DNA of 64,000 nt from an uncultured bacterium. Its GTDB lineage: Bacteria; Elusimicrobiota; Elusimicrobia; Elusimicrobiales; Elusimicrobiaceae. The stretch lies in NCBI GenBank assembly GCA_949291515.1, contig CASEVY010000013.1, positions 16,389-80,388 of the forward strand, written 5' to 3'. The notes under the pieces were generated by a model. It searched no databases. It was not told where the DNA came from and saw only the letters and a program-made list of their open reading frames with translations. The position numbers were made by a program, and so were the translations under genes. The first letter of the stretch is position 1. Each line of letters opens with the position of its first letter. Positions 1 through 64,000 of the stretch are shown here, one piece after another.

Positions 1-4
1 AATT

Positions 5-33
5 AAAAACCCCGCTTCTTAAGAAGCGGGGCG
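5..33 (-). terminator. Rho-independent terminator downstream of the DksA-like gene
   Basis: Perfect palindrome CCCCGCTTCTT/AAGAAGCGGGG (10-31), followed on the minus strand by a T-run. Confidence 0.7.
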
Positions 34-53
34 ATTTATGAAAACCTTCTTTT

Positions 54-764
54 TTATCTTTTAATGCCTTCGTTGGAACTTTGACACCGTATACAATACC
101 TTGCAAACGGGAGAGCCAAAATCCTCTTTTTGGGGATTTGGCAGCGGCAATATTCGCAAGTGCCGTAAATGCCTTTGCTTATCCTTCTCAAGGCAGATTC
201 TATTTGATCCAAAAGGGCTTGGGCATTGCCGTTGAGTTCAAAAAGGACTTCCTTATCCAAACTCTGCGAGGCGACATCGGCCTCATCGCCGACTTCGGTT
301 TCCGGCATTTCGTGTTCTTTTTTGGATTTTATCCTGTTTTGCACTTCTTCGCGCATTTCAAGAAGATGCTTTTCTATTTCCTTAATTTCCTGCGGCGTCA
401 ATTTATCCGAATTTTGTTCTTTCGGCATTACTTTCGACGAAACAGCTGATGCGGCGTTTTTGACGACGCCCGCCTTTTTGTTTATTTCTTTTGCGGCTTT
501 GTCGACCGTTTGAACAATTTTACCCGTAGTCTTCTTTGCCGCGGAAACGATTTTCTTTTCCGTTTTTTTGACGGCTTTCTTAGCCGCCGCGACGACTTTC
601 CTCTCAGTTTTCTTTAACGCTTTAACGTTTTTTGCGGCCTTTTTCAGTGCTTTGTTTTCCGTCTTTTTAACGGCTTTAACTTGTTTTGCCGCCGCCTTCG
701 CTATTGTTTTTTCGACTTTTTTTACAGCTTTCGCTTTGCTTTTTACGACTTTATTGGTTTTCAT
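54..764 (-). CDS. DksA/TraR-family C4 zinc-finger protein with a long Lys/Ala-rich (histone-H1-like) N-terminal repeat region
   Basis: C-terminal CEYC-x17-CIRC zinc finger preceded by a coiled-coil (DksA/TraR layout). The N-terminal ~110 aa are repeats of the type AVKKTE(N/R/K)K / AAKK. Confidence 0.75.
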   Translation of the reverse strand: MKTNKVVKSKAKAVKKVEKTIAKAAAKQVKAVKKTENKALKKAAKNVKALKKTERKVVAAAKKAVKKTEKKIVSAAKKTTGKIVQTVDKAAKEINKKAGVVKNAASAVSSKVMPKEQNSDKLTPQEIKEIEKHLLEMREEVQNRIKSKKEHEMPETEVGDEADVASQSLDKEVLFELNGNAQALLDQIESALRRISKGIYGTCEYCRCQIPKKRILALPFARYCIRCQSSNEGIKR

Positions 765-883
765 AAATTCCTTCCGTAACTTGATGATATAAGAAGAAAG
801 AAACGGTCGTCCCGTTTCTCTCCATTGATTTAATCTAGCATATTTTATCTTTTACTTCAATAAGGGCTGCAGAATTATTTAAT

Positions 884-1762
884 TTAGGCTTTTCTCGACG
901 AAGTATCCAAAATATCCCTGAAAGCGTCGCCAAGCAAATTCCACGCTAGAACGAACAATAGCAATGCTCCGCCCGGCACCGCAATCGTATACCAATAAGC
1001 GAATGGGTTGCCGTGTCCGCCCAGTATCCAGTTGCGCGACAAAGCGACCAGCTGCCCCCAATCCGCCGTTCCTACGGGCGAACCCAACCCCAAGAAACTC
1101 AAGGAAGCCGCCGTCAGAACTATATATCCGATATCAAGGCTGGCCATAATCACTACGGGATAAATCGCGTTTGGCATTATATGCTTTAAAAATATCCTTA
1201 ACGAGCTTGCTCCCAAAGCGCGCGCGGCGAGAACAAATTCCCGTTCCTTAACGCTCAACACTCCTCCGCGCACCAAGCGGGCGTAAGAAGGCCAAGATAC
1301 CACAGTCAAAGCTATCATCATATTGTCCAAATCCCGCCCGAGCATAGCCGCTATTACCATAGCCAGCACCATACTTGGCACGGCAAAGATAATATCGGTC
1401 AGACGCATAAGTATTTCGTCGGTCCAGCCGCCCGCAAAGCCCGCCGCTCCGCCTATTATTATCCCTATAAGCAGTGCAAAAAAGACCACCGTTATACCTA
1501 CTTTAAAAGCCATACGGCTGCCCCATACTATGCCGTAATACAAATCGTATTGATTTTCCGTCGTGCCGAAATAATGTTGGGCATTGGGAGCCTGCGGCTC
1601 TATACTGTAACCGCCCTGCGGCATTTGATAAGCGTCGCGCCCGCTTGAAGGCGCCAATATCGGCGCGAACAATGCGATAAGCGCGAAGAAAACCACTATT
1701 ATCAAGCCCGCTATAGCGTTCTTGCTGCCAAAAGCTTTGGATATAATGTCTTTTATGCTCAT
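884..1762 (-). CDS. Peptide/nickel ABC transporter permease (OppC/DppC-like)
   Basis: Six-TM BPD-type permease with an N-terminal OppC-like segment. Its start overlaps the upstream permease stop by 4 nt. Confidence 0.85.
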   Translation of the reverse strand: MSIKDIISKAFGSKNAIAGLIIVVFFALIALFAPILAPSSGRDAYQMPQGGYSIEPQAPNAQHYFGTTENQYDLYYGIVWGSRMAFKVGITVVFFALLIGIIIGGAAGFAGGWTDEILMRLTDIIFAVPSMVLAMVIAAMLGRDLDNMMIALTVVSWPSYARLVRGGVLSVKEREFVLAARALGASSLRIFLKHIMPNAIYPVVIMASLDIGYIVLTAASLSFLGLGSPVGTADWGQLVALSRNWILGGHGNPFAYWYTIAVPGGALLLFVLAWNLLGDAFRDILDTSSRKA

Positions 1763-2784
1763 TTTAATCTTATCCTGGGGTCTATCGCCGTATATAAGAT
1801 ATCAGCCGCCAAATTGCCCAAAACGAACAGTACTGCCACCATAAGCGAAAAGCCCATAACGCCCGCGATATCAAGCTGTTGAGCGCATTCCACGCCCCAG
1901 CGTCCTATACCGGGGTAGTCGAACACCGTCTCCACTATTACCGTCCCGCCCAAAAGGCGGATAAACTGTATGCCGGCAAGCGTAACTACGGGTATCATCG
2001 CGTTAAGGCCCGCATGTTCGTAAATCACTTTAAAATCACTCAGCCCGCGCGCCCGCGCGCTGCGCACGTAATCTTTGTTAAGTTCCTCCAACATTGAGGA
2101 CCGCATTACCCTAACCATCAGCGCGAAGGAGCCTATACATAAAGTCACCGCCGGCAGCACCAAATGTTTTAATACGTCGAAGAATACGTAAAAATTAAGA
2201 TTGAGCAAACTGTCTATCAGCAAAAAGCCCGTATATGATTTAAAATTCGCTCCGTGTATTATCATATCCGCCGTAAAAGAATATTCGCCAGGCGCAAACC
2301 ACCCCAGCTTGCCGTAAAATATCATCAGCAAAATAAGCCCCAGCACGAAAATCGGCAGAGAAAATCCCGCCAAAACAAAAAACCTTATCATATTATCCGC
2401 TAGACCGTCTTTGTACTTGGCCGATATTATCCCCAGCCAAACGCCGAACAATACCACCAATATTATCGCGGCAACCGCCAGCTGTACCGTCGCGGGCAGA
2501 TAGGCTTTTATGGCGGAAGTTACGGGCATATTCGCGCTTTCGCTGTAGCCCAAATCCCCTTTTACCGCCCCTTTAAGCCAGCGGAAGTATTGCACTGGCA
2601 TAGGATCGTTAAGACCGTATTTTTCTATTACTTCTTCCAAAGAGTCCATCTGACGCGGATCCTGTATGTACAAAGAGGCGCGCATCTCAGGCGATAATCT
2701 CTGCGTCAGAAAGAACAGAAAAAACGTCACTCCCAGCATAACCAGCGGCAGCATTAATAATCTTCTTAATATATACTTGAACAT
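1759..2784 (-). CDS. Peptide/nickel ABC transporter permease (OppB/DppB-like)
   Basis: N-terminus MFKYILRRLLMLPLVMLGVTFFLF and overall layout are typical of OppB/DppB permeases. Confidence 0.85.
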   Translation of the reverse strand: MFKYILRRLLMLPLVMLGVTFFLFFLTQRLSPEMRASLYIQDPRQMDSLEEVIEKYGLNDPMPVQYFRWLKGAVKGDLGYSESANMPVTSAIKAYLPATVQLAVAAIILVVLFGVWLGIISAKYKDGLADNMIRFFVLAGFSLPIFVLGLILLMIFYGKLGWFAPGEYSFTADMIIHGANFKSYTGFLLIDSLLNLNFYVFFDVLKHLVLPAVTLCIGSFALMVRVMRSSMLEELNKDYVRSARARGLSDFKVIYEHAGLNAMIPVVTLAGIQFIRLLGGTVIVETVFDYPGIGRWGVECAQQLDIAGVMGFSLMVAVLFVLGNLAADILYTAIDPRIRLK

Positions 2785-2814
2785 ATCTTATATCTTTCCA
2801 TAAACCGCACGTCT

Positions 2815-3588
2815 TTAATTAAGCGGCAAAACGGCCTGCAAAAGCGTTTGGGCCGCCTCGCTTTTGGGGCGGAGCAATACGTCTTCGACCTCGCCAAGCT
2901 CCGCTATTTCGCCCTTATGCATCACTGCCGCTTTGGAACACAAAAATTTACACAGCGCCAAATCGTGTGAGATAAACACCAAACTTAAACCGTATTCTTC
3001 CTTAATATCGGCAAGCAGATTTAATATTTGGGCTTGAACGGAAACGTCCAGCGACGAAAGCGGCTCGTCGGCGATAATCAGCTTGGGCTTAAGCGCCAAG
3101 GCGCGCGCTATGGCTATGCGCTGGCGCTGACCGCCGGAAAATTCGCTCGGATATTTCCTCAAGGAGCTTTCTCCAAGCCCGACTTGTCTTAAAAGTTTCT
3201 TTAAATCGCTTTGTCTGTATTTTTCCCCGTGTACGATAAACGGTTCTGCCAAAATATCGGATACCGTCATTCTCGGATTAAGAGAGCTGTAGGGATCCTG
3301 AAATACGGGCTGGACTTTCCTTCTAAACGCTTTAAGTTCTTTTGAGTTTAGGGAAAAGATGTCTTCCCCTTCTATAAATATTTTTCCGCTGTCGGGCCTT
3401 TCCAAAGCCAACATAAGCCGAGCAAGGGTGCTTTTTCCGCAGCCCGAAGGCCCCAGCAGACCGAAACTCTCGCCCGAGTTAAAAGAAAAATTTATGTTTT
3501 TTAATACCGCAATTCTCTCGCCGCCGCCAAATGCTCCGCCCGCGACGTAACTCTTTGCTATATTTTCCGCTCTTAATAACTCAGACAT
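2815..3588 (-). CDS. Peptide ABC transporter ATP-binding protein (OppF/DppF-like)
   Basis: Walker A GPSGCGKST, signature LSGGQRQR, Walker B LIIADEP. Confidence 0.85.
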   Translation of the reverse strand: MSELLRAENIAKSYVAGGAFGGGERIAVLKNINFSFNSGESFGLLGPSGCGKSTLARLMLALERPDSGKIFIEGEDIFSLNSKELKAFRRKVQPVFQDPYSSLNPRMTVSDILAEPFIVHGEKYRQSDLKKLLRQVGLGESSLRKYPSEFSGGQRQRIAIARALALKPKLIIADEPLSSLDVSVQAQILNLLADIKEEYGLSLVFISHDLALCKFLCSKAAVMHKGEIAELGEVEDVLLRPKSEAAQTLLQAVLPLN

Positions 3589-4543
3589 TTGAGCTTTCCT
3601 CGTAACACCAGCATTTTACCAAACGTCCGCCTTCCAAATTAAATAGGGGCGGTCTTTCTTTTTTGCACCGCTCTTGCGCGTAAGGGCAGCGCTCGGCGAA
3701 TTTGCAGCCCTTAAACTCTCTGCCCGCGGCCGGCGGCGCGCCCTCTATCGTCTTAAGCCTATCCTTGCTTTGCGAAAGACGTACGACTGAATTTAACAAT
3801 CCCTCGCTGTAGGGGTGCAAAGGTTTTTTAAATAAATCGTCTTTAGAACATTCCTCCACCTTCTCGCCCGCGTAAAGCACCAAGACTCTATCGGCTATAT
3901 TATTGACTATCGCCAAATTGTGCGTAATAAAAATGACTGAAGCGGAAAATTCTTTTTGCAGTTTCTTTATAAGCTCCAAAATCTGCCTTTGTACGGTAAC
4001 GTCAAGGGCGGTGGTAGGCTCGTCGGCGATAAGGATATCGGGATTAAGGCACAATGCCAAAGCCGTCATAACCCGCTGTCGCATTCCGCCGGAAAGCTGA
4101 TGAGGATAAGAATTTAAAAACTTTTCTTCTATGCCCACTTTCTTTAAAAGAGAAGCCGCCTTTTCAAGAGCCTCTTTTTTGGTTATCTTGGAATGGGCAC
4201 GCAAAGTTTCCGTTAAATGGAAAGAAACCTTAAAAACGGGATTTAAAGACATCATCGGATCTTGAAATATCATACCTATCCCCGCGCCGCGCACTCGGCG
4301 TAAGGCCGCTTCGTCAGATTTGACGATATCCTCGCCCTTATAAATGATTGAACCTGAAGTTATTTTCGCGCCCGGCGGCAACAGACGGGTAACGGCCAGG
4401 CTGTGAATAGTCTTTCCGCAGCCCGATTCCCCTACAACGGCCAAGACCTCGCCCTTTTCCAGGCGGTAACTTAGGTTATCAAGGACTTTTATCTGCCCTT
4501 GCGGAGTATCGAAACAGACGGAAAGATTCTTTATGTTAAGCAC
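3581..4543 (-). CDS. Peptide ABC transporter ATP-binding protein (OppD/DppD-like)
   Basis: Walker A GESGCGKT, signature LSGGMRQR, Walker B LIADEPTTALD, plus a Cys-containing C-terminal oligopeptide-transporter extension. Overlaps the next gene by 8 nt. Confidence 0.85.
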   Translation of the reverse strand: MLNIKNLSVCFDTPQGQIKVLDNLSYRLEKGEVLAVVGESGCGKTIHSLAVTRLLPPGAKITSGSIIYKGEDIVKSDEAALRRVRGAGIGMIFQDPMMSLNPVFKVSFHLTETLRAHSKITKKEALEKAASLLKKVGIEEKFLNSYPHQLSGGMRQRVMTALALCLNPDILIADEPTTALDVTVQRQILELIKKLQKEFSASVIFITHNLAIVNNIADRVLVLYAGEKVEECSKDDLFKKPLHPYSEGLLNSVVRLSQSKDRLKTIEGAPPAAGREFKGCKFAERCPYAQERCKKERPPLFNLEGGRLVKCWCYEESSNV

Positions 4544-4585
4544 AATAAATTATATCAAATGATAAAAATCTCTTAAATTGCTAAA

Positions 4586-5029
4586 ATGATATTGATGAAA
4601 AGATACTTATCGTTACTCGCAATTATTTTATCTTTCTGCGCCTGCGGGCCAAAAACGACGGATATTACTCTGCCCGACGGCTTCACCGTAAAAGCCGAGC
4701 TGGCCATCACCCCCAAAGAAACGGAAAGGGGCCTAATGTTCCGCACCGAACTGCCTGAAGGCGGCGGAATGCTTTTTGTTTTTGAAGGCGACGCTCCGCG
4801 CTATTTCTGGATGAAAAACACGCTTATCGATTTGGATATCATTTTCATCACTTCCGATTTAAAAGTATTTTCTTACGAGGAGAATGTTCCCCACTCCTAT
4901 GTCTATACGCCCGACAGCCAAGTGGCGACGGCGGCGGGATTTGGGCAGTATGTATTGGAACTGCCCGCAGGCAGCGTAAAAAGACACAAAATAGAAGAAG
5001 GTTCCTTTTTGGAGTTTGATTTACAATGA
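4586..5029 (+). CDS. DUF192 domain protein, probable lipoprotein
   Basis: Signal/lipobox-like LSFCAC. Motif MLFVF...YFWMKNTLIDLDIIF is typical of DUF192. An alternative start lies at 4595. Confidence 0.7.
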   Translation: MILMKRYLSLLAIILSFCACGPKTTDITLPDGFTVKAELAITPKETERGLMFRTELPEGGGMLFVFEGDAPRYFWMKNTLIDLDIIFITSDLKVFSYEENVPHSYVYTPDSQVATAAGFGQYVLELPAGSVKRHKIEEGSFLEFDLQ

Positions 5030-6570
5030 AGCCGATTTTATCGTTTTTCGCGTTTTTTATTCTAGTCTGCTCGTTAAATGCCCAGCAGTTGGATTTCGAC
5101 GCGTTAAACCAAACGGCCAAAGACCACCTGATAAATTTGATAGAAATCGACACTTCCCAGCCAGAACCCGAGGAAACAAAAGCCATACGCTATATCTATA
5201 AAGTATTGAACAAGCATAAAATAGACTGGGATATCTACAGGATAGAAAAACCGCGCGGTAATCTTATAGCCGTGCTGAAAGCGGATAAGGACCTGGCCGA
5301 TCCGCAGAACAAGCCGCTTCTGCTCATCGCGCATCTTGATACCGCCGCCATACAGGAAGGCTGGACATTGCCGCCCGCCAAAGCCACTTTAAAAGACGGC
5401 AGAATATACGGGCTGGGCTCGACCGACGCGAAGAATTACGCCGCCATAAATCTAACGATTTTGACAAGGCTCTCAAAAGGAGACATAAAACTAAAGAGAG
5501 ATATAATCTTTCTATTTACCGCCGACGAGGAAAGCGGCAGCGAAAAAGGGATAAAATATCTCTACGACCAGCACGGGGACAAACTTCAGGCCGCATACGC
5601 CTTAAACGAGGGTGGCGGCATAATCAAAGGCGGCGACGCCAAAATGCCGAGCGACATTCTTTTTATAGAAGCAGGCAGCAAGATGTATATGGACATACTT
5701 TTAAGCGCGAAAGGCGAAGCTGGCAATGCCTCTGCTGTGGGCCAAAACAACGCGATATATAAACTTTCGCAGGCGCTTTCGATAATAGAAAGTTATCAGC
5801 CGCTTTATAAATTTTCGCCGCTGACAAAGATTTTCTTCGAGAGGATTTTCCCCTTTCAAGACGCCGACGCCCAAACCACTTTAAAATTATTGGAATCGGA
5901 CGATCCCGCCCAATTCCAGCAAGCGGCTAAAATAATCAGCGAAGACGAGTTCTTCAAAACGCAGATAACCGATACAATAACCCCCACTATTTTGACGTCC
6001 GGCACTGAGGCAAATACGGTTCAAAACGAAGCCTCTGCCAATTTAAACTGCAGGCTGCTGCCGCAAAGCGACCCTATGCTATTCGTAGACGAGCTTAGCG
6101 CGCTGTTCGCCAATGACGAAAACGTAACTCTCACCGTAATAGAAAGGCCGGAAACGCCTTTCCCGCAGCCGCCCGCGACATTGGACGACCAGCTCTTTAA
6201 AGCGATAGAAAAAGCCTCGCGCCAAACTTTCGGCAAGATATTGGTGCTCCCGGGTCTTACGCCCGCCTCAAGCGAGAGCGAATTTTTAAGAAGGCACGGC
6301 GTAATAACCTACGGCATCGGGCCGCTTATCCAAAAAAACGGCAACGGTCCGCACGAGCCAGACGAAAGCATAACTGAAAAGGACTTCTTTGACCAATTAA
6401 AACTTACTTTTAATATCGTTCTTAACCTTGTGACAGACACCCCCGATCTCCCGGAAGAAGAGCCCGCCTCCCCACAAGAAAATGCACCCCAAACGCAAGA
6501 GGGACAAATTCCGCAAGACGAATTCCTGCCGGTAATCGAACGGGAAGACATTCCCCCAACCGCCGAGTAA
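5026..6570 (+). CDS. Secreted M20-family metallopeptidase with an acidic/Pro-rich C-terminal tail
   Basis: Signal peptide MKPILSFFAFFILVCSLNAQQ. M20 motifs LLLIAHLDT, GLGSTDAKN, FLFTADEESGS. The last ~50 aa are P/E/Q-rich. Confidence 0.8.
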   Translation: MKPILSFFAFFILVCSLNAQQLDFDALNQTAKDHLINLIEIDTSQPEPEETKAIRYIYKVLNKHKIDWDIYRIEKPRGNLIAVLKADKDLADPQNKPLLLIAHLDTAAIQEGWTLPPAKATLKDGRIYGLGSTDAKNYAAINLTILTRLSKGDIKLKRDIIFLFTADEESGSEKGIKYLYDQHGDKLQAAYALNEGGGIIKGGDAKMPSDILFIEAGSKMYMDILLSAKGEAGNASAVGQNNAIYKLSQALSIIESYQPLYKFSPLTKIFFERIFPFQDADAQTTLKLLESDDPAQFQQAAKIISEDEFFKTQITDTITPTILTSGTEANTVQNEASANLNCRLLPQSDPMLFVDELSALFANDENVTLTVIERPETPFPQPPATLDDQLFKAIEKASRQTFGKILVLPGLTPASSESEFLRRHGVITYGIGPLIQKNGNGPHEPDESITEKDFFDQLKLTFNIVLNLVTDTPDLPEEEPASPQENAPQTQEGQIPQDEFLPVIEREDIPPTAE

Positions 6571-6658
6571 ACATCTTATGGCGTTCTTCCTGATGACCCG
6601 CCATTGATTTTTACATTTTGACAAGCTATAACAAATATATAGCTAAAGGAGGGTCAAA

Positions 6659-7252
6659 ATGGATTTTTTTCAAGCCGTAAGGAAAAGGCGCAGTATCTAC
6701 ACATTAACCGACAAATCAACTCTGGAAGAAAAGGAAATAACCGACTTTTTGGAACTGGCTCTGGCAAATGCGCCTTCGGCTTTCAACAGCCAAAGCGCGA
6801 GGCTCTTGCTGGCTTTGGGCGAAAGCCACAAAAAAGTATGGGATATCGCAAAAAAAGCGTTAAAAGAAATTATCCCGACGGAGAAATTCCCGCCGACCGA
6901 AGCGAAACTAAAGTCTTTTTCCGACGCTTTCGGCACCGTCTTGTTTTTTGAAGAAACAAAAACGGTGTCGGAACTGCAAAGCAAATTCCCCGCATATAAG
7001 GATAATTTCCCCCTATGGTCGCAGCAGGCCAACGGTATGCTGCAATATGTGGTATGGACGGGTTTGGCGGCTTTGGGTATGGCGGCTAATCTGCAGCATT
7101 ATAACCCGCTGATAGATCCGCAAATAGCCAATGCTTTCAAAATACCGCCCTCTTGGAAATTGATAGCGCAAATGCCTTTCGGTATAACAAAAGAACAAGC
7201 GCCGGCAAAAGAGATTATACCGCCAGCCCAAAGATTGAAAGTATTCCGCTAA
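6659..7252 (+). CDS. Nitroreductase family protein
   Basis: N-terminal FQAVRKRRSIYTL motif and size are typical of NAD(P)H nitroreductases. An RBS (AGGAGG) lies upstream. Confidence 0.8.
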   Translation: MDFFQAVRKRRSIYTLTDKSTLEEKEITDFLELALANAPSAFNSQSARLLLALGESHKKVWDIAKKALKEIIPTEKFPPTEAKLKSFSDAFGTVLFFEETKTVSELQSKFPAYKDNFPLWSQQANGMLQYVVWTGLAALGMAANLQHYNPLIDPQIANAFKIPPSWKLIAQMPFGITKEQAPAKEIIPPAQRLKVFR

Positions 7253-7280
7253 GATGTATACAAACTAAAAACCTTTATCA

Positions 7281-7309
7281 AAAAAACCGGGATTAAACCC
7301 GGTTTTTTG
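7281..7309. terminator. Bidirectional hairpin terminator between convergent genes
   Basis: AAAAAA-CCGGG-attaaa-CCCGG-TTTTTT. Confidence 0.6.
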
Positions 7310-7410
7310 TATATATTGAAATCCCCGCCACAAGCGAAAGCTATTCGTCGTTAAAAATATTTCGGATTATATGCGGGCTTTAGGCTTTAAATCGGAAAGA
7401 ATATTTTAAA

Positions 7411-9261
7411 TCAAGAATTCATTATGCTTTCCAATTCCTCGGAAAGAGTCTCCCAGTCCTTTTCCGCGTCTGAAATTTCCTTATTGACAAAGGCCAGCTC
7501 TATACTAAGGGAAGAATCATAGCCCCTTATCAGGCGGTTTTCCAAATTTTCTTTCTGGGAAGATAATACTTCCAGCTTGCGCTCTATGGCTTTGATTTTG
7601 GTTCTTAAAGGCGCGGTCTGCGCGCGCAGTTTGGCGGCGTTTTTTCGTTTTTCTTTTCGGCTGTCCTCCCCCGCCTGAGCGTCTTCCTCGGCGGAAGAGC
7701 GCGAAGAATGAAGAACATAATTTTTGTAGTCTTCCAAATCGCCGTCGTAAGATTTAACCGTACCGCCCTCCACCAACAGCAGTCGGTCGCAGACCGATTC
7801 CAATATATGGAAATCGTGCGTTACCAATATCACCGCGCCGTCATATTCGTTTAAGGCCTCTATCAGAGCCCTGCGGCTGGTTATGTCCAGGTGGTTGGTG
7901 GGTTCGTCCAAAATCAAAATATTGGGCTTTTCTATCGTGATTAAAGAGAGCAAAAGGCGGCTCTTTTCCCCGCCCGAAAGTTTCCCTATTTGAGTATCGG
8001 CTTTATTCTTTTCCAAGCCAAAACACGCCAAATGGGTGTATACTTCCGTTTCTTTGGCTTCTGGCATAGCGGCTTTGGCCGTTTCGTAAGGAGTGGATTC
8101 CAAATCAAATTCTTCCGTCTGATGCTGGGCGAAATAACCCGCCTTCAGCTTGCGCGCGTAAGTAAGTTTGCCGCTCATGGCGTGTATTCTGCCGGCCAAA
8201 AGTTTGGCCAAAGTAGATTTGCCGTTGCCGTTTGCGCCCAAAAGCGCTATTTTATCGTCTTGAGTTACAGTCAAATTCAAATCTTTAAGCACCACTTTCT
8301 CGTCATAGCCGCAGCTGACGTTCTCCAAAGTGTACAAATACGCGTCCAAATGCTGAGGCTGAGGGAAAGTAAAACTTATGCTCTTTTCCAAAGGTATTTT
8401 GGGAGCCTCGCCCATACGTTCTATCATCTTTAAGCGGCTTTGAGCCTGCTTGGCTTTTGAGGCTTTATAGCGGAACCTGTCCACAAAAGACTGCAAATGC
8501 TTTTTGGTTTCCTCGTAGCGTTTGGCGTCTTTTATAAGCTGTTCGGTCTGAAGGTGGCGGGTGCGCTCGTAAGTGTCGTAATCGCCCGTATACGTTTTGA
8601 GTTTACACTCGTCTACAAGTATGATTTTGTCGCAGACTTTATTCAAAATATTCCTGTCGTGGCTGACTATCAAAAGCGTTTTATCAAGTTTGGACAGGCA
8701 GTTTTCCAGCCAAATAACCGTTTCCAAATCCAAGTGGTTGGTAGGCTCGTCGAGCAAAAGGCAGTCGCTCGGCGCAAACAACGCCGCGCCCAAGGCCGCC
8801 CGAACACGCCAGCCGCCGGAAAATTCCTTTAATGGGCGGCTAAGTTCCTCATTGCTAAACCCGAGCCCTCCAAGTATCGCCCCGGCGCGGGCCGCGGCGC
8901 TGTGCGCGCCTAAGCCGTCTAATTTATCGTATATCTCCGCCAGGCGCACGCCGGAAGGATTGGTTTCCAGCTCTTCATAGAGTTTTTTGAGGCGTTTGTC
9001 AGAATATAAAACGTGGTTCAATACGCTTTGGTTTATGTCGCTTATCTCCTGCTCCACCGTAGCCAAAACGGTGCCGCTTGATATGCTTATCCTGCCGCCG
9101 TCGGGGTAGAGTTTGCCCAATATCAGCTTGAACAATGTAGTCTTGCCGCAGCCGTTAAGCCCGACAAGCCCCACCTTCTGCCCTTTCCCTATAAAAGCGG
9201 AAGCGTCCTCAAAAATGGTCCTCTTGCCGATATGGTAGCTTAATTCCGATATTTCTATCAT
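7411..9261 (-). CDS. ABC-F family ATPase (translation-associated, no TM domain)
   Basis: Two ABC cassettes (GLNGCGKTT and GANGNGKST; two LSGG signatures), an inter-domain linker and a charged coiled-coil C-terminus. Confidence 0.85.
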   Translation of the reverse strand: MIEISELSYHIGKRTIFEDASAFIGKGQKVGLVGLNGCGKTTLFKLILGKLYPDGGRISISSGTVLATVEQEISDINQSVLNHVLYSDKRLKKLYEELETNPSGVRLAEIYDKLDGLGAHSAAARAGAILGGLGFSNEELSRPLKEFSGGWRVRAALGAALFAPSDCLLLDEPTNHLDLETVIWLENCLSKLDKTLLIVSHDRNILNKVCDKIILVDECKLKTYTGDYDTYERTRHLQTEQLIKDAKRYEETKKHLQSFVDRFRYKASKAKQAQSRLKMIERMGEAPKIPLEKSISFTFPQPQHLDAYLYTLENVSCGYDEKVVLKDLNLTVTQDDKIALLGANGNGKSTLAKLLAGRIHAMSGKLTYARKLKAGYFAQHQTEEFDLESTPYETAKAAMPEAKETEVYTHLACFGLEKNKADTQIGKLSGGEKSRLLLSLITIEKPNILILDEPTNHLDITSRRALIEALNEYDGAVILVTHDFHILESVCDRLLLVEGGTVKSYDGDLEDYKNYVLHSSRSSAEEDAQAGEDSRKEKRKNAAKLRAQTAPLRTKIKAIERKLEVLSSQKENLENRLIRGYDSSLSIELAFVNKEISDAEKDWETLSEELESIMNS

Positions 9262-9293
9262 ACTCTATGCCTTTGGCGGCTTTGAAAAACTGT

Positions 9294-11132
9294 TTATTCC
9301 TCGCTTTCGCCTTCTTCTTTGCGGTTGGCGCGACGGCGCTCGTGGATATTAAGTATTTTCTTTCTTAAACGTATGGAAGTGGGCGTTATCTCCACAAGTT
9401 CGTCCGGCGCGATGTATTCTATTGCTTGCTCGAGGCTCATTATTCGGGGCGGGGTCAAAAGCAGAGCGTCGTCTGCCGCTTTAGAGCGCATATTCGAAAG
9501 CCTCTTTGTCTTATTCGGGTTGACCACCAAATCATTGTCGCGCGAGTTCTGCCCGACTATCATACCCTCATAAACCTTTACCCCTGGCCCCACGAACAGT
9601 TGTCCGCCGTCCTGCAAACTGTTAATGGCGTAGGCCGTCGTTTCACCCGCTTCCTTGGCGATAAATACGCCGTTGCTCCTTAAGGGCGGTACGTCTACCT
9701 TGGGATAATAGCCGTAAAAGCTGTGGTGCATTATACCTTTGCCGCGGGTAGAGGTTAAAAATTCGTTCTTAAAGCCTATCAAAGCGCGCGAAGGAATTAC
9801 ATATTCAAGTCTTAATCTGTTTTCGCCCTCGCTTACCATATTCTCCAGCTTGGCGCCGCGCGTACCGACAAGTTCGAACACCGCGCCCTGCATTTCGGAC
9901 GTTATATCCAAAATAAGATATTCCATAGGCTCGAGTATTTTGCCGTTTTCCTCTTTGTAAATAACTTCCGGCGAGGATACCGCCAGCTCAAAACCCTCGC
10001 GGCGCATATTCTCGATTAAAATCGTCAGATGCAGTTCACCCCTGCCCGATACTTTAAAACGGCCCTCGCCTTCCAACTGCTCCACTTTAAGACCGACATT
10101 CGTCTGAGCTTCTTTCTCTAGACGCGCTTTTAGGTGGCGGCTGGTAAGGAATTTGCCCTCGCGCCCGGCAAAAGGCGAATCGTTGACGAAAAAATCCATA
10201 GATATCGTCGGCTCGTCGATAGAAAGCGGCGGCAAAGGAATAGGATTATCCGGGTGGCATACCGTATCGCCCACGTCTACCCCCTCAAGACCGCTTATCG
10301 CCACTATATCGCCCGCTTTAGCGCTTTCAGTTTCCGTCTTGCCAAGGCCCAAAAACTTCTCTATCTTCACCGCTTTTGCCGGCACGCTGCCGCCGCGGTT
10401 CTTTAACAATACTACGCTGTCGCCTTTGCTGACGCTGCCGTTAAGTATGCGCCCTATGCCGATATGCCCCAAAAAGTTATTGTAATCAAGCATAGTAACC
10501 TGCATTTGAAGCGACTTCGCTTCGTCCGCTTCCGGCTCCGGCACATATTTGATTATGGCGTCGAAAAGCGGTTTTATGTCAGTGCCGCGCTCTTCCATTT
10601 TGTCGCTGGCCCAACCCTCTCGGCCGGAGGCGTAAAGTATAGGGAAATCCAATTGTTTGTCGTCGGCGCCAAGCTCCATAAACAGTTCAAACACTTCGTC
10701 GACTACGGCCGAAGGGCGCGCGTTTTCCCTGTCCATTTTGTTTACCACCACTATCGGGCGCAGCCCCAAAGCCAAAGCCTTTCTCAGTACGAAACGAGTC
10801 TGCGGCATAGGCCCTTCCACCGCGTCTACCATCAGTATCGCGCCGTCTACCATCTTTAGCACGCGCTCCACCTCGCTGCCAAAGTCCGCGTGGCCCGGAG
10901 TGTCTACTATGTTTACCGTATAATCTTTATACTTTACCGAAGTGCATTTGGCCAAAATCGTTATTCCGCGTTCCCGCTCGATAGGGTCGCTGTCCAATAC
11001 CGCTTCCTGCGCTTCGTCCTGTTTTACCTTAAATTGGCCCGCGTATTTAAGCAACGCGTCCACCACCGTCGTCTTGCCGTGGTCTACGTGCGCTATTATC
11101 GCTACGTTCCTGATGTCCTTTCTCGTGTTCAT
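9294..11132 (-). CDS. typA: Translational GTPase TypA/BipA
   Basis: [27 protein letters not shown]-motifs. The 612-aa length and C-terminal domain are characteristic of BipA. Confidence 0.95.
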
Positions 11133-11164
11133 ATTTTCCTTCCGTATTTATCTTAAAAATCTCC

Positions 11165-11198
11165 AAAAAACACTGCCCGCAGGCTTAGCCGCGGGCAG
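11165..11198 (-). terminator. Terminator of the gal operon
   Basis: Minus strand reads CTGCCCGC-(10 nt)-GCGGGCAG followed by TGTTTTTTGG. Confidence 0.7.
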
Positions 11199-11223
11199 CA
11201 TCTCTTCTACGCCTTTAATTATA

Positions 11224-12735
11224 TTATATCTTATATATAAACCGCAGAAAAGCCTCTTTCCCCTCGGCGTCGTGCTTGAATACCCCGCAAGAACCCAAAA
11301 CCTTGACAAAAGTGCGCCCGATTTCCTCAAGCAGTATATCTGGCACGTCCTCGGCTTTAAATCCTTTATAATCGCCGATAAAGCTCATTACCCAATTATA
11401 GTGCTGCGCCAATGATGACAAATCTTTCATCTTTTCCATCTTGCCCGCCGCTATCAAAGCCCCGATTTGAGCCATCTCGTTCTTAAGCCTGCCCGGCAAT
11501 ATCGCCATACCAAGAGCCTCTATAAGACCTATATTCTCCCGCTTGATATTGTGGTATTCCGGACGAGAATGGAATATCCCCCAAGGATATTCCTTGCTAG
11601 TCCTGTTGTTGCGGAGAACCAAATCCATCTCGTATGCGCCGTCCTTATAGCGCGCTATCGGCGTTATAGTGTTATGCGGTGTTTTGCCCGTAGCGTGGAT
11701 TATACCGACTTTTTTATCGTCGTATTTGCGCCACACTTCCAATACCCGCGCCGAAGCCTTCGCCACCTGCGTTTTGGGGCCTCTTACCCGCAAAACCGAA
11801 AGCGGCCAGCACACTATATCGAAAGTAACTTTAGGGAACTTCTTTACTTTGAACCGCTTTACGGACTGCGCACGCTCCATCGGGAATACATACCGCCCCG
11901 CCTGATAATGGTCGTGCGTCAGTATCGAGCCGCCGACTATCGGCAAATCCGCGTTGGAACCTATAAAATAGTGCGGGAACTGCTCCACGAAATCCAATAA
12001 ATTCTTGAAAGTATCGGCGCTGATGTGCATGGGCCGATGATCTTCCGCAAAAACAATGCTGTGCTCGTTGTAATATACGTACGGCGAATACTGGAAATAC
12101 CACCTCTTCCCGTTGAGTTTCAAAGGTATTATGCGCAAATTCTGCCGCGCGGGGTGGTTCAAACGCCCAGCATACCCCTCGTTTTCCCTGCACAACATAC
12201 ATTTGGGATAAGCGTTGGGGCTGACTTTTATCTTACCCTGCAAAGCTATTTCCTTAGGGTCCTTTTCAGGCTTTGACAGATTTATCGTCATATCTATCTT
12301 GCCGTATTCGGTATCCGCTTTCCAGGTAATATTCTTGGCGACTCTGTCCGTCTTGATATAATAAATCTTGCGGCAATATTTATAAAATTCAGAAGTCGCT
12401 TTCTTTATCCCCTTATCACGCCAAGTATCGTAGAATATTTTTGATACTTCGCTGGGGCGCTTGGTAAATACCGCCATTATGGAAGTTTCAAATATCTCGC
12501 GGTAGGTGGAAGTAGCTGCCTCCAAAAGACCGTTCTCCGAAGCGTAAAAAGATATGTCGGAAAGTATTTCCCCCGGATTATCCGGCAATGGGCCTTTATA
12601 CGGCGCGGCATTATTGTTATCGGGCAAATTGAGCAGCGCCAATATGCTGTTGCGCGCCCAAATTTCGTCTTCCTTTTCGATAAGTTTATTCTTTAACCCG
12701 TAAGCTATAAGTTCTTCTACGTTGGAGTATATCAT
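11224..12735 (-). CDS. galT: UDP-glucose--hexose-1-phosphate uridylyltransferase (long, type-2 GalT)
   Basis: About 500-aa GalT with LTHDHYQAG. I prefer the start at 12735 (GAGGA RBS, no overlap with the galE stop) over the ORF-track start at 12780. Confidence 0.85.
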   Translation of the reverse strand: MIYSNVEELIAYGLKNKLIEKEDEIWARNSILALLNLPDNNNAAPYKGPLPDNPGEILSDISFYASENGLLEAATSTYREIFETSIMAVFTKRPSEVSKIFYDTWRDKGIKKATSEFYKYCRKIYYIKTDRVAKNITWKADTEYGKIDMTINLSKPEKDPKEIALQGKIKVSPNAYPKCMLCRENEGYAGRLNHPARQNLRIIPLKLNGKRWYFQYSPYVYYNEHSIVFAEDHRPMHISADTFKNLLDFVEQFPHYFIGSNADLPIVGGSILTHDHYQAGRYVFPMERAQSVKRFKVKKFPKVTFDIVCWPLSVLRVRGPKTQVAKASARVLEVWRKYDDKKVGIIHATGKTPHNTITPIARYKDGAYEMDLVLRNNRTSKEYPWGIFHSRPEYHNIKRENIGLIEALGMAILPGRLKNEMAQIGALIAAGKMEKMKDLSSLAQHYNWVMSFIGDYKGFKAEDVPDILLEEIGRTFVKVLGSCGVFKHDAEGKEAFLRFIYKI

Positions 12736-12749
12736 CTTAAATCCTCGGT

Positions 12750-13724
12750 TCAGTATCGCCGCTTTTGCTCCCAGCGCCAAGCGGTCTTTATGATTTTATC
12801 TAAATTATACAAAGTTTCCCAACCTAAAACCCGTTTGGCTTTGGCACTGTCGGCAACAAGCACTGCCGGGTCGCCCGCGCGCCGAGCCGCCGTTTCCACC
12901 TTGAAATCCCGCCCCGTTACGCGTTTTGCGCTTTCTATTACCTCTTTTACGGTGAAACCTTCCCCGCTGCCTAAATTAAAATCGTCGCTTTCTCCGCTAC
13001 GCGCCATCTTCTCCAGCGCCAAAATGTGCGCGCTCGATAAATCGTTGACGTGTACAAAATCCCTTACGCAGCTGCCGTCTTTGGTCGGATAATCCGTACC
13101 GAATATCTTTATGCTTTCCCTTTTGCCCGCCGCAGCTTGCAATATTATCGGCAGAAGATGCGTTTCTGGCGTATGCGATTCGCCTATCTTCCCGCCGTCG
13201 TCCGCGCCCGCCGCGTTAAAATACCTTAGAACGCTGCTCTTAAGGCCGTAGGCCTTGTCGTAATCCTTTAAAACCTTTTCAACCATAAGTTTGCTTTGCC
13301 CGTAAGGATTTATCGGGTTTTGCGGGTGCGCCTCAGATATCTTCGGTTCGACGGGTTCCCCAAATGTAGCCGCGGTTGATGAAAATACAAAATATTTTAT
13401 ACCGTTTTCCACCATCGCGTCCAAAAGCGATATCACCTTAACTATATTGTTGTTATAGTATCTCGCCGGCTCTTTCACGCTTTCGCCGACCTCTATAAAT
13501 GCGGCAAAGTGCATTACAGCTTCTATATCGTGTTTTTTAAATACGCGGGCGAGTTTCTTCTTGTCGCCCAAGTCGCCTTTCTCAAATTTAATACCCCGCA
13601 CCGCCGCCCTGTGACCCTTGGACAAATTATCGTACACTACGGGGTTATAGCCCCTTTCCTTCAGCATTTTTACGCAGTGGCTGCCGATATAGCCCGCCCC
13701 GCCGACCACTAAAATATTCTTCAT
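12750..13724 (-). CDS. galE: UDP-glucose 4-epimerase
   Basis: GGAGYIGSH Rossmann motif, YGQSK catalytic motif, and position between galK and galT. Confidence 0.9.
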   Translation of the reverse strand: MKNILVVGGAGYIGSHCVKMLKERGYNPVVYDNLSKGHRAAVRGIKFEKGDLGDKKKLARVFKKHDIEAVMHFAAFIEVGESVKEPARYYNNNIVKVISLLDAMVENGIKYFVFSSTAATFGEPVEPKISEAHPQNPINPYGQSKLMVEKVLKDYDKAYGLKSSVLRYFNAAGADDGGKIGESHTPETHLLPIILQAAAGKRESIKIFGTDYPTKDGSCVRDFVHVNDLSSAHILALEKMARSGESDDFNLGSGEGFTVKEVIESAKRVTGRDFKVETAARRAGDPAVLVADSAKAKRVLGWETLYNLDKIIKTAWRWEQKRRY

Positions 13725-13754
13725 TTCTTTTCCTCGCCTTTCAGCCGTTAATTT

Positions 13755-14912
13755 TTATATCTTCTTCGCGCCCGATCCTATTTGAGCTACGTAAAAAGAG
13801 GGTTTTATCCCCATTGCCGCTTCATATTCAGCGCCCGCTTTGTTTTGAACTTCTTCCAAAAACTCGTTCTTGACCAAAGCTATACAGCACCCGCCGAAGC
13901 CGCCGCCCATCATTCTCGCCCCGATTACGCCTTCGCATTTCTGCAGGGCTTCAGCCATTGTATCCAAAGCCTTGCCCGTAACCTCGTAATTGCTCTTTAA
14001 AGACTCGTGGGAAGCGTCCATCAGCTTGCCAAAAGCCGCTATATCGCCTTTCTTAAGAAGGGCGACCGCCTCAAGCGTGCGGGCGTTCTCCTCAACGGCG
14101 TGGCGCGCACGGCGGTAGAGGACATCGTCCGATATAAGTTCCTTCCCCTTTTCCAAATCGGAAGGCTTCAACTCGCATAAATAATTGACTTTATACTTGC
14201 TTTGAAGAAGTTTTAAAGCCTCCTCGCATTGGCTGCGTCTGGTATTGTACTCGCTGCCCGTAAGTTTATGATTGTTGTTGGTGTTGGCTATCAATATCGA
14301 TACCCCGTGCAATACTATCGGACAATAGGAATATTCCAAAGTGTTGCAGTCGAGCAATATCGCATTGTCTTTCTTCCCCATCGCCGAAGCGAATTGGTCC
14401 ATTATCCCGCAGTTCATTCCGACAAATCCGTTCTCCGCGCGCTGAGATATTTTGGCAAGCTCTATAAGATTGTATCCCAAATTGTAAAAGTCGTTTATCA
14501 TCGCGGCGGTAACCACCTCTATCGAAGCAGAAGACGATAACCCCGCGCCGTTGGGAACGTCGCCGTAATACAATGCGTCGAATCCGCCGTTAAGGATATG
14601 CCCGTCCTCTTTAAACATCGCCGCGACTCCTTTGGGATAATCGGCCCAATTGCCGCCTTTTTTTATATCGTTTATTTCGCCGGATATTATACCTTCGTCT
14701 TCAAAGTTTAAGGAGTAAAAATTTATCTTCCCGTCTTGACGCTTTGACGCGGCCAAATATGTGCCGAAAGTCAAAGCGCACGGAAATACGTGCCCGCCGT
14801 TATAGTCCGTATGTTCCCCTATCAAATTTGCTCTGCCCGGCGCAAAGAAAACCGCCGCGCTCTCACGACCGAATACCTTTTTGAACTTCGCCCTCAATTC
14901 GTTTATTTCCAT
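13755..14912 (-). CDS. galK: Galactokinase
   Basis: Galactokinase signature GRANLIGEHTDYNGG and GHMP motif GAGLSSSAS. Confidence 0.9.
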   Translation of the reverse strand: MEINELRAKFKKVFGRESAAVFFAPGRANLIGEHTDYNGGHVFPCALTFGTYLAASKRQDGKINFYSLNFEDEGIISGEINDIKKGGNWADYPKGVAAMFKEDGHILNGGFDALYYGDVPNGAGLSSSASIEVVTAAMINDFYNLGYNLIELAKISQRAENGFVGMNCGIMDQFASAMGKKDNAILLDCNTLEYSYCPIVLHGVSILIANTNNNHKLTGSEYNTRRSQCEEALKLLQSKYKVNYLCELKPSDLEKGKELISDDVLYRRARHAVEENARTLEAVALLKKGDIAAFGKLMDASHESLKSNYEVTGKALDTMAEALQKCEGVIGARMMGGGFGGCCIALVKNEFLEEVQNKAGAEYEAAMGIKPSFYVAQIGSGAKKI

Positions 14913-14972
14913 ATTCCTACCCCTTTAAAAAAAGGGGCCCCGCTCCGCGCAAGGCCCCATATTGGCAATTTA

Positions 14973-16685
14973 TTAAGCCGCTATTCCAAGTTTCGAGAAC
15001 AATATATACAAACCCACCACGCAGCACACTATCGCTATGCTGACGGGTACGGCCCTCTTCCACGGCGTCGTATCCACTACGTGTCTGTCGAGGCTGTCTT
15101 CATACTCGTGTTTGGAGGGATAGTAATGACCCATCACCACCATAAACAAAGAACATATCACAAACAGTATCGCCAAAATGTGCAGATAGTGTATGCTTGA
15201 AAATTCAAACAAAGGCTTCACAAACCACATCGGCATAGAGTTGTATATCGCACCCGCCACGCCTTTGAGCATCGTCGGATCGGCCATACCGCCCGCCATA
15301 AATGCTTTAAACCCGCCCGACATCGCCGTAAGCTGCGTCGTGCCGTACACCAATATGAATATCGCCAATGTTATCTTGGCCGATATCGCGGGCGCCTTCT
15401 TGTTGAGCATACCTATCAGCATCAAAGTCAATATCGGTACGTTGTAAAAACCGTTTACCGTCTGCAGATAATCAAACAGTCCGTTGGGCGCATTGGCTAT
15501 CATCGGCGCTACTATCATTGAAAATATCGCCAGTATCGCCGCCGCTATCTTACCCTTGCGGACAAGTTCCTTCTCGCTCGCTTTAGGATTGATATACTCC
15601 TTATAAATATTAAGCGTAAATAATGTAGAAGTTGAGTTTAAACCCGCATTGAAAGAACTTAATATCGCACCGAACAGTACCGCGGCGAAAAATCCAACCA
15701 GGAACCACGGCAATACCGCCTTAACCAACATCGGATAAGCAAAGTCGCTCATCTCCAAGCCAGGCCCGAATATCTTAAACGCTATTATGCCGGGCAATAT
15801 CAAGAATAAAGGCCCAAACAACTTAAGTATCGCCGCGTATAATATACCCTTTTGCCCTTCTTTTAAATCCTTTGCCGCCAAAGCGCGCTGTATTATGGTT
15901 TGGTTCGTTCCCCAATAAAACAAATTTACCAAAAACATTCCGGTAAACATCGTCGCAAACGGTACGGGATCGCTGCTGCTGCCTATGGAGTTAAACTTCT
16001 CCGGCACTGACGTTACCAGTACGCTAAAGCCTTCCACCGGATTGCCGCCTCCGATATACATCAGCCCGAAAAGCGGTATCATAAGCCCGCCTATCAAAAG
16101 ACCTATACCGTTTATCGTATCGGCTATCGCCATAATCTTCAAACCGCCGCTCAAAGTGTATATTATGCCCAATATGCCGATAGACCATACCACGATATAT
16201 ATTCCCTGCATCTTCGTTATCCCGAAAGTGCCTTCCAAATCAAATATCCCGCTTAATCCTATCGCACCCGAATATAATACTATCGGTACAAATATCAGTA
16301 CATATCCGAAAAGAAAAAACCAGTTTACCACCTGCTTGGTAACATTATCGTATCTTTCCCCGATAAAATCCGGTATAGTGGCGTACCCCTTTTTCAAATA
16401 CCTGGGCAAGAAGAAAAACGCCACCACTATCAAAGCCAGCGACGCTCCGACTTCCCACCCCATTACCGACATATTGTCCGTATAGCCCTGCCCGTTCAAA
16501 CCGACCATCTGTTCCGTAGACAAATTGGTCAACATCAACGACGCCGCTATTACCCAACCCGTCAAGCCTCTGCCCGCCAAAAAATAGCCCGTTTCGGTAT
16601 GGGTGTTCACATTTCTGGTTTTATAATAAGAAATGCCGTAGACCAACAATGTAAATGCCAAAAAAGATAAGACCGTAAGTAACAT
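14973..16685 (-). CDS. Sodium:solute symporter (SSS family), probable Na+/galactose transporter
   Basis: About 13 TM segments and SSS-type sequence. It is the first gene of the Leloir operon. Start ATG 16685 sits 5 nt after GGAGG; the ORF-track TTG at 16688 is too close to the RBS. Confidence 0.85.
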   Translation of the reverse strand: MLLTVLSFLAFTLLVYGISYYKTRNVNTHTETGYFLAGRGLTGWVIAASLMLTNLSTEQMVGLNGQGYTDNMSVMGWEVGASLALIVVAFFFLPRYLKKGYATIPDFIGERYDNVTKQVVNWFFLFGYVLIFVPIVLYSGAIGLSGIFDLEGTFGITKMQGIYIVVWSIGILGIIYTLSGGLKIMAIADTINGIGLLIGGLMIPLFGLMYIGGGNPVEGFSVLVTSVPEKFNSIGSSSDPVPFATMFTGMFLVNLFYWGTNQTIIQRALAAKDLKEGQKGILYAAILKLFGPLFLILPGIIAFKIFGPGLEMSDFAYPMLVKAVLPWFLVGFFAAVLFGAILSSFNAGLNSTSTLFTLNIYKEYINPKASEKELVRKGKIAAAILAIFSMIVAPMIANAPNGLFDYLQTVNGFYNVPILTLMLIGMLNKKAPAISAKITLAIFILVYGTTQLTAMSGGFKAFMAGGMADPTMLKGVAGAIYNSMPMWFVKPLFEFSSIHYLHILAILFVICSLFMVVMGHYYPSKHEYEDSLDRHVVDTTPWKRAVPVSIAIVCCVVGLYILFSKLGIAA

Positions 16686-16727
16686 CAAGACCTCCGTTTA
16701 AAGATGAAATGACTACACCTACATCTC

Positions 16728-16757
16728 AAATGTAACATTTATGTCTTACCTTGTAAA
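16728..16757 (-). promoter_or_regulatory. Putative gal-operon promoter with an overlapping 13-bp palindromic operator
   Basis: Minus strand reads TTTACA (16757-16752)-N17-TACATT (16734-16729). The perfect palindrome AAATGT-A-ACATTT (16728-16740) overlaps the spacer and the -10. Confidence 0.45.
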
Positions 16758-16783
16758 GAATCTTTTACGATACAGAATAATAC

Positions 16784-16815
16784 AAAAAACGGCGGGCTCT
16801 TTTTCTCGCCCGCCG
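16784..16815 (-). terminator. Terminator of the giant-protein gene
   Basis: Minus strand reads CGGCGGGC-(10 nt)-GCCCGCCG followed by TTTTTTG. Confidence 0.75.
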
Positions 16816-16841
16816 CTTATCAAATGAAAATTCATTCGGCC

Positions 16842-19800
16842 TTAGTTTGGAAGAGGATTGTTTAAATCCGTCGTAGGAGGTTCGTCACCTTTGTCTTTGC
16901 CGCCTTTTATCTTATCCTTGTACAAGCCCACCACATAGTCCGAAGCCTCTTTGAATTCCTGTTTGATAAATTTATATAAAGTGGAATTATCCAACATTTT
17001 ATTCGTCGCTATCATACTTGCCACCAGCATCGCCAGCGACGCCATTACCCTGGCGTAAGGAACGTTTAGCCAATCGTTCAAATACGTTATAGGCATTGAA
17101 AGCCCTACCGCTATAGGCATAGTAAAGCTCATTCCTTGCGATATTTGGCTTTGAAGTTCGGGGTGTTTCCTTATAATATACGCAAACATCTGCGAGAAGT
17201 AATTCCCCATACCTATACTGGCTATCACGCCGCCCGATACTATCAGGGACGGCAAATCGGCCATTATACCCGCCAATATGCCCGCCGTACCCAAACCGGA
17301 AAGCGAAGAATACGCCAAATAAGACGTACCCGAAGACATTCTGGTAGTAGTTATATTGCCAAGCAATCTGCCTATCATCAAAGAGCCGTATAACACGCCT
17401 ATTACCATTACGGTAGCCATATCGCCGTCGGGTATTATCTGATATAACGTAGAAGAAAACGCGCTGGATATCGAAAGCTCGTGCGCCGTCGCCAAAGACA
17501 TTCCCACCACTACACTCATAACGCTTTCTTTGTGCAGCATAATGTCGAAGACCTCTTTTATATCCTGCCAGTAGCTCTTTTTTTCCGTCTGTTTAGCGCT
17601 TTCGGCCGCTATCGCCGCGGCTTCGGTTTCGTCGCCCGCAGGCGCCATTTGATATACGTCATTCTTAATATGGTCTATTATTACATTATCCCTTAAATTA
17701 GTACGATGAACCCTATAACCCGCGTAGGCGCTGTATGCCGCATATAGCGGCAAAGATACGTCCCAGCCGAAATTAAAGTCCATACCAAAAGCACGCCCCG
17801 CATAGTTTAAAGCCGAAGGCGCCACCAAAAACGCAATCGTGCCTAAATTCTTGTTTATAAAGCTGCGGTTGTAAAATAATATGTCCTCCATCGAAAAATC
17901 GCTGCTGCTGGAAAACAAATTCTTGAACTTATCTATTAAAATATCTGTTGTAATCTTAAGCGCTTCGGAAAAGTTCTGCTCTTCCTTTTTCTTCTCTCTT
18001 GATATCGGCATCGCGCCCCTGTTCATATTTATCAGCGAGTTGCCCAAAACATTCCTTATGTTTATCGAAAAACCCAAAGCGAACAACGCCAAACCAAGCG
18101 AAATATTCCTAAGCAATGTCGGCTCCATTTCGTAAGAGTATCCGTAAAAACCGAATATTGCCGGCACCACCGCCGCCAGCATTGATATTACTATCGACAC
18201 TTTAAACATCGCCACTTCGCCGTATTTCTTTACCAAAGGATTTAACATCGGCGACAATAAACCCGGCAAATAGTTTACCACGTACATCAAGTTAGTCGCA
18301 AAAGCCTCGCTGACACCCAAAGATTCCGGCAATACCGGCCCCAATGTTTTGCCTAAACTGGGGTTAATGTAAAAACCTTCTTTGGTTATTACGTCCGCCT
18401 TATTGTAGTTTTGCATTACCTCTATGGGCAATACCTCTTTGGACTGCGCCAAAACTTTAAGTAAAATGCCGCGCTGATTTTTCGGTATTCTAACCACTAC
18501 GGAGGAACCCAAAGTCGTCGGCATTGCCGATTTATCCGACAGCACTCCCATGTTGCCAGAAGGCATTAATACCAGCTTGCCGCCTTGTTTTAGGAAATTG
18601 GCGTCGGTTATCACTTTTATCGGAAGTTCTTCACTCCCGTCGGCGCTATATAGCGGAACCGTAGCCGTTTTGGAAGGCTCTATCCCGTACTGCCAAAATT
18701 TTATAGTTATATTTTCTTTGGCGTCTTTAAGGGCTTGAGCGAATTTTAAAAGGCTCTTATTATCCGTCTTAAGCCGCAAGTAGAAGTTGGACATCGTCCT
18801 GGGCTTTTTGCCAAATTCCCTAAGCTCAGCGGTATTGTTGTTAAAGACTATATTCGTATAGCCGTTGGTTTCGAAATCCTCGTTGAAAGAAAGCGCCACC
18901 GGCAAAACCATATCGCGCCCCGCACCGTTCATAACGCTTACAGTATAACTCTTGCCTTCAAGGGTGGCGTCAAATCTGCGAAAACCCGCCGCCGCCATAG
19001 CTTCCGAAGAGGACGCTATATTCTCCCCGTTGACAAACATCGCCTTCCTGTTTATGGATATATAGTCATTCAAACCGCCGTCCAATTTAGGAGAAAACGA
19101 CGCGTTCCCCTCCTCTATATTGCGGTAGAACATTGATACCAAAGAATATTCACCGGCGTGCCTCAAGGCATTAAACACTATCACCAATTCCTGCCCGTCC
19201 GCCCCTTTTATGCGATAGGTAAGTTTTTCCGGGAAGCCGGCCTCTTCTACTACCGGGGCATACTCTCTCAATATAGAAGATAGGCTGAGCACATCTGCTT
19301 TAGTTATATACTTCTCGCCGTTATATTTGCGCCCGTCTTTTATTCTGTTTTCGGAGTGTTTGTATATTATCTTTACAAGACCGAAGTTGGAAAATGTCCC
19401 TCTAAGACGTTTAAGCTCCGGCCCCTGAACCACCAATTCGCCCTTCCTGTTCGTGGCCGCATGGCCGTGCAGGATCTTAAAAGTGATGCCGTCGACTTTT
19501 ATTTCCGCCATTACCTTGGAGCCTTTGCCCTTGGGATTGGCTTTAACTTCGTCCCAGGCATTTGAAAGGGCTTTCCCCTCAATTATTTTCTGCTGAGACG
19601 CCGAGCGTCTTTCCCGCTCTTGCGCATAATACGAACCCGTCCTGTATGTCGAGAACGACGAAGCCAAATGCGGTATGGCCGGTATTTCGTAGACATATTT
19701 GTCCGCGGAGAAACGCCCGGCTATATCTTTATATTCCTTGGGCCAAGCAAAACGCCAGCCGCCAAGTTCCGCCGCTTTGCGGCTCAATTCCAACGAGAAG

Positions 19801-22800
19801 TCGCTGCCGCCATAGAGCGCGAAGGCGCGAATGTCGGAATAGTCCGAAAATTTAACGCCGGAAGATTGCGCGTGGCCGGGATTTATATTAAGCAATTTTC
19901 TGTCAAAATAACCATACAAATCCCGGGTAAACATAAAACCCATTCCGACAGTTCCGGCCAATACATAACCAGCCTTTGAAACATTGCTCAAAAGTCCTTT
20001 AACGCTTAAACTGTTTACGAAATTGCCGCCTGGCAGCGGAACCCCGCCGAAAAATTCAAATATCTTCGGATCTATTACGTTTACCGGCTGAATTTTAGGC
20101 ATAGCCGGCATAAGCGGCATACTCGCGCTCCGCGCTCCAAAGCTAAACGTTTTGCCCAAAGACAAACCTTTCTCCGCGTTTAGAGCCAATTCCGTTCCCG
20201 CCTTTAATCCCCCGCCAAAAGCACCGACTTCCGGAACCGTCGTCGCTACGTTATAATTAAATATAAGAGCAGTGCCGAATACCGTCGCCCTGTTGTTAAT
20301 AAATCTAAGGAAATCCGCCGCGGGCTTCATCTTGTGCGCGGAAAGAAAATTGTAAAACTTGTTTACAGGCGTCTTATCAGAAGCGCCGCCAAAGAGTTTA
20401 AAACCTTTCGTATAATCGGGATTGTACGGACGGTTTATTCCTAAAGCCTCGGCTATGGTTACGCCTCTCTCGGTTTCAAGAGCGGCTATCCCCAAAGTGC
20501 CGTCGCCCGAAGGCGCCCAAAAATTCTGCCACGGCTTTAATACGTTCTTATTCCACCAGCCGGCGGCTTTGTAATCGGCCCTGGCAATATTCAATCTGTT
20601 AAGACTTGAGGAAAAAACTTCACCCGCCCTTAAATATCCGCGTTCGCCCGCCGTATACAAAGGAGCCGAAGGCTTTTGTTTTAGGGCGGAACCTAAAACT
20701 TCTGTCTCTTTGGCAAGAGCGCGCCCCTCGGCGTTCAGAGGACCTTCAGCCCTCAAAGCCTCCAATTTAGACAATTTCGAATTATATATATTTACGTTTG
20801 AATTATAATCTTTAACTTTCTGCAAATATGAAGCGTTTTTGCTTTCCACAGCCGAAGCGTGCGCTCTGGCTTTTTTAATCAAATCTATCTGCGCTTGCTT
20901 AGCTTTGTATTGAGCCGTAGCCAATTTGGCTTTCGCCGTTTGCCTCTGTGTAGGATTGGAACCGGTCCTGACCGCCATTACGGCTTTCTTGCGAGCGTCG
21001 TATAAAGACGCAAGCCGCTTATTGTTAAAGTAATTTTCCAATTTTATGGCCTGACGGCTCTCGTTTGTGCCCATTGCGGCAGCGGCCGCGCCTTTTACCT
21101 GTACAGAAGAGCTCTTTATCCTCCCGCTCAAGCGCAGCATATTGTTGCGAGCGGATACATATTTGCCCAGTTTGGCGTAATTGGCTTTAATATAGGCTAT
21201 CCTCTTGGCGTTATCGGCTATTCGTCCCGCCTTTACAGCAGTATATGTGGACTTGCTCAAAGCCAAAGCCTTCCCTCCCAGTTTTGCCAGGCCAACAGTT
21301 CCCCATATAAGCAGCAATATATCGCCGGCAAAAGCGGCTCTGTCCAAATAATCAAACCCGATATTGCGCCGCTTCCTCGCATCAAGGCGGGCCTGCGTTA
21401 TTACCGCACCGTTATTAAGTTTCCCTTTTATCGCGGGATATCTGGCAAGCAGATCCCTGTCTATATCGTATTCCTGTATAGCGGTTATATCGCCCAAAGT
21501 CAAATTGGCCAATTCTGCCGCCATATTCTGCGCCGCGGCAGACGTCAAACCGGATTTCCCGCTTATCAGAGCGCCAGCCAAAAACGGTTTTATTCCGCCT
21601 TGCAATCCTTTATCGGCTCCGTATTCTTTAAGTATGGCTAAAGATTCTTTCCCGCCGTCCTGCGCCAACAAAAGCGCGATATCGGTAAACGAATTGCCGT
21701 AAAGATATTCGCCGTTGTATTGCGTAAGAGAAGACGCCCCGCCCAAAAACCTGCCGCCGGCCGTACGCACTTTTGAAGAGTAAAAAGTCAAATTCAAATA
21801 TTGGCCCCAGCCGCCGCTTTCTTTTTCTTTTGCCGTATAACGGTTAAGTATTTCCCTTAAAGAAGCATAATTGCCCGCCGCCAACAATGCCGAAAAACCG
21901 TTGCTCAGTATCTGTCCGAAGCCTGCCCCCTTTTCCGAGGCATATATAACCCTTTTTACCGCTTTGGCATAACGCCCGCCGTCTTTGCCCGATACATAAG
22001 AGCCAATAACTATGGTGTCTATGATATCACTAAGCAGGAAAGCGGCGACTTTTTTTTCTTTCTTCCCGTCGGTAATACCAAGCTCGAGCGATTTTAAATT
22101 CTGTTTTTCCAAACGCGACACCGCATAATTGTATATTTTCCCTTTTTCCGATGCGGTTATTACAGCCTTTCCGCCTATCTTAAGGTTGACAATGTAGCGC
22201 AAAACGTTTGAAGACAAATTCTCCGCACCGACGGCTTCTATATACTTGCGCAGAATTTTGTAAGCCGCCGCGTCAACTTTGCTTTTGTTTGCCGCGCGCC
22301 AGGCGATTTCCTCTTTTGCCTCTCTTTTATACTCGGCATAGTACTCTTTAAGAGGGTATGCCTCTTTCAGCTTGGCAGCCGCGGCTGCTGCCGGGCTTTT
22401 ATACGGAATGGCGCTTTGCGAAGGATTGTTCTTAACATATTCTTCAGCCGCTTCCGCTATAATAGAATTGTAAATTTTCTCATACTCTTTTAAAGGCATT
22501 ACGGAAAGGCCAATAAATTGTGCCGCCAAATAGGACAACATATCATTTTCCAAAGACTTAATATTGTTTGCTCCGGCCCTCTTCACATACATCGGGGCCA
22601 TCAATCCGTATTTTGAGGCGCCAGTTTTCCTCAAAGCGGCTATTTTTAGGCGATTTTTATTTCCTTCCAAGGCCTTTAAAATCAAGTTAGTTTCTCTGTT
22701 AAGCGAGGATTCGTAGACATTCCCGTCTTCACCCTTAAAAAACAAATCTTCCAATTTGGCGTCGAAAGCGGCGGACTGTGAGGCGTCAATTTCCCCCCAA

Positions 22801-22928
22801 GCGACACCTTTGCCCCAAGATGGCAATCCCGCTTGCGCAAAAGCCGCCGTATTACATTCGAACAGAATAGCAAAAGACAAAACTGCCGAAATAATCTTTA
22901 CGCACCAAGAAGAAACTCTCTTTTTCAT
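16842..22928 (-). CDS. Giant (2,028 aa) signal-peptide protein with a C-terminal polytopic (MFS-like) membrane domain; function unknown
   Basis: Uninterrupted 6,087-nt ORF. Signal peptide MKKRVSSWCVKIISAVLSFAILFECNTAAFAQA. An Ala/Lys-rich coiled-coil-like stretch lies around aa 600-760, and scattered hydrophobic segments follow. The last ~600 aa contain about 11-12 hydrophobic helices split by a long charged loop. Confidence 0.8.
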   Translation of the reverse strand: MKKRVSSWCVKIISAVLSFAILFECNTAAFAQAGLPSWGKGVAWGEIDASQSAAFDAKLEDLFFKGEDGNVYESSLNRETNLILKALEGNKNRLKIAALRKTGASKYGLMAPMYVKRAGANNIKSLENDMLSYLAAQFIGLSVMPLKEYEKIYNSIIAEAAEEYVKNNPSQSAIPYKSPAAAAAAKLKEAYPLKEYYAEYKREAKEEIAWRAANKSKVDAAAYKILRKYIEAVGAENLSSNVLRYIVNLKIGGKAVITASEKGKIYNYAVSRLEKQNLKSLELGITDGKKEKKVAAFLLSDIIDTIVIGSYVSGKDGGRYAKAVKRVIYASEKGAGFGQILSNGFSALLAAGNYASLREILNRYTAKEKESGGWGQYLNLTFYSSKVRTAGGRFLGGASSLTQYNGEYLYGNSFTDIALLLAQDGGKESLAILKEYGADKGLQGGIKPFLAGALISGKSGLTSAAAQNMAAELANLTLGDITAIQEYDIDRDLLARYPAIKGKLNNGAVITQARLDARKRRNIGFDYLDRAAFAGDILLLIWGTVGLAKLGGKALALSKSTYTAVKAGRIADNAKRIAYIKANYAKLGKYVSARNNMLRLSGRIKSSSVQVKGAAAAAMGTNESRQAIKLENYFNNKRLASLYDARKKAVMAVRTGSNPTQRQTAKAKLATAQYKAKQAQIDLIKKARAHASAVESKNASYLQKVKDYNSNVNIYNSKLSKLEALRAEGPLNAEGRALAKETEVLGSALKQKPSAPLYTAGERGYLRAGEVFSSSLNRLNIARADYKAAGWWNKNVLKPWQNFWAPSGDGTLGIAALETERGVTIAEALGINRPYNPDYTKGFKLFGGASDKTPVNKFYNFLSAHKMKPAADFLRFINNRATVFGTALIFNYNVATTVPEVGAFGGGLKAGTELALNAEKGLSLGKTFSFGARSASMPLMPAMPKIQPVNVIDPKIFEFFGGVPLPGGNFVNSLSVKGLLSNVSKAGYVLAGTVGMGFMFTRDLYGYFDRKLLNINPGHAQSSGVKFSDYSDIRAFALYGGSDFSLELSRKAAELGGWRFAWPKEYKDIAGRFSADKYVYEIPAIPHLASSFSTYRTGSYYAQERERRSASQQKIIEGKALSNAWDEVKANPKGKGSKVMAEIKVDGITFKILHGHAATNRKGELVVQGPELKRLRGTFSNFGLVKIIYKHSENRIKDGRKYNGEKYITKADVLSLSSILREYAPVVEEAGFPEKLTYRIKGADGQELVIVFNALRHAGEYSLVSMFYRNIEEGNASFSPKLDGGLNDYISINRKAMFVNGENIASSSEAMAAAGFRRFDATLEGKSYTVSVMNGAGRDMVLPVALSFNEDFETNGYTNIVFNNNTAELREFGKKPRTMSNFYLRLKTDNKSLLKFAQALKDAKENITIKFWQYGIEPSKTATVPLYSADGSEELPIKVITDANFLKQGGKLVLMPSGNMGVLSDKSAMPTTLGSSVVVRIPKNQRGILLKVLAQSKEVLPIEVMQNYNKADVITKEGFYINPSLGKTLGPVLPESLGVSEAFATNLMYVVNYLPGLLSPMLNPLVKKYGEVAMFKVSIVISMLAAVVPAIFGFYGYSYEMEPTLLRNISLGLALFALGFSINIRNVLGNSLINMNRGAMPISREKKKEEQNFSEALKITTDILIDKFKNLFSSSSDFSMEDILFYNRSFINKNLGTIAFLVAPSALNYAGRAFGMDFNFGWDVSLPLYAAYSAYAGYRVHRTNLRDNVIIDHIKNDVYQMAPAGDETEAAAIAAESAKQTEKKSYWQDIKEVFDIMLHKESVMSVVVGMSLATAHELSISSAFSSTLYQIIPDGDMATVMVIGVLYGSLMIGRLLGNITTTRMSSGTSYLAYSSLSGLGTAGILAGIMADLPSLIVSGGVIASIGMGNYFSQMFAYIIRKHPELQSQISQGMSFTMPIAVGLSMPITYLNDWLNVPYARVMASLAMLVASMIATNKMLDNSTLYKFIKQEFKEASDYVVGLYKDKIKGGKDKGDEPPTTDLNNPLPN

Positions 22929-22996
22929 TTGTTGTTTACCGTTTAATTCCCGTTGGCTCCGAGTCCTTTACCTTTTACTTTATTGTTTTCAAAGCC

Positions 22997-23029
22997 AAAA
23001 AAAAGGCGTCTAAATATTTTTAGGCACCT
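22997..23029 (-). terminator. Intrinsic terminator/attenuator between the leader ORF and the giant gene
   Basis: Minus-strand RNA reads GGUGCCUAAA-AAUA-UUUAGACGCC followed by U8. This is a 10-bp stem with 1 mismatch and 1 wobble, and it overlaps the leader ORF stop codon. Confidence 0.55.
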
Positions 23030-23196
23030 TTTCCGAAATCCGATTTTGTTTCTATGCGGCAACAATCCTCTCTATCGCCGTCCGCGGCACTCCCGCAGGG
23101 GAAATGCGCGCCGAATACCAAACGCTTAAAGCGGGCCCTGCTTTTGCAAGCACAGGCGCCTCCTTCGCTTCCGTTTAATAAATAATTTATAAACAT
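23020..23196 (-). CDS. Candidate 58-aa Cys-rich leader peptide (below the ORF-track cutoff)
   Basis: My translation: MFINYLLNGSEGGACACKSRARFKRLVFGAHFPCGSAADGDREDCCRIETKSDFGKGA. Weak RBS (AAGGGA). It starts ~54 nt downstream of the predicted TSS of composite promoter E and ends inside a terminator hairpin. Confidence 0.25.
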   Translation of the reverse strand: MFINYLLNGSEGGACACKSRARFKRLVFGAHFPCGSAADGDREDCCRIETKSDFGKGA

Positions 23197-23256
23197 CTTT
23201 GGTATCCCTTTTCTGAAATATACACAGTGCCGAAATGAGTATTTAGTTATATTTAA

Positions 23257-23326
23257 ATTTTATTTTTTTACGGCTTCTCCCTCAAGCCGATTTTAGGCCC
23301 ATTCTTAACTGGGTCTTAAGTCCTAC
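23257..23326 (-). promoter_or_regulatory. Composite promoter copy E (distal box + proximal box + TTGAGG-N17-TAAAAT)
   Basis: Gene orientation: AGGACTTAAGACCC-N10-GGGCCTAAAATCGGC-TTGAGG-N17-TAAAAT. The -35 is at 23280-23285 and the -10 at 23257-23262. Confidence 0.65.
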
Positions 23327-23430
23327 GGAAAGTTTTCACGCTTGTGTTTCACATATACGTTGCGTACAAAGTTATAGACATATCCTAAAGCGTGCGTAAA
23401 ACATACAAGCCTCAAGATGAGGTTATGCAT

Positions 23431-23456
23431 TAAAAAGCCCCGGTTGCCCGGGGCTT
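23431..23456 (-). terminator. Terminator of the NifU-like/GGGtGRT operon
   Basis: Minus strand reads AGCCCCGG-gcaa-CCGGGGCT followed by TTTTT. Confidence 0.75.
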
Positions 23457-23469
23457 TAAATTTGCTTCT

Positions 23470-24468
23470 TTATTTTGAGGCTTCCTCTATCGCTACCGCT
23501 ACCGCGACGCTTGCGCCTACCATCGGGTTGTTACCCATACCGATTAGGCCCATCATCTCGACGTGCGCGGGAACGGAAGAAGAGCCCGCGAACTGCGCGT
23601 CGCCGTGCATACGGCCCATGGTATCGGTCATACCGTAGGAAGCGGGACCCGCGGCCATATTGTCGGGGTGCAGCGTCCTGCCGGTGCCGCCGCCGGAAGC
23701 TACCGAGAAGTATTTTTTGCCGTGTTCGGTCGCCCATTTCTTATAGGTGCCGGCTACGGGGTGCTGGAAGCGGGTCGGGTTGGTGGAGTTGCCGGTAATG
23801 GAAACGTCCACGTCCTCGTGCCTCATTATCGCGACGCCTTCGTTGACGTCGTCGGCGCCGTAGCATTTCACCTTGGCTTTATCGCCGTCGGAGAAAGCCT
23901 TCTCGCTCACGATATTGAGTTTGCCCGTATAGTAATCGTAAGAAGTTTCGACATACGTAAACCCGTTGATGCGGGATATAATATAAGCCGCGTCTTTGCC
24001 AAGACCGTTCAAAATAACTTTAAGCGGTTCTTTTCTTACCTTATTGGCAGTTCTGGCAATACCGATTGCGCCTTCCGCCGCGGCGAAAGATTCGTGCCCC
24101 GCCAAGAAGCAGAAGCATTTGGTATTTTCGCGCAGCAGCATAGCGGCCAAATTGCCGTGGCCAAGGCCTACTTCGCGCTGATCGGCTACGGAGCCGGGTA
24201 CGCAGAAACTCTGCAAGCCTACGCCGATTTTCTCGGCCGCTTCGGCCGCGGTTTTTACACCACTCTTTATCGCTATCGCCGCGCCTACCGTATAGGCCCA
24301 GACGGCGTTTTCAAAAGCGATGGGCTGTATCCCTTTTACTATTTTTTCAACATCTATGCCCTTGTCCTCGCAAATTTTCTTGGCTTCTTCCAAGGAGGCT
24401 ATGCCGTTCTCTTTCAAGGCGGCGTTTATTTTGTCTATTCTTCTTTCATAACCTTCAAATGTAATCAT
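23470..24468 (-). CDS. GGGtGRT-family protein (conserved, function unknown)
   Basis: Contains the eponymous motif SGGGTGRTLHPDNM. About 330 aa and paired with a NifU-like gene, as is usual for this family. Confidence 0.8.
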   Translation of the reverse strand: MITFEGYERRIDKINAALKENGIASLEEAKKICEDKGIDVEKIVKGIQPIAFENAVWAYTVGAAIAIKSGVKTAAEAAEKIGVGLQSFCVPGSVADQREVGLGHGNLAAMLLRENTKCFCFLAGHESFAAAEGAIGIARTANKVRKEPLKVILNGLGKDAAYIISRINGFTYVETSYDYYTGKLNIVSEKAFSDGDKAKVKCYGADDVNEGVAIMRHEDVDVSITGNSTNPTRFQHPVAGTYKKWATEHGKKYFSVASGGGTGRTLHPDNMAAGPASYGMTDTMGRMHGDAQFAGSSSVPAHVEMMGLIGMGNNPMVGASVAVAVAIEEASK

Positions 24469-24488
24469 AGTGTTATATTCCTCCCCGG

Positions 24489-25190
24489 TTACTCTTTGCG
24501 CGGATCTATCTTCTTGACGGCTTCGTTAAAGCGCCCGTAAGAATTGATGTTCTTCTCATAGGCGGTTTTGGGATCTTCGCCTTTCTTTATGGCGTCCATC
24601 ATCTTGCCCAAGTTGACGAATTTGTATCCGATGACTTCGTTATTCTTGTCGAGGCCGATCTCAAGGACATAGCCTTCCGCCATTTCCAAGTAGCGGGGCC
24701 CTTTGGCTTCGGTGCTGTACATCGTGCCGACTTGCGAGCGCAAGCCTTTGCCCAAATCTTCCATACCGGCGCCTATCGGCAAGCCGTCGTCGGAGAACGC
24801 GCTCTGCGTTCTGCCGTATACTATCTGGAGGAATAATTCTCTCATGGCGGTATTGATTGCGTCGCATACCAAGTCCGAATTTAAAGCTTCAAGAATGGTT
24901 TTGCCCGGCAAAATTTCCGCCGCCATCGCGGCCGAGTGCGTCATACCGGAGCAGCCCAAAGTTTCCACCAAGGCTTCCTTTATTATGCCGTTCTTTACGT
25001 TTAACGTAAGTTTGCACGCGCCCTGCTGGGGTGCGCACCAACCCACACCGTGCGTAAGACCGCTGATATCCGTTATCTGTTTGGAATTGACCCATTTTCC
25101 TTCTTCAGGGATAGGGGCCGGATTATGTTTAGCGCCTTTGCATACGCTGCACATATTTTCAACGTGAGGGGTGCATTTTTCGCAGCTCAT
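24489..25190 (-). CDS. NifU/IscU-N-like Fe-S scaffold-type protein with an N-terminal Cys cluster
   Basis: The IscU-like core GCSGMTHSAAMAAEILPGKTILEA carries a Cys-rich N-terminus (CEKC...CSVC). It sits 20 nt upstream of the GGGtGRT gene. Confidence 0.75.
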   Translation of the reverse strand: MSCEKCTPHVENMCSVCKGAKHNPAPIPEEGKWVNSKQITDISGLTHGVGWCAPQQGACKLTLNVKNGIIKEALVETLGCSGMTHSAAMAAEILPGKTILEALNSDLVCDAINTAMRELFLQIVYGRTQSAFSDDGLPIGAGMEDLGKGLRSQVGTMYSTEAKGPRYLEMAEGYVLEIGLDKNNEVIGYKFVNLGKMMDAIKKGEDPKTAYEKNINSYGRFNEAVKKIDPRKE

Positions 25191-25316
25191 TGTTATCTCC
25201 GTATAAAAAATTTCTATTGCATATATATTTTACAATAATTGAAAGCCTATGTTAAACCCGCACTCCCCCAATGGCTTCCCCCAAGCAGAGCGCTTAATAA
25301 AAAACAACTTTTTCCG

Positions 25317-25766
25317 TTATTTTCTTATATTCGCCAGAACCTCTTTTAAAGAGGCGCCGGGATTATCCTTTATATATTCTAAGCACAGAGACGAAAACCC
25401 AATCTCCCGACGATGTTTGAGATTTATAAGCTCAAACTTTTTATCCCCTCTGCCTTCACGCCCGCGACTGTAAAGGATTTCCCCCTCAGATAAATAATCC
25501 TCAAGCAAAATATAAGTCATATCCGAAGGCGAAATTAAGCAATTGCCGCTTAAAAATTCATAGGCCATAGTTTCACCCACGTTTATGCGGCGTATATCCA
25601 AACTGCTATCAGCGGCGATAATATCCTTCTCAATATCCGGAGGCATAAAATAACATAATAAATATATCTTCCGCCCGATTAACTCTTTTTTAAGAGAGGA
25701 ACATTCTTCAAGAACGGAAGGCCAACTCTCCGAACTCGCTTCAAAAGCCAAATTTATTCTTTCCAT
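25317..25766 (-). CDS. Hypothetical protein (149 aa)
   Basis: ORF 7 nt downstream of the GT8 gene, so probably co-transcribed. I recognise no motif. Confidence 0.5.
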   Translation of the reverse strand: MERINLAFEASSESWPSVLEECSSLKKELIGRKIYLLCYFMPPDIEKDIIAADSSLDIRRINVGETMAYEFLSGNCLISPSDMTYILLEDYLSEGEILYSRGREGRGDKKFELINLKHRREIGFSSLCLEYIKDNPGASLKEVLANIRK

Positions 25767-25773
25767 ATTCCAC

Positions 25774-26736
25774 CTACCTGTTGCTTATTAAAGGCAAAAA
25801 ACCAAACTTACGCACTCTTTGCCAAAACTTCTTCTTCAAAAAGAAAAAATTATGCACTTTAAAATAATCCCAAAGGCAAAGCATATACAACCTTATCCCT
25901 TTGTCGTCTTGGGGGATAAGATACTGCCAAGGGCTTTCCCGCATAATAAGCCGATATTCTTCTTTATTGGGGCCGAAGTAGTTCTTTCTGAAAGCCTTGT
26001 AATGCCTTATTTTGGGCAAAAGGCAAGCGCGTTCAATATCGCCCCCTTGCGCCGGCAGGCCCGCTTTACGCCTCAAATCGGGATAGTAAAGTGTATCCAT
26101 TACGTTCCAATCCCAGGCAATAAGATATTTCCGTCCGGCGCAAACATAATTTATGGCGTCTTGGTCATTATATTTAAGACGGGCAGAGTTTTCCCGCGCA
26201 TAATCCAAAAGCCATTGCGTTACGCTATATTTGCGCCATAAGCCGCAGTTTATAAGCAAAACGCCCGAGTTGATATAATGCTTTACCCGCTCCCCCAAAT
26301 TCTTTTTGTAATATTTGGGGGCGATATTTATATCTATTACCCCGCCTACCCATTTCTCACCCAAATCGGTATTGAATAAAGCGGAAAGCGAACCCCGCAC
26401 CAAAATATCGCAGTCAAGATATATGATTTTATCGCAAGGTACTTTCTCGCCGATAAGCAAACGGGCATAGGCCGTAGGCGTCAGCCCCTTTTGGGTAACG
26501 GCGCAGCCTTTAAAATCGGAAGGTTGTACGGAAATCCAAAAAAGATCAAAAGCTCTGAAAGTTTTAAGGCTTTCTATTTCGCTTTTTCTCTTATCGCCGA
26601 TCTGATTTTCCAGAATATAAAAAGCGAGTTTATCCTCTTTGGCGGCGTTTTTAAGAACGGAAAGTATCGCAACGCCCATATAAGCCGCGTAATTATCGTC
26701 CGCGGCCAAAGCTATATTGATGGTATTTCCAGACAT
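25774..26736 (-). CDS. Glycosyltransferase family 8 (LPS/glycan alpha-hexosyltransferase-like)
   Basis: NIALAADDNYAAYMGVAILS and the DxD motif YLDCDILV. I prefer the start at 26736 (AGGAGAG RBS) over the ORF-track start at 26778. Confidence 0.8.
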   Translation of the reverse strand: MSGNTINIALAADDNYAAYMGVAILSVLKNAAKEDKLAFYILENQIGDKRKSEIESLKTFRAFDLFWISVQPSDFKGCAVTQKGLTPTAYARLLIGEKVPCDKIIYLDCDILVRGSLSALFNTDLGEKWVGGVIDINIAPKYYKKNLGERVKHYINSGVLLINCGLWRKYSVTQWLLDYARENSARLKYNDQDAINYVCAGRKYLIAWDWNVMDTLYYPDLRRKAGLPAQGGDIERACLLPKIRHYKAFRKNYFGPNKEEYRLIMRESPWQYLIPQDDKGIRLYMLCLWDYFKVHNFFFLKKKFWQRVRKFGFLPLISNR

Positions 26737-26816
26737 TTGCTCTCCTAGGAGGGCACGGAAAAACCAAGAGTATATCAACGCGGCTTAAACTAAAAAAGGC
26801 GAACAGTTAGTTTGAG

Positions 26817-26943
26817 CCACGCTAATAACCCATATAACCGTCGCCCCCCTGTTTTAGTTAAAAAACAGGGAAAAGCAAACGATTATTTTCTGGTTTAGCG
26901 TGTGCCGAATTTTATTCGGCTCAGCATACCCGTTCGGTATGCT
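26817..26943. other. Compact multi-hairpin intergenic element (candidate structured RNA or leader)
   Basis: An outer stem CACGCTAA (26818-25)/TTAGCGTG (26895-902) encloses CCCTGTTTT/AAAACAGGG (26847-70). It is followed by GCCGAA/TTCGGC (26904-20) and AGCATACC/GGTATGCT (26923-43). Confidence 0.35.
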
Positions 26944-27040
26944 CCCATAAAATAATCTCAAATTTTACTTCTTGAAATATTATATGTTATTATACCGTCT
27001 TAGCCAAATTTATTTCCCCCAAAATAAAATCTTTTCCCCC

Positions 27041-27080
27041 AAACAAAAACGGGCAAGCATAAAAAATGCTTCCCCGTTTG
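27041..27080 (-). terminator. Terminator of dxs
   Basis: Minus strand reads AAACGGGGAAGCAT-TTTTT-ATGCTTGCCCGTTT followed by TTGTTT. Confidence 0.75.
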
Positions 27081-27101
27081 CCAAAACGCCAAAATACGAC
27101 C

Positions 27102-28856
27102 TTATTTAAGCAATGCGCGTATATCCTCGGCGATAGCTTCCGGCGTTATACCGTTCTTCTTTAACAGCTCTTCGGCGTTGAAACGATCATAAAATTCCTT
27201 ACTAAAGCCGTAATTTAACACCTTAAGCGAAGAACCGCCGTAAAACCTTGTTACCTTCTCGCCAAAGCCGCCGTCAAGAATGCCGTCCTCCAATGTTACA
27301 ACGATTTTATGATCCGATTTTAACTCTTCAAGCAACAATTCGTCCAATCCGCTGATATAATACGGTTTTATCAAGGTAGGCTTTACGCCAGTCTTTGCCT
27401 CTATCTCTTTGCACGCCCGCTCGCCCAAGCCGTAAAAACTGCCCAAAGCCAATACCGCAACGTCTTTACCTTTTTGCTCCACACCGTAGCGGTTCAAAAC
27501 GCCCCAGTCGCGCTCTAGCGCCTGAGCGCCGCTTATCACTTCCACCGGCACTCTTATCGCCACCGGATATTCACGCTGCTTAAGCGACCAATCCAACATT
27601 GAAAAATATTCTTCCTTAGTTACCGGCGCCAAATACACCATATTGGGAATATTGGACAGTAAAGGTATATCGTATATACCCAAGTGCGTAACGTCGTTCA
27701 TCGCGTATATGGAAGCCCAAAAGTTCAAAATAACCGCGGGGTTTTTATTGATGCACAAGTCTTGGGAAAGCTGGTCGAAAGTCCTCTGTACAAACGTGCT
27801 GTATACCCCCCATACCGCCTTGCCGCCGCCGCACGCCACGCCCGAAGAAAGCGCGACGGCCGTTTCTTCCGCTATGCCGACGTCTACAAACTGCGCACCC
27901 GCCGCTTTGCGTTTTTCGGAGTTAAAGCCGAATACCGCAGGCGTACCCGAAGTCACCGCGACAAGCGTTTTATCCTCTTTCATCTTCTTAAGCAGATAAT
28001 CCGCCGTCATTGAGGCATAATCTTCCCCGCCTGCGCCAATCAAACTCTTGCCGTTTTCAATATTAAAAGGAGCGCAATAATGCCAAAACTCTTTGTTTTC
28101 TTCCGCGGGGGCATATCCTTTGCCCTTCTCCGTACAAATGTGTACGACTACGGCTTTCTTTACGTCCTTTACGCTCTTAAACGCTTCTATTAAAGAGTTT
28201 ATATCGTTGCCGTCCTTTACAAATACATACTCAAGCCCGAAAGCCTTAAATATATTGCGCTCGGATTTGCCGTCCGTTTCCCGTAAAAGTTTAAGATTTT
28301 CGTAGAGGCCGCCGTGGTTTTCCGCTATCGACATATCATTATCGTTCACCACTATTATAAGATTGCTCTTAAGCTCGGGGGCATAATCCAGCCCTTCCAA
28401 AGCCTCGCCCCCGCTTAAAGAGCCGTCCCCTATTACCGCTATCACATTCCCGCTTTCCCCCTTTAAATCGCGCGCCTTCGCCAAGCCGCAGGCCAAGCTG
28501 ACGGAAGTAGACGTATGCCCAATGGTAAAAAAGTCGTGCTCGCTTTCCTTGGGGTTGGAATAACCCGATACGTCGCCGTAGTGCTCCTCATACAAAAAAG
28601 CGTCTTTGCGCCCAGTAAGCATTTTGTGGGCGTAGCTTTGGTGCGATACGTCAAAAACGATTTTGTCTTTCGGCGAATCAAATACATAATGCAAGGCTAT
28701 CGTCGCCTCAACCATACCCAAGTTAGGCCCGAAATGCCCGCCCCTCTTGCTAAGTTTCCCAATCAAAGCCGCCCTAATCTCGGAGGCTAATACTTTCAAA
28801 GCCTCTTTATCAAGTTTCTTTACGTCGCAAGGATTTTTTATTTGCTCTATATACAT
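27102..28856 (-). CDS. dxs: 1-deoxy-D-xylulose-5-phosphate synthase (transketolase superfamily)
   Basis: GGHFGPNLGMVEATIALHYVF, DVSHQSYAHKMLTGR, and the TPP motif GDGSLSGGEALEGLD...NDN. Start 28856 follows an AGGAGA RBS. Confidence 0.75.
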   Translation of the reverse strand: MYIEQIKNPCDVKKLDKEALKVLASEIRAALIGKLSKRGGHFGPNLGMVEATIALHYVFDSPKDKIVFDVSHQSYAHKMLTGRKDAFLYEEHYGDVSGYSNPKESEHDFFTIGHTSTSVSLACGLAKARDLKGESGNVIAVIGDGSLSGGEALEGLDYAPELKSNLIIVVNDNDMSIAENHGGLYENLKLLRETDGKSERNIFKAFGLEYVFVKDGNDINSLIEAFKSVKDVKKAVVVHICTEKGKGYAPAEENKEFWHYCAPFNIENGKSLIGAGGEDYASMTADYLLKKMKEDKTLVAVTSGTPAVFGFNSEKRKAAGAQFVDVGIAEETAVALSSGVACGGGKAVWGVYSTFVQRTFDQLSQDLCINKNPAVILNFWASIYAMNDVTHLGIYDIPLLSNIPNMVYLAPVTKEEYFSMLDWSLKQREYPVAIRVPVEVISGAQALERDWGVLNRYGVEQKGKDVAVLALGSFYGLGERACKEIEAKTGVKPTLIKPYYISGLDELLLEELKSDHKIVVTLEDGILDGGFGEKVTRFYGGSSLKVLNYGFSKEFYDRFNAEELLKKNGITPEAIAEDIRALLK

Positions 28857-29040
28857 TTCTATTTCTCCTTTAATCAAGCATAATAATGCTCTTGCGTTTT
28901 ATAAATACGCAGAAGATCTATAATATTATTGTATCAGCTGGAGTTTGCTCCAAGTCAAGATAAAAAATTGATTAGATGTATCATTAACCCGATTTTTTTA
29001 TAAAATATAAAAAAGGTTAAATTAAAAAGGAGCAAAAAAT

Positions 29041-29370
29041 ATGAAAAAGACTACACCGTTCCTGTTTATAATCACGCTGTCTGCCGTAATTTGCGCTTTC
29101 GCGTTTGCCGGCTGCTCTGCGTCCCAAACAACGACGGCAAAAACAAATACGATGACTTTGGACGAAGCCTTACAAAAATCTGCCGAAACCAGACAGAAAA
29201 TCAACGACATTAAAGAGGCTTACAATACCGCCAAAGAAGCTGATAACGCGACAAACGCCTCGGCTTCGACTTTAGACGCCGCCAAAGCGGCCGCACAGGA
29301 GAAAATAGACTCCGTAAAGCAGCAGATTGAAGACGAAAAAAAGGCTTGGAAAGAAACCCTTTCCAATTAA
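29041..29370 (+). CDS. Small coiled-coil lipoprotein, function unknown
   Basis: Lipobox FAGC after a hydrophobic signal. The mature part is Ala/Lys/Glu-rich. RBS AAGGAG upstream and terminator downstream. Confidence 0.6.
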   Translation: MKKTTPFLFIITLSAVICAFAFAGCSASQTTTAKTNTMTLDEALQKSAETRQKINDIKEAYNTAKEADNATNASASTLDAAKAAAQEKIDSVKQQIEDEKKAWKETLSN

Positions 29371-29384
29371 CCCTTTTGAGCTCG

Positions 29385-29419
29385 AAAAAAGCGGTTCTCA
29401 TTAGAGAGCCGCTTTTTTT
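29385..29419 (+). terminator. Rho-independent terminator
   Basis: GCGGTTCTC-atta-GAGAGCCGC followed by TTTTTTT. Confidence 0.75.
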
Positions 29420-29696
29420 ATTCCGCCATAATACTATTTATATCCCGTTGATATTACATCAAATTTCTTTACGGACTGCATAACTGCGCAATATAATATT
29501 TGTCCCCCTTTTTGCGCCAATTCCCTTCTGCGATAATGAATTTTCGGATAATTATTCTCAACCGCAATTTACCCCTTACGACCATTTAAAATAGCTGCAG
29601 CTTAAATGCAATCATAAACCGAGTTTAATCCCCCTCTTTTTGCAAAACAGATATAATACAGCCATCAACTGCCCGCAATTCAAGCTCATTTCCTTA

Positions 29697-29732
29697 AATA
29701 AAAAAGCCCCGCACTTTCACGTACGGGGCTTT
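29697..29732 (-). terminator. Terminator of the aminotransferase-pckA-SWIB transcription unit
   Basis: Minus strand reads AGCCCCG-tacgtgaaagtg-CGGGGCT followed by a T-run. Confidence 0.7.
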
Positions 29733-29753
29733 AAATGCTTTAACGCTCTTTGC

Positions 29754-30008
29754 CTATTTAAGATGTTTGCCTACCAGGCCGGCCATCTCGAACATGCTGA
29801 TCTGCGTTTTGCCGCCGAATATCGGCTTCAATACGTCATCGGCATTTATCATTCTCTTGTTGGCCTTGTCCTGAAGGTTATGCTTCTTAATATAGTCCCA
29901 AAGTTTCTTGACCACTTCGGTTCTGGGGAGCGGGGCCGCTCCGGTTACCTTAGCAAGCTCGGCACTCGGGGTTAAAGGCGCCATAAATTTTGCATTTGCT
30001 TTTGCCAT
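29754..30008 (-). CDS. SWIB/MDM2 domain protein
   Basis: The PRTEVVKKLWDYIKKHNLQDKANKRMINADDVLKPIFGGKTQISMFEMAGLVGKHL pattern matches the SWIB domain. Start 30008 follows an AGGAGA RBS. Confidence 0.8.
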   Translation of the reverse strand: MAKANAKFMAPLTPSAELAKVTGAAPLPRTEVVKKLWDYIKKHNLQDKANKRMINADDVLKPIFGGKTQISMFEMAGLVGKHLK

Positions 30009-30024
30009 TGTTTTATCTCCTATA

Positions 30025-31647
30025 TTATTTAACAAGCTCTTCCACTTTGGGAGCCGCGTTTAAAATTTCTTCGCTGCAGCCTTCTTTGAACTTCTCGAAG
30101 TTCTTTACGAAAGCGGCCGCGAGTTCTCTGTACTTCTTATAGTACTCGTTCTTATCGGACCAAGCGGCCGAAGGCTGCAATATTTCAGAAGGTACGCCTT
30201 CGCACTCGGTCGGGATTTCAAAGCCGAATACGTCGTCTTTTACGAACTTGACGTCGTTAAGTTTGCCGTCCAAAGCCGCGTTAAGCAAGGCCCTGGTATG
30301 CTTAATGCTTATTCTGCTGCCCACGCCGTAAGGCCCGCCGACCAAACCGGTGTTTACCAGCCAGCATTTGGCATTGTGTTTTTCCATCTTCTCTTTCAAG
30401 AGTTCGGCATATTTGGAAGGATGCAAAGCCATAAACGGCCCGCCGAAGCAGGTGCTGAAAGTCGGCTGAGGTTCCTTTACGCCTTTTTCAGTGCCCGCTA
30501 CTTTGGCGGTATATCCGCTCATAAACTGATACATCGCCTGTTCCTTGGAAAGCCTTGATATCGGCGGCAATACGCCGAAAGCGTCGTACGTAAGGAAGAT
30601 GATGTTCTTCGGGTGGGGTCCGCGTTCGCTGGGTACCGCATTGTCAATGAAGGTTAAAGGATAGGAAGCGCGGGTGTTTTCCGTTATTTCGGCGCTGTCC
30701 AAGTCCAATTTTCTGGTATTGTCGTCGAATACTACGTTCTCCAAAATCGTACCGAAGCGGTGCGTCGTGGAGAATATCTGCGGTTCGGCTTCTTTGGACA
30801 ATTTGATTACTTTAGCATAGCAGCCGCCTTCAAAGTTGAATACGCCGTCATTGTCCCAGCCGTGCTCGTCGTCGCCGATAAGACCGCGTTTGGGATCGGC
30901 CGAAAGCGTCGTCTTGCCCGTACCGGAAAGACCGAAGAACAAAGCGCTGTCGCCGTTAGGACCAACGTTCGCGGAGCAGTGCATCGTCATAATATTCTTG
31001 AGCGGCAACATATAGTTCATTACCGTAAATACCGATTTCTTCGATTCGCCGGCATAGGCTGAACCCGCTATCAATACCACTCTCTTTTTAAAGTTGATCA
31101 GTATCGCCGTTTCCGAAGCCGTACCGTCAGTGGCGGGATCGGCTTTAAGACCCGGCAAAAACACTACCGTGAACTGAGGGATAATCTTCGTCCTTTCTTC
31201 AGCTTTAGGCTCAATAAACATATTCTTGGCGAATATATTGTGCCAAGCGCATTCGTTGATTACTCTGATAGGCATTCTGGAGGCTTCCGCGCTGCCGACG
31301 TACGCGTCGCGTACGAACAAGTCGATGCCTTCCATATATTTAAGGGCTTTGTTAAAAAGGCTGTCAAAATGTTCTTCGCTTATGCCTTTGTTGCCCTTAT
31401 GCCACCAAAGCGTATTTTTTACGTCTTCGGTTTCCACGAAAAATCTGTCGTTGGGAGCGCGGCCCGTAAGTTTGCCAGTCGTTACCGTTAAGGCGCCGCC
31501 GTCGGTTATATTGCCTTCTCCCTTCTCAAGAGCCTTTTCGTAAAGCTCTTCAACCGTTAGGTTCCAATATACGGTTTTGTTCGTCTTTATTCCCAATTTA
31601 TCAAGACCGTATTCGCTCTGATAAGCTGTAGGGTTTATTTTTTTCAT
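30025..31647 (-). CDS. pckA: Phosphoenolpyruvate carboxykinase (ATP)
   Basis: Kinase-1a motif GLSGTGKTTLS and overall PckA-type sequence. I prefer ATG 31647 over the TTG at 31656. Confidence 0.9.
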   Translation of the reverse strand: MKKINPTAYQSEYGLDKLGIKTNKTVYWNLTVEELYEKALEKGEGNITDGGALTVTTGKLTGRAPNDRFFVETEDVKNTLWWHKGNKGISEEHFDSLFNKALKYMEGIDLFVRDAYVGSAEASRMPIRVINECAWHNIFAKNMFIEPKAEERTKIIPQFTVVFLPGLKADPATDGTASETAILINFKKRVVLIAGSAYAGESKKSVFTVMNYMLPLKNIMTMHCSANVGPNGDSALFFGLSGTGKTTLSADPKRGLIGDDEHGWDNDGVFNFEGGCYAKVIKLSKEAEPQIFSTTHRFGTILENVVFDDNTRKLDLDSAEITENTRASYPLTFIDNAVPSERGPHPKNIIFLTYDAFGVLPPISRLSKEQAMYQFMSGYTAKVAGTEKGVKEPQPTFSTCFGGPFMALHPSKYAELLKEKMEKHNAKCWLVNTGLVGGPYGVGSRISIKHTRALLNAALDGKLNDVKFVKDDVFGFEIPTECEGVPSEILQPSAAWSDKNEYYKKYRELAAAFVKNFEKFKEGCSEEILNAAPKVEELVK

Positions 31648-31649
31648 CT

Positions 31650-32855
31650 TTACCAATCCTTTTTTACAATTTTATCGCCGATTTTTATCTCGGCAGGTGC
31701 GGCCTTGTCCAAAGCCCACCTTATCCTTCTTAAACCTTCTATAATATTTTCCTCGGCGGCACAGTAGCTTATCCTTAAGTACCCGTCCAGCCCGAACGAT
31801 ACGCCCGGAACCGTCGCCACCATTACCTTATCAAGCAGAAACGCCGATAATGCCAACGAGTCTTTATTATAGCGGCTGAAATCAGCAAAACAATAGAACG
31901 TGCCTTTCGGCGCGAGAACTTTCACGCCTTCTATCTTGGAAAGCTCGCTTAAAAGCGTGTTTCTATTATTTTCCAAAATTTTGCGCAGTTCGTCTACAAC
32001 TTCTTGACTGCCCTGCAATGCGCCCAAGGCGCCCGCTTCCGACAGCGCGCTGTTGCACGATGTCGTCTGCGCCTGCATGCGGCCCATAGCCGCTATCACT
32101 TCTTTATTGGTCGATACCGCCCAGCCTATCCTCAGCCCCGTAAGACCGTAGAGCTTCGACACACCGTTTATCGCTACTATATTATCCGCATTGTCCGTAT
32201 AGTCAAACGGGCTGGGCGCCTTTGCTCCGTCAAAAACCAACTGATGATATATATCGTCCGTCATCAGCCAGATATTCTTGCGGCGGCAAAGTTCAACCGT
32301 CTTCTTTATAAAATCCGCGCCAAACAAAACTCCCGCCGGATTGCTCGGGCTGTTTAGCATTATCGCTTTCGTCTTTTCCGTTACCGCGTTCTCAAGCTCC
32401 TCGAAAGTTATCTCTATACCTTCTTTGGGCTTTACCGCCACGGGTACGCCTCCCACAAGTTTTATCATATCCGGATAACTTACCCAATACGGCACGGGAA
32501 AGACGACTTCGTCGCCTTTGTTTACCACGCTCAAGAGAAAATTATATATAGCCTGCTTCGCGCCCGAAGATATAATAATATTCTTATTATCTATATCTAT
32601 ACCGTAATGCTCCTTGGTATAGCGCGCGACAGCTTCCTTAAGTTCCGCGCTGCCGGCAGTAGGCGAATATTTTATCTTGCGGCTTTGCGCTTTCTTTACG
32701 ATTGCGTCAACCGCGCTTAACGGCGCAGGTATCTCCGGCTCGCCGCCGCCCAAATGGACAACGGGTAAGCCTTCCTTCTTTAATGCGGCCGTTTTTGCGT
32801 TTAATTTAAGAGTAGGCGAATCGCCTATCGTTGAAGATAAATTGCTAAGTTCCAT
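31650..32855 (-). CDS. Pyridoxal-phosphate-dependent aminotransferase (class I, AspC-like)
   Basis: PLP-lysine motif NGVSKLYGLTGLRIGW and HLGGGEP near the N-terminus. Start 32855 follows the strong RBS GGAGAGGGAG. Confidence 0.85.
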   Translation of the reverse strand: MELSNLSSTIGDSPTLKLNAKTAALKKEGLPVVHLGGGEPEIPAPLSAVDAIVKKAQSRKIKYSPTAGSAELKEAVARYTKEHYGIDIDNKNIIISSGAKQAIYNFLLSVVNKGDEVVFPVPYWVSYPDMIKLVGGVPVAVKPKEGIEITFEELENAVTEKTKAIMLNSPSNPAGVLFGADFIKKTVELCRRKNIWLMTDDIYHQLVFDGAKAPSPFDYTDNADNIVAINGVSKLYGLTGLRIGWAVSTNKEVIAAMGRMQAQTTSCNSALSEAGALGALQGSQEVVDELRKILENNRNTLLSELSKIEGVKVLAPKGTFYCFADFSRYNKDSLALSAFLLDKVMVATVPGVSFGLDGYLRISYCAAEENIIEGLRRIRWALDKAAPAEIKIGDKIVKKDW

Positions 32856-33002
32856 TTCTCCCTCTCCATACATTATACCTTTATTGTCCGCCCTTTTTAA
32901 CACCCAAAGAACTAATCGCCAAAAATACCCGTTTTATGGACTATAATCCTTTTTTTACACTGCTTTTTCCGCACCTTTTGAACAAATATATATAATTGTC
33001 TT

Positions 33003-33713
33003 ATGAAATGGAACCCTTGGCACGGCTGCCGCAAATATTCTGAAGGCTGCCTTAATTGTTATGTCTACCGCATAGATTCAAAACACGGAAAAGACAGTTC
33101 CTTAATAGTTAAAAATAAGGACTTCGATTTGCCTCTCAAAAAAAGCCGCGGCGGCAATTTTAAAATACCTTCCGGCGAAACGGTTTACACCTGTTTCAGT
33201 TCGGACTTCTTTCTCCAAGAGGCCGACCAATGGCGCGACGAGGCTTGGCGTATGATTAAATTGCGAGCGGACCTTCACTTTTTTATGACCACCAAACGAA
33301 TACTGCGCCTGTCCGATATGTTCCCCCCGGATTGGCAGGAGGGATATCCAAACGTAACTATCGCCTGCACCGTGGAAAATCAAAAACGGGCCGACGAACG
33401 CCTGCCCGTTTACGTAAAACTGCCGATAAAAAATAAAATCATTATTTGCGAACCGATGCTGGGCGCAATAAATCTGCGCCCCTACCTTTCCGCGCAAATT
33501 GAAGAGGTCATCGCCGGCGGAGAATCCGGCCCCAATGCCAGAGCGGCTAATTTCGACTGGTTCCTCGATTTATCCGCCCAGTGCAAAGAAGCGAATGTGC
33601 CTTTCAAATTCAAACAGACCGGCGCCAATTTCGTTAAGGACGGAAAACTCTATAAAATCCCCCGCCGCCTTCAGCATATACAAGCCCAAAAAGCAAATAT
33701 AGATTTTTACTGA
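33003..33713 (+). CDS. DUF5131 (phage Gp37/Gp68-like) family protein
   Basis: N-terminus MKWNPWHGCRKYSEGCLNCY is characteristic of this family. Confidence 0.7.
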   Translation: MKWNPWHGCRKYSEGCLNCYVYRIDSKHGKDSSLIVKNKDFDLPLKKSRGGNFKIPSGETVYTCFSSDFFLQEADQWRDEAWRMIKLRADLHFFMTTKRILRLSDMFPPDWQEGYPNVTIACTVENQKRADERLPVYVKLPIKNKIIICEPMLGAINLRPYLSAQIEEVIAGGESGPNARAANFDWFLDLSAQCKEANVPFKFKQTGANFVKDGKLYKIPRRLQHIQAQKANIDFY

Positions 33714-35005
33714 TCCAAAAATTCAGCCTTATCGGCCGCGGCTATGTAGGAATCGGCCTCCCTAAGCTGCTTGATTTTATAGCAAAGCGGTATCACCGCG
33801 AAAGAGATAAGGCTCATTACGCTGACAAGCAGGAAAAATTCCTTATATCCCAAAACCACCTGCAATTTGCCGCTTATCATATTGGGTATCATCATTCCAA
33901 ACGCCATTATCCCCGTAGATATGGCGTAAAAAGAAGTCTTGTATTTCCCCTGCGAAACAAACATCACAAATACCGTAAATGCCATCATCGCAAGGCCGTT
34001 GCCGAAGTTCTCCAAAACAAGCAAAGTCCCTATAACCCACAGATCGGGCCGAAAATACGCCATATACGCGTAAAAGAAATTGGGCAAAACAAGTATCAAG
34101 GCAAAATAGCATATACACCGCCTAAATCCATACCTTGATAATATATATCCGCCCAATATATTGCCCGCTATCACCGCCAAAAGCCCCAAAGTGCCTTTGA
34201 TGTAGCCAAAAGCCTCGGTGCTTAAAGCCAAAGCCCCTTCCGCCTCCGGCTTTAAAAGGAAAGGCACCACCACTTTTTCCAGACACGCGTCCCCAAAACG
34301 ATACAGCAGTATGAAAAGTAAAATATATACTATATTCTCCTGCTTAAAGTAACTCTTGAATACGTCGGCAAACAGATAGCCTCTTTCCAGTACCGCCGCC
34401 TTATCGCCCTGCGGTTTGGGCAATATTACCTTATGATAAGTCGTCACCAAAAAAGTAAAAGCGGCCAATGCGCATAAGACCATACTCCAAGCCGAAGCCT
34501 CGCTGTCGCCCAAAGCCCTAGCCTTGCCCGCCAATACCACCAAAGGCCCGCTGATAAATATCATAGCGAACCTGTAAAACACCGTGCGCCAGCCTACAAA
34601 TTCGCTTTGGCGCTTGCCGTCAAGCGCTATCATATAATAGCCGTCAAGCGCGATGTCGTGCGTCGCCGATATCGCCGCGCCCGCGAAAAAACCTATTATG
34701 GAAAAAGTAAAGAAATTATCCCACTTCAAACAAAGCGCCAAAAATAAAAAGACCAAAGCCAAAGCGTACTGCGTGGCAAGTATCCAAAAACGCTTCGTCG
34801 CGCTGCCCTCAACCAAAGGCGACCAAAACATCTTTAAAGCCCATGGCAGATATAGCCAGCTCGTCCAAAAGATAAATACGTCGTTGGAAACCCCCATTTT
34901 GGAATAGATAACTGCGGAAAGTATGTTGATTACGGCATAGGGCACACCTTCCATAAAATACGTCGTAGGTATATACGCCCAAGGCGAAATATTCTTTAAA
35001 TTCAT
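33707..35005 (-). CDS. MFS transporter, AmpG-like (muropeptide permease family)
   Basis: Twelve-plus TM segments and the motif LYLPWALKMFWSPLVE, typical of AmpG. Start 35005 follows GGAG. Confidence 0.7.
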   Translation of the reverse strand: MNLKNISPWAYIPTTYFMEGVPYAVINILSAVIYSKMGVSNDVFIFWTSWLYLPWALKMFWSPLVEGSATKRFWILATQYALALVFLFLALCLKWDNFFTFSIIGFFAGAAISATHDIALDGYYMIALDGKRQSEFVGWRTVFYRFAMIFISGPLVVLAGKARALGDSEASAWSMVLCALAAFTFLVTTYHKVILPKPQGDKAAVLERGYLFADVFKSYFKQENIVYILLFILLYRFGDACLEKVVVPFLLKPEAEGALALSTEAFGYIKGTLGLLAVIAGNILGGYILSRYGFRRCICYFALILVLPNFFYAYMAYFRPDLWVIGTLLVLENFGNGLAMMAFTVFVMFVSQGKYKTSFYAISTGIMAFGMMIPNMISGKLQVVLGYKEFFLLVSVMSLISFAVIPLCYKIKQLREADSYIAAADKAEFLDQ

Positions 35006-35107
35006 ATACGCTCCAAGATACCGCTCTTTATGTGTTTTAGTATACAAAAAATATATTTTATATGTATAATCTCTGCTGGGGAAATATTTGACCGAAAGGA
35101 TATTCCG

Positions 35108-35746
35108 ATGAAATTAAAACTGATAAATAACTCAAGCGAAGATTTGATAATTTTCTTAAGCGGCTGGGGCTGCGACGATAATCAATTCAAAGATATGCGC
35201 AGCGCAAAAAACGTTTTGCTCTGCTGGGATTATTCCGACATAAATTTTGACTTCGACGCTTCCGCCTACAAAAATGTTTATTTGCTGGCTTATTCCGCGG
35301 GGGTCTTCGCCGCGGGGCTAATAAAAAACAAACTCCCCGCACTAAAACAAAAAACAGCCGTAAACGGCAATCCGCTGATTTTCGACGATTATTACGGTAT
35401 CCCGGAAAACGTTATAAAAGTTTTCAGGGGGCTTAATCTTTCAAATTATATGGACTTCAGGCGCGATTATCTGGTGGCCGGCGAGGAGGAATTGGAAGAT
35501 TTCAATAAAAATTCTTCTCTGCGGACTTTCGAAAGCTGTTTTGAGGAACTGGATAATCTGCAAAAACTCGCCGCGCGGGAATATCCCGTAATGGAGTTTG
35601 ACAAAGCAATAATCGCCGAGAAGGATAAAATATTCTCCCCCGCCAGACAAAAAGAATATTTCCGCGGAAAGTATAAAACCTTAAGCGATTGCGCCCATAA
35701 TGTGTTCTACCGCTTTAAGAACTTTGACGAAATACTCGATTTTTGA
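35108..35746 (+). CDS. DUF452 / BioG-like alpha-beta hydrolase
   Basis: LIIFLSGWGCDDNQF and YLLAYSAGV (nucleophile-elbow-like) resemble DUF452 pimeloyl-ACP methyl ester esterases. Start 35108 follows AAAGGA. Confidence 0.55.
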   Translation: MKLKLINNSSEDLIIFLSGWGCDDNQFKDMRSAKNVLLCWDYSDINFDFDASAYKNVYLLAYSAGVFAAGLIKNKLPALKQKTAVNGNPLIFDDYYGIPENVIKVFRGLNLSNYMDFRRDYLVAGEEELEDFNKNSSLRTFESCFEELDNLQKLAAREYPVMEFDKAIIAEKDKIFSPARQKEYFRGKYKTLSDCAHNVFYRFKNFDEILDF

Positions 35747-35806
35747 CGTTTGGCGCAAAGTTTATCTTCTTAAGCGGGCGGTAATTTTATATAATATATT
35801 GGAACT

Positions 35807-35891
35807 GGAGAGGTGTGTGAGTGGTTGAAACAGCAGGTCTCGAAAACCTGTGTACCGCAAGGTATCGAGGGTTCGAATCCCTCCCTCTCCG
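35807..35891 (+). tRNA. tRNA-Ser (anticodon CGA)
   Basis: Acceptor GGAGAGG/CCTCTCC, anticodon stem-loop CAGGT-CTCGAAA-ACCTG, long variable arm, and T-arm GAGGG-TTCGAAT-CCCTC. No encoded CCA. Confidence 0.9.
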
Positions 35892-36033
35892 TTTTTTTGT
35901 TGCCTTTTACCCTTATAACAGACATTTTTTTTCTATCGCCTTATTCGGATTGACATCGTATAATCAAAACAGATAAAATATAGGCTCTTACCGAAAGGTA
36001 GGATAATTAACATTTGAGATATCAGGAGAACTA

Positions 36034-36639
36034 ATGAAAAAGAAACTTACCATCGCGTTGTTGGCCGTATTTCTTTCCCCCTTGGCTTTTGCGCAAGGCA
36101 ATTGGGGCGTTGGAGTCAAGCTGGGAGCCGGGGAATCTGATCCTAAAACTTTGCAACAAGTTTTTGATAATGTCGGCGGCAAATTAACTAAAGGATACGG
36201 CCTTTTCGGTTTGGAAGCTCTATATGAAATGAATGTCGAAAATCAACATAAAGTGGGTGTAAAGCTCGGTCTTGACTTCTACGGCAACAACGAATATGAA
36301 AATAATTTTATATCCAAGATAACCGAGGAAACTTATGCCATCCCTCTTACCGTTTATTATAAATGGGACAATGGCGTAAAGAATTGGAGCTTCTTCGCGG
36401 GTGCGGGTGCCACCTATATGAAGGCCGAAATGGATAATGACACCGACAGCTACAACGAATCTAAAATATTTCCCCACATTACCGGCGGCGCGGAATATAG
36501 ATTTACCGAACTATTTGCTTTGGGTATTGACGTAAAATACAATTTCAACGCCAAACTTGAAAAGCATATAGAATCTATCGATTATAAAACCGACAGAAGC
36601 GGTATCAGCGGTGCTTTGGCTGCCCGTTTTTACTTCTAA
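36034..36639 (+). CDS. Outer-membrane beta-barrel protein (OmpW/OmpA-barrel-like)
   Basis: Signal peptide ending AFAQG, alternating amphipathic strands, and a C-terminal ARFYF (terminal Phe) typical of OMPs. Confidence 0.75.
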   Translation: MKKKLTIALLAVFLSPLAFAQGNWGVGVKLGAGESDPKTLQQVFDNVGGKLTKGYGLFGLEALYEMNVENQHKVGVKLGLDFYGNNEYENNFISKITEETYAIPLTVYYKWDNGVKNWSFFAGAGATYMKAEMDNDTDSYNESKIFPHITGGAEYRFTELFALGIDVKYNFNAKLEKHIESIDYKTDRSGISGALAARFYF

Positions 36640-36655
36640 TAAAAAAACAAAAAAC

Positions 36656-36689
36656 GAAAACCCTCGGCCAAAACCGAGGGTTTTTTATT
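36656..36689 (+). terminator. Rho-independent terminator
   Basis: AAAACCCTCGG-ccaaaa-CCGAGGGTTTT followed by TTATTT. Confidence 0.8.
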
Positions 36690-36787
36690 TCCTTATATAT
36701 CCTAGAGAAACAGCCCGCCTGTACGTTTTATCCGATTTTAAAATGCCCCCACTATAAAGCCCGCAGGCGAAATGTATTGACGGGAAA

Positions 36788-37471
36788 TTAAACAGTTTTT
36801 ATTCTGTTGGAACAAAAATCCAACAATAAAGCGGCAGCGCGATTTAATTTATCTAGCGAATAGGAAGAAAAATTCTTTCTCTCCAAACAATATTGCATTA
36901 AATCTTTAGCTTCGCCGCTTAACTTCCCGAAAAGTTCTCTCTTCCCGCAGGGATATTCCCCCGTATCGCAATAATATTCCGCTTGCAAAACAAAGAAAAT
37001 CCCTTTATAAATCTCCCCCAAAGAAACCGCGAAATCCGCGTCGTATAAAAAAGCGTGAGCGCAGGCGTGGTATAAAGCCTCGCACCCCGCTTTAACGGCG
37101 TCTTTGGCGTCTTGCTTGGCGGGGACAGAGATTATATCCTCCATTTTACCGTAAACAGACTTAGTGTCGAAATAAAGTTGAAAAACTTCCCGCTTGCTCC
37201 AATTGGCCAGTTCCTCACGCCCGCTTATAAAACCACAGGCCTTTTCGTGATAGGGCATTGTCCGTATCAATTCTTTATATTTCTCCAAATCGGCAAGCGA
37301 AAGATCGTCTAAAACTGCCACAATATCAATATCGCTGTTTTCTTCGGCTTCCCCCCTTCCGTAACTGCCCTGATAGCCGAAAAACAAAAGCCTCTCCCCA
37401 AACGCGGCCCTTACCTTTGACAGCAAAGCTCCGCTCCACTCTTTTATATCTATTCTGCAACCGTTAATCAT
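36788..37471 (-). CDS. Nucleotidyltransferase-domain protein with a C-terminal helical domain (KNTase/MNT-like)
   Basis: The Pol-beta-type NTase motif GSYGRGEAEENSDIDIVAVLDD is followed by a ~120-aa helical domain. Its start overlaps the upstream gene stop (ATGA). Confidence 0.7.
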   Translation of the reverse strand: MINGCRIDIKEWSGALLSKVRAAFGERLLFFGYQGSYGRGEAEENSDIDIVAVLDDLSLADLEKYKELIRTMPYHEKACGFISGREELANWSKREVFQLYFDTKSVYGKMEDIISVPAKQDAKDAVKAGCEALYHACAHAFLYDADFAVSLGEIYKGIFFVLQAEYYCDTGEYPCGKRELFGKLSGEAKDLMQYCLERKNFSSYSLDKLNRAAALLLDFCSNRIKTV

Positions 37472-38028
37472 TTATCTACCTTCTCCGATGATTTGCTTTC
37501 TATATCCCGCTTTATGAAACTATGTAATTCGTCAATATTGGCATTAGTTCCCGACAACGGATAAGACAAAGTGTTCCTTTTCTGTAAAAAAACTAAAAAT
37601 TTTTGAAACATATTATATCCCCCTCTTATAGCGTTTGCGCGCCCCTCTTTTAACTCCAGCCTTAAAAATACCTTCCCGCCAATCTTATCCAAATAAATAT
37701 TCTCCACATCCCCCCATTTAACAAATCCTTCGGGGAGTATTGCGCCATCTTCATTTATAGTCAATATTAAAGGATTTTTAAAAAATTTTAAAAAAGCCAA
37801 AGAACCGAGCAGCGTAAAAAAAAGCAGAGAAAACCACCCCAAAATTTTATACAAAATCGGGCTGTCATAATGGTATAGGCTAAAATTTGAATCCGAAGCT
37901 AAATTCTCCGCATAAAAAATAAAAAACAAACCCGCCAAAGTAAAAAAAAGAATTCCCAAAAAGATAATAATTAAAGTCTTTTTAGTATAGGATATTTTAA
38001 ATTCCTTAACTTTTCCGCTTTTATCCAT
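37468..38028 (-). CDS. Two-TM membrane protein with a C-terminal PH-like domain
   Basis: The two hydrophobic helices are LIIIFLGILFFTLAGLFFIF and ILGWFSLLFFTLLGSLAFL. They are followed by ILTINEDGAILPEGFVKWGDVENIYL, which resembles bacterial PH (STM3941/YcxB-like) domains. The start is 38028 (GAGGG RBS) or 38040. Confidence 0.55.
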   Translation of the reverse strand: MDKSGKVKEFKISYTKKTLIIIFLGILFFTLAGLFFIFYAENLASDSNFSLYHYDSPILYKILGWFSLLFFTLLGSLAFLKFFKNPLILTINEDGAILPEGFVKWGDVENIYLDKIGGKVFLRLELKEGRANAIRGGYNMFQKFLVFLQKRNTLSYPLSGTNANIDELHSFIKRDIESKSSEKVDK

Positions 38029-38136
38029 TTTGGCCCTCATATCCCGACATTTATAACGCCCGTTGCTATTTTGCTTATATCGCTATAGGTTAGGCCTCAA
38101 AAGCGGAATTTTTTAAAATATCCGCGCGGATATTTC

Positions 38137-38883
38137 TTATATTTTATTGTAAATGAAATCTGGCAGCACTTTTAAAATCCACGCTATCAAACGCCAACGC
38201 TTTGTTATATAGGTTACCGCTTTGCCCTTGGCTATGCCGCAAGCTATTTGGCGCGCTGCCTTATAAGTAGGGGCGACCCAAAAAAGCCCGTCTTTGCCGC
38301 CAACACCTTTGGCCAATGCCGTATCGACAAAACCAGGTACTATGGTGCAAACTTTCAAATTAAGTTTATTCTTAAGAGCCTTCTTCCTAAGCCCCTCAAG
38401 ATAGTTACTTACATAAGCCTTGCTTGCGTAATAAGACGGCGCCAAATCCGACCCCCTGAAAGAGGCTATGCTGGATATCCCCGCAAGCGCGCCAATGCCG
38501 CCCCTCTTTTTTAAATTGCTCTCGAAATAATTATAAGCCGCTACCGCCGCGTCCGTAAACCCCAAGACATTCGTCTTTACCGTATCTATTTCAGGGGCGG
38601 CATTTAAAGAAGCGTTTATATCGCCTATGCCGCTGCAGATTATTATTGTGTCTATTTGGCCCATATCTTCGTGCGCGCTTTTTATCAAATCCGCGCAGGC
38701 TAGAGCCTTAATATCGGAAACATAGGTAAAAACCCTTTGCGGATTTACCCGTTTAAGCTCGTCCAAAAGAGCTTGGCGCCGCCCGCTTACCCCGACGACA
38801 CAACCCAAATCCAAATAATACTCGGCCAAGGCGCGGCCTATACCCGAAGTCCCGCCGATTATAAATATATTTTTATCCGCCAT
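38137..38883 (-). CDS. SDR-family oxidoreductase
   Basis: GGTSGIGRA cofactor motif and YYASKAY catalytic motif. Confidence 0.85.
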   Translation of the reverse strand: MADKNIFIIGGTSGIGRALAEYYLDLGCVVGVSGRRQALLDELKRVNPQRVFTYVSDIKALACADLIKSAHEDMGQIDTIIICSGIGDINASLNAAPEIDTVKTNVLGFTDAAVAAYNYFESNLKKRGGIGALAGISSIASFRGSDLAPSYYASKAYVSNYLEGLRKKALKNKLNLKVCTIVPGFVDTALAKGVGGKDGLFWVAPTYKAARQIACGIAKGKAVTYITKRWRLIAWILKVLPDFIYNKI

Positions 38884-38928
38884 AGTATTTATTATAATTT
38901 ATTTTATACCAATTATATTAGGTTTGAT

Positions 38929-39843
38929 ATGACAGTAAAATACGAAAATAAAGAACAATGCGATATATGTTCCGGACGAAAGCTGGAAAATCTTTTCAAA
39001 ATAAGGAACTTGGAGGGCTTACACGGCCAATTTAATCTGCTTAAATGCAAAGATTGCGGTTCTTACTATACTTCCCCCTACCCTACTCCGCAAACGATAA
39101 GCGAATTGTATTCCGAAAGGGAAAGCAATCAAAATTTCGATTTAAAATCCAACCCGATTATAGACTTGCTAAAAGATATCTCCGCGAAAAAAACTTTGAA
39201 AAACTTTATCAAAAAGACAAAAATCCGCCCTCTTTCCGTTCTTGACTTCGGCACCGGCAACGGCAGATACGCCGCTATGGCCTCCGTCCTGCTCCCCGAA
39301 GCGCAAATAACCGCCTGCGATTTTATTCCCGAAAGGCCCCAAAGATTAAAAGAACAGGAATTCAAACATATCAATTATATCGCCACCCCCCAAACGCTTG
39401 AGGATACCGCCCGTTACGACCTAATAATCTTAAGACACGTGCTTGAACATGTATTTAAACCCGCGGATTTTTTAAAAATATTGCTAAATAAACTGACCCC
39501 AAACGGCTTTATCTACATAGAAGTGCCGAATATAAATTGTATATATTCCCATTATCTGCTGCGCAGTCATTACAGCGGATACAATCCGCCCTACCACCTG
39601 ACGCATTACGATAAAAAAGCCCTAAAAACCCTTTTGCAGAAAATAAACGCCGATTTCGATATTTGGCAGCAGACTATGCCGCTGGCCTCAAATGTCGTCG
39701 CTTCGATGTGCAAAAAGAAGCTAAATCCGTTTTTCCAGTTCGCGGGCATAGCGCTGCACCCGATTCAAAAAGCTAGCGCTTTTATTAAAGGCGAAAAAGA
39801 AGTGCTGTGCGCGGCTGTCAAAGCCGCTGTCAAAAACAAATAA
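38929..39843 (+). CDS. Class I SAM-dependent methyltransferase with an N-terminal Zn-ribbon
   Basis: CDIC...CKDCG ribbon and motif I VLDFGTGNGRYA. The start at 38929 avoids the overlap with the divergent SDR gene implied by the ORF-track start at 38737. Confidence 0.75.
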   Translation: MTVKYENKEQCDICSGRKLENLFKIRNLEGLHGQFNLLKCKDCGSYYTSPYPTPQTISELYSERESNQNFDLKSNPIIDLLKDISAKKTLKNFIKKTKIRPLSVLDFGTGNGRYAAMASVLLPEAQITACDFIPERPQRLKEQEFKHINYIATPQTLEDTARYDLIILRHVLEHVFKPADFLKILLNKLTPNGFIYIEVPNINCIYSHYLLRSHYSGYNPPYHLTHYDKKALKTLLQKINADFDIWQQTMPLASNVVASMCKKKLNPFFQFAGIALHPIQKASAFIKGEKEVLCAAVKAAVKNK

Positions 39844-39876
39844 TATGGCTATAATTCATAATATAAGGGGGCTTGT

Positions 39877-40365
39877 ATGAAATATAACGATAACGCAAGG
39901 AATGATTTGGACGTCTTGTCAAAAGGCGCGTTTTTGCTGTCACAAGACGCGGGACAGACAAATATTATGACTATCGGCTGGGGCGCGATAGGCAATATTT
40001 GGGGCAAACCCGTATTTATCGCCTTGGTAAGGAAAAGCCGTTTTACCCGCGAACTAATAAACGAATCGAATGAATTTACCGTAACTATCCCGCATGAGGA
40101 TATGTCCGACGCTTTGGCGCTGTGCGGCACAAAGTCGGGGCGGGAAATGGACAAAATGGAAGTCGCGGGTTTAAAAACCGTCCAAAGCAAAAAAATCAAT
40201 ACGCCTACGCTGGACTGCAAAGGCACTCATTACGAATGTATGGTGCTTTATAAAACCGATATGAAGCCTTCGGAGCTAGACGAACTGACAAAAGAACGCT
40301 GGTATGGCGACAATGACTTCCATACCGTATACTTCGCGGAGATAGTAAACGTATCCGAAAAGTAA
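39877..40365 (+). CDS. Flavin reductase-like (FMN-binding split-barrel) protein
   Basis: NIMTIGWGAIGNIWGKPVFIALVRKSRFTRELI is typical of the flavin reductase-like domain family. Confidence 0.7.
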   Translation: MKYNDNARNDLDVLSKGAFLLSQDAGQTNIMTIGWGAIGNIWGKPVFIALVRKSRFTRELINESNEFTVTIPHEDMSDALALCGTKSGREMDKMEVAGLKTVQSKKINTPTLDCKGTHYECMVLYKTDMKPSELDELTKERWYGDNDFHTVYFAEIVNVSEK

Positions 40366-40380
40366 ACTCCACCGTTTATA

Positions 40381-40421
40381 AAAAAGACGGGCCGCTTTCA
40401 AATGCGGCCCGTCCCGTTTTT
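40381..40421. terminator. Bidirectional terminator between convergent genes
   Basis: AAAAA-GACGGGCCGC-(8 nt)-GCGGCCCGTC-CCGTTTTT. Confidence 0.75.
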
Positions 40422-40434
40422 AAATGAAAAGTTT

Positions 40435-41199
40435 TCAAATCCCCAAATCCGCGGAGTTGGTAAACAAAAACCTCAAGCTGTCCTTTTTGACGGTCTTGCT
40501 GAGAATTTTAGACAATTCGTCCATAGCCGCGTAAAATACCGGCATATCCTCAACTTCTATGGAAATGGTGGCGATATTAACCATATTCTTGGCTCGCGCA
40601 GAAGCTATGTAAGAACATGTATCCGTATCCAACGTGTTATACAGACATTGCGTGGAGTAGCGATAATATTCCCTCAGCAGAAGCTCCGAATGATGTTCGT
40701 CGTAATATATTCCCTGATACCGTTTGGGAAAAGCGCTGTTGGGCACTATTAATCTTACGACCCTAATTCTAGCCCAAAATTTTTCCCGCAATTTTACCAG
40801 CAGCTTATGAAACTCTTCCGCCTGCGTGCTTGTTCCGTAACCGGTGTCCAAAACCAATTTTTTATGCGGCATAGGCGTTTTTTTGAATTTGGCAAGTTTG
40901 CTCTGATATTCCGAATTCCCAGCCGCCTCTTTTACTTTTGAATCATATCTCTTAAGAAACGCCTCCACCCTTTTGGCGCTTTCTTCGGACATCTTTGCCT
41001 TACCCGATTGCTGTTGCGCATCTATAAATTTACTTTCAAGCACTTCCAAGAAATCGGCCCCTTTCTTTGAAACCGAAAAGTTTTCTACCGGGATTACGCC
41101 ACTGTCAAACGAAAACCCGACATTCAAATCCGTTCTGCTTTGCGCCTTTACTGGCATTGCCAACAAACATAAAACGACCGCCGTTATATAATACTTCAT
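40435..41199 (-). CDS. Secreted protein of unknown function (254 aa), driven by composite promoter D
   Basis: Signal peptide MKYYITAVVLCLLAMPVKAQS, RBS GAGGAGAGG, and no recognisable domain. Confidence 0.6.
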   Translation of the reverse strand: MKYYITAVVLCLLAMPVKAQSRTDLNVGFSFDSGVIPVENFSVSKKGADFLEVLESKFIDAQQQSGKAKMSEESAKRVEAFLKRYDSKVKEAAGNSEYQSKLAKFKKTPMPHKKLVLDTGYGTSTQAEEFHKLLVKLREKFWARIRVVRLIVPNSAFPKRYQGIYYDEHHSELLLREYYRYSTQCLYNTLDTDTCSYIASARAKNMVNIATISIEVEDMPVFYAAMDELSKILSKTVKKDSLRFLFTNSADLGI

Positions 41200-41249
41200 A
41201 TTTCTATCCTCTCCTCACATGAACTTGCCGAAACCCTTTTATACTTTTC

Positions 41250-41317
41250 ATTTTAACACTGGCGGTTTTTCCCCACAAGGGACCTTGGACCTATTTTTAA
41301 ATAGGTCTTTTGACCTA
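41250..41317 (-). promoter_or_regulatory. Composite promoter copy D
   Basis: Gene orientation: AGGTCAAAAGACCT-N10-AGGTCCAAGGTCCC-TTGTGG-N17-TAAAAT. The -35 is at 41273-41278 and the -10 at 41250-41255. Confidence 0.65.
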
Positions 41318-41423
41318 AAAACCTTGCTTTAAAACTCAAAACGCCCCTTTTATGTGGCCGCTTTTGCAAAATTGCCGGCGCCGTTCGACATTATCGGCCT
41401 ATAAAATGTTAAAATATATATAT

Positions 41424-42362
41424 ATGTTAAGAACAATATTTTTCGGCACCCCCGAAGTAGCCGTACCTTTTTTGGAATTGCTGCACGAAAAGACACAAGT
41501 CCTTCTTGTAGTGACACAGCCCGACAGACCTTTTGGCAGAGGTTTAAAACTAAAGCCGTGTCCAGTAAAGGAAAAAGCCCTTTCTTTAGGGCTAAACGTA
41601 ATTTCTCCGGAAAAGCTCAAGGACAATGTCGACTATATAAAATCGATGAACGCCGATATAGGCATAGTGGTGGCCTACGGCAAAATATTCAGAAAGCCCG
41701 CCTTGGAATCGACAAAATTGGGCCTTTTAAACATACATTTTTCGCTTTTGCCCGCATATCGCGGCGCCGCGCCGGTGCAATACGCGCTGTTTAACGGCGA
41801 AAAGAAAACGGGCGTAAGCGCATTTTGGATAGAAGAAGGGTTGGACAGCGGGCCTTTGGCCGCGGCCCTGCCCTGCGAAATACTCCCTTCAGACAATGCA
41901 AAAACCCTATTTGAGAAACTTACGGCTCTTGGTAAAACGGCTTTGACGCAAGTTATAGAAGACATAGAGAAAGGCGAAATTAGGAAAATCCGACAGGAGG
42001 GCGACATTTCTTTGGCCCCTTCAATAGATAAAACCAAGACCGTTGTTTCCTTCAAAGATATGACCGCCGAACAAATACACAACAGCGTCCGGGCATTGGC
42101 CGCGGCTATGCCGGCATACGCAAAAGCCATAACAAAAGACGGTCAAATTATCCAGCTGATAGAAACCGAGCCGTCCGATCAAAAATCAGATATGGCCTGC
42201 GGACAGATAACTTTAATTGAAAGGAACAAAGGCTTTTTTGTAAAATGTAAAGAGGGCGTTTTAATGATAAAGACGCTGCGCCCGGCCGGCAAAAATATAA
42301 TGACGGCAGGGGCTTATATAAACGGCAGAACAATGGCTGCCGGGGATTTCTTTTTTGAGTAA
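41424..42362 (+). CDS. fmt: Methionyl-tRNA formyltransferase
   Basis: IFFGTPEVAVPFL N-terminus and HFSLLPAYRGAAPVQ motif. I chose start 41424 by homology to Fmt N-termini. Confidence 0.9.
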   Translation: MLRTIFFGTPEVAVPFLELLHEKTQVLLVVTQPDRPFGRGLKLKPCPVKEKALSLGLNVISPEKLKDNVDYIKSMNADIGIVVAYGKIFRKPALESTKLGLLNIHFSLLPAYRGAAPVQYALFNGEKKTGVSAFWIEEGLDSGPLAAALPCEILPSDNAKTLFEKLTALGKTALTQVIEDIEKGEIRKIRQEGDISLAPSIDKTKTVVSFKDMTAEQIHNSVRALAAAMPAYAKAITKDGQIIQLIETEPSDQKSDMACGQITLIERNKGFFVKCKEGVLMIKTLRPAGKNIMTAGAYINGRTMAAGDFFFE

Positions 42363-42365
42363 ACT

Positions 42366-43373
42366 ATGAAAAAAGACAAAGAATTAAGAGATGATTTTCT
42401 GGACGATAAACCTATAGTATTCGCTTCCGTTTTTAAGGCTTTGGCGGTGCTGTGCATAATAGGAGTATTTTTGGCGGTTGTAGGTTTTTTCTCGTTTGAC
42501 TGGGCCTTTTCGGCCATAGTACACAGCAGGGAAGAAACCACCGTTCCCGATTTATCAAAGAAACCCGTAGATACGGCCATAGACATACTGGCAAACGCTA
42601 ATTTGGCGATATTTAAGGCGGGCGAAGAGTTTCAGCCGGAAATACCTTCCGGTTCCGTAATAAGGCAGCTTCCCCCCGCGGGAACGATAGTAAGGGAAGG
42701 GAAAGTCGTAAGAGTATGGCTCAGCCAAGGCAGCGAAAACATTGAAGTACCCGACGTTACCGGCGTATTGCAAAGAAACGCCGAACTTATGTTAAGGCAA
42801 AGCCATCTCGCCGTAGGCTTAAAACAAACGGCCTCTTCATTAACGGTGGAAAAGGGCTACGTGGTAAGCCAAACGCCTGCAGCGGGTGAACTTGTAAGCA
42901 AGGGCCAGCCGATAGATTTGGTAATATCGAGCGGGAAGCCGCTGTCTTCACAAATTTTAATGCCGGACTTCAGGCAGAAGAAACTGCAGGAAGCCAATCG
43001 TTGGGCTTCGGAGAACAATATAGAAATAGTCCTTACCGAAGACAGAAATTCTATGTTCCCCAACAGCACCATTATAAGACAGTCGCCCGCGCCCGATACG
43101 GAAATAGCGCCAAAATCATCTATAGAAATAACGGTAAGCACCCGCCCCGTATCCGACGATGAAAAAACGCACCGCATCTATTATGAATTGCCGCAGGGCA
43201 AAAACCAAAACAGGGTAAAGATAGTTTTGATTGACTCTATCGGCGAGCGTGAAGTATTAAACGAGTACAAACAGCCCGGCTCCAAGATAGACATAACCGT
43301 CCCTTACGGCGGCGACGCCAAATTTAGAATCTATGTCGACGGCGTGTTGGTACGCGAGAAGGAAATGAAATGA
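42366..43373 (+). CDS. Membrane-anchored triple-PASTA-domain protein without a kinase or transpeptidase domain
   Basis: One N-terminal TM helix is followed by three PASTA-like repeats (VPDLSKKPVDTAIDIL.., VPDVTGVLQRNAELML.., MPDFRQKKLQEANRWA..). A ~70-aa beta-rich tail follows. Confidence 0.75.
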   Translation: MKKDKELRDDFLDDKPIVFASVFKALAVLCIIGVFLAVVGFFSFDWAFSAIVHSREETTVPDLSKKPVDTAIDILANANLAIFKAGEEFQPEIPSGSVIRQLPPAGTIVREGKVVRVWLSQGSENIEVPDVTGVLQRNAELMLRQSHLAVGLKQTASSLTVEKGYVVSQTPAAGELVSKGQPIDLVISSGKPLSSQILMPDFRQKKLQEANRWASENNIEIVLTEDRNSMFPNSTIIRQSPAPDTEIAPKSSIEITVSTRPVSDDEKTHRIYYELPQGKNQNRVKIVLIDSIGEREVLNEYKQPGSKIDITVPYGGDAKFRIYVDGVLVREKEMK

Positions 43374-44068
43374 TAAAATTGCCCGCACGCGCCGACCGGC
43401 CTAAAGATAAGACTGTTATCGCCCCTTCGATATTATCGGCGAATCAGCTTATATTGGGCGAGCAGATAAAACAGGCGCAAGAGGGCGGAGCGGATTGGCT
43501 CCATATAGACATAATGGACGGGCATTTCGTGCCGAATTTAAGTTTCGGACCCGCGACGGTAAAAGCGATAGACGGTTTTACGACTTTGGCGCAAGACGTA
43601 CACCTTATGGTGGAAAAACCCGCGGATTTTATAGAACCGTTTATAAAAGCGGGCGCCGGTTCTTTGACTTTGCATATAGAAAGCAAAGGCGACATAAGAA
43701 AATTGCTTGAAGGGATAAAAGGCAAAGGACTATCCTGCGGGATATCTATAAAGCCAGATACAAAACCGTCGGACCTTTTGCCCTATGTCGATTTAATAGA
43801 TTTAATACTTGTAATGAGCGTATATCCCGGTTTCGGCGGGCAGGCTTTTTTGCCCTCAAGCCCTAAACAAATATCAGATATACGGGAAATAATAAAAGCA
43901 AGCGGCCGCGGAATATGGCTTGAAGTTGACGGCGGAATAAACAAAGAAACAGCCACAAAGGCCGTAGAAGCCGGCGCCGACGCCCTGGTGGCGGGCAATG
44001 CCGTATTCGGGCAGAGCGACATAAAAGAAGCCATAGCCCAAATACGCCGGGCAATAGAGATAAAATAA
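43370..44068 (+). CDS. rpe: Ribulose-phosphate 3-epimerase
   Basis: LHIDIMDGHFVPNLSFG and VMSVYPGFGGQ motifs. Confidence 0.9.
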   Translation: MIKLPARADRPKDKTVIAPSILSANQLILGEQIKQAQEGGADWLHIDIMDGHFVPNLSFGPATVKAIDGFTTLAQDVHLMVEKPADFIEPFIKAGAGSLTLHIESKGDIRKLLEGIKGKGLSCGISIKPDTKPSDLLPYVDLIDLILVMSVYPGFGGQAFLPSSPKQISDIREIIKASGRGIWLEVDGGINKETATKAVEAGADALVAGNAVFGQSDIKEAIAQIRRAIEIK

Positions 44069-44131
44069 AGATTTTAAACAAAACTAGATTTGCCGTTTCC
44101 TACAAAAAACGGCAAATAAAAGGAGAAGAAA

Positions 44132-44374
44132 ATGGCAGTAGTAATCAGACTCCAGAGAACCGGCAAACGCACTCAGCCGCAATACAGGATTGTAGCTGCG
44201 GAAAAGAGAAGCGCGGTAGGTTCTCAGGCTAAGGAAGTACTCGGGACTTATAATCCCTGCGTAAAAGAAACAGAGCAGATTAAGCTTGACCTTGAAAGAG
44301 TAAACCATTGGGTAAAAGTCGGAGCGATACCGTCTAAAACCGTGGCCTCTTTAATCAAAAAAGCAAGCAAATAA
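44132..44374 (+). CDS. rpsP: 30S ribosomal protein S16
   Basis: MAVVIRLQRTGKR... is a canonical S16 N-terminus. Confidence 0.95.
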   Translation: MAVVIRLQRTGKRTQPQYRIVAAEKRSAVGSQAKEVLGTYNPCVKETEQIKLDLERVNHWVKVGAIPSKTVASLIKKASK

Positions 44375-44403
44375 TTGCCTGCCTTTAACAAAAAGGTGTT
44401 CTT

Positions 44404-44634
44404 ATGAAAGAAATGGCAATATTCCTGCTGACTTCACTTGCGACGAAGAAAGACAGCGTCGTAGTGGAAGCCAAAGAAGAACAAAATAATGTTTATCTTA
44501 CGGCAAAAGTCGATCCTTGCGACAAAGGAAAGGTAATAGGGAAAGACGGCTGCATAATCAAAGCGGTGAGGACGGTGCTCAGCGCCGCGGCGGCCAAAGC
44601 CAATAAGAAAGTATCCCTAAAACTGGAAGACTGA
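44404..44634 (+). CDS. KH-domain RNA-binding protein (YlqC/UPF0109-like)
   Basis: GKVIGKDGCIIKAVRTVL GxxG KH motif, and position between rpsP and trmD. Confidence 0.8.
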   Translation: MKEMAIFLLTSLATKKDSVVVEAKEEQNNVYLTAKVDPCDKGKVIGKDGCIIKAVRTVLSAAAAKANKKVSLKLED

Positions 44635-45371
44635 TGAAGATTGATATTATAACCTTGTTTCCGGAAGTTATGGAACCTTATCTGTCAAGCAGCATAATGG
44701 GCAGAACAAGGAACAAGGGTATAATGGAAATAGGGTATTTAAACCCGAGAATCTTCACAAAAGATAAACACAAAACTGTCGACGACAGGCCATACGGCGG
44801 CGGGGCCGGAATGTTAATGAAAGCCGAACCGCTATATCAGGCCATAAAACAATTAAAGAAGCAATCCCCGTTAAAAGGGAAAAACCCTTTAGTTGTTATG
44901 ACAAGCCCGCGCGGTAAAGTGTTCAATCAAAAGCTGGCAAAAGAGCTGGCGAAAGAAAGGCACATAATATTCTTATGCGGGCATTACGAGGGCGTAGACG
45001 CGAGAATCTACCCCGAGATAGACTTGGAAATCTCTTTGGGCGATTTTATCTTGACGGGAGGCGAACTCGCCGCCTGCACGATAATAGACACCATAGCCAG
45101 GCTTCAGCCGGGCACATTCGCCAAGCAGGACGTAACGGCGAAGGAAAGTTTTGAGGATAATCTCCTTGAAGCTCCGCAGTACACCAGGCCGGAAGTATGG
45201 CGCAGGAGGAAAGTACCCGCCGTATTATTAAGCGGGAACCATAAAGAGATTGAAGAGTGGAAGTTAAAAGAGGCTTTAAAAATAACAAAGAAATTAAGGC
45301 CCGACTTGCTTGATAATAGACCTCTCAAAACAAGCGAAGAAAAGAAAAAAAGACTCAAGAGGAGAAAATAG
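44634..45371 (+). CDS. trmD: tRNA (guanine37-N1)-methyltransferase
   Basis: TrmD-type sequence ([29 protein letters not shown]) with a short Lys-rich tail. Confidence 0.9.
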
Positions 45372-45375
45372 AAGT

Positions 45376-45807
45376 ATGAATATGAATGAAATTGCCGCAG
45401 CGCAATTAAAGAAAGACCTGCCTTCCTTCAAAGCGGGCGATACTGTAAGAGTATCGGTAAAAGTAGTAGAAGGCGATAACGAAAGAATCCAGCTTTTTGA
45501 CGGCGTAGTAATAGCCAGAAGAGGCAAAGGGATAAGCGAAAGCTTCACGGTAAGGAAAGTATCCTTCGGCGTAGGGGTGGAGCGTATTTTCCCCTTGCAC
45601 TCCCCGAGAATTGAAAAAATAGAAGTATTAAAAGTCGGCAAGGTAAGAAGAGCGAAACTCAATTACTTGAAGAAACTTTCGGGCAAAGCGGCCAGATTGC
45701 AGGAAAAGGCCAAGGTGGTACCGGGCTCCCAAACGGTAAAAGAAACCGTAACGGAAGAAAACGTCGCCCCAGCCCAGGCCGAAGAAGCCGCAGCAGAAAC
45801 GAAATAA
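45376..45807 (+). CDS. rplS: 50S ribosomal protein L19 with a ~25-aa C-terminal extension
   Basis: [33 protein letters not shown] is canonical L19. Start 45376 chosen by homology. Confidence 0.9.
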
Positions 45808-45827
45808 TTTTTCCGTTTCGAACACAT

Positions 45828-45858
45828 AAAAATCCCCGCTTACAAGCGGGGTTTTTTA
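45828..45858 (+). terminator. Terminator of the rpsP-rplS operon
   Basis: CCCCGCT-taca-AGCGGGG followed by TTTTTT. Confidence 0.8.
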
Positions 45859-45916
45859 TTCTTTTTCATAAAAATCACAAATTATCGGATTTTTATTTTA
45901 AATATTCTTTTAATCT

Positions 45917-46603
45917 CTATATCCAAGCAAAAGCCTTATTGCAAGTATATCTTATTTTAGGATAATATACGGTAATTTGAGCGCTTTTTTTGTCTATTTC
46001 GACATATCTCAGCAAATCGCATTTATCTGACGAAAAAACCCACGAAGATTCCGACTTCGGGCAATCGACTGCGCTTAACGCCCCATAGTTGCCTTGCGAC
46101 ATTAATGTTTTTTTGTTTTCCGCCAATTTGCTTTCACATTCCGCAATTTGTTTTTGTACTATTTTCGATTGGCGGGGATTGCCCTCAATATAGTAAGTAT
46201 AGAGCGTAAAACTATCCATCTCTTCGCGCTCTTCAACGATATAGGGCCACCTGCAAACGCCATTATTTTTCTTGTATCCGGAATTACAAATACAATCCCC
46301 ATCGTTATAAACCCACCCTTTGTCTTTTTCGCAAGTATAAGTTCTGTTGCAGGTTCCGTTTTCACAGACACATTTTTCCGAGGGACGACTCTCGCAAAAG
46401 GAGCCGTTCCAACATTTATCATCGGGGCAGGAATCGCTGCGGCATTCTTTTCCCCACTCGCTGTAATATCCGTCGGAGCAACACTCTCTGGCCTCCGTTT
46501 CGCACTCGTTTTTAGGCCTGTATTCAAATGCTGTTTTACCAAGACAGGAATCCGCGCCGAAAGCGGGAAAGGAAAACAAAAGGCAAATAAGCGATAAAAT
46601 CAA
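45917..46603 (-). CDS. Secreted Cys-rich protein with an EGF-like signature
   Basis: Hydrophobic N-terminus (TTG start). There are about 20 Cys in aa 20-120, including CICNSGYKKNNGVC, which fits C-x-C-x2-G-[FYW]-x4-8-C. Confidence 0.6.
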   Translation of the reverse strand: MILSLICLLFSFPAFGADSCLGKTAFEYRPKNECETEARECCSDGYYSEWGKECRSDSCPDDKCWNGSFCESRPSEKCVCENGTCNRTYTCEKDKGWVYNDGDCICNSGYKKNNGVCRWPYIVEEREEMDSFTLYTYYIEGNPRQSKIVQKQIAECESKLAENKKTLMSQGNYGALSAVDCPKSESSWVFSSDKCDLLRYVEIDKKSAQITVYYPKIRYTCNKAFAWI

Positions 46604-46779
46604 ATATCCTGCGTTTTTTTAATAGACATACTCCCCCCTAATCATCATATTGTTACAATGAAATTTATCAAAAAAAACTGTCAAGCGTTTTTTGATTTTC
46701 GGAAAAGTTTAAGACGAAGGATCTTTGGATTTTATATTTGAAGTCAATAAAAAAACATTCTTACTTAAAGGGCGGAATA

Positions 46780-47400
46780 TTATCGGCCTATTTTCCCTAC
46801 GGTAAAAGTGTGAACAAAAGGATATCTATCGTATTCATCGGCAGAAATATCTTCGGGGATTTGTTTTATCCTAACAATCAGATAATACTTCCCGTTTGAA
46901 GCCGCTTTTGTTATCTGCAGGAACGCTACCTCTACGTTTCTTTTATTATTTTCCACTTCGGATTCGGGCATTTTTTTGTTTTCCGTTTCCATAACAAGGA
47001 CGGAAGATTGCGTCAGAGAAAACTTAAAATCATAAGCGATATTTTTTTCTTTCAAAAACAACTTATATTCTGGTTTTGATATTTTCATTCCCGCCATTCT
47101 CACGGCCGGGATATTCAATTCCGCTTTACCCTTTTTACACGGCAATAGGAGAGCATATTCGTAGTTAAGGCTACGTTCATAAGTTCTCTTAAAATCCCAA
47201 ACGGGCGCTTTTGATTTTGATGTGTTTTTATTTTTAATATAGGCTTGGCGCAATTCCTCTTTCAATGCTCTTTCGTTTTGGCTGAGTACGATGCGGCGCA
47301 GCTCATCTTCGTTTCGGGCTTTTGCACCTTCCAACGTAGCCTGCGCGCATATAAAACGGCAGCACAACAAAAAAAGTATCAATGTTATTATTCGACGCAT
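46780..47400 (-). CDS. Secreted protein of unknown function (206 aa)
   Basis: Signal peptide MRRIITLILFLLCCRFICAQA. No recognisable domain. Confidence 0.55.
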   Translation of the reverse strand: MRRIITLILFLLCCRFICAQATLEGAKARNEDELRRIVLSQNERALKEELRQAYIKNKNTSKSKAPVWDFKRTYERSLNYEYALLLPCKKGKAELNIPAVRMAGMKISKPEYKLFLKEKNIAYDFKFSLTQSSVLVMETENKKMPESEVENNKRNVEVAFLQITKAASNGKYYLIVRIKQIPEDISADEYDRYPFVHTFTVGKIGR

Positions 47401-47456
47401 AATTAAACGGGGCGCAAATATACGCCTAAAATTATTTTACGATTTTAATCAAAAAT

Positions 47457-47490
47457 AGAAAAAGGGCGTACCCGTCAAGAGTACGCCCTT
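47457..47490 (-). terminator. Terminator of the H1-like gene
   Basis: Minus strand reads GGGCGTAC-(9 nt)-GTACGCCC followed by TTTTTCTATTTTT. Confidence 0.7.
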
Positions 47491-47505
47491 CAAGTTGTTA
47501 AAAAG

Positions 47506-47790
47506 TTATTTTTTTGAAGCCTTTTTAACCGCTTTCTTTACACATTTCTTAGCCGCCGGTTTCTTTACCGCAGCTTTCTTTACGGCTACTTTTTTAGCCG
47601 CAGGTTTCTTGGCGCAAGCCTTCTTGCCGCAGCAAGCCTTCTTGGCGCAAGTTTTCTTAGCCGCCGGTTTCTTTACCGCGACCTTTTTTACAGCGGCCTT
47701 CTTTGCCGCCGGCTTCTTTACCGCAGCCTTCTTTACGGCTACTTTTTTAGCCGCAGGTTTCTTGGCTGCTACTTTCTTCTTTACAGGCAT
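47506..47790 (-). CDS. Histone-H1-like Lys/Ala-rich DNA-binding protein containing a central Cys cluster
   Basis: The 94-aa protein is made almost entirely of (V/A/P)AAKK repeats with a central TCAKKACCGKKACAKK. It has its own promoter, an AGGAGA RBS and a terminator. Confidence 0.7.
   Translation of the reverse strand: MPVKKKVAAKKPAAKKVAVKKAAVKKPAAKKAAVKKVAVKKPAAKKTCAKKACCGKKACAKKPAAKKVAVKKAAVKKPAAKKCVKKAVKKASKK
47552..47613. repeat. Copy 1 of a 62-bp intragenic direct repeat
   Basis: Differs at 2 of 62 positions from 47705-47766. Encodes KKPAAKKVAVKKAAVKKPAAKK. Confidence 0.85.
47705..47766. repeat. Copy 2 of the 62-bp intragenic direct repeat
   Basis: Matches 47552-47613 at 60 of 62 positions. 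A partial third copy lies near 47659-47680. Confidence 0.85.
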
Positions 47791-47828
47791 TTTATTTCTC
47801 CTGAATATAAGGATATAACTTCAATGAA

Positions 47829-47857
47829 ATAATACTACAAAACAAAAACATTTTCAA
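47829..47857 (-). promoter_or_regulatory. Sigma70-type promoter of the H1-like gene
   Basis: Minus strand reads TTGAAA (47857-47852)-N17-TATTAT (47834-47829), about 40 nt upstream of the ATG. Confidence 0.5.
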
Positions 47858-48135
47858 CTTTTTTGTAAAAAATAGATAAAATTTTTTAAAAAAATCAAGT
47901 CCCCAATCGCCTATACATTTATTCCGATCTCCGTCTGAGAATTTAGCTTTTTTTAAAATATTTTCCATATTTCCAATTATTTTATTTCGCTTGATTACAA
48001 AGAAGCAATACACACGTTTCAATCGATATTTTTATTTGTCTTTTTTATTTGGAATTTGTTTTTTCTTCCCACGTGAAACAATCGTATTAACTTTTTTATT
48101 TTTAATAAAATCTGTTTTTATCCTGGCCCAAACAC

Positions 48136-48168
48136 AAAAAAAGCGGCGCATTTTTAAATGCGCCGCTT
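48136..48168 (-). terminator. Terminator of the CBM-like membrane protein gene
   Basis: Minus strand reads GCGGCGCAT-ttaaaa-ATGCGCCGC followed by TTTTTTT. Confidence 0.75.
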
Positions 48169-48183
48169 ACCAAAATTAAGCTG

Positions 48184-48783
48184 TTATTTAACTATCAATA
48201 TTGATCGGCCGTCTTCTTGTTCCGCATTCGGATCAGGCATTTCTTTACCGTCGACTATATACAAATATCTGTATTCGCCCGGATAGATTACCAATGTCGT
48301 AGACCATACGCCGCCGCTCTTTTTAAGAGCAATAGGTTTCCGCATTGTAAAACCCGATATTATCGACACCTTTTTGGCGTCGCCGTAATATTTGAACGTT
48401 ACCTTTCTCGTTTTACCGGTGCCGGATACAAAAACGCTCTGTTTTTTGGGCTCCGCTTTCACTTCTGCGGGTTGTTCTTCTTTTACCACAGGCGCACTAG
48501 ATGTTTCGTCGGATTTAGGTTCTTCCTCTTGTACGGAAGATGAATCTTCCTCCTGCGGAAGTTTTATATCTTCCACTTCCAAATTGTCAGAAGCGGAAAC
48601 GTCCGACAATTCTTCCTCCTGCGCCACGCTTTGCGGTATTAAGGAAGCGAAATCGAAACCGTTAAAAAAAGCTCTGTATATGAAAAACCCGAAAACGCAC
48701 AACGCCACTATATCTACAAATATTAAAAATAACCAAATCTCTTTTGAAGTTTTTTTGCTGTTTTCTTGAATTTCTTCGGGCAT
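48184..48783 (-). CDS. Membrane-anchored protein with a C-terminal glycogen-binding (AMPK-beta/CBM48-like) domain
   Basis: One TM helix and an acidic linker. The segment VTFKYYGDAKKVSIISGF...GVWSTTLVIYPGEYRYLYIVDGKEMPDP is typical of AMPK1_CBM-type beta-sandwiches. Confidence 0.6.
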   Translation of the reverse strand: MPEEIQENSKKTSKEIWLFLIFVDIVALCVFGFFIYRAFFNGFDFASLIPQSVAQEEELSDVSASDNLEVEDIKLPQEEDSSSVQEEEPKSDETSSAPVVKEEQPAEVKAEPKKQSVFVSGTGKTRKVTFKYYGDAKKVSIISGFTMRKPIALKKSGGVWSTTLVIYPGEYRYLYIVDGKEMPDPNAEQEDGRSILIVK

Positions 48784-48797
48784 AAGGACCTCTTAAA

Positions 48798-48868
48798 AGC
48801 GGGCGAAGGGAATCGAACCCTCGTCTAAAGCTTGGGAAGCTTCCGTTCTACCATTGAACCACGCCCGC
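48798..48868 (-). tRNA. tRNA-Gly (anticodon CCC)
   Basis: The reverse complement reads GCGGGCG..GTTCAATGGTAGAAC..GAAGC-TTCCCAA-GCTTT..GGGTTCGATTCCC..CGCCCGC-T. No encoded CCA. Confidence 0.9.
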
Positions 48869-48928
48869 ACAAACTCAACACATTTATTTTACTAAAATAA
48901 GCTGCTTTTCGGCAAATTTATTGAACCG

Positions 48929-50434
48929 CTATCCAAGTAGACGGCTCTTGTTCTCGGAAAGGAAACGCAATGCGTCTTCTCTCGTCTTTATATTCCCTTC
49001 GACCTGCTCCAAAACCACCTGTTCCATTATCTCACCAACCTTCGGGCCGGGAACTATTTTCAGAACCTTCATAATATCGCGCCCGTCGATGAGCCGGACC
49101 GGTGCGGTAAAACGTTTTTCCTCGTTAAAATACTTGCCGAAAAGGAAATTTAACATCTGCATATGCCTTAACGTCTTGCCGACATTTTCTTTTTTCTTGG
49201 CATCTTCCATAGTCATTACCGGCAATACGGACTTCTTCATTAAGGCCGGTATCTGGCGCGGTTTTACGTAGCTTGTGTAATCGGCCCAGCATAAAAGCAG
49301 CATAGGAATACCGGCGGATCCCAACTCCTTAAAAAATTTATATATTCCCTTATCTGTAACTATTTCGTTGCTGGCTAGATTACTCGGCCGCAAATGATAG
49401 TATATCATCTTGCATATAAGTTTCTGATTGTCCGAAGAAAACTTCAAATTCTTCAGAAATCGCTCCGCCATTTCGCTGCCCCGCTCCTCATGATGAAAAA
49501 ATCTGAGTCTGCCGTTTATTTCCTTAGCGGTGGCCGGTTTGGCTATATCGTGCAGCAAAGCCGCCATTTTATAAATCGAAATATCTTTGGCATACGGCTT
49601 TAGTTTCCCGTAATGTTTGGGGAAAGCTCTTTTCAAATTTCCGAGCAGAAATTCCATCCGCTCCATAACTTTCATAGTGTGCGTAAAAACGCCCCCCGCT
49701 CCGTAATAGCAAAGCGCGCAATTCTTTTGTTTTTCAAGCTCCGGGAGCAAGGTGCATAACACTCCGGTTTCGTCCATTTCTCGCAGAACAGCGGCCGTAT
49801 TTTTGGCAAAAAATATACGGCGCAGCTCTTCCTGTATCCGCTCTCCTGCGGGCTTGAACGCCAAAGAGGAATATTTCTTTATCAGAGATAAAGTTTTATC
49901 TTCTATTTTAAAATTTAACTCGCACGCCGTTCTGAAAGCCCTCAGCAGTCTTAAAGGATCTTCTTGAAATACTTGCGGAGCGTTAGCCCGAACGATTTTA
50001 TTTTTAATGTCAGCGATACCGCCGTTTAAATCGATAATATCGTCTTTTCTGAATGAGAAGAGTTTAAGAAAAATCTTTTTCCCTTCTTTTTTTAGTTTTA
50101 TCTTTATCGGAGAATTTATCGGATACGCAAGCGCGTTTATGGTGAAATCTCGGCGTTTTAAATCCGTTTTAACGTCTTTGCCTACAAACGCGCACAAATC
50201 TATCTGCAGACCGTTTTTGCCGCTTATGCGCCATACGCAAAACTCTTTATCCATTTCAAACGCGGCAGCCTTTAATTTTGCGGCCAATTTCAAAGCGCTG
50301 GGCTTTACATCTTCCCTAGGCATAGCCAAATCTATGTCGGAGGAATATCTGCGCATTAAAGCGTCACGCAGAGCGCCCCCGACGTAATACCCGTCGGGGA
50401 CGCATTCTTTTATAATTCTGCCTAAATTAATCAT
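48929..50434 (-). CDS. cca: CCA-adding enzyme / poly(A) polymerase-family tRNA nucleotidyltransferase with an HD domain
   Basis: GGALRDALM..DIDLAM NTase head and HD motif ALLHDIAKP. Adjacent to tRNA-Gly. Confidence 0.75.
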   Translation of the reverse strand: MINLGRIIKECVPDGYYVGGALRDALMRRYSSDIDLAMPREDVKPSALKLAAKLKAAAFEMDKEFCVWRISGKNGLQIDLCAFVGKDVKTDLKRRDFTINALAYPINSPIKIKLKKEGKKIFLKLFSFRKDDIIDLNGGIADIKNKIVRANAPQVFQEDPLRLLRAFRTACELNFKIEDKTLSLIKKYSSLAFKPAGERIQEELRRIFFAKNTAAVLREMDETGVLCTLLPELEKQKNCALCYYGAGGVFTHTMKVMERMEFLLGNLKRAFPKHYGKLKPYAKDISIYKMAALLHDIAKPATAKEINGRLRFFHHEERGSEMAERFLKNLKFSSDNQKLICKMIYYHLRPSNLASNEIVTDKGIYKFFKELGSAGIPMLLLCWADYTSYVKPRQIPALMKKSVLPVMTMEDAKKKENVGKTLRHMQMLNFLFGKYFNEEKRFTAPVRLIDGRDIMKVLKIVPGPKVGEIMEQVVLEQVEGNIKTREDALRFLSENKSRLLG

Positions 50435-52059
50435 TCTATGCCCGCGGACGGACGAGCGGCCTCTTCCTGTTGTTTTAACTTCTCGACTGCCATTCGTCGG
50501 AGGTCTTTCTTCAATATTTTCCTAAGCGAGTTTTTGGGCAATTCGTCCATAAATTCCACGTCTCTGGGGCGTTTATAATTATCCAAGCTGTTCCGCAGGA
50601 ACTTCCTGAAATCCGCCTCGTTAAATTCTACGCCCTTTTTCTTGACCGCGTACAGTTTTATAAATTCTCCGCCGTGTCCGTCAGGTACGCCTACTACGGC
50701 ACACTCTTCTATACCGGGATATTCGTTTATTATATGTTCGACCTGCGCGGAAAACACCTTAAGACCTTTGATAATTATCATATCTTTCTTTCTGTCGCGT
50801 ATGAACAGAAAGCCTTCATTGTCTATTACGCCGATATCGCCGGTCTTGAACCACCCCTCTTTGTCGAAAGCGTCCGCCGAAGCCTGCGGATTATTGTAAT
50901 ATCCGTGAAAGACATTATCGCCCTTTACGCATATTTCGCCTTCCGTATTTCTGGGCAGTTCATTGCCGTTGTCATCGGTAATCCGGATCTTCACGTAAGG
51001 CAAATTAATACCGACGGAACCGGCCTTTCTGTTATGCTCGGTGTTGACGCTGACTATCGGGCTTGTTTCCGTCAAACCGTAGCCTTCCAAAATGGGCAAA
51101 TCAAGCTGTTTTTCAAAATGGGCCTGCGTTTCTTTGTTAAGAGGAGCCGCGCCGGATATGCAGAACCTTACTTTTCTAAAAGCCCAATATTGCAAATAGA
51201 GTTTCTTTAAGCCTTTGGCTTCCTTCGCCAAAACGCTGTAAAGCTGAGGGACGGCTATCATCAAAGTTACGCGCTCCTTGCCCATAAGATGCAACCATGC
51301 GGAAGCTGGCGTAATATTTGCCATTACCACTACCTTCAGGCCCAAGGTAAGCGGCAAGACGATATTTGCGGTCCAAGCCAAAGTATGGAATAGCGGCAAA
51401 ATGCAGAGGAATACGTCCTCTTCCGTAATTTTGAACGAAAGTACGGTTGAATATACGTCCGACATTATGTTTTTATGCGTCAGCATAACGCCTTTCGGCA
51501 GGCCGGTCGTACCGGAAGTGTATAAAATCATCGCCAAATCTTCATAGAAGGGGCGCACGTTTAAAGTCTGAGGGTTAAACTGACTGCTTTCAACAGCAGG
51601 CCAGAACAGTTTTATGTCTTTATCCTCAAGTTTTGCGACGCTTGATTGTATCTCATCAACGGAAAATATATATTTAAGTTCGGGAATATCTTTCTTTATC
51701 GGGGCATAATGACGCAGGAACTCCGCCTGAGTTACCACGGCTTTCGCGCGCGAGTCCGACAAAATAAACTTCAGTTCCTCCGCTTTTGAAACCATAAAGT
51801 TTATAGGCACGCTTACCGCCCCTATCTTGAAAAGAGCGTAATTGGTGATTACTACTTCCACCGAGTTGCGCATTGCTACGGCCACTTTATCGTTCTTTCT
51901 TATGCCGTGTTCCCAAAACATATCGGCAGTACGGTCTACCTTCATAAGGAGCTCGTGGTAAGACCAATGCTTGCCGTTATACACTATAGCGGTAGCTTCA
52001 GGTCTTTTATATGCGCTTGATGTAAGCGCGGTATACAGATCCGTTGAATTGATTTCCAT
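50431..52059 (-). CDS. AMP-dependent (long-chain fatty) acyl-CoA ligase
   Basis: AMP-binding motif YTSGTTGLPKGVMLTH and the later motifs GYGLTE and TGD. Its stop overlaps the cca start by 4 nt. Confidence 0.85.
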   Translation of the reverse strand: MEINSTDLYTALTSSAYKRPEATAIVYNGKHWSYHELLMKVDRTADMFWEHGIRKNDKVAVAMRNSVEVVITNYALFKIGAVSVPINFMVSKAEELKFILSDSRAKAVVTQAEFLRHYAPIKKDIPELKYIFSVDEIQSSVAKLEDKDIKLFWPAVESSQFNPQTLNVRPFYEDLAMILYTSGTTGLPKGVMLTHKNIMSDVYSTVLSFKITEEDVFLCILPLFHTLAWTANIVLPLTLGLKVVVMANITPASAWLHLMGKERVTLMIAVPQLYSVLAKEAKGLKKLYLQYWAFRKVRFCISGAAPLNKETQAHFEKQLDLPILEGYGLTETSPIVSVNTEHNRKAGSVGINLPYVKIRITDDNGNELPRNTEGEICVKGDNVFHGYYNNPQASADAFDKEGWFKTGDIGVIDNEGFLFIRDRKKDMIIIKGLKVFSAQVEHIINEYPGIEECAVVGVPDGHGGEFIKLYAVKKKGVEFNEADFRKFLRNSLDNYKRPRDVEFMDELPKNSLRKILKKDLRRMAVEKLKQQEEAARPSAGIE

Positions 52060-52174
52060 ATATATATTTTACTATTTACGGCCAATTCTTACAAATTCGC
52101 CCGCTGTCCGTTTTTAATGGGCGGAAGTAAATGGCTTGTCTTAAAATCTCAAAAATATTATTATTTATTTAATT

Positions 52175-53038
52175 ATGAAAAAGTATATCGTTTCTCTTGC
52201 GCTTTTTATAGCGGCTTATATAGCAGCTATGTATCTTACCCAAGAATATACCGATCTTAAACCTGCAGGTTCGGCACCGGCCCGATTGTCGGATTTCTTC
52301 GCCGCGTTAAAGCCGGAAAATAACGACTCCGATTTGGACCGCCTTACCCAAGAGGCCACCAAACGCCTTACCCCCCAGCAGGAAGAAGAACTTAGAATAA
52401 AACAAGAGCAAGAACGCCTTGCCCAAGAACAGGCCCGCGCAAAAGCGGAAGAAATAAGATTGGCCCAAGAAAGAAGAGATAAAATTTTCAAAGAGAAAGG
52501 ATTAATCAATATAGAATCTTTGCCGGCGAAACTTTTTTTGGATATTCGTTACGCTACGGAAAATAATTTTGCGGGCAAAAAGTTATATGCTTCGGATAAA
52601 TGTTATCTTCAGAAAGACACAGCAGACGCTCTGGTTAAAGCCGCACAATACGCCGCGCAGGAAGAAACGCCATTCTATCTTTGCTTATACGACTGCTACA
52701 GACCGCTTTCCGCACAACAAGCATTATGGGATATCCACCCGGTGCCTGGGCAAGTAGCCAATCCGAAAACCGGTTCCAACCACAACAGGGGTACCGCCGT
52801 AGATTTGGGCCCTTGCGATTATCAGGGTTACCCATTGGCAGCCCCAACTCCTTTTGACGACTTCTCCGAAAACGCTTACGCATACGCCAAAGAAGGTATC
52901 CCGCAAGAAGCCATAAGGAATCGTTCCGCCTTGCAGAAGGTTATGAGAAAGGCCGGCTTTACCACAATAAGAAAAGAATGGTGGCACTTTAATTACAAAA
53001 ACGCCAAAAATTATCCCATAGTGGATTTGGAATTTTAG
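52175..53038 (+). CDS. Membrane-anchored D-alanyl-D-alanine dipeptidase (M15D, VanX/DdpX-like)
   Basis: DIRYATENNFAGKKLY, SNHNRGTAVDL and EWWHF motifs. An N-terminal TM helix is followed by a Q/E/R-rich coiled segment. Confidence 0.8.
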   Translation: MKKYIVSLALFIAAYIAAMYLTQEYTDLKPAGSAPARLSDFFAALKPENNDSDLDRLTQEATKRLTPQQEEELRIKQEQERLAQEQARAKAEEIRLAQERRDKIFKEKGLINIESLPAKLFLDIRYATENNFAGKKLYASDKCYLQKDTADALVKAAQYAAQEETPFYLCLYDCYRPLSAQQALWDIHPVPGQVANPKTGSNHNRGTAVDLGPCDYQGYPLAAPTPFDDFSENAYAYAKEGIPQEAIRNRSALQKVMRKAGFTTIRKEWWHFNYKNAKNYPIVDLEF

Positions 53039-53101
53039 CCGATAACATATTTGTTCAACGGGGCATAATAGAAATTCGGTTTAAACTTTTCCGCAATCAT
53101 A

Positions 53102-53136
53102 AAGCGGTTCGCGAAAAAAGGCGAACCGCTTTTTTA
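53102..53136 (+). terminator. Hairpin terminator (may act on both convergent genes)
   Basis: AAGCGGTTCGC-(8 nt)-GCGAACCGCTT followed by TTTT. Confidence 0.7.
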
Positions 53137-53155
53137 TTCTTTAAATATTGAAAGA

Positions 53156-54022
53156 TTATTTGTCTATTATCGGATTAAATTTGAAATCTTCAAATATATA
53201 TTCAGTAGTCCAATTGTTCTTAAACCAATTCTCGTCAAAAATTAAGTCTTTCCTTAAAGAACTGTCCAGTTCATCTTCCTTGATTGAGCGCGCCGCTTTT
53301 AATGCATAATCGGTAAATTCTTTATTTTCACTGGAAAGCACAAAATCCACCTGTTTCTTTAACAGTTTATACAATGTTTCGTCTTCGGCTATTACCGAGC
53401 AGACAATTTTTCTGTAAGGCATCAAATATGCGGATAAGGCAAAAGCCTCCGGGTGTTCGCGGGCGGTATCTGTCAAAATACGTTTTATTTCTATTCTGTC
53501 GGCCGATACCGGCACTTTATAACTATCATTATTGTAGGAACTAACAAGGTATTCTATCCCTATCGCAGCGGCGATAAATAATAGGGCGCCGCCCGTCTTT
53601 TTCATATAGCGGGTATTTCTCACTTTTTCCGCAAAGGCCCTGCGCACCTCACGCGGCTGACTCTTATAGATTATGTATTTTTTTATTTCGGAAAAATGCG
53701 TTTCGCCAAAATGCTTCCATTCTTTGCGCGGCATTTTAAGTTTTAGCCATTTGACGATATCCCCTTCCTTTTTAAGCATTCGTTTTTCAAAAAGATAATC
53801 GTCCAACACCAAATATAAGTATCCGCCCACCAGCAAACTCATCGCCGTTAGGCCCTTAGTATAAGAATTTTCTTTTTGTAAATCTTCAGGCAATTTGGAG
53901 AGCAAAACTTCAACGTCAGTTTCGGTAACCGTATTGTCTTGAGTGCGTATCCCCGCGGAATATGAAAAACCCGACAAAAAAATAATTATACCCACAAATA
54001 CTGCCGTTATTCTCTTCGACAT
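53156..54022 (-). CDS. Signal-peptide/two-TM protein of unknown function, paralog 1 (driven by composite promoter A)
   Basis: Start 54022 (MSKRITAVFVGIIIFLSGFSYSAG) follows a GAGGTG RBS. The ORF-track start at 54091 lies inside the -35 of the predicted promoter. The C-terminal region is homologous to the neighbouring gene. Confidence 0.65.
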   Translation of the reverse strand: MSKRITAVFVGIIIFLSGFSYSAGIRTQDNTVTETDVEVLLSKLPEDLQKENSYTKGLTAMSLLVGGYLYLVLDDYLFEKRMLKKEGDIVKWLKLKMPRKEWKHFGETHFSEIKKYIIYKSQPREVRRAFAEKVRNTRYMKKTGGALLFIAAAIGIEYLVSSYNNDSYKVPVSADRIEIKRILTDTAREHPEAFALSAYLMPYRKIVCSVIAEDETLYKLLKKQVDFVLSSENKEFTDYALKAARSIKEDELDSSLRKDLIFDENWFKNNWTTEYIFEDFKFNPIIDK

Positions 54023-54062
54023 ATGCGCACCTCGATGACAAATTTGAAACGTCGTTTCTTTT

Positions 54063-54130
54063 ATTTTATGAAAGGCTCCCTCTACATACAAGAGCCTTTC
54101 GCCCCATATTATTATGGGTCCTTAGACCCA
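54063..54130 (-). promoter_or_regulatory. Composite promoter copy A
   Basis: Gene orientation: GGGTCTAAGGACCC-N10-GGGGCGAAAGGCTC-TTGTAT-N17-TAAAAT. The -35 is at 54086-54091 and the -10 at 54063-54068. Confidence 0.65.
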
Positions 54131-54232
54131 CGCCCAATATCCGCAAAAAATTAGTTTCTCTTAATTCTCAAACCTTTATATTATTGCTTCAGAAACTTTT
54201 TCTCTTCCATAGAAAACCAATTTGCTAAAAGC

Positions 54233-54265
54233 AAAAAAAAGCGGGCTCTTTCAAGCCCGCTTTTT
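54233..54265 (-). terminator. Terminator of paralog 2
   Basis: Minus strand reads AGCGGGCTT-gaa-AGAGCCCGCT followed by TTTTTTTT. Confidence 0.75.
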
Positions 54266-54280
54266 ATCAGATCGTTTCTA

Positions 54281-55219
54281 TTATTCGCCCCAAGTCCAGG
54301 AAGGAGTAAAACCGCTGTCCACTCTCAAGCTGTCTACATACTCCGATTCCCTCATCGCGTCATCGGCCTCGAGGAAGGACTCCACATTCTCGCTTGAGAA
54401 CGCCTCTTCAACTTGCTGTTTTACGATTTTAAATATTTCCGGATTCTCGGCCAATATGCCATAGGCTACTTTCTGCTGATCTTCCGGCAAGCCGTATACG
54501 AACAGGGCCAAAGCGTCAATATCTTCTTCCATCATTTTCCTAATTTGGCGCTCCAAAACGAGGCGGTTATTGCTTATCGCCGTTTCTTCTTTGGTATTAT
54601 CGTAGAAAGCTACATAAGCTATCAAACCTACGGCTAAGCCCCATTTGCCCGCTCTTTTCGCTTTTATCCAAAATTTGCTGGTATTGCCGGTGACGGGTCT
54701 GGCCAAAAGCTGTTTGGCTCTTCTCATCTGATTGATGGCCTTATTGGCTGCAGCCCAATTGCCGGACATTGACGCGCCTACAGCTTTCCAGTAGTTTGCT
54801 CTGTTGATTGATTTGATTAAACCTTTATGACGCATCGCACTGTTCCATCTCGCCATTGCGGCGGCTTCTTTAGCCGCGGCATCTTTGATAGCGGCTTTTT
54901 GCAGGCCGGTAACCGCCTTCTTTTCTGCCGCTTTCATAAGAGCTTGATAAGCCATAGGATCCTGCGAAGCTACAAAATATTTACCCAATTCCGGGTTCTT
55001 TACTATCTTCTTTACAGAGTATGCCCAAGCGAGAAGCACCGCCGCGCCGCCGCCTATTATTACCCCTTTCGGCAAGCCTTTTTCCTTTTTGTCAATGCTA
55101 GACATATAAAGTTCTATTTCTTCGGCAGTCAATTCTTCTTCCGGTTGATATTGCGCATAGGCCAAGCCGGAAAAACATATATTCATTGAAATTAATGCGA
55201 CTAAAAACTTTTTCAACAT
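54281..55219 (-). CDS. Signal-peptide/two-TM protein of unknown function, paralog 2 (driven by composite promoter B)
   Basis: Signal peptide MLKKFLVALISMNICFSGLAYAQ and a GGAGG RBS. It shares the architecture and the C-terminal motif ..F(K/Y)K(I/L)(V/L)K(Q/K)QV(E/D)...SSEN.. with 53156-54022. Confidence 0.65.
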   Translation of the reverse strand: MLKKFLVALISMNICFSGLAYAQYQPEEELTAEEIELYMSSIDKKEKGLPKGVIIGGGAAVLLAWAYSVKKIVKNPELGKYFVASQDPMAYQALMKAAEKKAVTGLQKAAIKDAAAKEAAAMARWNSAMRHKGLIKSINRANYWKAVGASMSGNWAAANKAINQMRRAKQLLARPVTGNTSKFWIKAKRAGKWGLAVGLIAYVAFYDNTKEETAISNNRLVLERQIRKMMEEDIDALALFVYGLPEDQQKVAYGILAENPEIFKIVKQQVEEAFSSENVESFLEADDAMRESEYVDSLRVDSGFTPSWTWGE

Positions 55220-55254
55220 TGTTTCCTCCGTTAGATTTTAACTTCCTTACATAA

Positions 55255-55323
55255 ATTCTAAAAAACTATCCGCTTACCTGCAAGAGACTTTGGCCCCAAT
55301 CGCAAATGGGTCTTTAGTCCTAT
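55255..55323 (-). promoter_or_regulatory. Composite promoter copy B
   Basis: Gene orientation: AGGACTAAAGACCC-N10-GGGGCCAAAGTCTC-TTGCAG-N17-TAGAAT. The -35 is at 55278-55283 and the -10 at 55255-55260. Confidence 0.65.
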
Positions 55324-55326
55324 AGT

Positions 55327-55353
55327 AAAAAGCCCCGCCTTTAGACGGGGCTT
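55327..55353 (-). terminator. Terminator of the gap-pgk-secG unit
   Basis: Minus strand reads AGCCCCG-tctaaagg-CGGGGCT followed by TTTTT. Confidence 0.7.
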
Positions 55354-55358
55354 AAAGT

Positions 55359-55667
55359 TTATTTGGTCGGCGTCGTATCGGTCGGCGCAGCAGGCGCGCT
55401 AGCCGGTATCTGTACGCTGTCAACGACCGAACTCATACCGCGTTTGGATACGTTTACCGTCAAGAATATCGAGGTAATCATTATCACCAACGCAACCGCC
55501 GCGGTAAGTTTTGTTATGAAGGTCGTAGCCGTAGGGCCAGCAAATACGCTGTCGCTGTTTGAGCTGCCGAATATCCCGGCCGCGGAACCCTTCCCGCTTT
55601 GCATCAATATCAGCATTATCAGCAATATGCACGCGACCCACTGCAATACTAAAGCTATTGTGTACAT
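55359..55667 (-). CDS. secG: Preprotein translocase subunit SecG
   Basis: LILMQSGKGSAAGIFGSS motif, two TM helices, and position after pgk. Confidence 0.85.
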   Translation of the reverse strand: MYTIALVLQWVACILLIMLILMQSGKGSAAGIFGSSNSDSVFAGPTATTFITKLTAAVALVIMITSIFLTVNVSKRGMSSVVDSVQIPASAPAAPTDTTPTK

Positions 55668-55686
55668 ATTATATTTTCTCTCCCAA

Positions 55687-56889
55687 TTATTTTTTCAGCA
55701 ATGCCGTAAGGCCAGGTAACTCCTTGCCTTCCACAAATTCCATACTCGCGCCGCCGCCGGTGGAAGCGTGCGATACTTTTGAAGATGATATCTTCGCTTT
55801 CTTCAATACGTTCAGGCTGTCGCCGCCGCCGATTATCGTAATAGCGCCTTTCTCCGTCAATTTGACCAAGGTTTCCGCTATCGCGAAGCTGCCTTTGGCG
55901 TATGTCGGCATTTCAAATACGCCAACGGGGCCGTTCCAGAATATAGTCTTGCATTCGCTTAAGGCGTCTTCAAACAATTTAATCGTCTTAGGGCCGATGT
56001 CCAATCCCATAAAGCCTTCGGGAATGTTAGGGCTGTCCGTTACGACAGTTTCTACACCCTCTGCAAATTCTTTGGCCGCGATATTATCTACGGGCAGCAA
56101 AAGTTTTACGCCCTTTTCTTTCGCTTTGGCCATAATGCTCTTGGCCTCTTCTATCTTATCGGCTTCCAACAAGGAGTTGGATACATTGTAGCCCAAAGCC
56201 GTATTGAAAGTATAGGCCATACCGCCGCCGACTATCAAAACGTCTACCTTGTCCAAGAGGTTATTAAGAACCATTATCTTATCGGATACTTTCGCACCGC
56301 CGATTATCGCGGCGAACGGGCGGGCGGGATTTTCCAAAGCGCCGCCTAAAAATTCAACTTCCTTCTGGATTAAGAAACCGGCCGCGCTGGGCAAAAATTC
56401 GGTTATGGCGCTGGTAGAGGCATGGGCGCGGTGTACGGTGCCGAAGGCCTCTTGCACGAAGTAATCGCCGAGTTTAGCCAGCTTTTTGGCAAACTCTTTA
56501 TCGTTCTTTTCCTCTTCGGGGTGGAAGCGGAGGTTCTCAAGCAATACGATCTCGCCGTTCTTGGCGTTCTTTACCGCTTCTTCGGCGACTTCGCCTATGC
56601 AGTCGGACGCGAAATGTACTTTCACGCCCATAATTTTTTCAACTTCCGGGGCTACCGGCGCCAAAGAAAATTCGGGCGCCACCTTCCCTTTCGGTCTTCC
56701 CAAGTGAGCTATCAATACCAATTTGCAGCCTTTCCCTAAAAGATATTTTATCGTTTTTTCCGTCGCCGTAATGCGTTTGGGATTATCCACTTTTCCGTCC
56801 TTTAAAGGAACATTGTAATCCACTCTGACGACAACGGTTTTATTGTCTAAATTTACATCTTGTATTTTTACGATATCATTAAGGTTCAT
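55687..56889 (-). CDS. pgk: Phosphoglycerate kinase
   Basis: VRVDYNVPL, FLLENLRFHPEEE-like and IIGGGDS motifs. 400 aa. Confidence 0.95.
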   Translation of the reverse strand: MNLNDIVKIQDVNLDNKTVVVRVDYNVPLKDGKVDNPKRITATEKTIKYLLGKGCKLVLIAHLGRPKGKVAPEFSLAPVAPEVEKIMGVKVHFASDCIGEVAEEAVKNAKNGEIVLLENLRFHPEEEKNDKEFAKKLAKLGDYFVQEAFGTVHRAHASTSAITEFLPSAAGFLIQKEVEFLGGALENPARPFAAIIGGAKVSDKIMVLNNLLDKVDVLIVGGGMAYTFNTALGYNVSNSLLEADKIEEAKSIMAKAKEKGVKLLLPVDNIAAKEFAEGVETVVTDSPNIPEGFMGLDIGPKTIKLFEDALSECKTIFWNGPVGVFEMPTYAKGSFAIAETLVKLTEKGAITIIGGGDSLNVLKKAKISSSKVSHASTGGGASMEFVEGKELPGLTALLKK

Positions 56890-56967
56890 TTTCGTTTCCC
56901 CGGATTTTTAAATATTATTCAAATCTGACGGGCGGAACCGACAAGCGGCCCCGCCCTTTTTGCAAAC

Positions 56968-58008
<1,041 letters not shown>

Positions 58009-58159
58009 TTATTTCATATATATGATACTATTTTTTTTGACCTTTTTAAATATCGGCACCGATGCCAAGGGCGGCTCTTTTTAACGGCGGGCGAAACTTT
58101 ATTGACATCTTTCCGTTTTAAGCCGCAGTTTTTTTCATCGCCGGATATAAAATGAACCG

Positions 58160-58189
58160 AAAAAAACCCCGGCTTATTTGCCGGGGTCT
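58160..58189 (-). terminator. Terminator of the trypsin-fold protein gene
   Basis: Minus strand reads CCCCGGC-aaataa-GCCGGGG followed by TTTTTTT. Confidence 0.75.
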
Positions 58190-58204
58190 TTTAAATTTTT
58201 ACTA

Positions 58205-59206
58205 TTATAAAGCGGTATTGCCGTTTAAGTCTTTGGTAAGTTGTATTCCCCCGCCTTTTACGCTGTCTTTTATGAGTTTCGTAAAATCTGATGAAAATAA
58301 AGCGTACTTGTTAGTCTTCGTATATCCGATTACCTGGCTGTCGCTTACCGTCTTTATGCCGACCAGTATATTCTTGTTCGAAGACGCGCGGTGGAACAGC
58401 GGCTCGCCGAAATAGCTGCGTTCGACCTTGCCGTTTACCGTTAAAAATCCGCCTTTTACAGATTTTACGGTTTTACTCCCGCTTACGGGAGAGAAGAACA
58501 CCCTCTTTAAAAAGGCATCTTCCACCTTATCCTGCGGATCCATATTGGAAAGTATTACCGTACCGTAATTTGCTTTTACTCCGAAAGTAACCTTATCGGA
58601 ACCTACCGCCCACTCCCACAATCTTACGCACACATTGTCGGCCGTTGTACCTTTTTCCTGTAAACACAAATTGCTTATCTTTATCAAAGCGGCGCCGCTT
58701 CTGTGATCGATAAAAACTTTGGATATTTTACGCGCGTCAAACTGCAACACTCTGCCGTCCAGTTCCAGTTCCACGCTAAGAGGTTTAAATTCCACCAAAG
58801 CGCCGGGGGCATCATCACCCGTATATTCCATTCTGTCCACTCTCAAGCATTTTTCGTGAGTAAGCAGGTAATCTTTGTTTATCAGAGTGCCGTAGCAATG
58901 CGCGTCGAAAAAGCCCGCACCTTCGCCCCAAAGACCGTCTTGTTTGTAATTTAAATCTATTTTATAAGGGCGGCCGTCGGCATCATAATCTTCCACAAAC
59001 AAATCTCTCTTATATGTAGTGGTAAGTTTAAAGACCATAGGTTTATAATTATATTTATAGCTCTGACCCGCTACGGCGCTTTCTATTTTGCCGCCTATCT
59101 CATTATTTAAATCCTCATTTTCCATAAAGGAAGAGAAATCGGCGCTATAAGCCAGCCCGCCGAGCCAAAATAGAAACGTAAAGATTAATAATTTCTTTAT
59201 TGACAT
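58205..59206 (-). CDS. Secreted trypsin-fold (S1-like) protein lacking the catalytic triad, driven by composite promoter C
   Basis: Signal peptide MSIKKLLIFTFLFWLGGLAYSA. The segment CYGTLINKDYLLTHEKC aligns with the S1 motif CGGSLI..WVLTAAHC but has Lys at the His position. GAALIKI stands in for DIALIKL, and YFGEPLF for GDSGGPL. Confidence 0.55.
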   Translation of the reverse strand: MSIKKLLIFTFLFWLGGLAYSADFSSFMENEDLNNEIGGKIESAVAGQSYKYNYKPMVFKLTTTYKRDLFVEDYDADGRPYKIDLNYKQDGLWGEGAGFFDAHCYGTLINKDYLLTHEKCLRVDRMEYTGDDAPGALVEFKPLSVELELDGRVLQFDARKISKVFIDHRSGAALIKISNLCLQEKGTTADNVCVRLWEWAVGSDKVTFGVKANYGTVILSNMDPQDKVEDAFLKRVFFSPVSGSKTVKSVKGGFLTVNGKVERSYFGEPLFHRASSNKNILVGIKTVSDSQVIGYTKTNKYALFSSDFTKLIKDSVKGGGIQLTKDLNGNTAL

Positions 59207-59233
59207 TATATATCTCCTTGTTAATATACCTAA

Positions 59234-59303
59234 ATTATAGTTATTCTCCCGCTCCCTTTACAAGAGAAAAAGGGCCCCCCTGACCTTAGGCCCTTAGACC
59301 TAT
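59234..59303 (-). promoter_or_regulatory. Composite promoter copy C
   Basis: Gene orientation: AGGTCTAAGGGCCT-N9-GGGGCCCTTTTTCTC-TTGTAA-N18-TATAAT. The -35 is at 59258-59263 and the -10 at 59234-59239. Confidence 0.65.
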
Positions 59304-59346
59304 CATTATAGTGCGAATGATATCCTATCCGCTGCGAGCAAGCGAC

Positions 59347-59372
59347 AAAAAAAGCCGCCCCGAAGGGCGGCT
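59347..59372 (-). terminator. Terminator of fba
   Basis: Minus strand reads GCCGCCC-ttcg-GGGCGGC followed by TTTTTTT. Confidence 0.8.
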
Positions 59373-59390
59373 TCCGTTTGAACTAAAGAA

Positions 59391-60365
59391 TTAATACCTG
59401 CCGGCGGAACCCAAAACCTTCTCGTTCTTTTCTTTATACATAGCGATAAGGTCGGTTCTGGCGGGGCCCAAGTATTTGCGCGGATCGAACTCTGCCGGTT
59501 TTTCGGCAAAGACTTTCCTGATGGCGGCAGTCATTACCAATCTGCCGTCGGAATCGACGTTGATCTTGCATACCGCGCTCTTGGCCGCTTTTCTAAGCTG
59601 CTCTTCGGGCACGCCTACGGCATTTTCAAGTTTGCCGCCGTATTTATTTATCGTTTCAACGGCTTTCTGGTCTACGCTGGAAGCGCCGTGCAACACTATA
59701 GGGAAACCGGGAAGGCGTTTTTCCACTTCCGCCAAGATGTCAAATCTCAAAGGCGGAACGCTTTCGCCGGGTTTCACTTTAAATTTATAAGCGCCGTGGC
59801 TCGTGCCGATCGATATCGCCAAAGAATCTACACCCGTCCTCTTTACGAAATCCTCTACCTGAGCGGGATCGGTATAAGTGTGTTTTTCGGCGGAGACTTC
59901 GTCTTCGATACCGGCCAATACGCCGAGTTCGCCTTCTACGGTTACGTCAAATTGATGAGCGTAATCCACCACTTTTTTGGTCAAAGCGATATTTTCCTCG
60001 TAAGGAAGATGAGATCCGTCTATCATTACGGACGAGAAACCGGAATCGATACAGTCTTTGCACAGCTCAAAAGTATCGCCGTGGTCCAAATGGAGGGCGA
60101 CAGGTACCGGCTGGCCCATCTTTTTCATCATTTCGATAGCGCCGCGGCCCATCCAGCGGAGCAAAGTGGCGTCGGCATAATTTCTGGCGCCTTTGGATAC
60201 CTGTAAAATCACCGGCGAGCGCGATTCCGTGCAGGCCGTGATTATCGCCTGAAGCTGCTCCATATTGTTAAAGTTGTAAGCGGGTACGGCATAACCTTCT
60301 TTCATGGCTTTGGCGAACATATCTTTAGTGTTCACGAAGCCCAGTTCTTTATAAGAAACCGTCAT
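59391..60365 (-). CDS. fba: Class II fructose-1,6-bisphosphate aldolase
   Basis: ALHLDHG, GTSHGAYKF and VLHGASS motifs. Start 60365 follows a GGAGG RBS. Confidence 0.9.
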   Translation of the reverse strand: MTVSYKELGFVNTKDMFAKAMKEGYAVPAYNFNNMEQLQAIITACTESRSPVILQVSKGARNYADATLLRWMGRGAIEMMKKMGQPVPVALHLDHGDTFELCKDCIDSGFSSVMIDGSHLPYEENIALTKKVVDYAHQFDVTVEGELGVLAGIEDEVSAEKHTYTDPAQVEDFVKRTGVDSLAISIGTSHGAYKFKVKPGESVPPLRFDILAEVEKRLPGFPIVLHGASSVDQKAVETINKYGGKLENAVGVPEEQLRKAAKSAVCKINVDSDGRLVMTAAIRKVFAEKPAEFDPRKYLGPARTDLIAMYKEKNEKVLGSAGRY

Positions 60366-60477
60366 AAAAAATGCCTCCATAAGTTTTATTTCAATTCCAT
60401 TGTACTAATTTTGTTAAAATAAAGTAAACAAGGCGCCGAGCTTGGCGTTTTAATTTCTTGGCAATTATAGAGGTTTT

Positions 60478-61023
60478 ATGACTTTAGACGAAATAATACA
60501 GAACAGAAGAAGTATTCGCAAATTCAAAGACGAACCCGTAGCCAGAGAACTTTTGGCTCTCTGCGCCCAGGCCGCCCGCCTGGCCCCCAGCGCCTGCAAC
60601 AGCCAACCGTGCAAATACGTCGTCATCGACGATAAAAAACTTAAAGAAGATTTTTGCAATGCCGTATTTACAGGAGTATATGCCACCTGCCGCGATATGG
60701 CCCTTAAAGCGCCCGCCATTGTCGCCGTATGCGCAAAAGCGGGCGGCAGTATTACCACCAGAATGGGCCAAATGGTTAGCGGCACGAAATATTATTTGGT
60801 AGATCAAGGCATCGCCGCGGAACATTTCGTTTTAAAAGCGCAGGATTTGGGGCTCGGTTCCTGCTGGGTCGGCTGGTTTAATCCCAAAAAAGCAAAAAAA
60901 TTCCTTAAATTGCCTTTCGACGTAAAATGCGAAATACTCCTCCTGATAGGTTACCCAGACGAAGCGCCTGCGCCTAGGCCCAGAAAACCGTTGGAAGATA
61001 TATTATCCTACAACAAATATTGA
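60478..61023 (+). CDS. Nitroreductase family protein
   Basis: IQNRRSIRKFKDEPV N-terminal motif. 181 aa. Confidence 0.8.
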   Translation: MTLDEIIQNRRSIRKFKDEPVARELLALCAQAARLAPSACNSQPCKYVVIDDKKLKEDFCNAVFTGVYATCRDMALKAPAIVAVCAKAGGSITTRMGQMVSGTKYYLVDQGIAAEHFVLKAQDLGLGSCWVGWFNPKKAKKFLKLPFDVKCEILLLIGYPDEAPAPRPRKPLEDILSYNKY

Positions 61024-61091
61024 TTAAAAAATCGCTCTGTCAAATAAAAACGGCCGCCCTAAAAAAGGCGGCCGTTAAATTTGCCTCTACT

Positions 61092-62315
61092 CTAATTCTG
61101 TTTGCTTTCAAGTTTATCCAACATTCTGTTGAAACATTTATAAACGAATTCCGGCTTGTAGTCGATTATCTTTTTATTGTGGCGCAAATAATCGTCTTCG
61201 CAGGCCATTATCATTTTATTTTTAGGCAGTTTCTTATATATATAGTCCGTAACAACCGTTATATTGGGATACCACAGATTATGTACTTTTTTATCCACCC
61301 AATGCTGCAAGCCCAAATTCGGAATATCCAGCCCGGCCGACGCCGCCCAAAATACCGAGTTTAGCGCTATTATGTACATTTTGTTTTCCTTGGAGAGCAA
61401 AGAAAGCAAGTGACAGGATTCGTTGAAGGTAAACTTCTTGATGTCTATTACCTTAAAATATTCGTCTACTACGGCGGACTTAGTTACAGAGAGCACCAAA
61501 TATTCGTCCCTAAGCAGACGGCGGATAAGGTCGTCCTGATAAGGATAGGTATACGCCGAGCCGCGCGAATCAAGCTGAAGGAAAACTATGGCCTTTCTCT
61601 TTTTGGCCAGTTTGGAAAGTTCCTCAAAGTTCTTGCGGACTTCTTCGGAAGGCTCCTGCGGGAAATAAAACAACGGACGCGGCGTATCTTTTTTGGAAGG
61701 CATAGCGAGCTGAAAAGTCTTAAAAAGGCTGTTTACCCTGTGCGATATTTTTACTCCGTACTCGTAGTAGACGGGCAAGACCAAAAAGTCCTCCGGGATA
61801 TCCTTGAAAGCGTCTTCGTAATTGTAGTTTTTCCAAATAAAAGGATTGCGGTATCCGTCAAAATAGAAAACTTTTTCGAAAGCGGGATTGGTTTGCAGAA
61901 GCGTACCCACCAGCGGCGAATTGTTCCTATCGATATTTTTGGATACATAACCGTAAAATTTAAGCTGGGGATATTTCTCTTTCAAAGCCGCCAGCATAGG
62001 GGTAGTATATAAATAATCGCCTATACCCATAAAGAATACCAAAGCAAGCCCTTTTATATTCTTATTGGCCGATAAAGCGTTATCTATATTGTAAAAGACG
62101 TGCTCGTGCAGATATAAAGGGCGCGGCAGCTTATACCAGTCTTTATCGATAGGCAAATACTCCTTTTTGCAGTTGAGGCAAGGCTTATCGAAGGAATACC
62201 ACACGCAATAAGGGCTGTGCATAAAACTGCCTAAAGTTTTATGCCAGCAGTATCTCAGCATTTCCTGAGCGACACAAATGGGACGATACTTCCATAGTTT
62301 ACGGTTGATTGTCAT
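61092..62315 (-). CDS. Hypothetical protein, possibly a GT9 (heptosyltransferase-like) glycosyltransferase with a Cys-rich N-terminal extension
   Basis: LALVFFMGIGDYLYTTPMLAALKEKYPQLKF resembles the GT9 N-terminal G-x-GD...P...LK..P motif. The rest is not recognisable by eye. Confidence 0.45.
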   Translation of the reverse strand: MTINRKLWKYRPICVAQEMLRYCWHKTLGSFMHSPYCVWYSFDKPCLNCKKEYLPIDKDWYKLPRPLYLHEHVFYNIDNALSANKNIKGLALVFFMGIGDYLYTTPMLAALKEKYPQLKFYGYVSKNIDRNNSPLVGTLLQTNPAFEKVFYFDGYRNPFIWKNYNYEDAFKDIPEDFLVLPVYYEYGVKISHRVNSLFKTFQLAMPSKKDTPRPLFYFPQEPSEEVRKNFEELSKLAKKRKAIVFLQLDSRGSAYTYPYQDDLIRRLLRDEYLVLSVTKSAVVDEYFKVIDIKKFTFNESCHLLSLLSKENKMYIIALNSVFWAASAGLDIPNLGLQHWVDKKVHNLWYPNITVVTDYIYKKLPKNKMIMACEDDYLRHNKKIIDYKPEFVYKCFNRMLDKLESKQN

Positions 62316-62644
62316 GGATATATTTTAATAAAAAAAACCGAAAGTGCAAACAATAAACGAGAAAGAAACCTTCTGAAAATCCCTCCAGCGAAGCAGAAGC
62401 CCGACTTAATAATTTGCTTTTACTGGCTTTTAAGCGATGTGGGGCACACGCCCTTTAAAGCGATTGAGAAACCCTCCCGGCAAGTAAAATAATGTTTTTT
62501 GCGGCGCAAAAAAGCCTTACTAGAAGGGTTTAAATGTATAAATATTATTATTGTTGCCCTAAGGGAAATAAAGTTATACAATGTACAAGTCAGCGCGGAT
62601 ATGCCGAGGCATACGCGCGCTTTACTTAACTGAGGAGAATGTAA

Positions 62645-64000
62645 ATGTCCAAGAAATTAACGGCGATGGACGGCAATACCGCGGTATCGCATGTCGCCCA
62701 CGCAACCAACGAAGTAATAGCAATTTATCCTATTACGCCTTCTTCTACAATGGGCGAGATTTGCGACGCCAAATCCGCCAAAGGCGAAACCAATATTTGG
62801 GGTAATGTACCCGTAGTAAGCGAAATGCAGTCCGAAGGCGGCGCCTCAGGCGCGGTGCACGGCGCTTTGGCGGCCGGCGCTCTTACGACGACCTTCACCG
62901 CTTCGCAGGGCCTTTTGCTGATGATCCCCAATATGTTCAAAATAGCGGGCGAACTTACCCCGACCGTATTTCACGTATCGGCGAGGGCTTTGGCCACTCA
63001 CGCCTTATCCATTTTCGGCGATCACAGCGACGTTATGGCCGTACGCCAGACCGGCTGGGCTATGCTTGCCAGCTCAAACGCGCAGGAAGCGATGGACTTC
63101 GCTTTAATATCTCAGGCGGCTACCTTGGAAGCCAGAGTGCCGTTCCTGCATTTCTTTGACGGTTTTAGAACTTCTCACGAACTTAATATGGTGGACGTAA
63201 TCTCCAAAGAAACGATGAAGGAAATGATTGACGATAAACTCGTAGCCAAACACCGCGAGAACGCAATGAACCCCGAATCACCCACCATTCGCGGCACCGC
63301 CCAGAACCCCGATGTTTACTTCCAGGGCAGGGAAGCCGTAAACAAATTCTATTTGAACACCCCCGCCATAGTAAAGAAGTATATGGACAAATTTGCCCAG
63401 CTTACCGGCAGGAAATACGACCTTTTTGAATATGTCGGCGCGGAAGACGCGGAAAAAGTCGTCGTGATTATGGCCTCCGGCGCGGACGTCGCCCAGACCG
63501 CGGTGGAACGTATGAAAGGCGAAAAAGTGGGCGTGCTTAAAGTAAAACTCTTTAGACCTTTCAGCGCGGCGGATTTCATCAACGCTTTCCCCAAGACCGT
63601 AAAGAAAATCGCGGTATTTGACAGAACCAAAGAACCCGGTTCGCTCGGCGAGCCTTTGTTCCAAGACGTCTGCTCCGCTTTCTTAACCAATGAAGCGAAA
63701 GCCAAGTTTGAAACTACCCCCCTCATCATCGGCGGAAGATACGGTATCGGCTCCAAAGAGTTCACCCCCGCCATGGTAAAGGCCGCGTTCGATAACCTCG
63801 ACGCGAAAGAACCGGTAACCGGTTTCATCGTAGGCATAGAAGACGACTTGGGCGGCAAATCCCTCAAGACGCCCGTCTTGAAGAGAGATGCCTCCGAAAC
63901 CGCCACCTTCAACGCCTTGTTCTACGGCTTGGGTTCCGACGGTACCGTAGGAGCCAACAAAAACACGATGAAGATTATCAGCGAGAAGACCGATAACTTC
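62645..64000 (+). CDS. nifJ: Pyruvate:ferredoxin (flavodoxin) oxidoreductase, 5' part (3'-truncated by the window end)
   Basis: Not in the ORF track because it has no stop codon. My translation from ATG 62645 (after a GAGGAG RBS) reads MSKKLTAMDGNTAVSHVAHATNEVIAIYPITPSSTMGE...SEMQSEGGASGAVHGAL...RVPFLHFFDGFRTSHE. This is a canonical PFOR N-terminus, open for 452 codons to position 64000. Confidence 0.9.
   Translation, partial: MSKKLTAMDGNTAVSHVAHATNEVIAIYPITPSSTMGEICDAKSAKGETNIWGNVPVVSEMQSEGGASGAVHGALAAGALTTTFTASQGLLLMIPNMFKIAGELTPTVFHVSARALATHALSIFGDHSDVMAVRQTGWAMLASSNAQEAMDFALISQAATLEARVPFLHFFDGFRTSHELNMVDVISKETMKEMIDDKLVAKHRENAMNPESPTIRGTAQNPDVYFQGREAVNKFYLNTPAIVKKYMDKFAQLTGRKYDLFEYVGAEDAEKVVVIMASGADVAQTAVERMKGEKVGVLKVKLFRPFSAADFINAFPKTVKKIAVFDRTKEPGSLGEPLFQDVCSAFLTNEAKAKFETTPLIIGGRYGIGSKEFTPAMVKAAFDNLDAKEPVTGFIVGIEDDLGGKSLKTPVLKRDASETATFNALFYGLGSDGTVGANKNTMKIISEKTDNF

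Follow-up and report, generated by a model that had tools for sequence, protein, structure and literature searches.

One intact reading frame in the 64,000-nucleotide stretch of gut Elusimicrobium DNA analysed here (the window) encodes a 2,028-residue protein that joins an arm of about 1,500 residues, predicted to be exported, to a transporter-like membrane domain, an architecture that has not been described before. The gene is real, syntenic and chromosomal. As the original prediction stated, it is the biggest ORF in the window (ORF calls, minus strand). We tentatively read its product as a membrane-anchored envelope protein with an anchor derived from the major facilitator superfamily (MFS) and an exported arm of conflict type. 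As an observation the original prediction is confirmed and its main claims stand; its interpretation is supported with the refinements described below. Features and coordinates are collected in Table 1.

Table 1. Features of the giant gene and its upstream region (window coordinates; all features lie on the minus strand)
Feature	Residues	Coordinates	Basis
Whole gene	2,028 codons + stop	16842..22928	One ATG-to-stop ORF
Signal peptide (MKKR, hydrophobic core, AFA/QAG)	1-31	22836..22928	Read from sequence
N-module (N1 + N2)	32-330 (N1), 331-600 (N2)	21129..22835	Homolog alignments
Ala/Lys-rich helical, coiled-coil-like stretch	601-800	20529..21128	Composition
Gly/Phe-rich region M1	801-1095	19644..20528	Composition, homolog comparison
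Optional PBECR-like cassette (~190 residues)	~1100-1290	19059..19631	Presence/absence, profiles, AF2
Beta-rich juxtamembrane domain 'SOL'	1300-1535	18324..19031	Homolog comparison, AF2
First membrane bundle (five helices)	1536-1740	17709..18323	Hydrophobicity, profile alignment
Central charged loop (predicted cytoplasmic)	1741-1800	17529..17708	
Second membrane bundle (six helices)	1801-1980	16989..17528	Matches Pfam MFS_1
Basic tail (predicted cytoplasmic) + stop codon	1981-2028	16842..16988	
Terminator-like hairpin, AGGTGCCTAAA/TTTAGACGCCT + T8		22997..23029	Read from sequence
Leader ORF (MFINYLLNG...KSDFGKGA, stop)	58 codons	23020..23196	Read from sequence, ortholog comparison
Composite promoter-like element		23257..23330	TAGGACTTAAGACCCA...TGGGCCTA inverted repeat, then TTGAGG-17-TAAAAT

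The original prediction had left room for an assembly chimera or a pseudogene. The gene is neither: it is intact in independent assemblies, one of which carries the protein at full length (P0001, 99.85% identical), and 23 contigs carry an 83%-identical ortholog (P0002) with the same synteny, GGGtGRT upstream and SSF-galK-galE-galT downstream. All the named relatives are annotated 'hypothetical protein'. The first 1,500 residues match nothing in Pfam, NCBIfam, PADLOC or the PDB sequences and a literature search returned no paper on the architecture, which bears out the earlier statement that it is undescribed.

The Sec-type signal peptide, with a predicted AFA/Q cleavage site, is present as claimed and is kept across the family (an N-terminus of the same type, ending in A-x-A/Q, occurs in all relatives inspected). 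Pfam and PDB searches with N1 and N2 gave no match. N2 is shared more widely than any other part; its invariant residues include G479, D480, E486 and D490 and it contains a buried hydrophobic helix (residues 532-555). The coiled-coil-like stretch is common to the paralogs up to residue ~700, and M1 is kept in the orthologs and, in part, also in the Zeta-type paralogs. The SOL domain stands ahead of the membrane module in every case in the family. Its AF2 model has a pLDDT of 70-87 over residues ~1322-1507 and its consensus has no match in Pfam. Self-BLAST of the protein gives the diagonal only, in agreement with the proposed absence of internal repeats.

The C-terminal hydrophobic helices are grouped at residues ~1541-1737 and ~1804-1978. 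The two-bundle layout with a charged loop between the bundles was seen as proposed; of the suggested 11-12 helices, 11 (5+6) can be counted and a twelfth is not borne out. The first bundle has a degenerate MFS motif-A-like sequence, NPLVKKYGE, behind helix 1 and a 62-residue basic loop (predicted cytoplasmic) behind helix 3. The second includes the invariant polar motifs T-x-H-E-x3-S-S, G-R-L-x-G-N and G-x-G-N-F/Y-F-x-Q-M. Against MFS_1 the query scores 17.4 bits (E=0.002), below the Pfam threshold, and single relatives score 24-32 bits. The consensus of 46 family members reaches 47.8 bits (E=1.3e-12; cut-off 33.4) and also passes the cut-off for MFS_2 (27.3 bits; cut-off 27), although consensus sequences used as the query inflate such scores. 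This profile evidence supports the proposed MFS-like C-terminus as a divergent MFS-type domain, refined to 11 helices. A search of the PDB sequences with the family profile found no MFS protein. AF2 modelled the membrane part with a pLDDT below 50, too low to be of use, and Foldseek returned no matches for this model.

We consider the canonical TM1 to be missing because the first bundle aligns with the MFS_1 profile only from position ~17-19 and no hydrophobic helix lies ahead of it. This would therefore place the arm outside and the C-terminus inside. With the 11-helix model, predicted cytoplasmic segments carry 31 Lys and Arg residues as against one on the predicted outside loops. The N-terminal hydrophobic helix, if uncleaved, could substitute for TM1, and the segment at residues 532-555 could in principle form a membrane helix, in which case the topology would differ.

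The family resembles MFS proteins (MFS_1 PF07690, MFS_2 PF13347) in having two helical bundles with a long basic cytoplasmic loop between them and in the position of G-R-L-x-G-N, behind helix 2 of the second bundle; an L-G-P-x-L-P...L-G-V-S stretch and the loop past the next helix presumably resemble the region from the end of MFS TM1 to motif A. It differs from them in its 11 helices without canonical TM1, in a motif A without Asp and Arg, in the tandem second copy of the module carried by some relatives, and in the ~1,500 exported residues and dedicated beta-rich juxtamembrane domain ahead of the bundle. LplT-Aas and MprF also join an MFS/flippase-type polytopic module covalently to a large non-membrane module. 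Their soluble parts are cytoplasmic enzymes from known families, whereas that of the query would be exported, is ~1,500 residues long and hypervariable, and belongs to no known family.

A scan of species-representative genomes located the juxtamembrane-plus-MFS module at 68 loci. Nearly all belong to Elusimicrobiales from gut and rumen, in which the module is near-universal. The usual protein bearing it has ~1,250 residues and a conserved gene order around it: upstream lie coaD and an HD-domain gene, and downstream PHP, an SH3-like gene and secA. The query is an enlarged, clade-specific version of this family. In paralogs the N-module is fused to Zeta_toxin/AAA_33 or Trypsin_2 domains, and two paralogs lie in tandem at one locus (L008). 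Identity with the nearest ortholog is 94-96% in the membrane bundles compared with 73-80% in the arm, and with more distant orthologs 69-84% compared with 37-50%. When the orthologous loci are compared, flanking proteins are 95-100% identical as against 83% for the giant protein. Thus, the arm diverges much faster than the flanking genes. At locus L005, a tract near-identical with the window stops at the gene start.

The cassette occurs in five of ten close homologs and is cleanly missing from the other five. It includes the segment (residues 1151-1225) that had been loosely likened to BECR-fold RNases. The motifs quoted are indeed exactly those conserved in a domain family of more than 70 members. 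In the family alignment (72 domains) the conserved positions are H1154 (Arg in most relatives), G1155, G1183, K1186 and H1191, together with D1212, R1221, S1265 (Thr/Ser) and S1279. The query retains the family's Lys/His/Ser-Thr constellation; in one ortholog (P0003) Asn replaces His1191. The two top Pfam matches of the family consensus, PBECR1 (E=6e-4) and PBECR3 (E=1e-3), are both sub-threshold (20.7 bits against a curated cut-off of 27.6, again with a consensus as query), and the match spans nearly the whole profile (positions 22-103 of 104). The AF2 model of the cassette (pLDDT 87.7) retrieved no significant solved BECR RNase from the PDB with Foldseek, the best matches being BrnT (probability 0.63) and HigB2 (0.30), both with E>0.2. 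Its matches in BFVD are large phage proteins (E=6e-5 and 1.5e-4, probability 1.0), one annotated 'Nuclease', with PolyVal/LPD proteins at lower rank. Because the Pfam matches are sub-threshold and no significant solved BECR RNase was found, the relation to PBECR is given as remote homology, short of established membership.

Approximately 80 of the 160 clusters found are cassette-only matches in unrelated proteins, in which LPD22, LPD38 and PBECR5 are partner domains. Family members that stand alone occur in tail/baseplate modules of myophages, beside MuF_C and LPD3, and three family members match phrog_342, 'internal virion protein'. The cassette belongs to a domain family of phage virion and polyvalent proteins that is remotely similar to PBECR endoRNases. 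[quoted passage not shown] 2017, PMC5512222), as well as its settings, namely phage virion modules and polyvalent proteins that carry LPD domains. Unlike PBECR, it adds a long N-terminal helix and a hairpin with an R/H-G-P/A-A motif and, in the query, sits in the exported arm of a membrane protein encoded on the chromosome, not in a virion protein.

Upstream of the gene, both the leader ORF and the terminator that had been described are present. The leader is kept by position, and partly by sequence, in five orthologous loci. The hairpin includes the leader stop codon, and 69 nt lie between its end and the start codon of the giant gene downstream; it is also kept in these five loci (L009-L012 among them). 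The supposed copy of a composite promoter does not form an extended repeat; what does recur is a short element, TAGGAC..AAGACCCA..TGGGCCTA followed by -35/-10-like hexamers, with one recurrence at ~55.3 kb and a less clear one at 59.3 kb (three matches compared with 0.33 expected).

Since the membrane bundle is the best-conserved part of the protein, with invariant polar residues within its helices, the protein could be an oversized but ordinary solute transporter moving a small molecule in or out. The arm would then be an accessory substrate-capturing, adhesive or periplasm-spanning domain and the cassette an inactive passenger. The near-universal presence of the family in one order, mostly amid housekeeping genes, fits this explanation, as does the location of the gene here, next to an SSF sugar symporter (downstream) and then the Leloir genes. 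We nevertheless think it unlikely: the gal-gene neighbourhood is not kept in the wider family, the MFS fold here lacks its first helix, and the explanation does not account for the kinase- and protease-bearing paralogs, the conserved Lys/His/Ser kept in the query cassette or the faster divergence of the arm than of the flanking genes.

We give little credence to a polymorphic-toxin-like secreted effector. Here the N-module would traffic, the protein would be cleaved and a payload (the cassette here, the Zeta-like kinase or the protease in paralogs) would enter competitor cells, the membrane module serving as an export or auto-translocation device. Polymorphic toxin systems have an N-terminal trafficking domain, a variable C-terminal toxin and an immunity gene beside it. 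The signal peptide, conserved N-module and variable conflict-type domains of the paralogs (Zeta-like kinase, trypsin-like peptidase, PBECR-like cassette) are similar, and the presence/absence polymorphism of the cassette, the tandem paralog pair, the fast divergence and the L005 tract ending at the gene start point the same way. However, the candidate effector of the query is internal and not C-terminal, with 730 well-conserved residues after it, among them the conserved membrane module. In addition, the query has no known trafficking domain, processing site or peptidase domain, searches found no known secretion-system marker domain, and no immunity gene was found next door.

It is highly improbable that the gene is a pseudogene or an assembly chimera, or that it encodes a polyvalent protein from a prophage or conjugative element; these readings are largely refuted by the housekeeping flanks, the synteny shared with the ortholog and the frame intact across many independent assemblies; phages do bear the cassette family and hosts capturing polyvalent-protein domains are on record (PMC5512222), but the composition is uniform and a signal peptide and 11-helix membrane domain are foreign to polyvalent proteins (the text of PMC5512222 includes neither 'signal peptide' nor 'transmembrane').

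The reading that we tentatively prefer is still that of an envelope protein anchored in the membrane, with an arm of conflict type. The Sec signal peptide would direct export of the N-terminal ~1,500 residues, and the 11-helix MFS-derived bundle, without canonical TM1, would hold the protein in the cytoplasmic membrane. With its invariant polar motifs, this bundle would be the slow-evolving functional core and is probably a working translocator. The internal position of the cassette, the lack of an adjoining immunity-like gene (the downstream neighbour is the SSF symporter), the absence of a PADLOC match and the place of the ~1,250-residue core form among housekeeping genes, which suggests a housekeeping job, all count against a toxin or defence role. 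Nevertheless, the domains present and the rate of evolution would make a role in conflict at the envelope the most likely one for the arm because the N-module paralogs carry Zeta-toxin-like kinase or trypsin-like peptidase domains; Zeta-like kinases also count among the polyvalent-protein effectors (PMC5512222). The modular, fast-evolving arm (novel helical N-module, coiled-coil-like stretch, Gly/Phe-rich region, optional cassette and beta-rich juxtamembrane domain) may thus act at the cell envelope to exclude phages or to antagonise neighbouring cells, and the cassette would be its effector or decoy.

The giant gene is genuine. Its reading frame, singled out in the original prediction as the largest gene, is the longest of the window and has an even base composition throughout (window composition check). 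The question of an artefact or a pseudogene is answered by a full-length protein with 99.85% identity to the product from an independent assembly and by an ortholog (P0002, 83% identity) present on 23 contigs. The neighbours of this ortholog are those of the window: GGGtGRT-family and NifU-like genes upstream, and genes for an SSF symporter, galK, galE and galT downstream. Identity to the other full-length homologs ranges from 72% down to 49%. Relatives that carry a name come from Elusimicrobia MAGs and are called 'hypothetical protein'. The two genes directly upstream (window 23470-25190, minus strand) form a pair: the product of one belongs to the GGGtGRT family (Pfam, E=1.7e-197) and is very highly conserved, while that of the other is weakly NifU-like.

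Coordinates of the giant gene, its upstream elements and the modules of its product, together with conserved positions of the cassette (alignment of 72 domains, numbering of the giant protein)
Feature	Position	Strand	Remarks
Giant ORF, ATG to stop	16842-22928	minus	2,028 codons; longest in window
Upstream region, 541 nt	22929-23469	minus	99.8% identical to L005:7460-8000
Promoter-like composite			Inverted repeat TAGGAC..AAGACCCA..TGGGCCTA, then TTGAGG-17-TAAAAT
TAGGAC..AAGACCCA..TGGGCCTA element	23312-23325; 55309-55322; 59287-59300
Leader ORF, 58 codons	23020-23196	minus	ORF conserved in five orthologous loci
Terminator-like hairpin with T8	22997-23029	minus	Holds leader-ORF stop codon; ends 69 nt before giant gene
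Signal peptide	aa 1-31
N1	aa 32-330
N2	aa 331-600
Ala/Lys-rich helical stretch (CC)	aa 601-800
Gly/Phe-rich region (M1)	aa 801-1095
Cassette	aa ~1100-1290
Beta-rich juxtamembrane domain (SOL)	aa 1300-1535
First membrane bundle (TMa)	aa 1536-1740
Charged central loop	aa 1741-1800
Second membrane bundle (TMb)	aa 1801-1980
Basic tail	aa 1981-2028
Cassette position	1154		Arg 85%, His 10%; His in giant protein
Cassette position	G1155		99%; Gly in giant protein
Cassette position	G1183		100%; Gly in giant protein
Cassette position	K1186		Lys 99%; Lys in giant protein
Cassette position	H1191		His 93%; His in giant protein
Cassette position	D1212		88%; Asp in giant protein
Cassette position	R1221		90%; Arg in giant protein
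Cassette position	1265		Thr or Ser 89%; Ser in giant protein
Cassette position	S1279		82%; Ser in giant protein

Module boundaries were set by BLAST and HMM mapping of the giant protein against its homologs. The long region preceding the membrane domain had been described as non-repetitive, and this is upheld: no internal repeats were found in the protein. Residues before 1500 have no match in Pfam, NCBIfam, PADLOC or the PDB sequences, whether searched as a single sequence, as module consensuses or as a whole-family profile. The giant protein as query has no match in PADLOC or NCBIfam, and PDB sequence searches with the whole protein, the whole-family alignment, the cassette family and the membrane family returned nothing useful. 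Two segments (aa 294-312 and 532-555) were considered as membrane helices and rejected: they hold conserved Asp and Lys, and counting them as helices would turn the C-terminal bundle the wrong way round for its charges.

The C-terminal membrane domain is probably of divergent MFS origin, a view that we accept from profile scores. The giant protein itself matches MFS_1 weakly (17.4 bits; curated cut-off 33.4) and single relatives reach 24-32 bits, but a consensus of 46 family members scores 47.8 bits with MFS_1 (E=1.3e-12; cut-off 33.4) and 27.3 bits with MFS_2 (cut-off 27), values that must be read with the caveat that consensus sequences flatter profile scores. The MFS-like C-terminus of the original prediction is supported by the family consensus, while the giant protein alone stays below threshold. 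No MFS chain was found in the PDB with the membrane-family profile. An exhaustive profile search with aa 1000-2028 yielded 160 clusters, about half of which match the SOL-TMa-TMb unit alone; since it brought in no flood of ordinary transporters, this unit is a distinct family. In six loci (L014, L034, L057, L059, L062 and L063), a second, strongly diverged MFS-like module directly follows the first in one ORF.

An AF2 model from 12 sequences has a pLDDT below 50 for the membrane part, and Foldseek returned no match at E<=0.001 for that poor model. The helix count, from hydropathy and AF2 secondary structure only, is 5+6 = 11. Of the 11-12 helices predicted, the two bundles and the long charged loop between them are retained and the number becomes 11, not 12. 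In a standard MFS protein the helices form two bundles of six and both ends of the chain are cytoplasmic, whereas the charges here fit an external N-terminus and a cytoplasmic C-terminus: in an 11-helix model with the arm (the exported ~1,500 residues that precede the membrane domain) outside, where the signal peptide would place it, predicted cytoplasmic segments carry 31 Lys and Arg residues versus one on the outside loops. A coherent topology would therefore be an exported arm, an MFS-derived bundle and a cytoplasmic C-terminus. In relatives, the first bundle aligns from position ~17-19 of the MFS_1 profile, and the corresponding stretch of the giant protein, TLGPVLPESLGVS, adjoins the soluble SOL domain directly, no hydrophobic helix lying between them. 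We infer from this alignment that the canonical TM1 is missing and that the bundle starts at the equivalent of TM2. The two membrane bundles show no significant internal-repeat signal with hhalign, which hence gives no confirmation of the missing helix. Of MFS motif A (G-x3-D-R/K-x-G-R-R/K, in the helix 2-3 loop), the corresponding site N-P-L-V-K-K-Y-G-E keeps the Gly and basic residues but has lost the Asp and the final Arg pair.

The membrane bundles are also the slowest-evolving part of the giant protein. Identity to the nearest ortholog and its neighbours is 95-100% for the flanking proteins and 83% for the giant protein; within the latter, the bundles reach 94-96% and the arm 73-80%. For more distant orthologs the values are 69-84% (bundles) and 37-50% (arm). 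This slow evolution, together with invariant polar motifs in the bundles (T-x-H-E-x3-S-S, G-R-L-x-G-N and G-x-G-N-F/Y-F-x-Q-M), speaks for a functional site and against a purely passive anchor.

In a scan of species-representative genomes, the membrane module was found at 68 loci, almost all in gut or rumen MAGs of Elusimicrobiales, Elusimicrobiaceae or Avelusimicrobium. Most of the few loci with another label come from short contigs or unclassified bins. Four family-gene loci (L019, L031, L058 and L068) are labelled Eggerthellaceae, Muribaculaceae, Duodenibacillus or Spirochaetes; two of their contigs are ~5 kb long, one 20.7 kb and one 87.5 kb, and errors of binning or labelling seem more likely than genuine occurrence outside the Elusimicrobiales. 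The usual form of the family is a protein of ~1,250 aa with a similar signal peptide, a ~450-aa region, SOL and the membrane module. The ~450-aa region is unrelated to N1, N2, CC and M1 (hhalign). The gene neighbourhood of this shorter form (L013-L076) is strongly conserved: upstream stand an HD-domain gene and coaD; downstream, a PHP-family gene on the opposite strand, genes for an SH3-like secreted protein and two small secreted proteins, and secA. The type studied here, with N1 and N2 (together the N-module), occurs in four species representatives, at loci other than those of the shorter form.

The N-module, and N2 most strongly, is shared with paralogs that have no membrane module. At or near their C-terminus, some of these carry a P-loop kinase domain (Zeta_toxin/AAA_33), and others possess a peptidase domain of the Trypsin_2 type. 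Polyvalent proteins of phages and plasmids are known to use Zeta-like kinases, as well as PBECR domains, as effectors (PMC5512222). In a trypsin-type paralog (P0013), aa 826-1017 and 1070-1262 have PADLOC matches to LmuA (E=3e-10) and RT-Protease_XI (E=7.5e-12), both of which represent parts of anti-phage defence systems, known or candidate. Downstream of a Zeta-type paralog (P0011) and on the same strand, two genes without a Pfam match (307 and 391 aa; L001:12868-14963) are found on two independent contigs and may encode its cognate immunity or partner proteins. Two tandem paralogs of a distant branch of the family (1,583 and 1,580 aa; L008:8001-12752 and 12970-17712; GCA_965315295.1) adjoin genes for ankyrin-repeat proteins and a Peptidase_M15_3 gene.

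The cassette is an optional part of the arm: aa ~1100-1295 are cleanly absent from five of ten close homologs, and about 80 clusters of 100-2,777 aa match this stretch alone in an exhaustive profile search. The mid-region motifs that had been likened loosely to BECR-fold RNase modules are indeed conserved positions of the 72-domain alignment (see table). The cassette of the giant protein has no Pfam match. For the family consensus, PBECR1 (E=6e-4, 20.7 bits, cut-off 27.6; profile positions 22-103 of 104) and PBECR3 (E=1e-3, 19.5 bits, cut-off 30) are the two top-ranked Pfam families, followed by DUF4258; the curated cut-offs are reached by neither the cassette itself nor the consensus. Scattered members have weak matches to PBECR1, HigB_toxin and DUF4258. 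An AF2 model built from 19 sequences (pLDDT 87.7, pTM 0.84) consists of a long helix, an N-terminal hairpin, a short helix (aa 1183-1191) with K1186 and H1191, helper helices (aa 1210-1222) and three long strands (aa 1235-1270), the last of which includes S1265. By published definition (PMC5512222), the first helix of a PBECR domain carries His or Arg, and a Ser or Thr is found in a late one of the strands that come next. The model agrees with this layout in its helix His H1191 and late-strand S1265, and K1186, H1191 and residue 1265 may be the counterparts of the PBECR catalytic residues. Against the PDB, Foldseek found no match to the model at E<=0.001, the best BECR proteins being BrnT (probability 0.63) and HigB2 (0.30). 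Against BFVD, it found two matches (probability 1.0) to large phage proteins, one of them annotated 'Nuclease', and weaker ones to PolyVal and LPD proteins.

Other proteins combine the cassette with LPD22 and PBECR5, or with LPD38. Three members of the family match PHROG 342 (phrog_342), 'internal virion protein with endolysin domain', and two solo members lie inside myophage tail/baseplate modules, adjoining MuF_C and LPD3 genes. In GenBank phage genomes, tblastn with the consensus, with the homolog P0081 and with the cassette of the giant protein gave no match. The cassette belongs to a family of phage virion and polyvalent-protein domains that is absent from Pfam models. Its remote relationship to PBECR RNases is suggested by the Pfam ranking, the His/Ser layout and the phage contexts; with scores below the cut-offs and no significant PDB match, it is a candidate rather than an established PBECR member, and to this extent the likeness noted in the original prediction stands.

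The stretch from the GGGtGRT-gene terminator to the start of the giant gene contains a promoter-like composite, a 58-codon ORF and a hairpin with T8. The leader ORF and terminator are confirmed: five orthologous loci conserve the hairpin as they do the ORF (pattern M-[FL]-[IM]-N...ARFK..VF...KSDFGKG[AV]*). The arrangement of leader ORF and stop-codon hairpin resembles that of known leader-peptide attenuators. No Rfam match was found in the 541-nt upstream region. The TAGGAC element followed by -35/-10-like hexamers stands before several genes (three matches versus 0.33 expected), is also present in the upstream regions of two other Elusimicrobiales loci (L018 and L045) and may be a lineage-specific promoter or operator element. 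What had been taken as a copy of a composite promoter does recur in the window as this short element. An extended repeat is rejected, as the 541-nt region has no second copy in the window. Comparison with L005, a locus holding a relative, shows a tract of ~2 kb upstream of the gene with 94-99.8% identity against a background of 86-92%, and identity falls to 72-86% at the start codon of the giant gene. At another locus with the same type of gene (L009:860-1419) the upstream region is only ~82% identical to that of the window. The alignments suggest that the tract shared with L005 stems from recent recombination and stops where the gene begins.

Speculatively, and with a tentative preference that falls short of conviction, we read the giant protein as a membrane-anchored envelope protein, in which the conserved MFS-derived bundle would carry the core job and the exported arm would act as a fast-diversifying module of conflict type. 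That it is an ordinary transporter with an accessory arm is rather doubtful; this would likewise give the slowly evolving bundles the main role, and would treat as accessory an arm that shares its N-module with kinase and protease paralogs. A released effector resembling polymorphic toxins is quite improbable. In polymorphic toxin systems the toxin domain is at the extreme C-terminus, whereas the cassette is internal, with the conserved SOL and membrane modules on its C-terminal side; the immunity gene of such systems lies directly downstream, but here it is lacking and the next gene, 154 nt away, encodes a 571-aa SSF symporter. The housekeeping synteny of the core family also speaks against a toxin. 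A mobile-element protein or an artefact is hardly credible: the housekeeping flanks conserved with the ortholog lend no support to a phage, prophage or conjugative-element origin, and no tRNA gene adjoins the giant gene (the only two of the window are 13 kb and 26 kb away).

A further-reaching reading is an envelope machine of a previously undescribed kind, specific to gut Elusimicrobiales, in which an 11-helix, MFS-derived translocator without TM1 would be permanently coupled through the juxtamembrane domain to an exported arm that diversifies quickly by swapping modules and is able to recruit phage-derived effector domains. This is unlikely in our estimate. The effectors would be PBECR-like in the giant gene, and a Zeta-like kinase or a protease on the N-module in the paralogs. 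If true, it would be a membrane-anchored system of a new class, serving to exclude phages or to deliver effectors to neighbouring cells. The building blocks are not new in kind, belonging to the MFS superfamily and to the PBECR clade. In the libraries and papers searched, no description exists of a bundle, apparently without TM1, joined to its own juxtamembrane domain and to an exported arm of 1,500 aa, nor of the N-module and cassette families.

The Elusimicrobiales are common, yet almost uncultured, in animal and human gut communities, and this unannotated family, present in 68 species-representative genomes with every named relative called hypothetical, is near-universal among them. What is translocated by an MFS-type domain that has apparently lost TM1 and carries so large an exported arm, or whether such a domain has turned into an anchor, is a question that touches on the limits of remodelling of the MFS fold. 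The giant gene is a clear case of a host envelope protein that has captured a phage virion-protein domain. Because its arm evolves fast and by modules, the locus is a candidate marker for conflict, between phage and host or between strains, in this phylum.

Follow-up and report, generated by a model that had tools for sequence, protein, structure and literature searches.

Two genes of an uncultured gut Elusimicrobium, hereafter called A and B, lie in tandem on the minus strand of the window, i.e., the whole 64 kb stretch of DNA analysed here, and both ORFs are present where the original prediction had placed them. Gene B (54281-55219) codes for a protein of 312 aa with a predicted signal peptide (residues 1-23), an acidic, presumably periplasmic segment, a first transmembrane segment (TM1, ~53-70), a basic helical loop (~71-192), a second transmembrane segment (TM2, ~193-206), a five-helix C-terminal domain and an aromatic tail, SWTWGE. 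Gene A (53156-54022) codes for 288 aa when read from the ATG at 54022 and has a B-like layout with a shorter loop (~75-143); an alternative TTG start at 54091 gives a longer ORF, but it lies upstream of the -10 box and its use is unlikely.

Protein Layout and Paralogy

The common layout proposed for the two proteins was reproduced by a Kyte-Doolittle and charge scan, with the same order in A and B: signal peptide, acidic segment, TM1, basic loop, TM2 and a net-acidic helical C-domain. We called a type I signal peptide where a basic n-region and a hydrophobic h-region are followed by an AxA-type cleavage site within ~25 residues, a call made for A and B by hydropathy and inspection only. The signal-like hydrophobic N-terminus ends at AYA|Q in B (MLKKFLVALISMNICFSGLAYA|Q) and at YSA|G in A (MSKRITAVFVGIIIFLSGFSYSA|G), and this pattern is kept in 25 out of 25 aligned family members. 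In B, the acidic segment contains six D/E and no K/R in residues 21-40, and the basic loop counts 26 K/R versus 7 D/E (20-residue blocks covering residues 61-200). TM2 of B is short, ~14-16 residues, which places it below the threshold of a 19-residue window scan; the position is nevertheless hydrophobic in all 25 aligned members.

A and B proved to be true paralogs (BLASTP 55.8 bits, E=1e-13, 31% identity, 56% positives). The match spans residues 153-266 of A and 196-308 of B, i.e., ~115 C-terminal residues, the stretch on which the original prediction had drawn. It includes the conserved, presumably periplasmic C-terminal domain, which corresponds to residues ~207-290 in B (54350-54601, minus strand) and ~162-250 in A (53273-53539, minus strand), and which follows in B the pattern ISNNR...LALF.Y.LPE...VAYGILAENPEIF..VKQQVEEAFS.EN. 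AF2 modelled the full-length protein with moderate quality (pLDDT 69), and the B C-domain, with five helices, at a pLDDT of 78.

That neither protein contains a known domain was borne out by Pfam, NCBIfam, PHROGs, PADLOC, PDB sequence searches and Foldseek, all of which ended without a family match. No Pfam-A or NCBIfam family passed its curated cut-off for A or B, and scattered single weak matches were all that 25 family members gave. The profile search against the PDB had a best E of 0.44 at full length and 0.2 for the C-domain; Foldseek returned what we regard as generic helical-bundle noise, both against the PDB (best E=0.44 for the full model and 2.5 for the C-domain model) and against BFVD (best E=0.4). 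PHROGs and PADLOC gave only matches at E=0.002-0.006, without a qualifying stretch. These structure and sequence searches brought no functional clue to the family, and literature searches on the family or on the element found upstream of its genes returned nothing.

Distribution and Evolution of the Family

An exhaustive search of ~1.84 billion representative proteins delimited a family of 29 clusters, and every family locus bearing an organism name belongs to Elusimicrobiales; a profile search of a 5.8-billion-protein collection gave no further members. Judging by these searches, the family is restricted to Elusimicrobiota. Its members number one to four per locus, with loops ranging from ~65 to >200 aa. 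B orthologs directly follow secG in 10+ loci, and in loci L001-L004 and L006-L010 gap-pgk-secG is immediately followed by a family member.

Compared with the orthologs of locus L001, B has a dN/dS of 0.13 and A one of 0.18, values indicating that both are real genes under selection. Within B, dN/dS falls to 0.05 in the presumably periplasmic N segment and C domain, versus 0.14-0.5 in the TM segments and the loop; likewise, the TM and presumably cytoplasmic parts diverge between the paralogs, and the parts assigned to the periplasm are the most constrained. The contrast in identity between the window and L001 (99% for PGK versus 73% for B) could evoke a hypervariable island or diversifying selection, a reading we rejected, as the flanks are themselves only ~83% identical at the nucleotide level and dN/dS of the two genes stays at 0.13-0.18. 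The codon comparison indicates fast evolution under purifying selection, with no positive selection at the gene level.

The split between A and B is ancient. Indeed, A aligns over its full length with a distant A-type protein (P0046; 40% identity, E=1e-52), whereas the match of B to this protein covers 67 residues only; A is thus far closer to its distant ortholog than to its neighbour. These alignments place the split before the divergence from the P0046 lineage and make the duplication anything but recent.

Promoters, Upstream Element and Terminators

Each gene has, as originally proposed, its own composite promoter. The signature GACCCAT-N7-TGGGGCNAAAGNCTCTTG occurs exactly twice in the 64 kb, at 55281-55312 and 54089-54120, with no occurrence in 100 shuffles. 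It belongs to a 43-nt element located directly upstream of the promoter and made of two imperfect palindromes, GGnCTAAAGnCC and GGGnCnAAAGnCYCT, whose centres lie near -66 and -42 (the first T of TTG being taken as -35). All coordinates in this paragraph and the next refer to the minus strand. In front of B, the element (55281-55323; PWM score 64, versus a maximum of 0 in 20 shuffles) comprises palindrome 1 at 55323-55306 (ATAGGACTAAAGACCCAT) and palindrome 2 at 55297-55283 (GGGGCCAAAGTCTCT), the latter abutting the -35 box; the core promoter (55255-55283) consists of TTGCAG (-35, 55283-55278), a 17-nt spacer and TAGAAT (-10, 55260-55255), and is followed by the SD GGAGG at 55229-55225. In front of A, the element (54089-54131; GTGGGTCTAAGGACCCAT-N8-TGGGGCGAAAGGCTCTTG; PWM score 57) precedes a core promoter at 54063-54091, with TTGTAT (-35, 54091-54086), a 17-nt spacer, TAAAAT (-10, 54068-54063) and the SD GAGGTG at 54033-54028.

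At the sequence level, both promoters are of the sigma-70 type, defined here as TTGnnn and TAnnnT 16-18 nt apart, upstream of an SD and a start codon; a generic promoter scan did not list them because their -35 hexamers match at only 4/6 or 3/6 positions. When 26 distinct instances of the element are aligned, they run gapless through the -35 box, share the invariant core GG..C....G..C and keep a spacer of 17/18 nt to TAnAAT (n=26). The centre is 4 nt long in one palindrome and 3 nt in the other, a difference in internal spacing that sits poorly with a single dimeric regulator.

Promoter B begins at 55323, ~6 nt past the stem of the intrinsic terminator of secG (55330-55353, minus strand; 10 pairs and a T-run), in agreement with the short distance noted earlier. 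Since the element abuts upstream terminators, it should not be transcribed from its own side. If a rho-independent terminator is taken to be a GC-rich hairpin with a T-run behind it, on the strand that is transcribed, the claim that each gene also has its own terminator holds for B (54236-54265, minus strand; 13-bp stem and T-run) but only in part for A: the hairpin beyond A (53101-53135, not assigned to a strand) is common to the convergent ddpX, a D-Ala-D-Ala dipeptidase gene, and forms a good terminator for the plus strand, its T-run on the minus strand being weak.

The Element Precedes Mostly Genes for Signal-Peptide-Like Proteins

Three further copies of the element, all on the minus strand, were found in the window. 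The third (41276-41318) precedes the gene of an orphan 254-aa signal-peptide protein (40435-41199); the fourth (59261-59303), with a variant palindrome 2, an 18-nt spacer and TATAAT, precedes that of an orphan 333-aa signal-peptide protein (58205-59206); and the fifth and weakest (23284-23326) lies ~330 nt upstream of the gene of a 2028-aa signal-peptide protein (16842-22928). All five copies thus precede signal-peptide-like ORFs, versus 9 of the 43 other genes (p=0.0012). The same holds for the matches in Elusimicrobia metagenomes, where 22 of 24 ORFs downstream of the element are signal-peptide-like versus the same 9/43 background (p=1.3e-8); six of them are members of the A/B family, and, among 10 others that were scanned, nine have no Pfam match and one is an outer-membrane beta-barrel.

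Within the family itself, members less than 20% identical still carry the element (loci L010, L011 and L013), some A-type genes are devoid of it (L003, L006 and L051), and the best-scoring and most constant copies stand before B-type genes in every genome examined. Judging from these occurrences, the element is not private to A and B. As it precedes almost exclusively genes for signal-peptide proteins, A and B are most likely two monocistronic members of a phylum-specific regulon of exported/envelope proteins.

This bears on the proposal that the duplication had included the regulatory region, which is unsupported as stated: the element, in a fixed -35/-10 register, also precedes three unrelated genes in the window and many unrelated exported-protein genes in metagenomes, so that its sharing by A and B speaks for common regulation and not for co-duplication. 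Outside the regulon-wide consensus positions, the two upstream regions are unlike each other, both between -35 and -10 and in the 5'UTR. The genes may nonetheless have been duplicated together with the element in the distant past, selection having since acted on it.

Proposed Model and Alternative Readings

The explanation that best accommodates the whole, to which we give a probability of about 55%, is that A and B are ancient paralogs found only in Elusimicrobiota, which would form two-pass hairpins, be expressed as separate transcription units within an exported-protein regulon and act as putative adaptors. Once its Sec signal peptide is cleaved, each protein would probably be a two-pass inner-membrane hairpin, N-out/C-out, with the short acidic N-terminal helix and the five-helix C-terminal domain facing the periplasm and the basic helical domain of variable length facing the cytoplasm. 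Hydropathy and charge, read with the positive-inside rule, are the basis of this topology and agree with it, the TM2 of B being short. A putative DNA-binding regulator may act at the two palindromes, which lie where class I and class II activators typically bind; we infer this activator model from position and conservation only. The family could then be one of transmembrane adaptors that bind the same partner in the periplasm and expose different helical domains to the cytoplasm, a function that is our best guess and speculative.

Several other readings concern the element itself. The original prediction implied that a tandem duplication had copied gene and promoter together; in this reading, the shared element would be a relic of this event and not a sign of common regulation. 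The adjacency of A and B, both with the element, fits this idea, as do the lineage-specific details that their copies share (GACCCAT, TGGGGC and GTA after the -35 box). However, identical details are found in the copy at 59261-59303, before the unrelated 333-aa gene; many other unrelated genes are preceded by the element; only its motif positions have been maintained, the spacer and UTR being different; and the split of A and B is older than the divergence from the P0046 lineage. We hold this reading for possible but doubtful. It is unlikely, at the promoter level, that the element together with TTG/TAnAAT is what a sigma factor devoted to envelope genes, be it ECF-type or sigma-54, recognises in place of an activator-dependent sigma-70 promoter. 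Its set of exported proteins does recall sigma-E-type regulons, and the conserved sequence reaches into the -35 box, but the hexamers and their 17/18-nt spacing are of the canonical sigma-70 type and not of the ECF GGAAC/CGTC type. As to sigma-54, whose promoters carry a GG and a GC doublet separated by exactly 10 nt (TGGCAC-N5-TTGC), the distance from GG to TTGC is 2 nt too long in TGGGGC...TTGC, and TTGC itself does not keep its GC (TTGAAG, TTGTAG); we rejected it for this spacing and because E. minutum reportedly has no sigma-54 (PMC3162934). A specialised group 2/3 sigma may still operate at the element. Very improbable, and rejected on position and lack of covariation, is the possibility that the palindromes work as hairpins within a transcript, be it as leader, riboregulator or processing site. 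The A copy does fold into two hairpins (-17.2 kcal/mol, z=-2.85) and the variants of palindrome 2 remain compatible with G-U pairing when read on the sense strand (16/26 at two pairs), yet the B copy folds in another way (z=-1.0), 11 of the 26 instances leave pair 10-17 open and nothing in Rfam approaches its gathering score. Furthermore, column composition accounts for the pairing: 78.1% of cells are paired versus 76.6% in shuffles, and the observed value is attained in 37 out of 500 of these. The element also sits upstream of a conserved -35/-10 pair, directly abutting upstream terminators.

The role of the proteins can also be read differently: A and B could be regulators, i.e., membrane-anchored sensors or anti-regulators whose basic cytoplasmic domain holds and releases the factor acting at the element, which would make them autoregulated core members of the regulon. 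The best and most constant copies of the element do stand before B-type genes; a periplasmic domain joined through a TM segment to a cytoplasmic helical domain resembles single-/two-pass signal transducers; and A shows a weak match to the anti-sigma factor domain RskA_N, which is not significant (E=0.51). Against this, no anti-sigma or sensor family is significantly similar, copy number (1 to 4 per locus) and loop length (~65 to >200 aa) both vary, and the family has no linked regulator gene, so that we regard a regulatory role as improbable. To a broader version we give equally little credence: element and putative regulator would form a phylum-wide programme of the exported proteome, in which A/B, the most constant member and usually beside secG, would be the membrane sensor or feedback component coupling it to envelope or secretion status.

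Few Elusimicrobiota are in culture, the phylum has been little studied, and its exported proteins are mostly orphans. A conserved and searchable cis-element that flags exported/envelope genes would give a genome-wide handle on surface and secretome biology, and would also serve as a bait for the regulator and provide genetic tools with a natural strong promoter. The A/B family would be a conserved, lineage-defining inner-membrane component without relatives of known function, and as such an obvious first target for envelope building in these ultramicrobacteria. No long-standing gap is filled outside the phylum, and the wider impact is therefore moderate.

Comparison with Known Systems

Two protein families came up as faint resemblances. 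RskA_N (anti-sigma-K factor RskA N-terminal domain, PF22618), also membrane-anchored and helical, is the sole Pfam model that surfaced for A; with 11 bits against a cut-off of 27 and over 16 residues, the match is not taken as kinship. DUF948/YtxH-like (PF06103) weakly matches the cytoplasmic helical region of one distant member out of 25 (E=2.3e-4), in which Ala/Lys-rich helices likewise lie beside a TM segment; A and B themselves give no match, and DUF948 has neither the periplasmic C-domain nor the two-pass topology with a signal peptide.

Proteobacteria control their envelope through regulons such as sigma-E, Cpx and Rcs, which resemble the present case in joining a set of exported/envelope proteins under promoters with one common cis-signature. 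They differ in promoter type, and the member proteins are here almost all orphans; unlike in sigma-E and Cpx, there are no RseA or CpxP homologs and no linked sigma or response-regulator gene.

The architecture of the element is best compared with class I/II activator-dependent sigma-70 promoters, such as those with CRP/FNR sites at -41.5 and at -61.5 or beyond, or the porin promoters with their OmpR boxes. We know of no operator that matches GGnCTAAAGnCC or GGGnCnAAAGnCYCT, and, in contrast to these examples, the palindromes of the element are unequal in internal spacing and their regulator is putative. In both cases, two conserved sites stand at a fixed distance from the -35/-10 pair; the proximal one abuts here the -35 box (centre ~-42) and the distal one lies ~24.5 bp further upstream. 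Like the operators of a regulon, the element is common to a dispersed set of genes, but a set that is defined by protein export and not, as in the class I/II examples, by a metabolic theme.

Two Paralogous Membrane-Protein Genes at the secG Locus

Genes A (53156-54022, 288 aa) and B (54281-55219, 312 aa), which encode the two predicted membrane proteins, lie on the minus strand together with fba (59391-60380), an orphan gene for a 333-aa protein (58205-59206), gap (between the latter gene and pgk), pgk (55687-56889) and secG (55359-55667; PF03840, E=2e-15); the D-Ala-D-Ala dipeptidase gene ddpX (52175-53038, plus strand) converges with A. The only gathering-score Rfam matches in the window are two tRNA genes (48798-48868, minus strand; 35807-35891, plus strand).

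The original prediction of a tandem paralogous pair, with a common protein layout, shared promoter sequence and a terminator for each gene, is confirmed, the sole caveat being the terminator of A. BLASTP aligns the two proteins over about 115 C-terminal residues, the very stretch quoted there (E=1e-13, 31% identity, 56% positives), and hydropathy and charge reproduce the same layout in both: after a signal-like N-terminus that ends in an AxA-type site comes an acidic segment, then two hydrophobic helices with a strongly basic region between them, and finally a net-acidic C-terminal domain. From the positive-inside rule, we infer an N-out/C-out two-pass topology. Exactly two occurrences of the upstream sequence that the genes share, GACCCAT-N7-TGGGGCNAAAGNCTCTTG, lie in the window, against none in 100 shuffles, and the promoter of B begins about six bases past the stem of the secG terminator. 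Each gene shows a separate predicted promoter. Downstream of secG (55353-55330) and of B (54265-54236) are terminator-like hairpins, the latter giving B its own predicted terminator; the hairpin of A (53101-53135) also serves ddpX and is thus shared, with a good T-run on the plus strand (the ddpX side) only. This single hairpin would be a bidirectional terminator for the two convergent genes.

A Family Restricted to One Phylum

No known domain had been recognised in A or B, and indeed every Pfam and NCBIfam model stayed below its curated cut-off, while PHROGs and PADLOC scans gave nothing significant. For B, word-indexed searches returned 35 relatives, and for A they returned 6, all without a name and all derived from metagenomes or MAGs; the related loci that carry an organism name all belong to uncultured Elusimicrobiales or Elusimicrobium MAGs. 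An exhaustive HMMER search of 1.84 billion representative proteins with a two-subfamily profile found only 29 clusters (E<=0.001). Distant members share less than 20% identity with B, yet they keep the plan: signal peptide, short (T/S)xxEVEILL-type motif, TM1, helical loop of about 65 to >200 residues, TM2 with an ISNxR motif at its immediate C-terminal side, a helical domain of the form FALTA..L....VA.IIAE....Y..LK.Q.....S and an aromatic C-terminal tail (NFSF, YSF, GWSY, WELGF, SWTWGE). Some distant members (loci L010, L011 and L012; proteins P0047, P0050, P0052, P0053, P0061 and P0064) have extra cytoplasmic motifs, L(E/N)xH(A/S)xxI and (K)PRRPIGF, that A and B do not carry. AlphaFold2 models an all-helical protein (pLDDT 69) and, for the C-terminal domain alone, five helices (pLDDT 78). 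Only insignificant helical-bundle matches came from Foldseek (PDB and BFVD) and from profile searches of PDB sequences, so the family is unclassified by sequence and by predicted fold.

Age, Copy Number and Selection

Protein A aligns over its full length with a distant A-type protein, P0046 (40% identity, E=1e-52), and the match of B to P0046 is confined to 67 residues; the A/B split is, therefore, older than the divergence of these lineages. Taken together, the sequence comparisons show A and B to be two ancient paralogs of a phylum-restricted family. Related loci from other genomes differ in copy number: L001 carries B then A, L009 and L010 have two family copies after secG, L013 has two in tandem ahead of the S10 operon, and L003 and L006 carry B, B2, A and a fourth copy upstream of gap. 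In L003, from a closely related species, the four paralogs are confined to 9 kb around the fba-gap-pgk-secG cluster (1007-1756, 6001-7017, 7288-8001 and 8239-9102), an arrangement found again in L006; copy number at this locus thus ranges from 1 to 4 across genomes.

A and B are real genes under purifying selection. Measured against the L001 orthologs, they evolve several-fold faster (B, 73% amino acid identity, dN/dS 0.13; A, 61%, 0.18) than their housekeeping neighbours. The comparison further covered fba (100%, 0.008), pgk (99%, 0.017), gap (98.8%, 0.023), secG (98%, 0.019), acs (97.6%, 0.017), ddpX (92%, 0.043) and cca (87.6%, 0.047); the 333-aa protein stands at 80% and 0.12. Within B, constraint is strongest in the N-terminal segment and the C-terminal domain, both predicted to be periplasmic (dN/dS 0.05), and weakest in the TM segments and loop (0.14-0.5). 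Over 58205-60380, the products of the glycolytic genes fba, gap and pgk are 99-100% identical to those of L001, which belongs to another species with only about 83% DNA identity; for the interspersed genes bearing the upstream element described below, protein identity is 61-80%. One cluster thus interleaves very slow genes with fast-evolving ones.

The Composite Promoter

Upstream sequences of family genes, taken from nine genomes, align without gaps as aTaGGnCtAAaGnCCtAt - 8 nt - TgGGgccAAAgnctCTTGnag - 17 nt - TA(g/a)AAT, and this block is followed by an unstructured leader of about 30 nt with a GGAGG Shine-Dalgarno sequence. The core promoters read as sigma-70 type (TTGCAG-17-TAGAAT for B, TTGTAT-17-TAAAAT for A), and upstream of the -35/-10 pair lie two imperfect palindromes, centred near -66 and -42 (counting the first T of TTG as -35), which form a 43-nt element. 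A transcription regulator acting from class I / class II positions would bind this element.

That the palindromes act as RNA is very unlikely given their position upstream of the core promoter, often abutting the terminator of the preceding gene. Across 26 distinct instances, 78.1% of cells in the proposed helices were paired versus 76.6% after shuffling, with 37 of 500 shuffles reaching the observed figure; one central pair was unpaired in 11 of the 26, the A and B copies fold differently, and an Rfam search of the palindromes returned nothing. Nor does the conserved block fit a sigma-54 promoter: the spacing is wrong and the GC doublet is not conserved. In addition, E. minutum reportedly has no sigma-54 (PMC3162934).

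The Element beyond the Paralogs

Scanned with a weight matrix of the element, the window yields five copies, every one of them on the minus strand, against a maximum score of 0 in 20 shuffles. They precede B (score 64), A (57), an orphan 254-aa protein (40435-41199; element 41276-41318, score 42), the 333-aa protein (59261-59303, 18) and, about 330 nt upstream of its start, a 2028-aa protein (16842-22928; element 23284-23326, score 16.5, the weakest). Under one crude rule applied to all ORFs, five of five element-preceded products have a signal-peptide-like start versus 9 of 43 other gene-sized ORFs (p=0.0012). A Pfam scan of the three non-family products gave no significant match. The giant 2028-aa protein (minus strand) has a signal peptide and, over its C-terminal third, a hydrophobic multi-TM region; apart from a sub-threshold MFS_1 match (17 bits versus a cut-off of 33), it is an orphan.

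A pattern scan of the metagenome collection gave 37 loci, about 31 of which score as true copies. A signal-peptide-like start marks 22 of the 24 distinct ORFs downstream (p=1.3e-8 relative to the window background), and the other two have an early hydrophobic stretch; six are A/B family members, and of ten non-family ORFs scanned, nine lack a Pfam match and one is an outer-membrane beta-barrel. The element also stands before very distant family members (L010, L011/L012, L013), and some A-type genes (L003, L006, L051) have a degenerate copy or none. These scans show a cis-element common to unrelated genes and strongly associated with predicted exported products; A and B would belong to an exported-protein regulon. 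The shared element can be explained without supposing, as originally proposed, that the duplication carried the promoter along. Apart from the positions of the regulon-wide consensus, the A and B upstream regions are dissimilar.

Possible Function and Significance

One may speculate that the family consists of transmembrane adaptors, which would dock through their conserved periplasmic parts on a shared partner and derive paralog-specific functions from their divergent cytoplasmic helical domains. Two B-type copies about 80 kb apart on contig CAKUBV010000001.1 of one Hadza-derived MAG (L002, 5965-6960; L005, 5965-7008) point the same way as this speculative adaptor reading. They are near-identical in the promoter element, the first ~55 and the last ~100 codons, and diverged in TM1, loop and TM2, a pattern that suggests gene conversion or mosaic origin; 3' of each lies a stretch of about 1.2 kb devoid of long ORFs, and beyond it a gene for a Cys-rich secreted protein.

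Such lineages commonly have orphan envelope families, and the finding, which is solid and moderately interesting, offers a concrete entry point into the envelope biology of a phylum about which little is known. Searches of the accessible literature turned up no account of either the family or the element. The proposed regulatory logic, a scattered regulon recognisable by operators upstream of a sigma-70 promoter, is a familiar one; what is new is the sequence of the element, its association across the phylum with orphan proteins that are exported, and the family of proteins as such.
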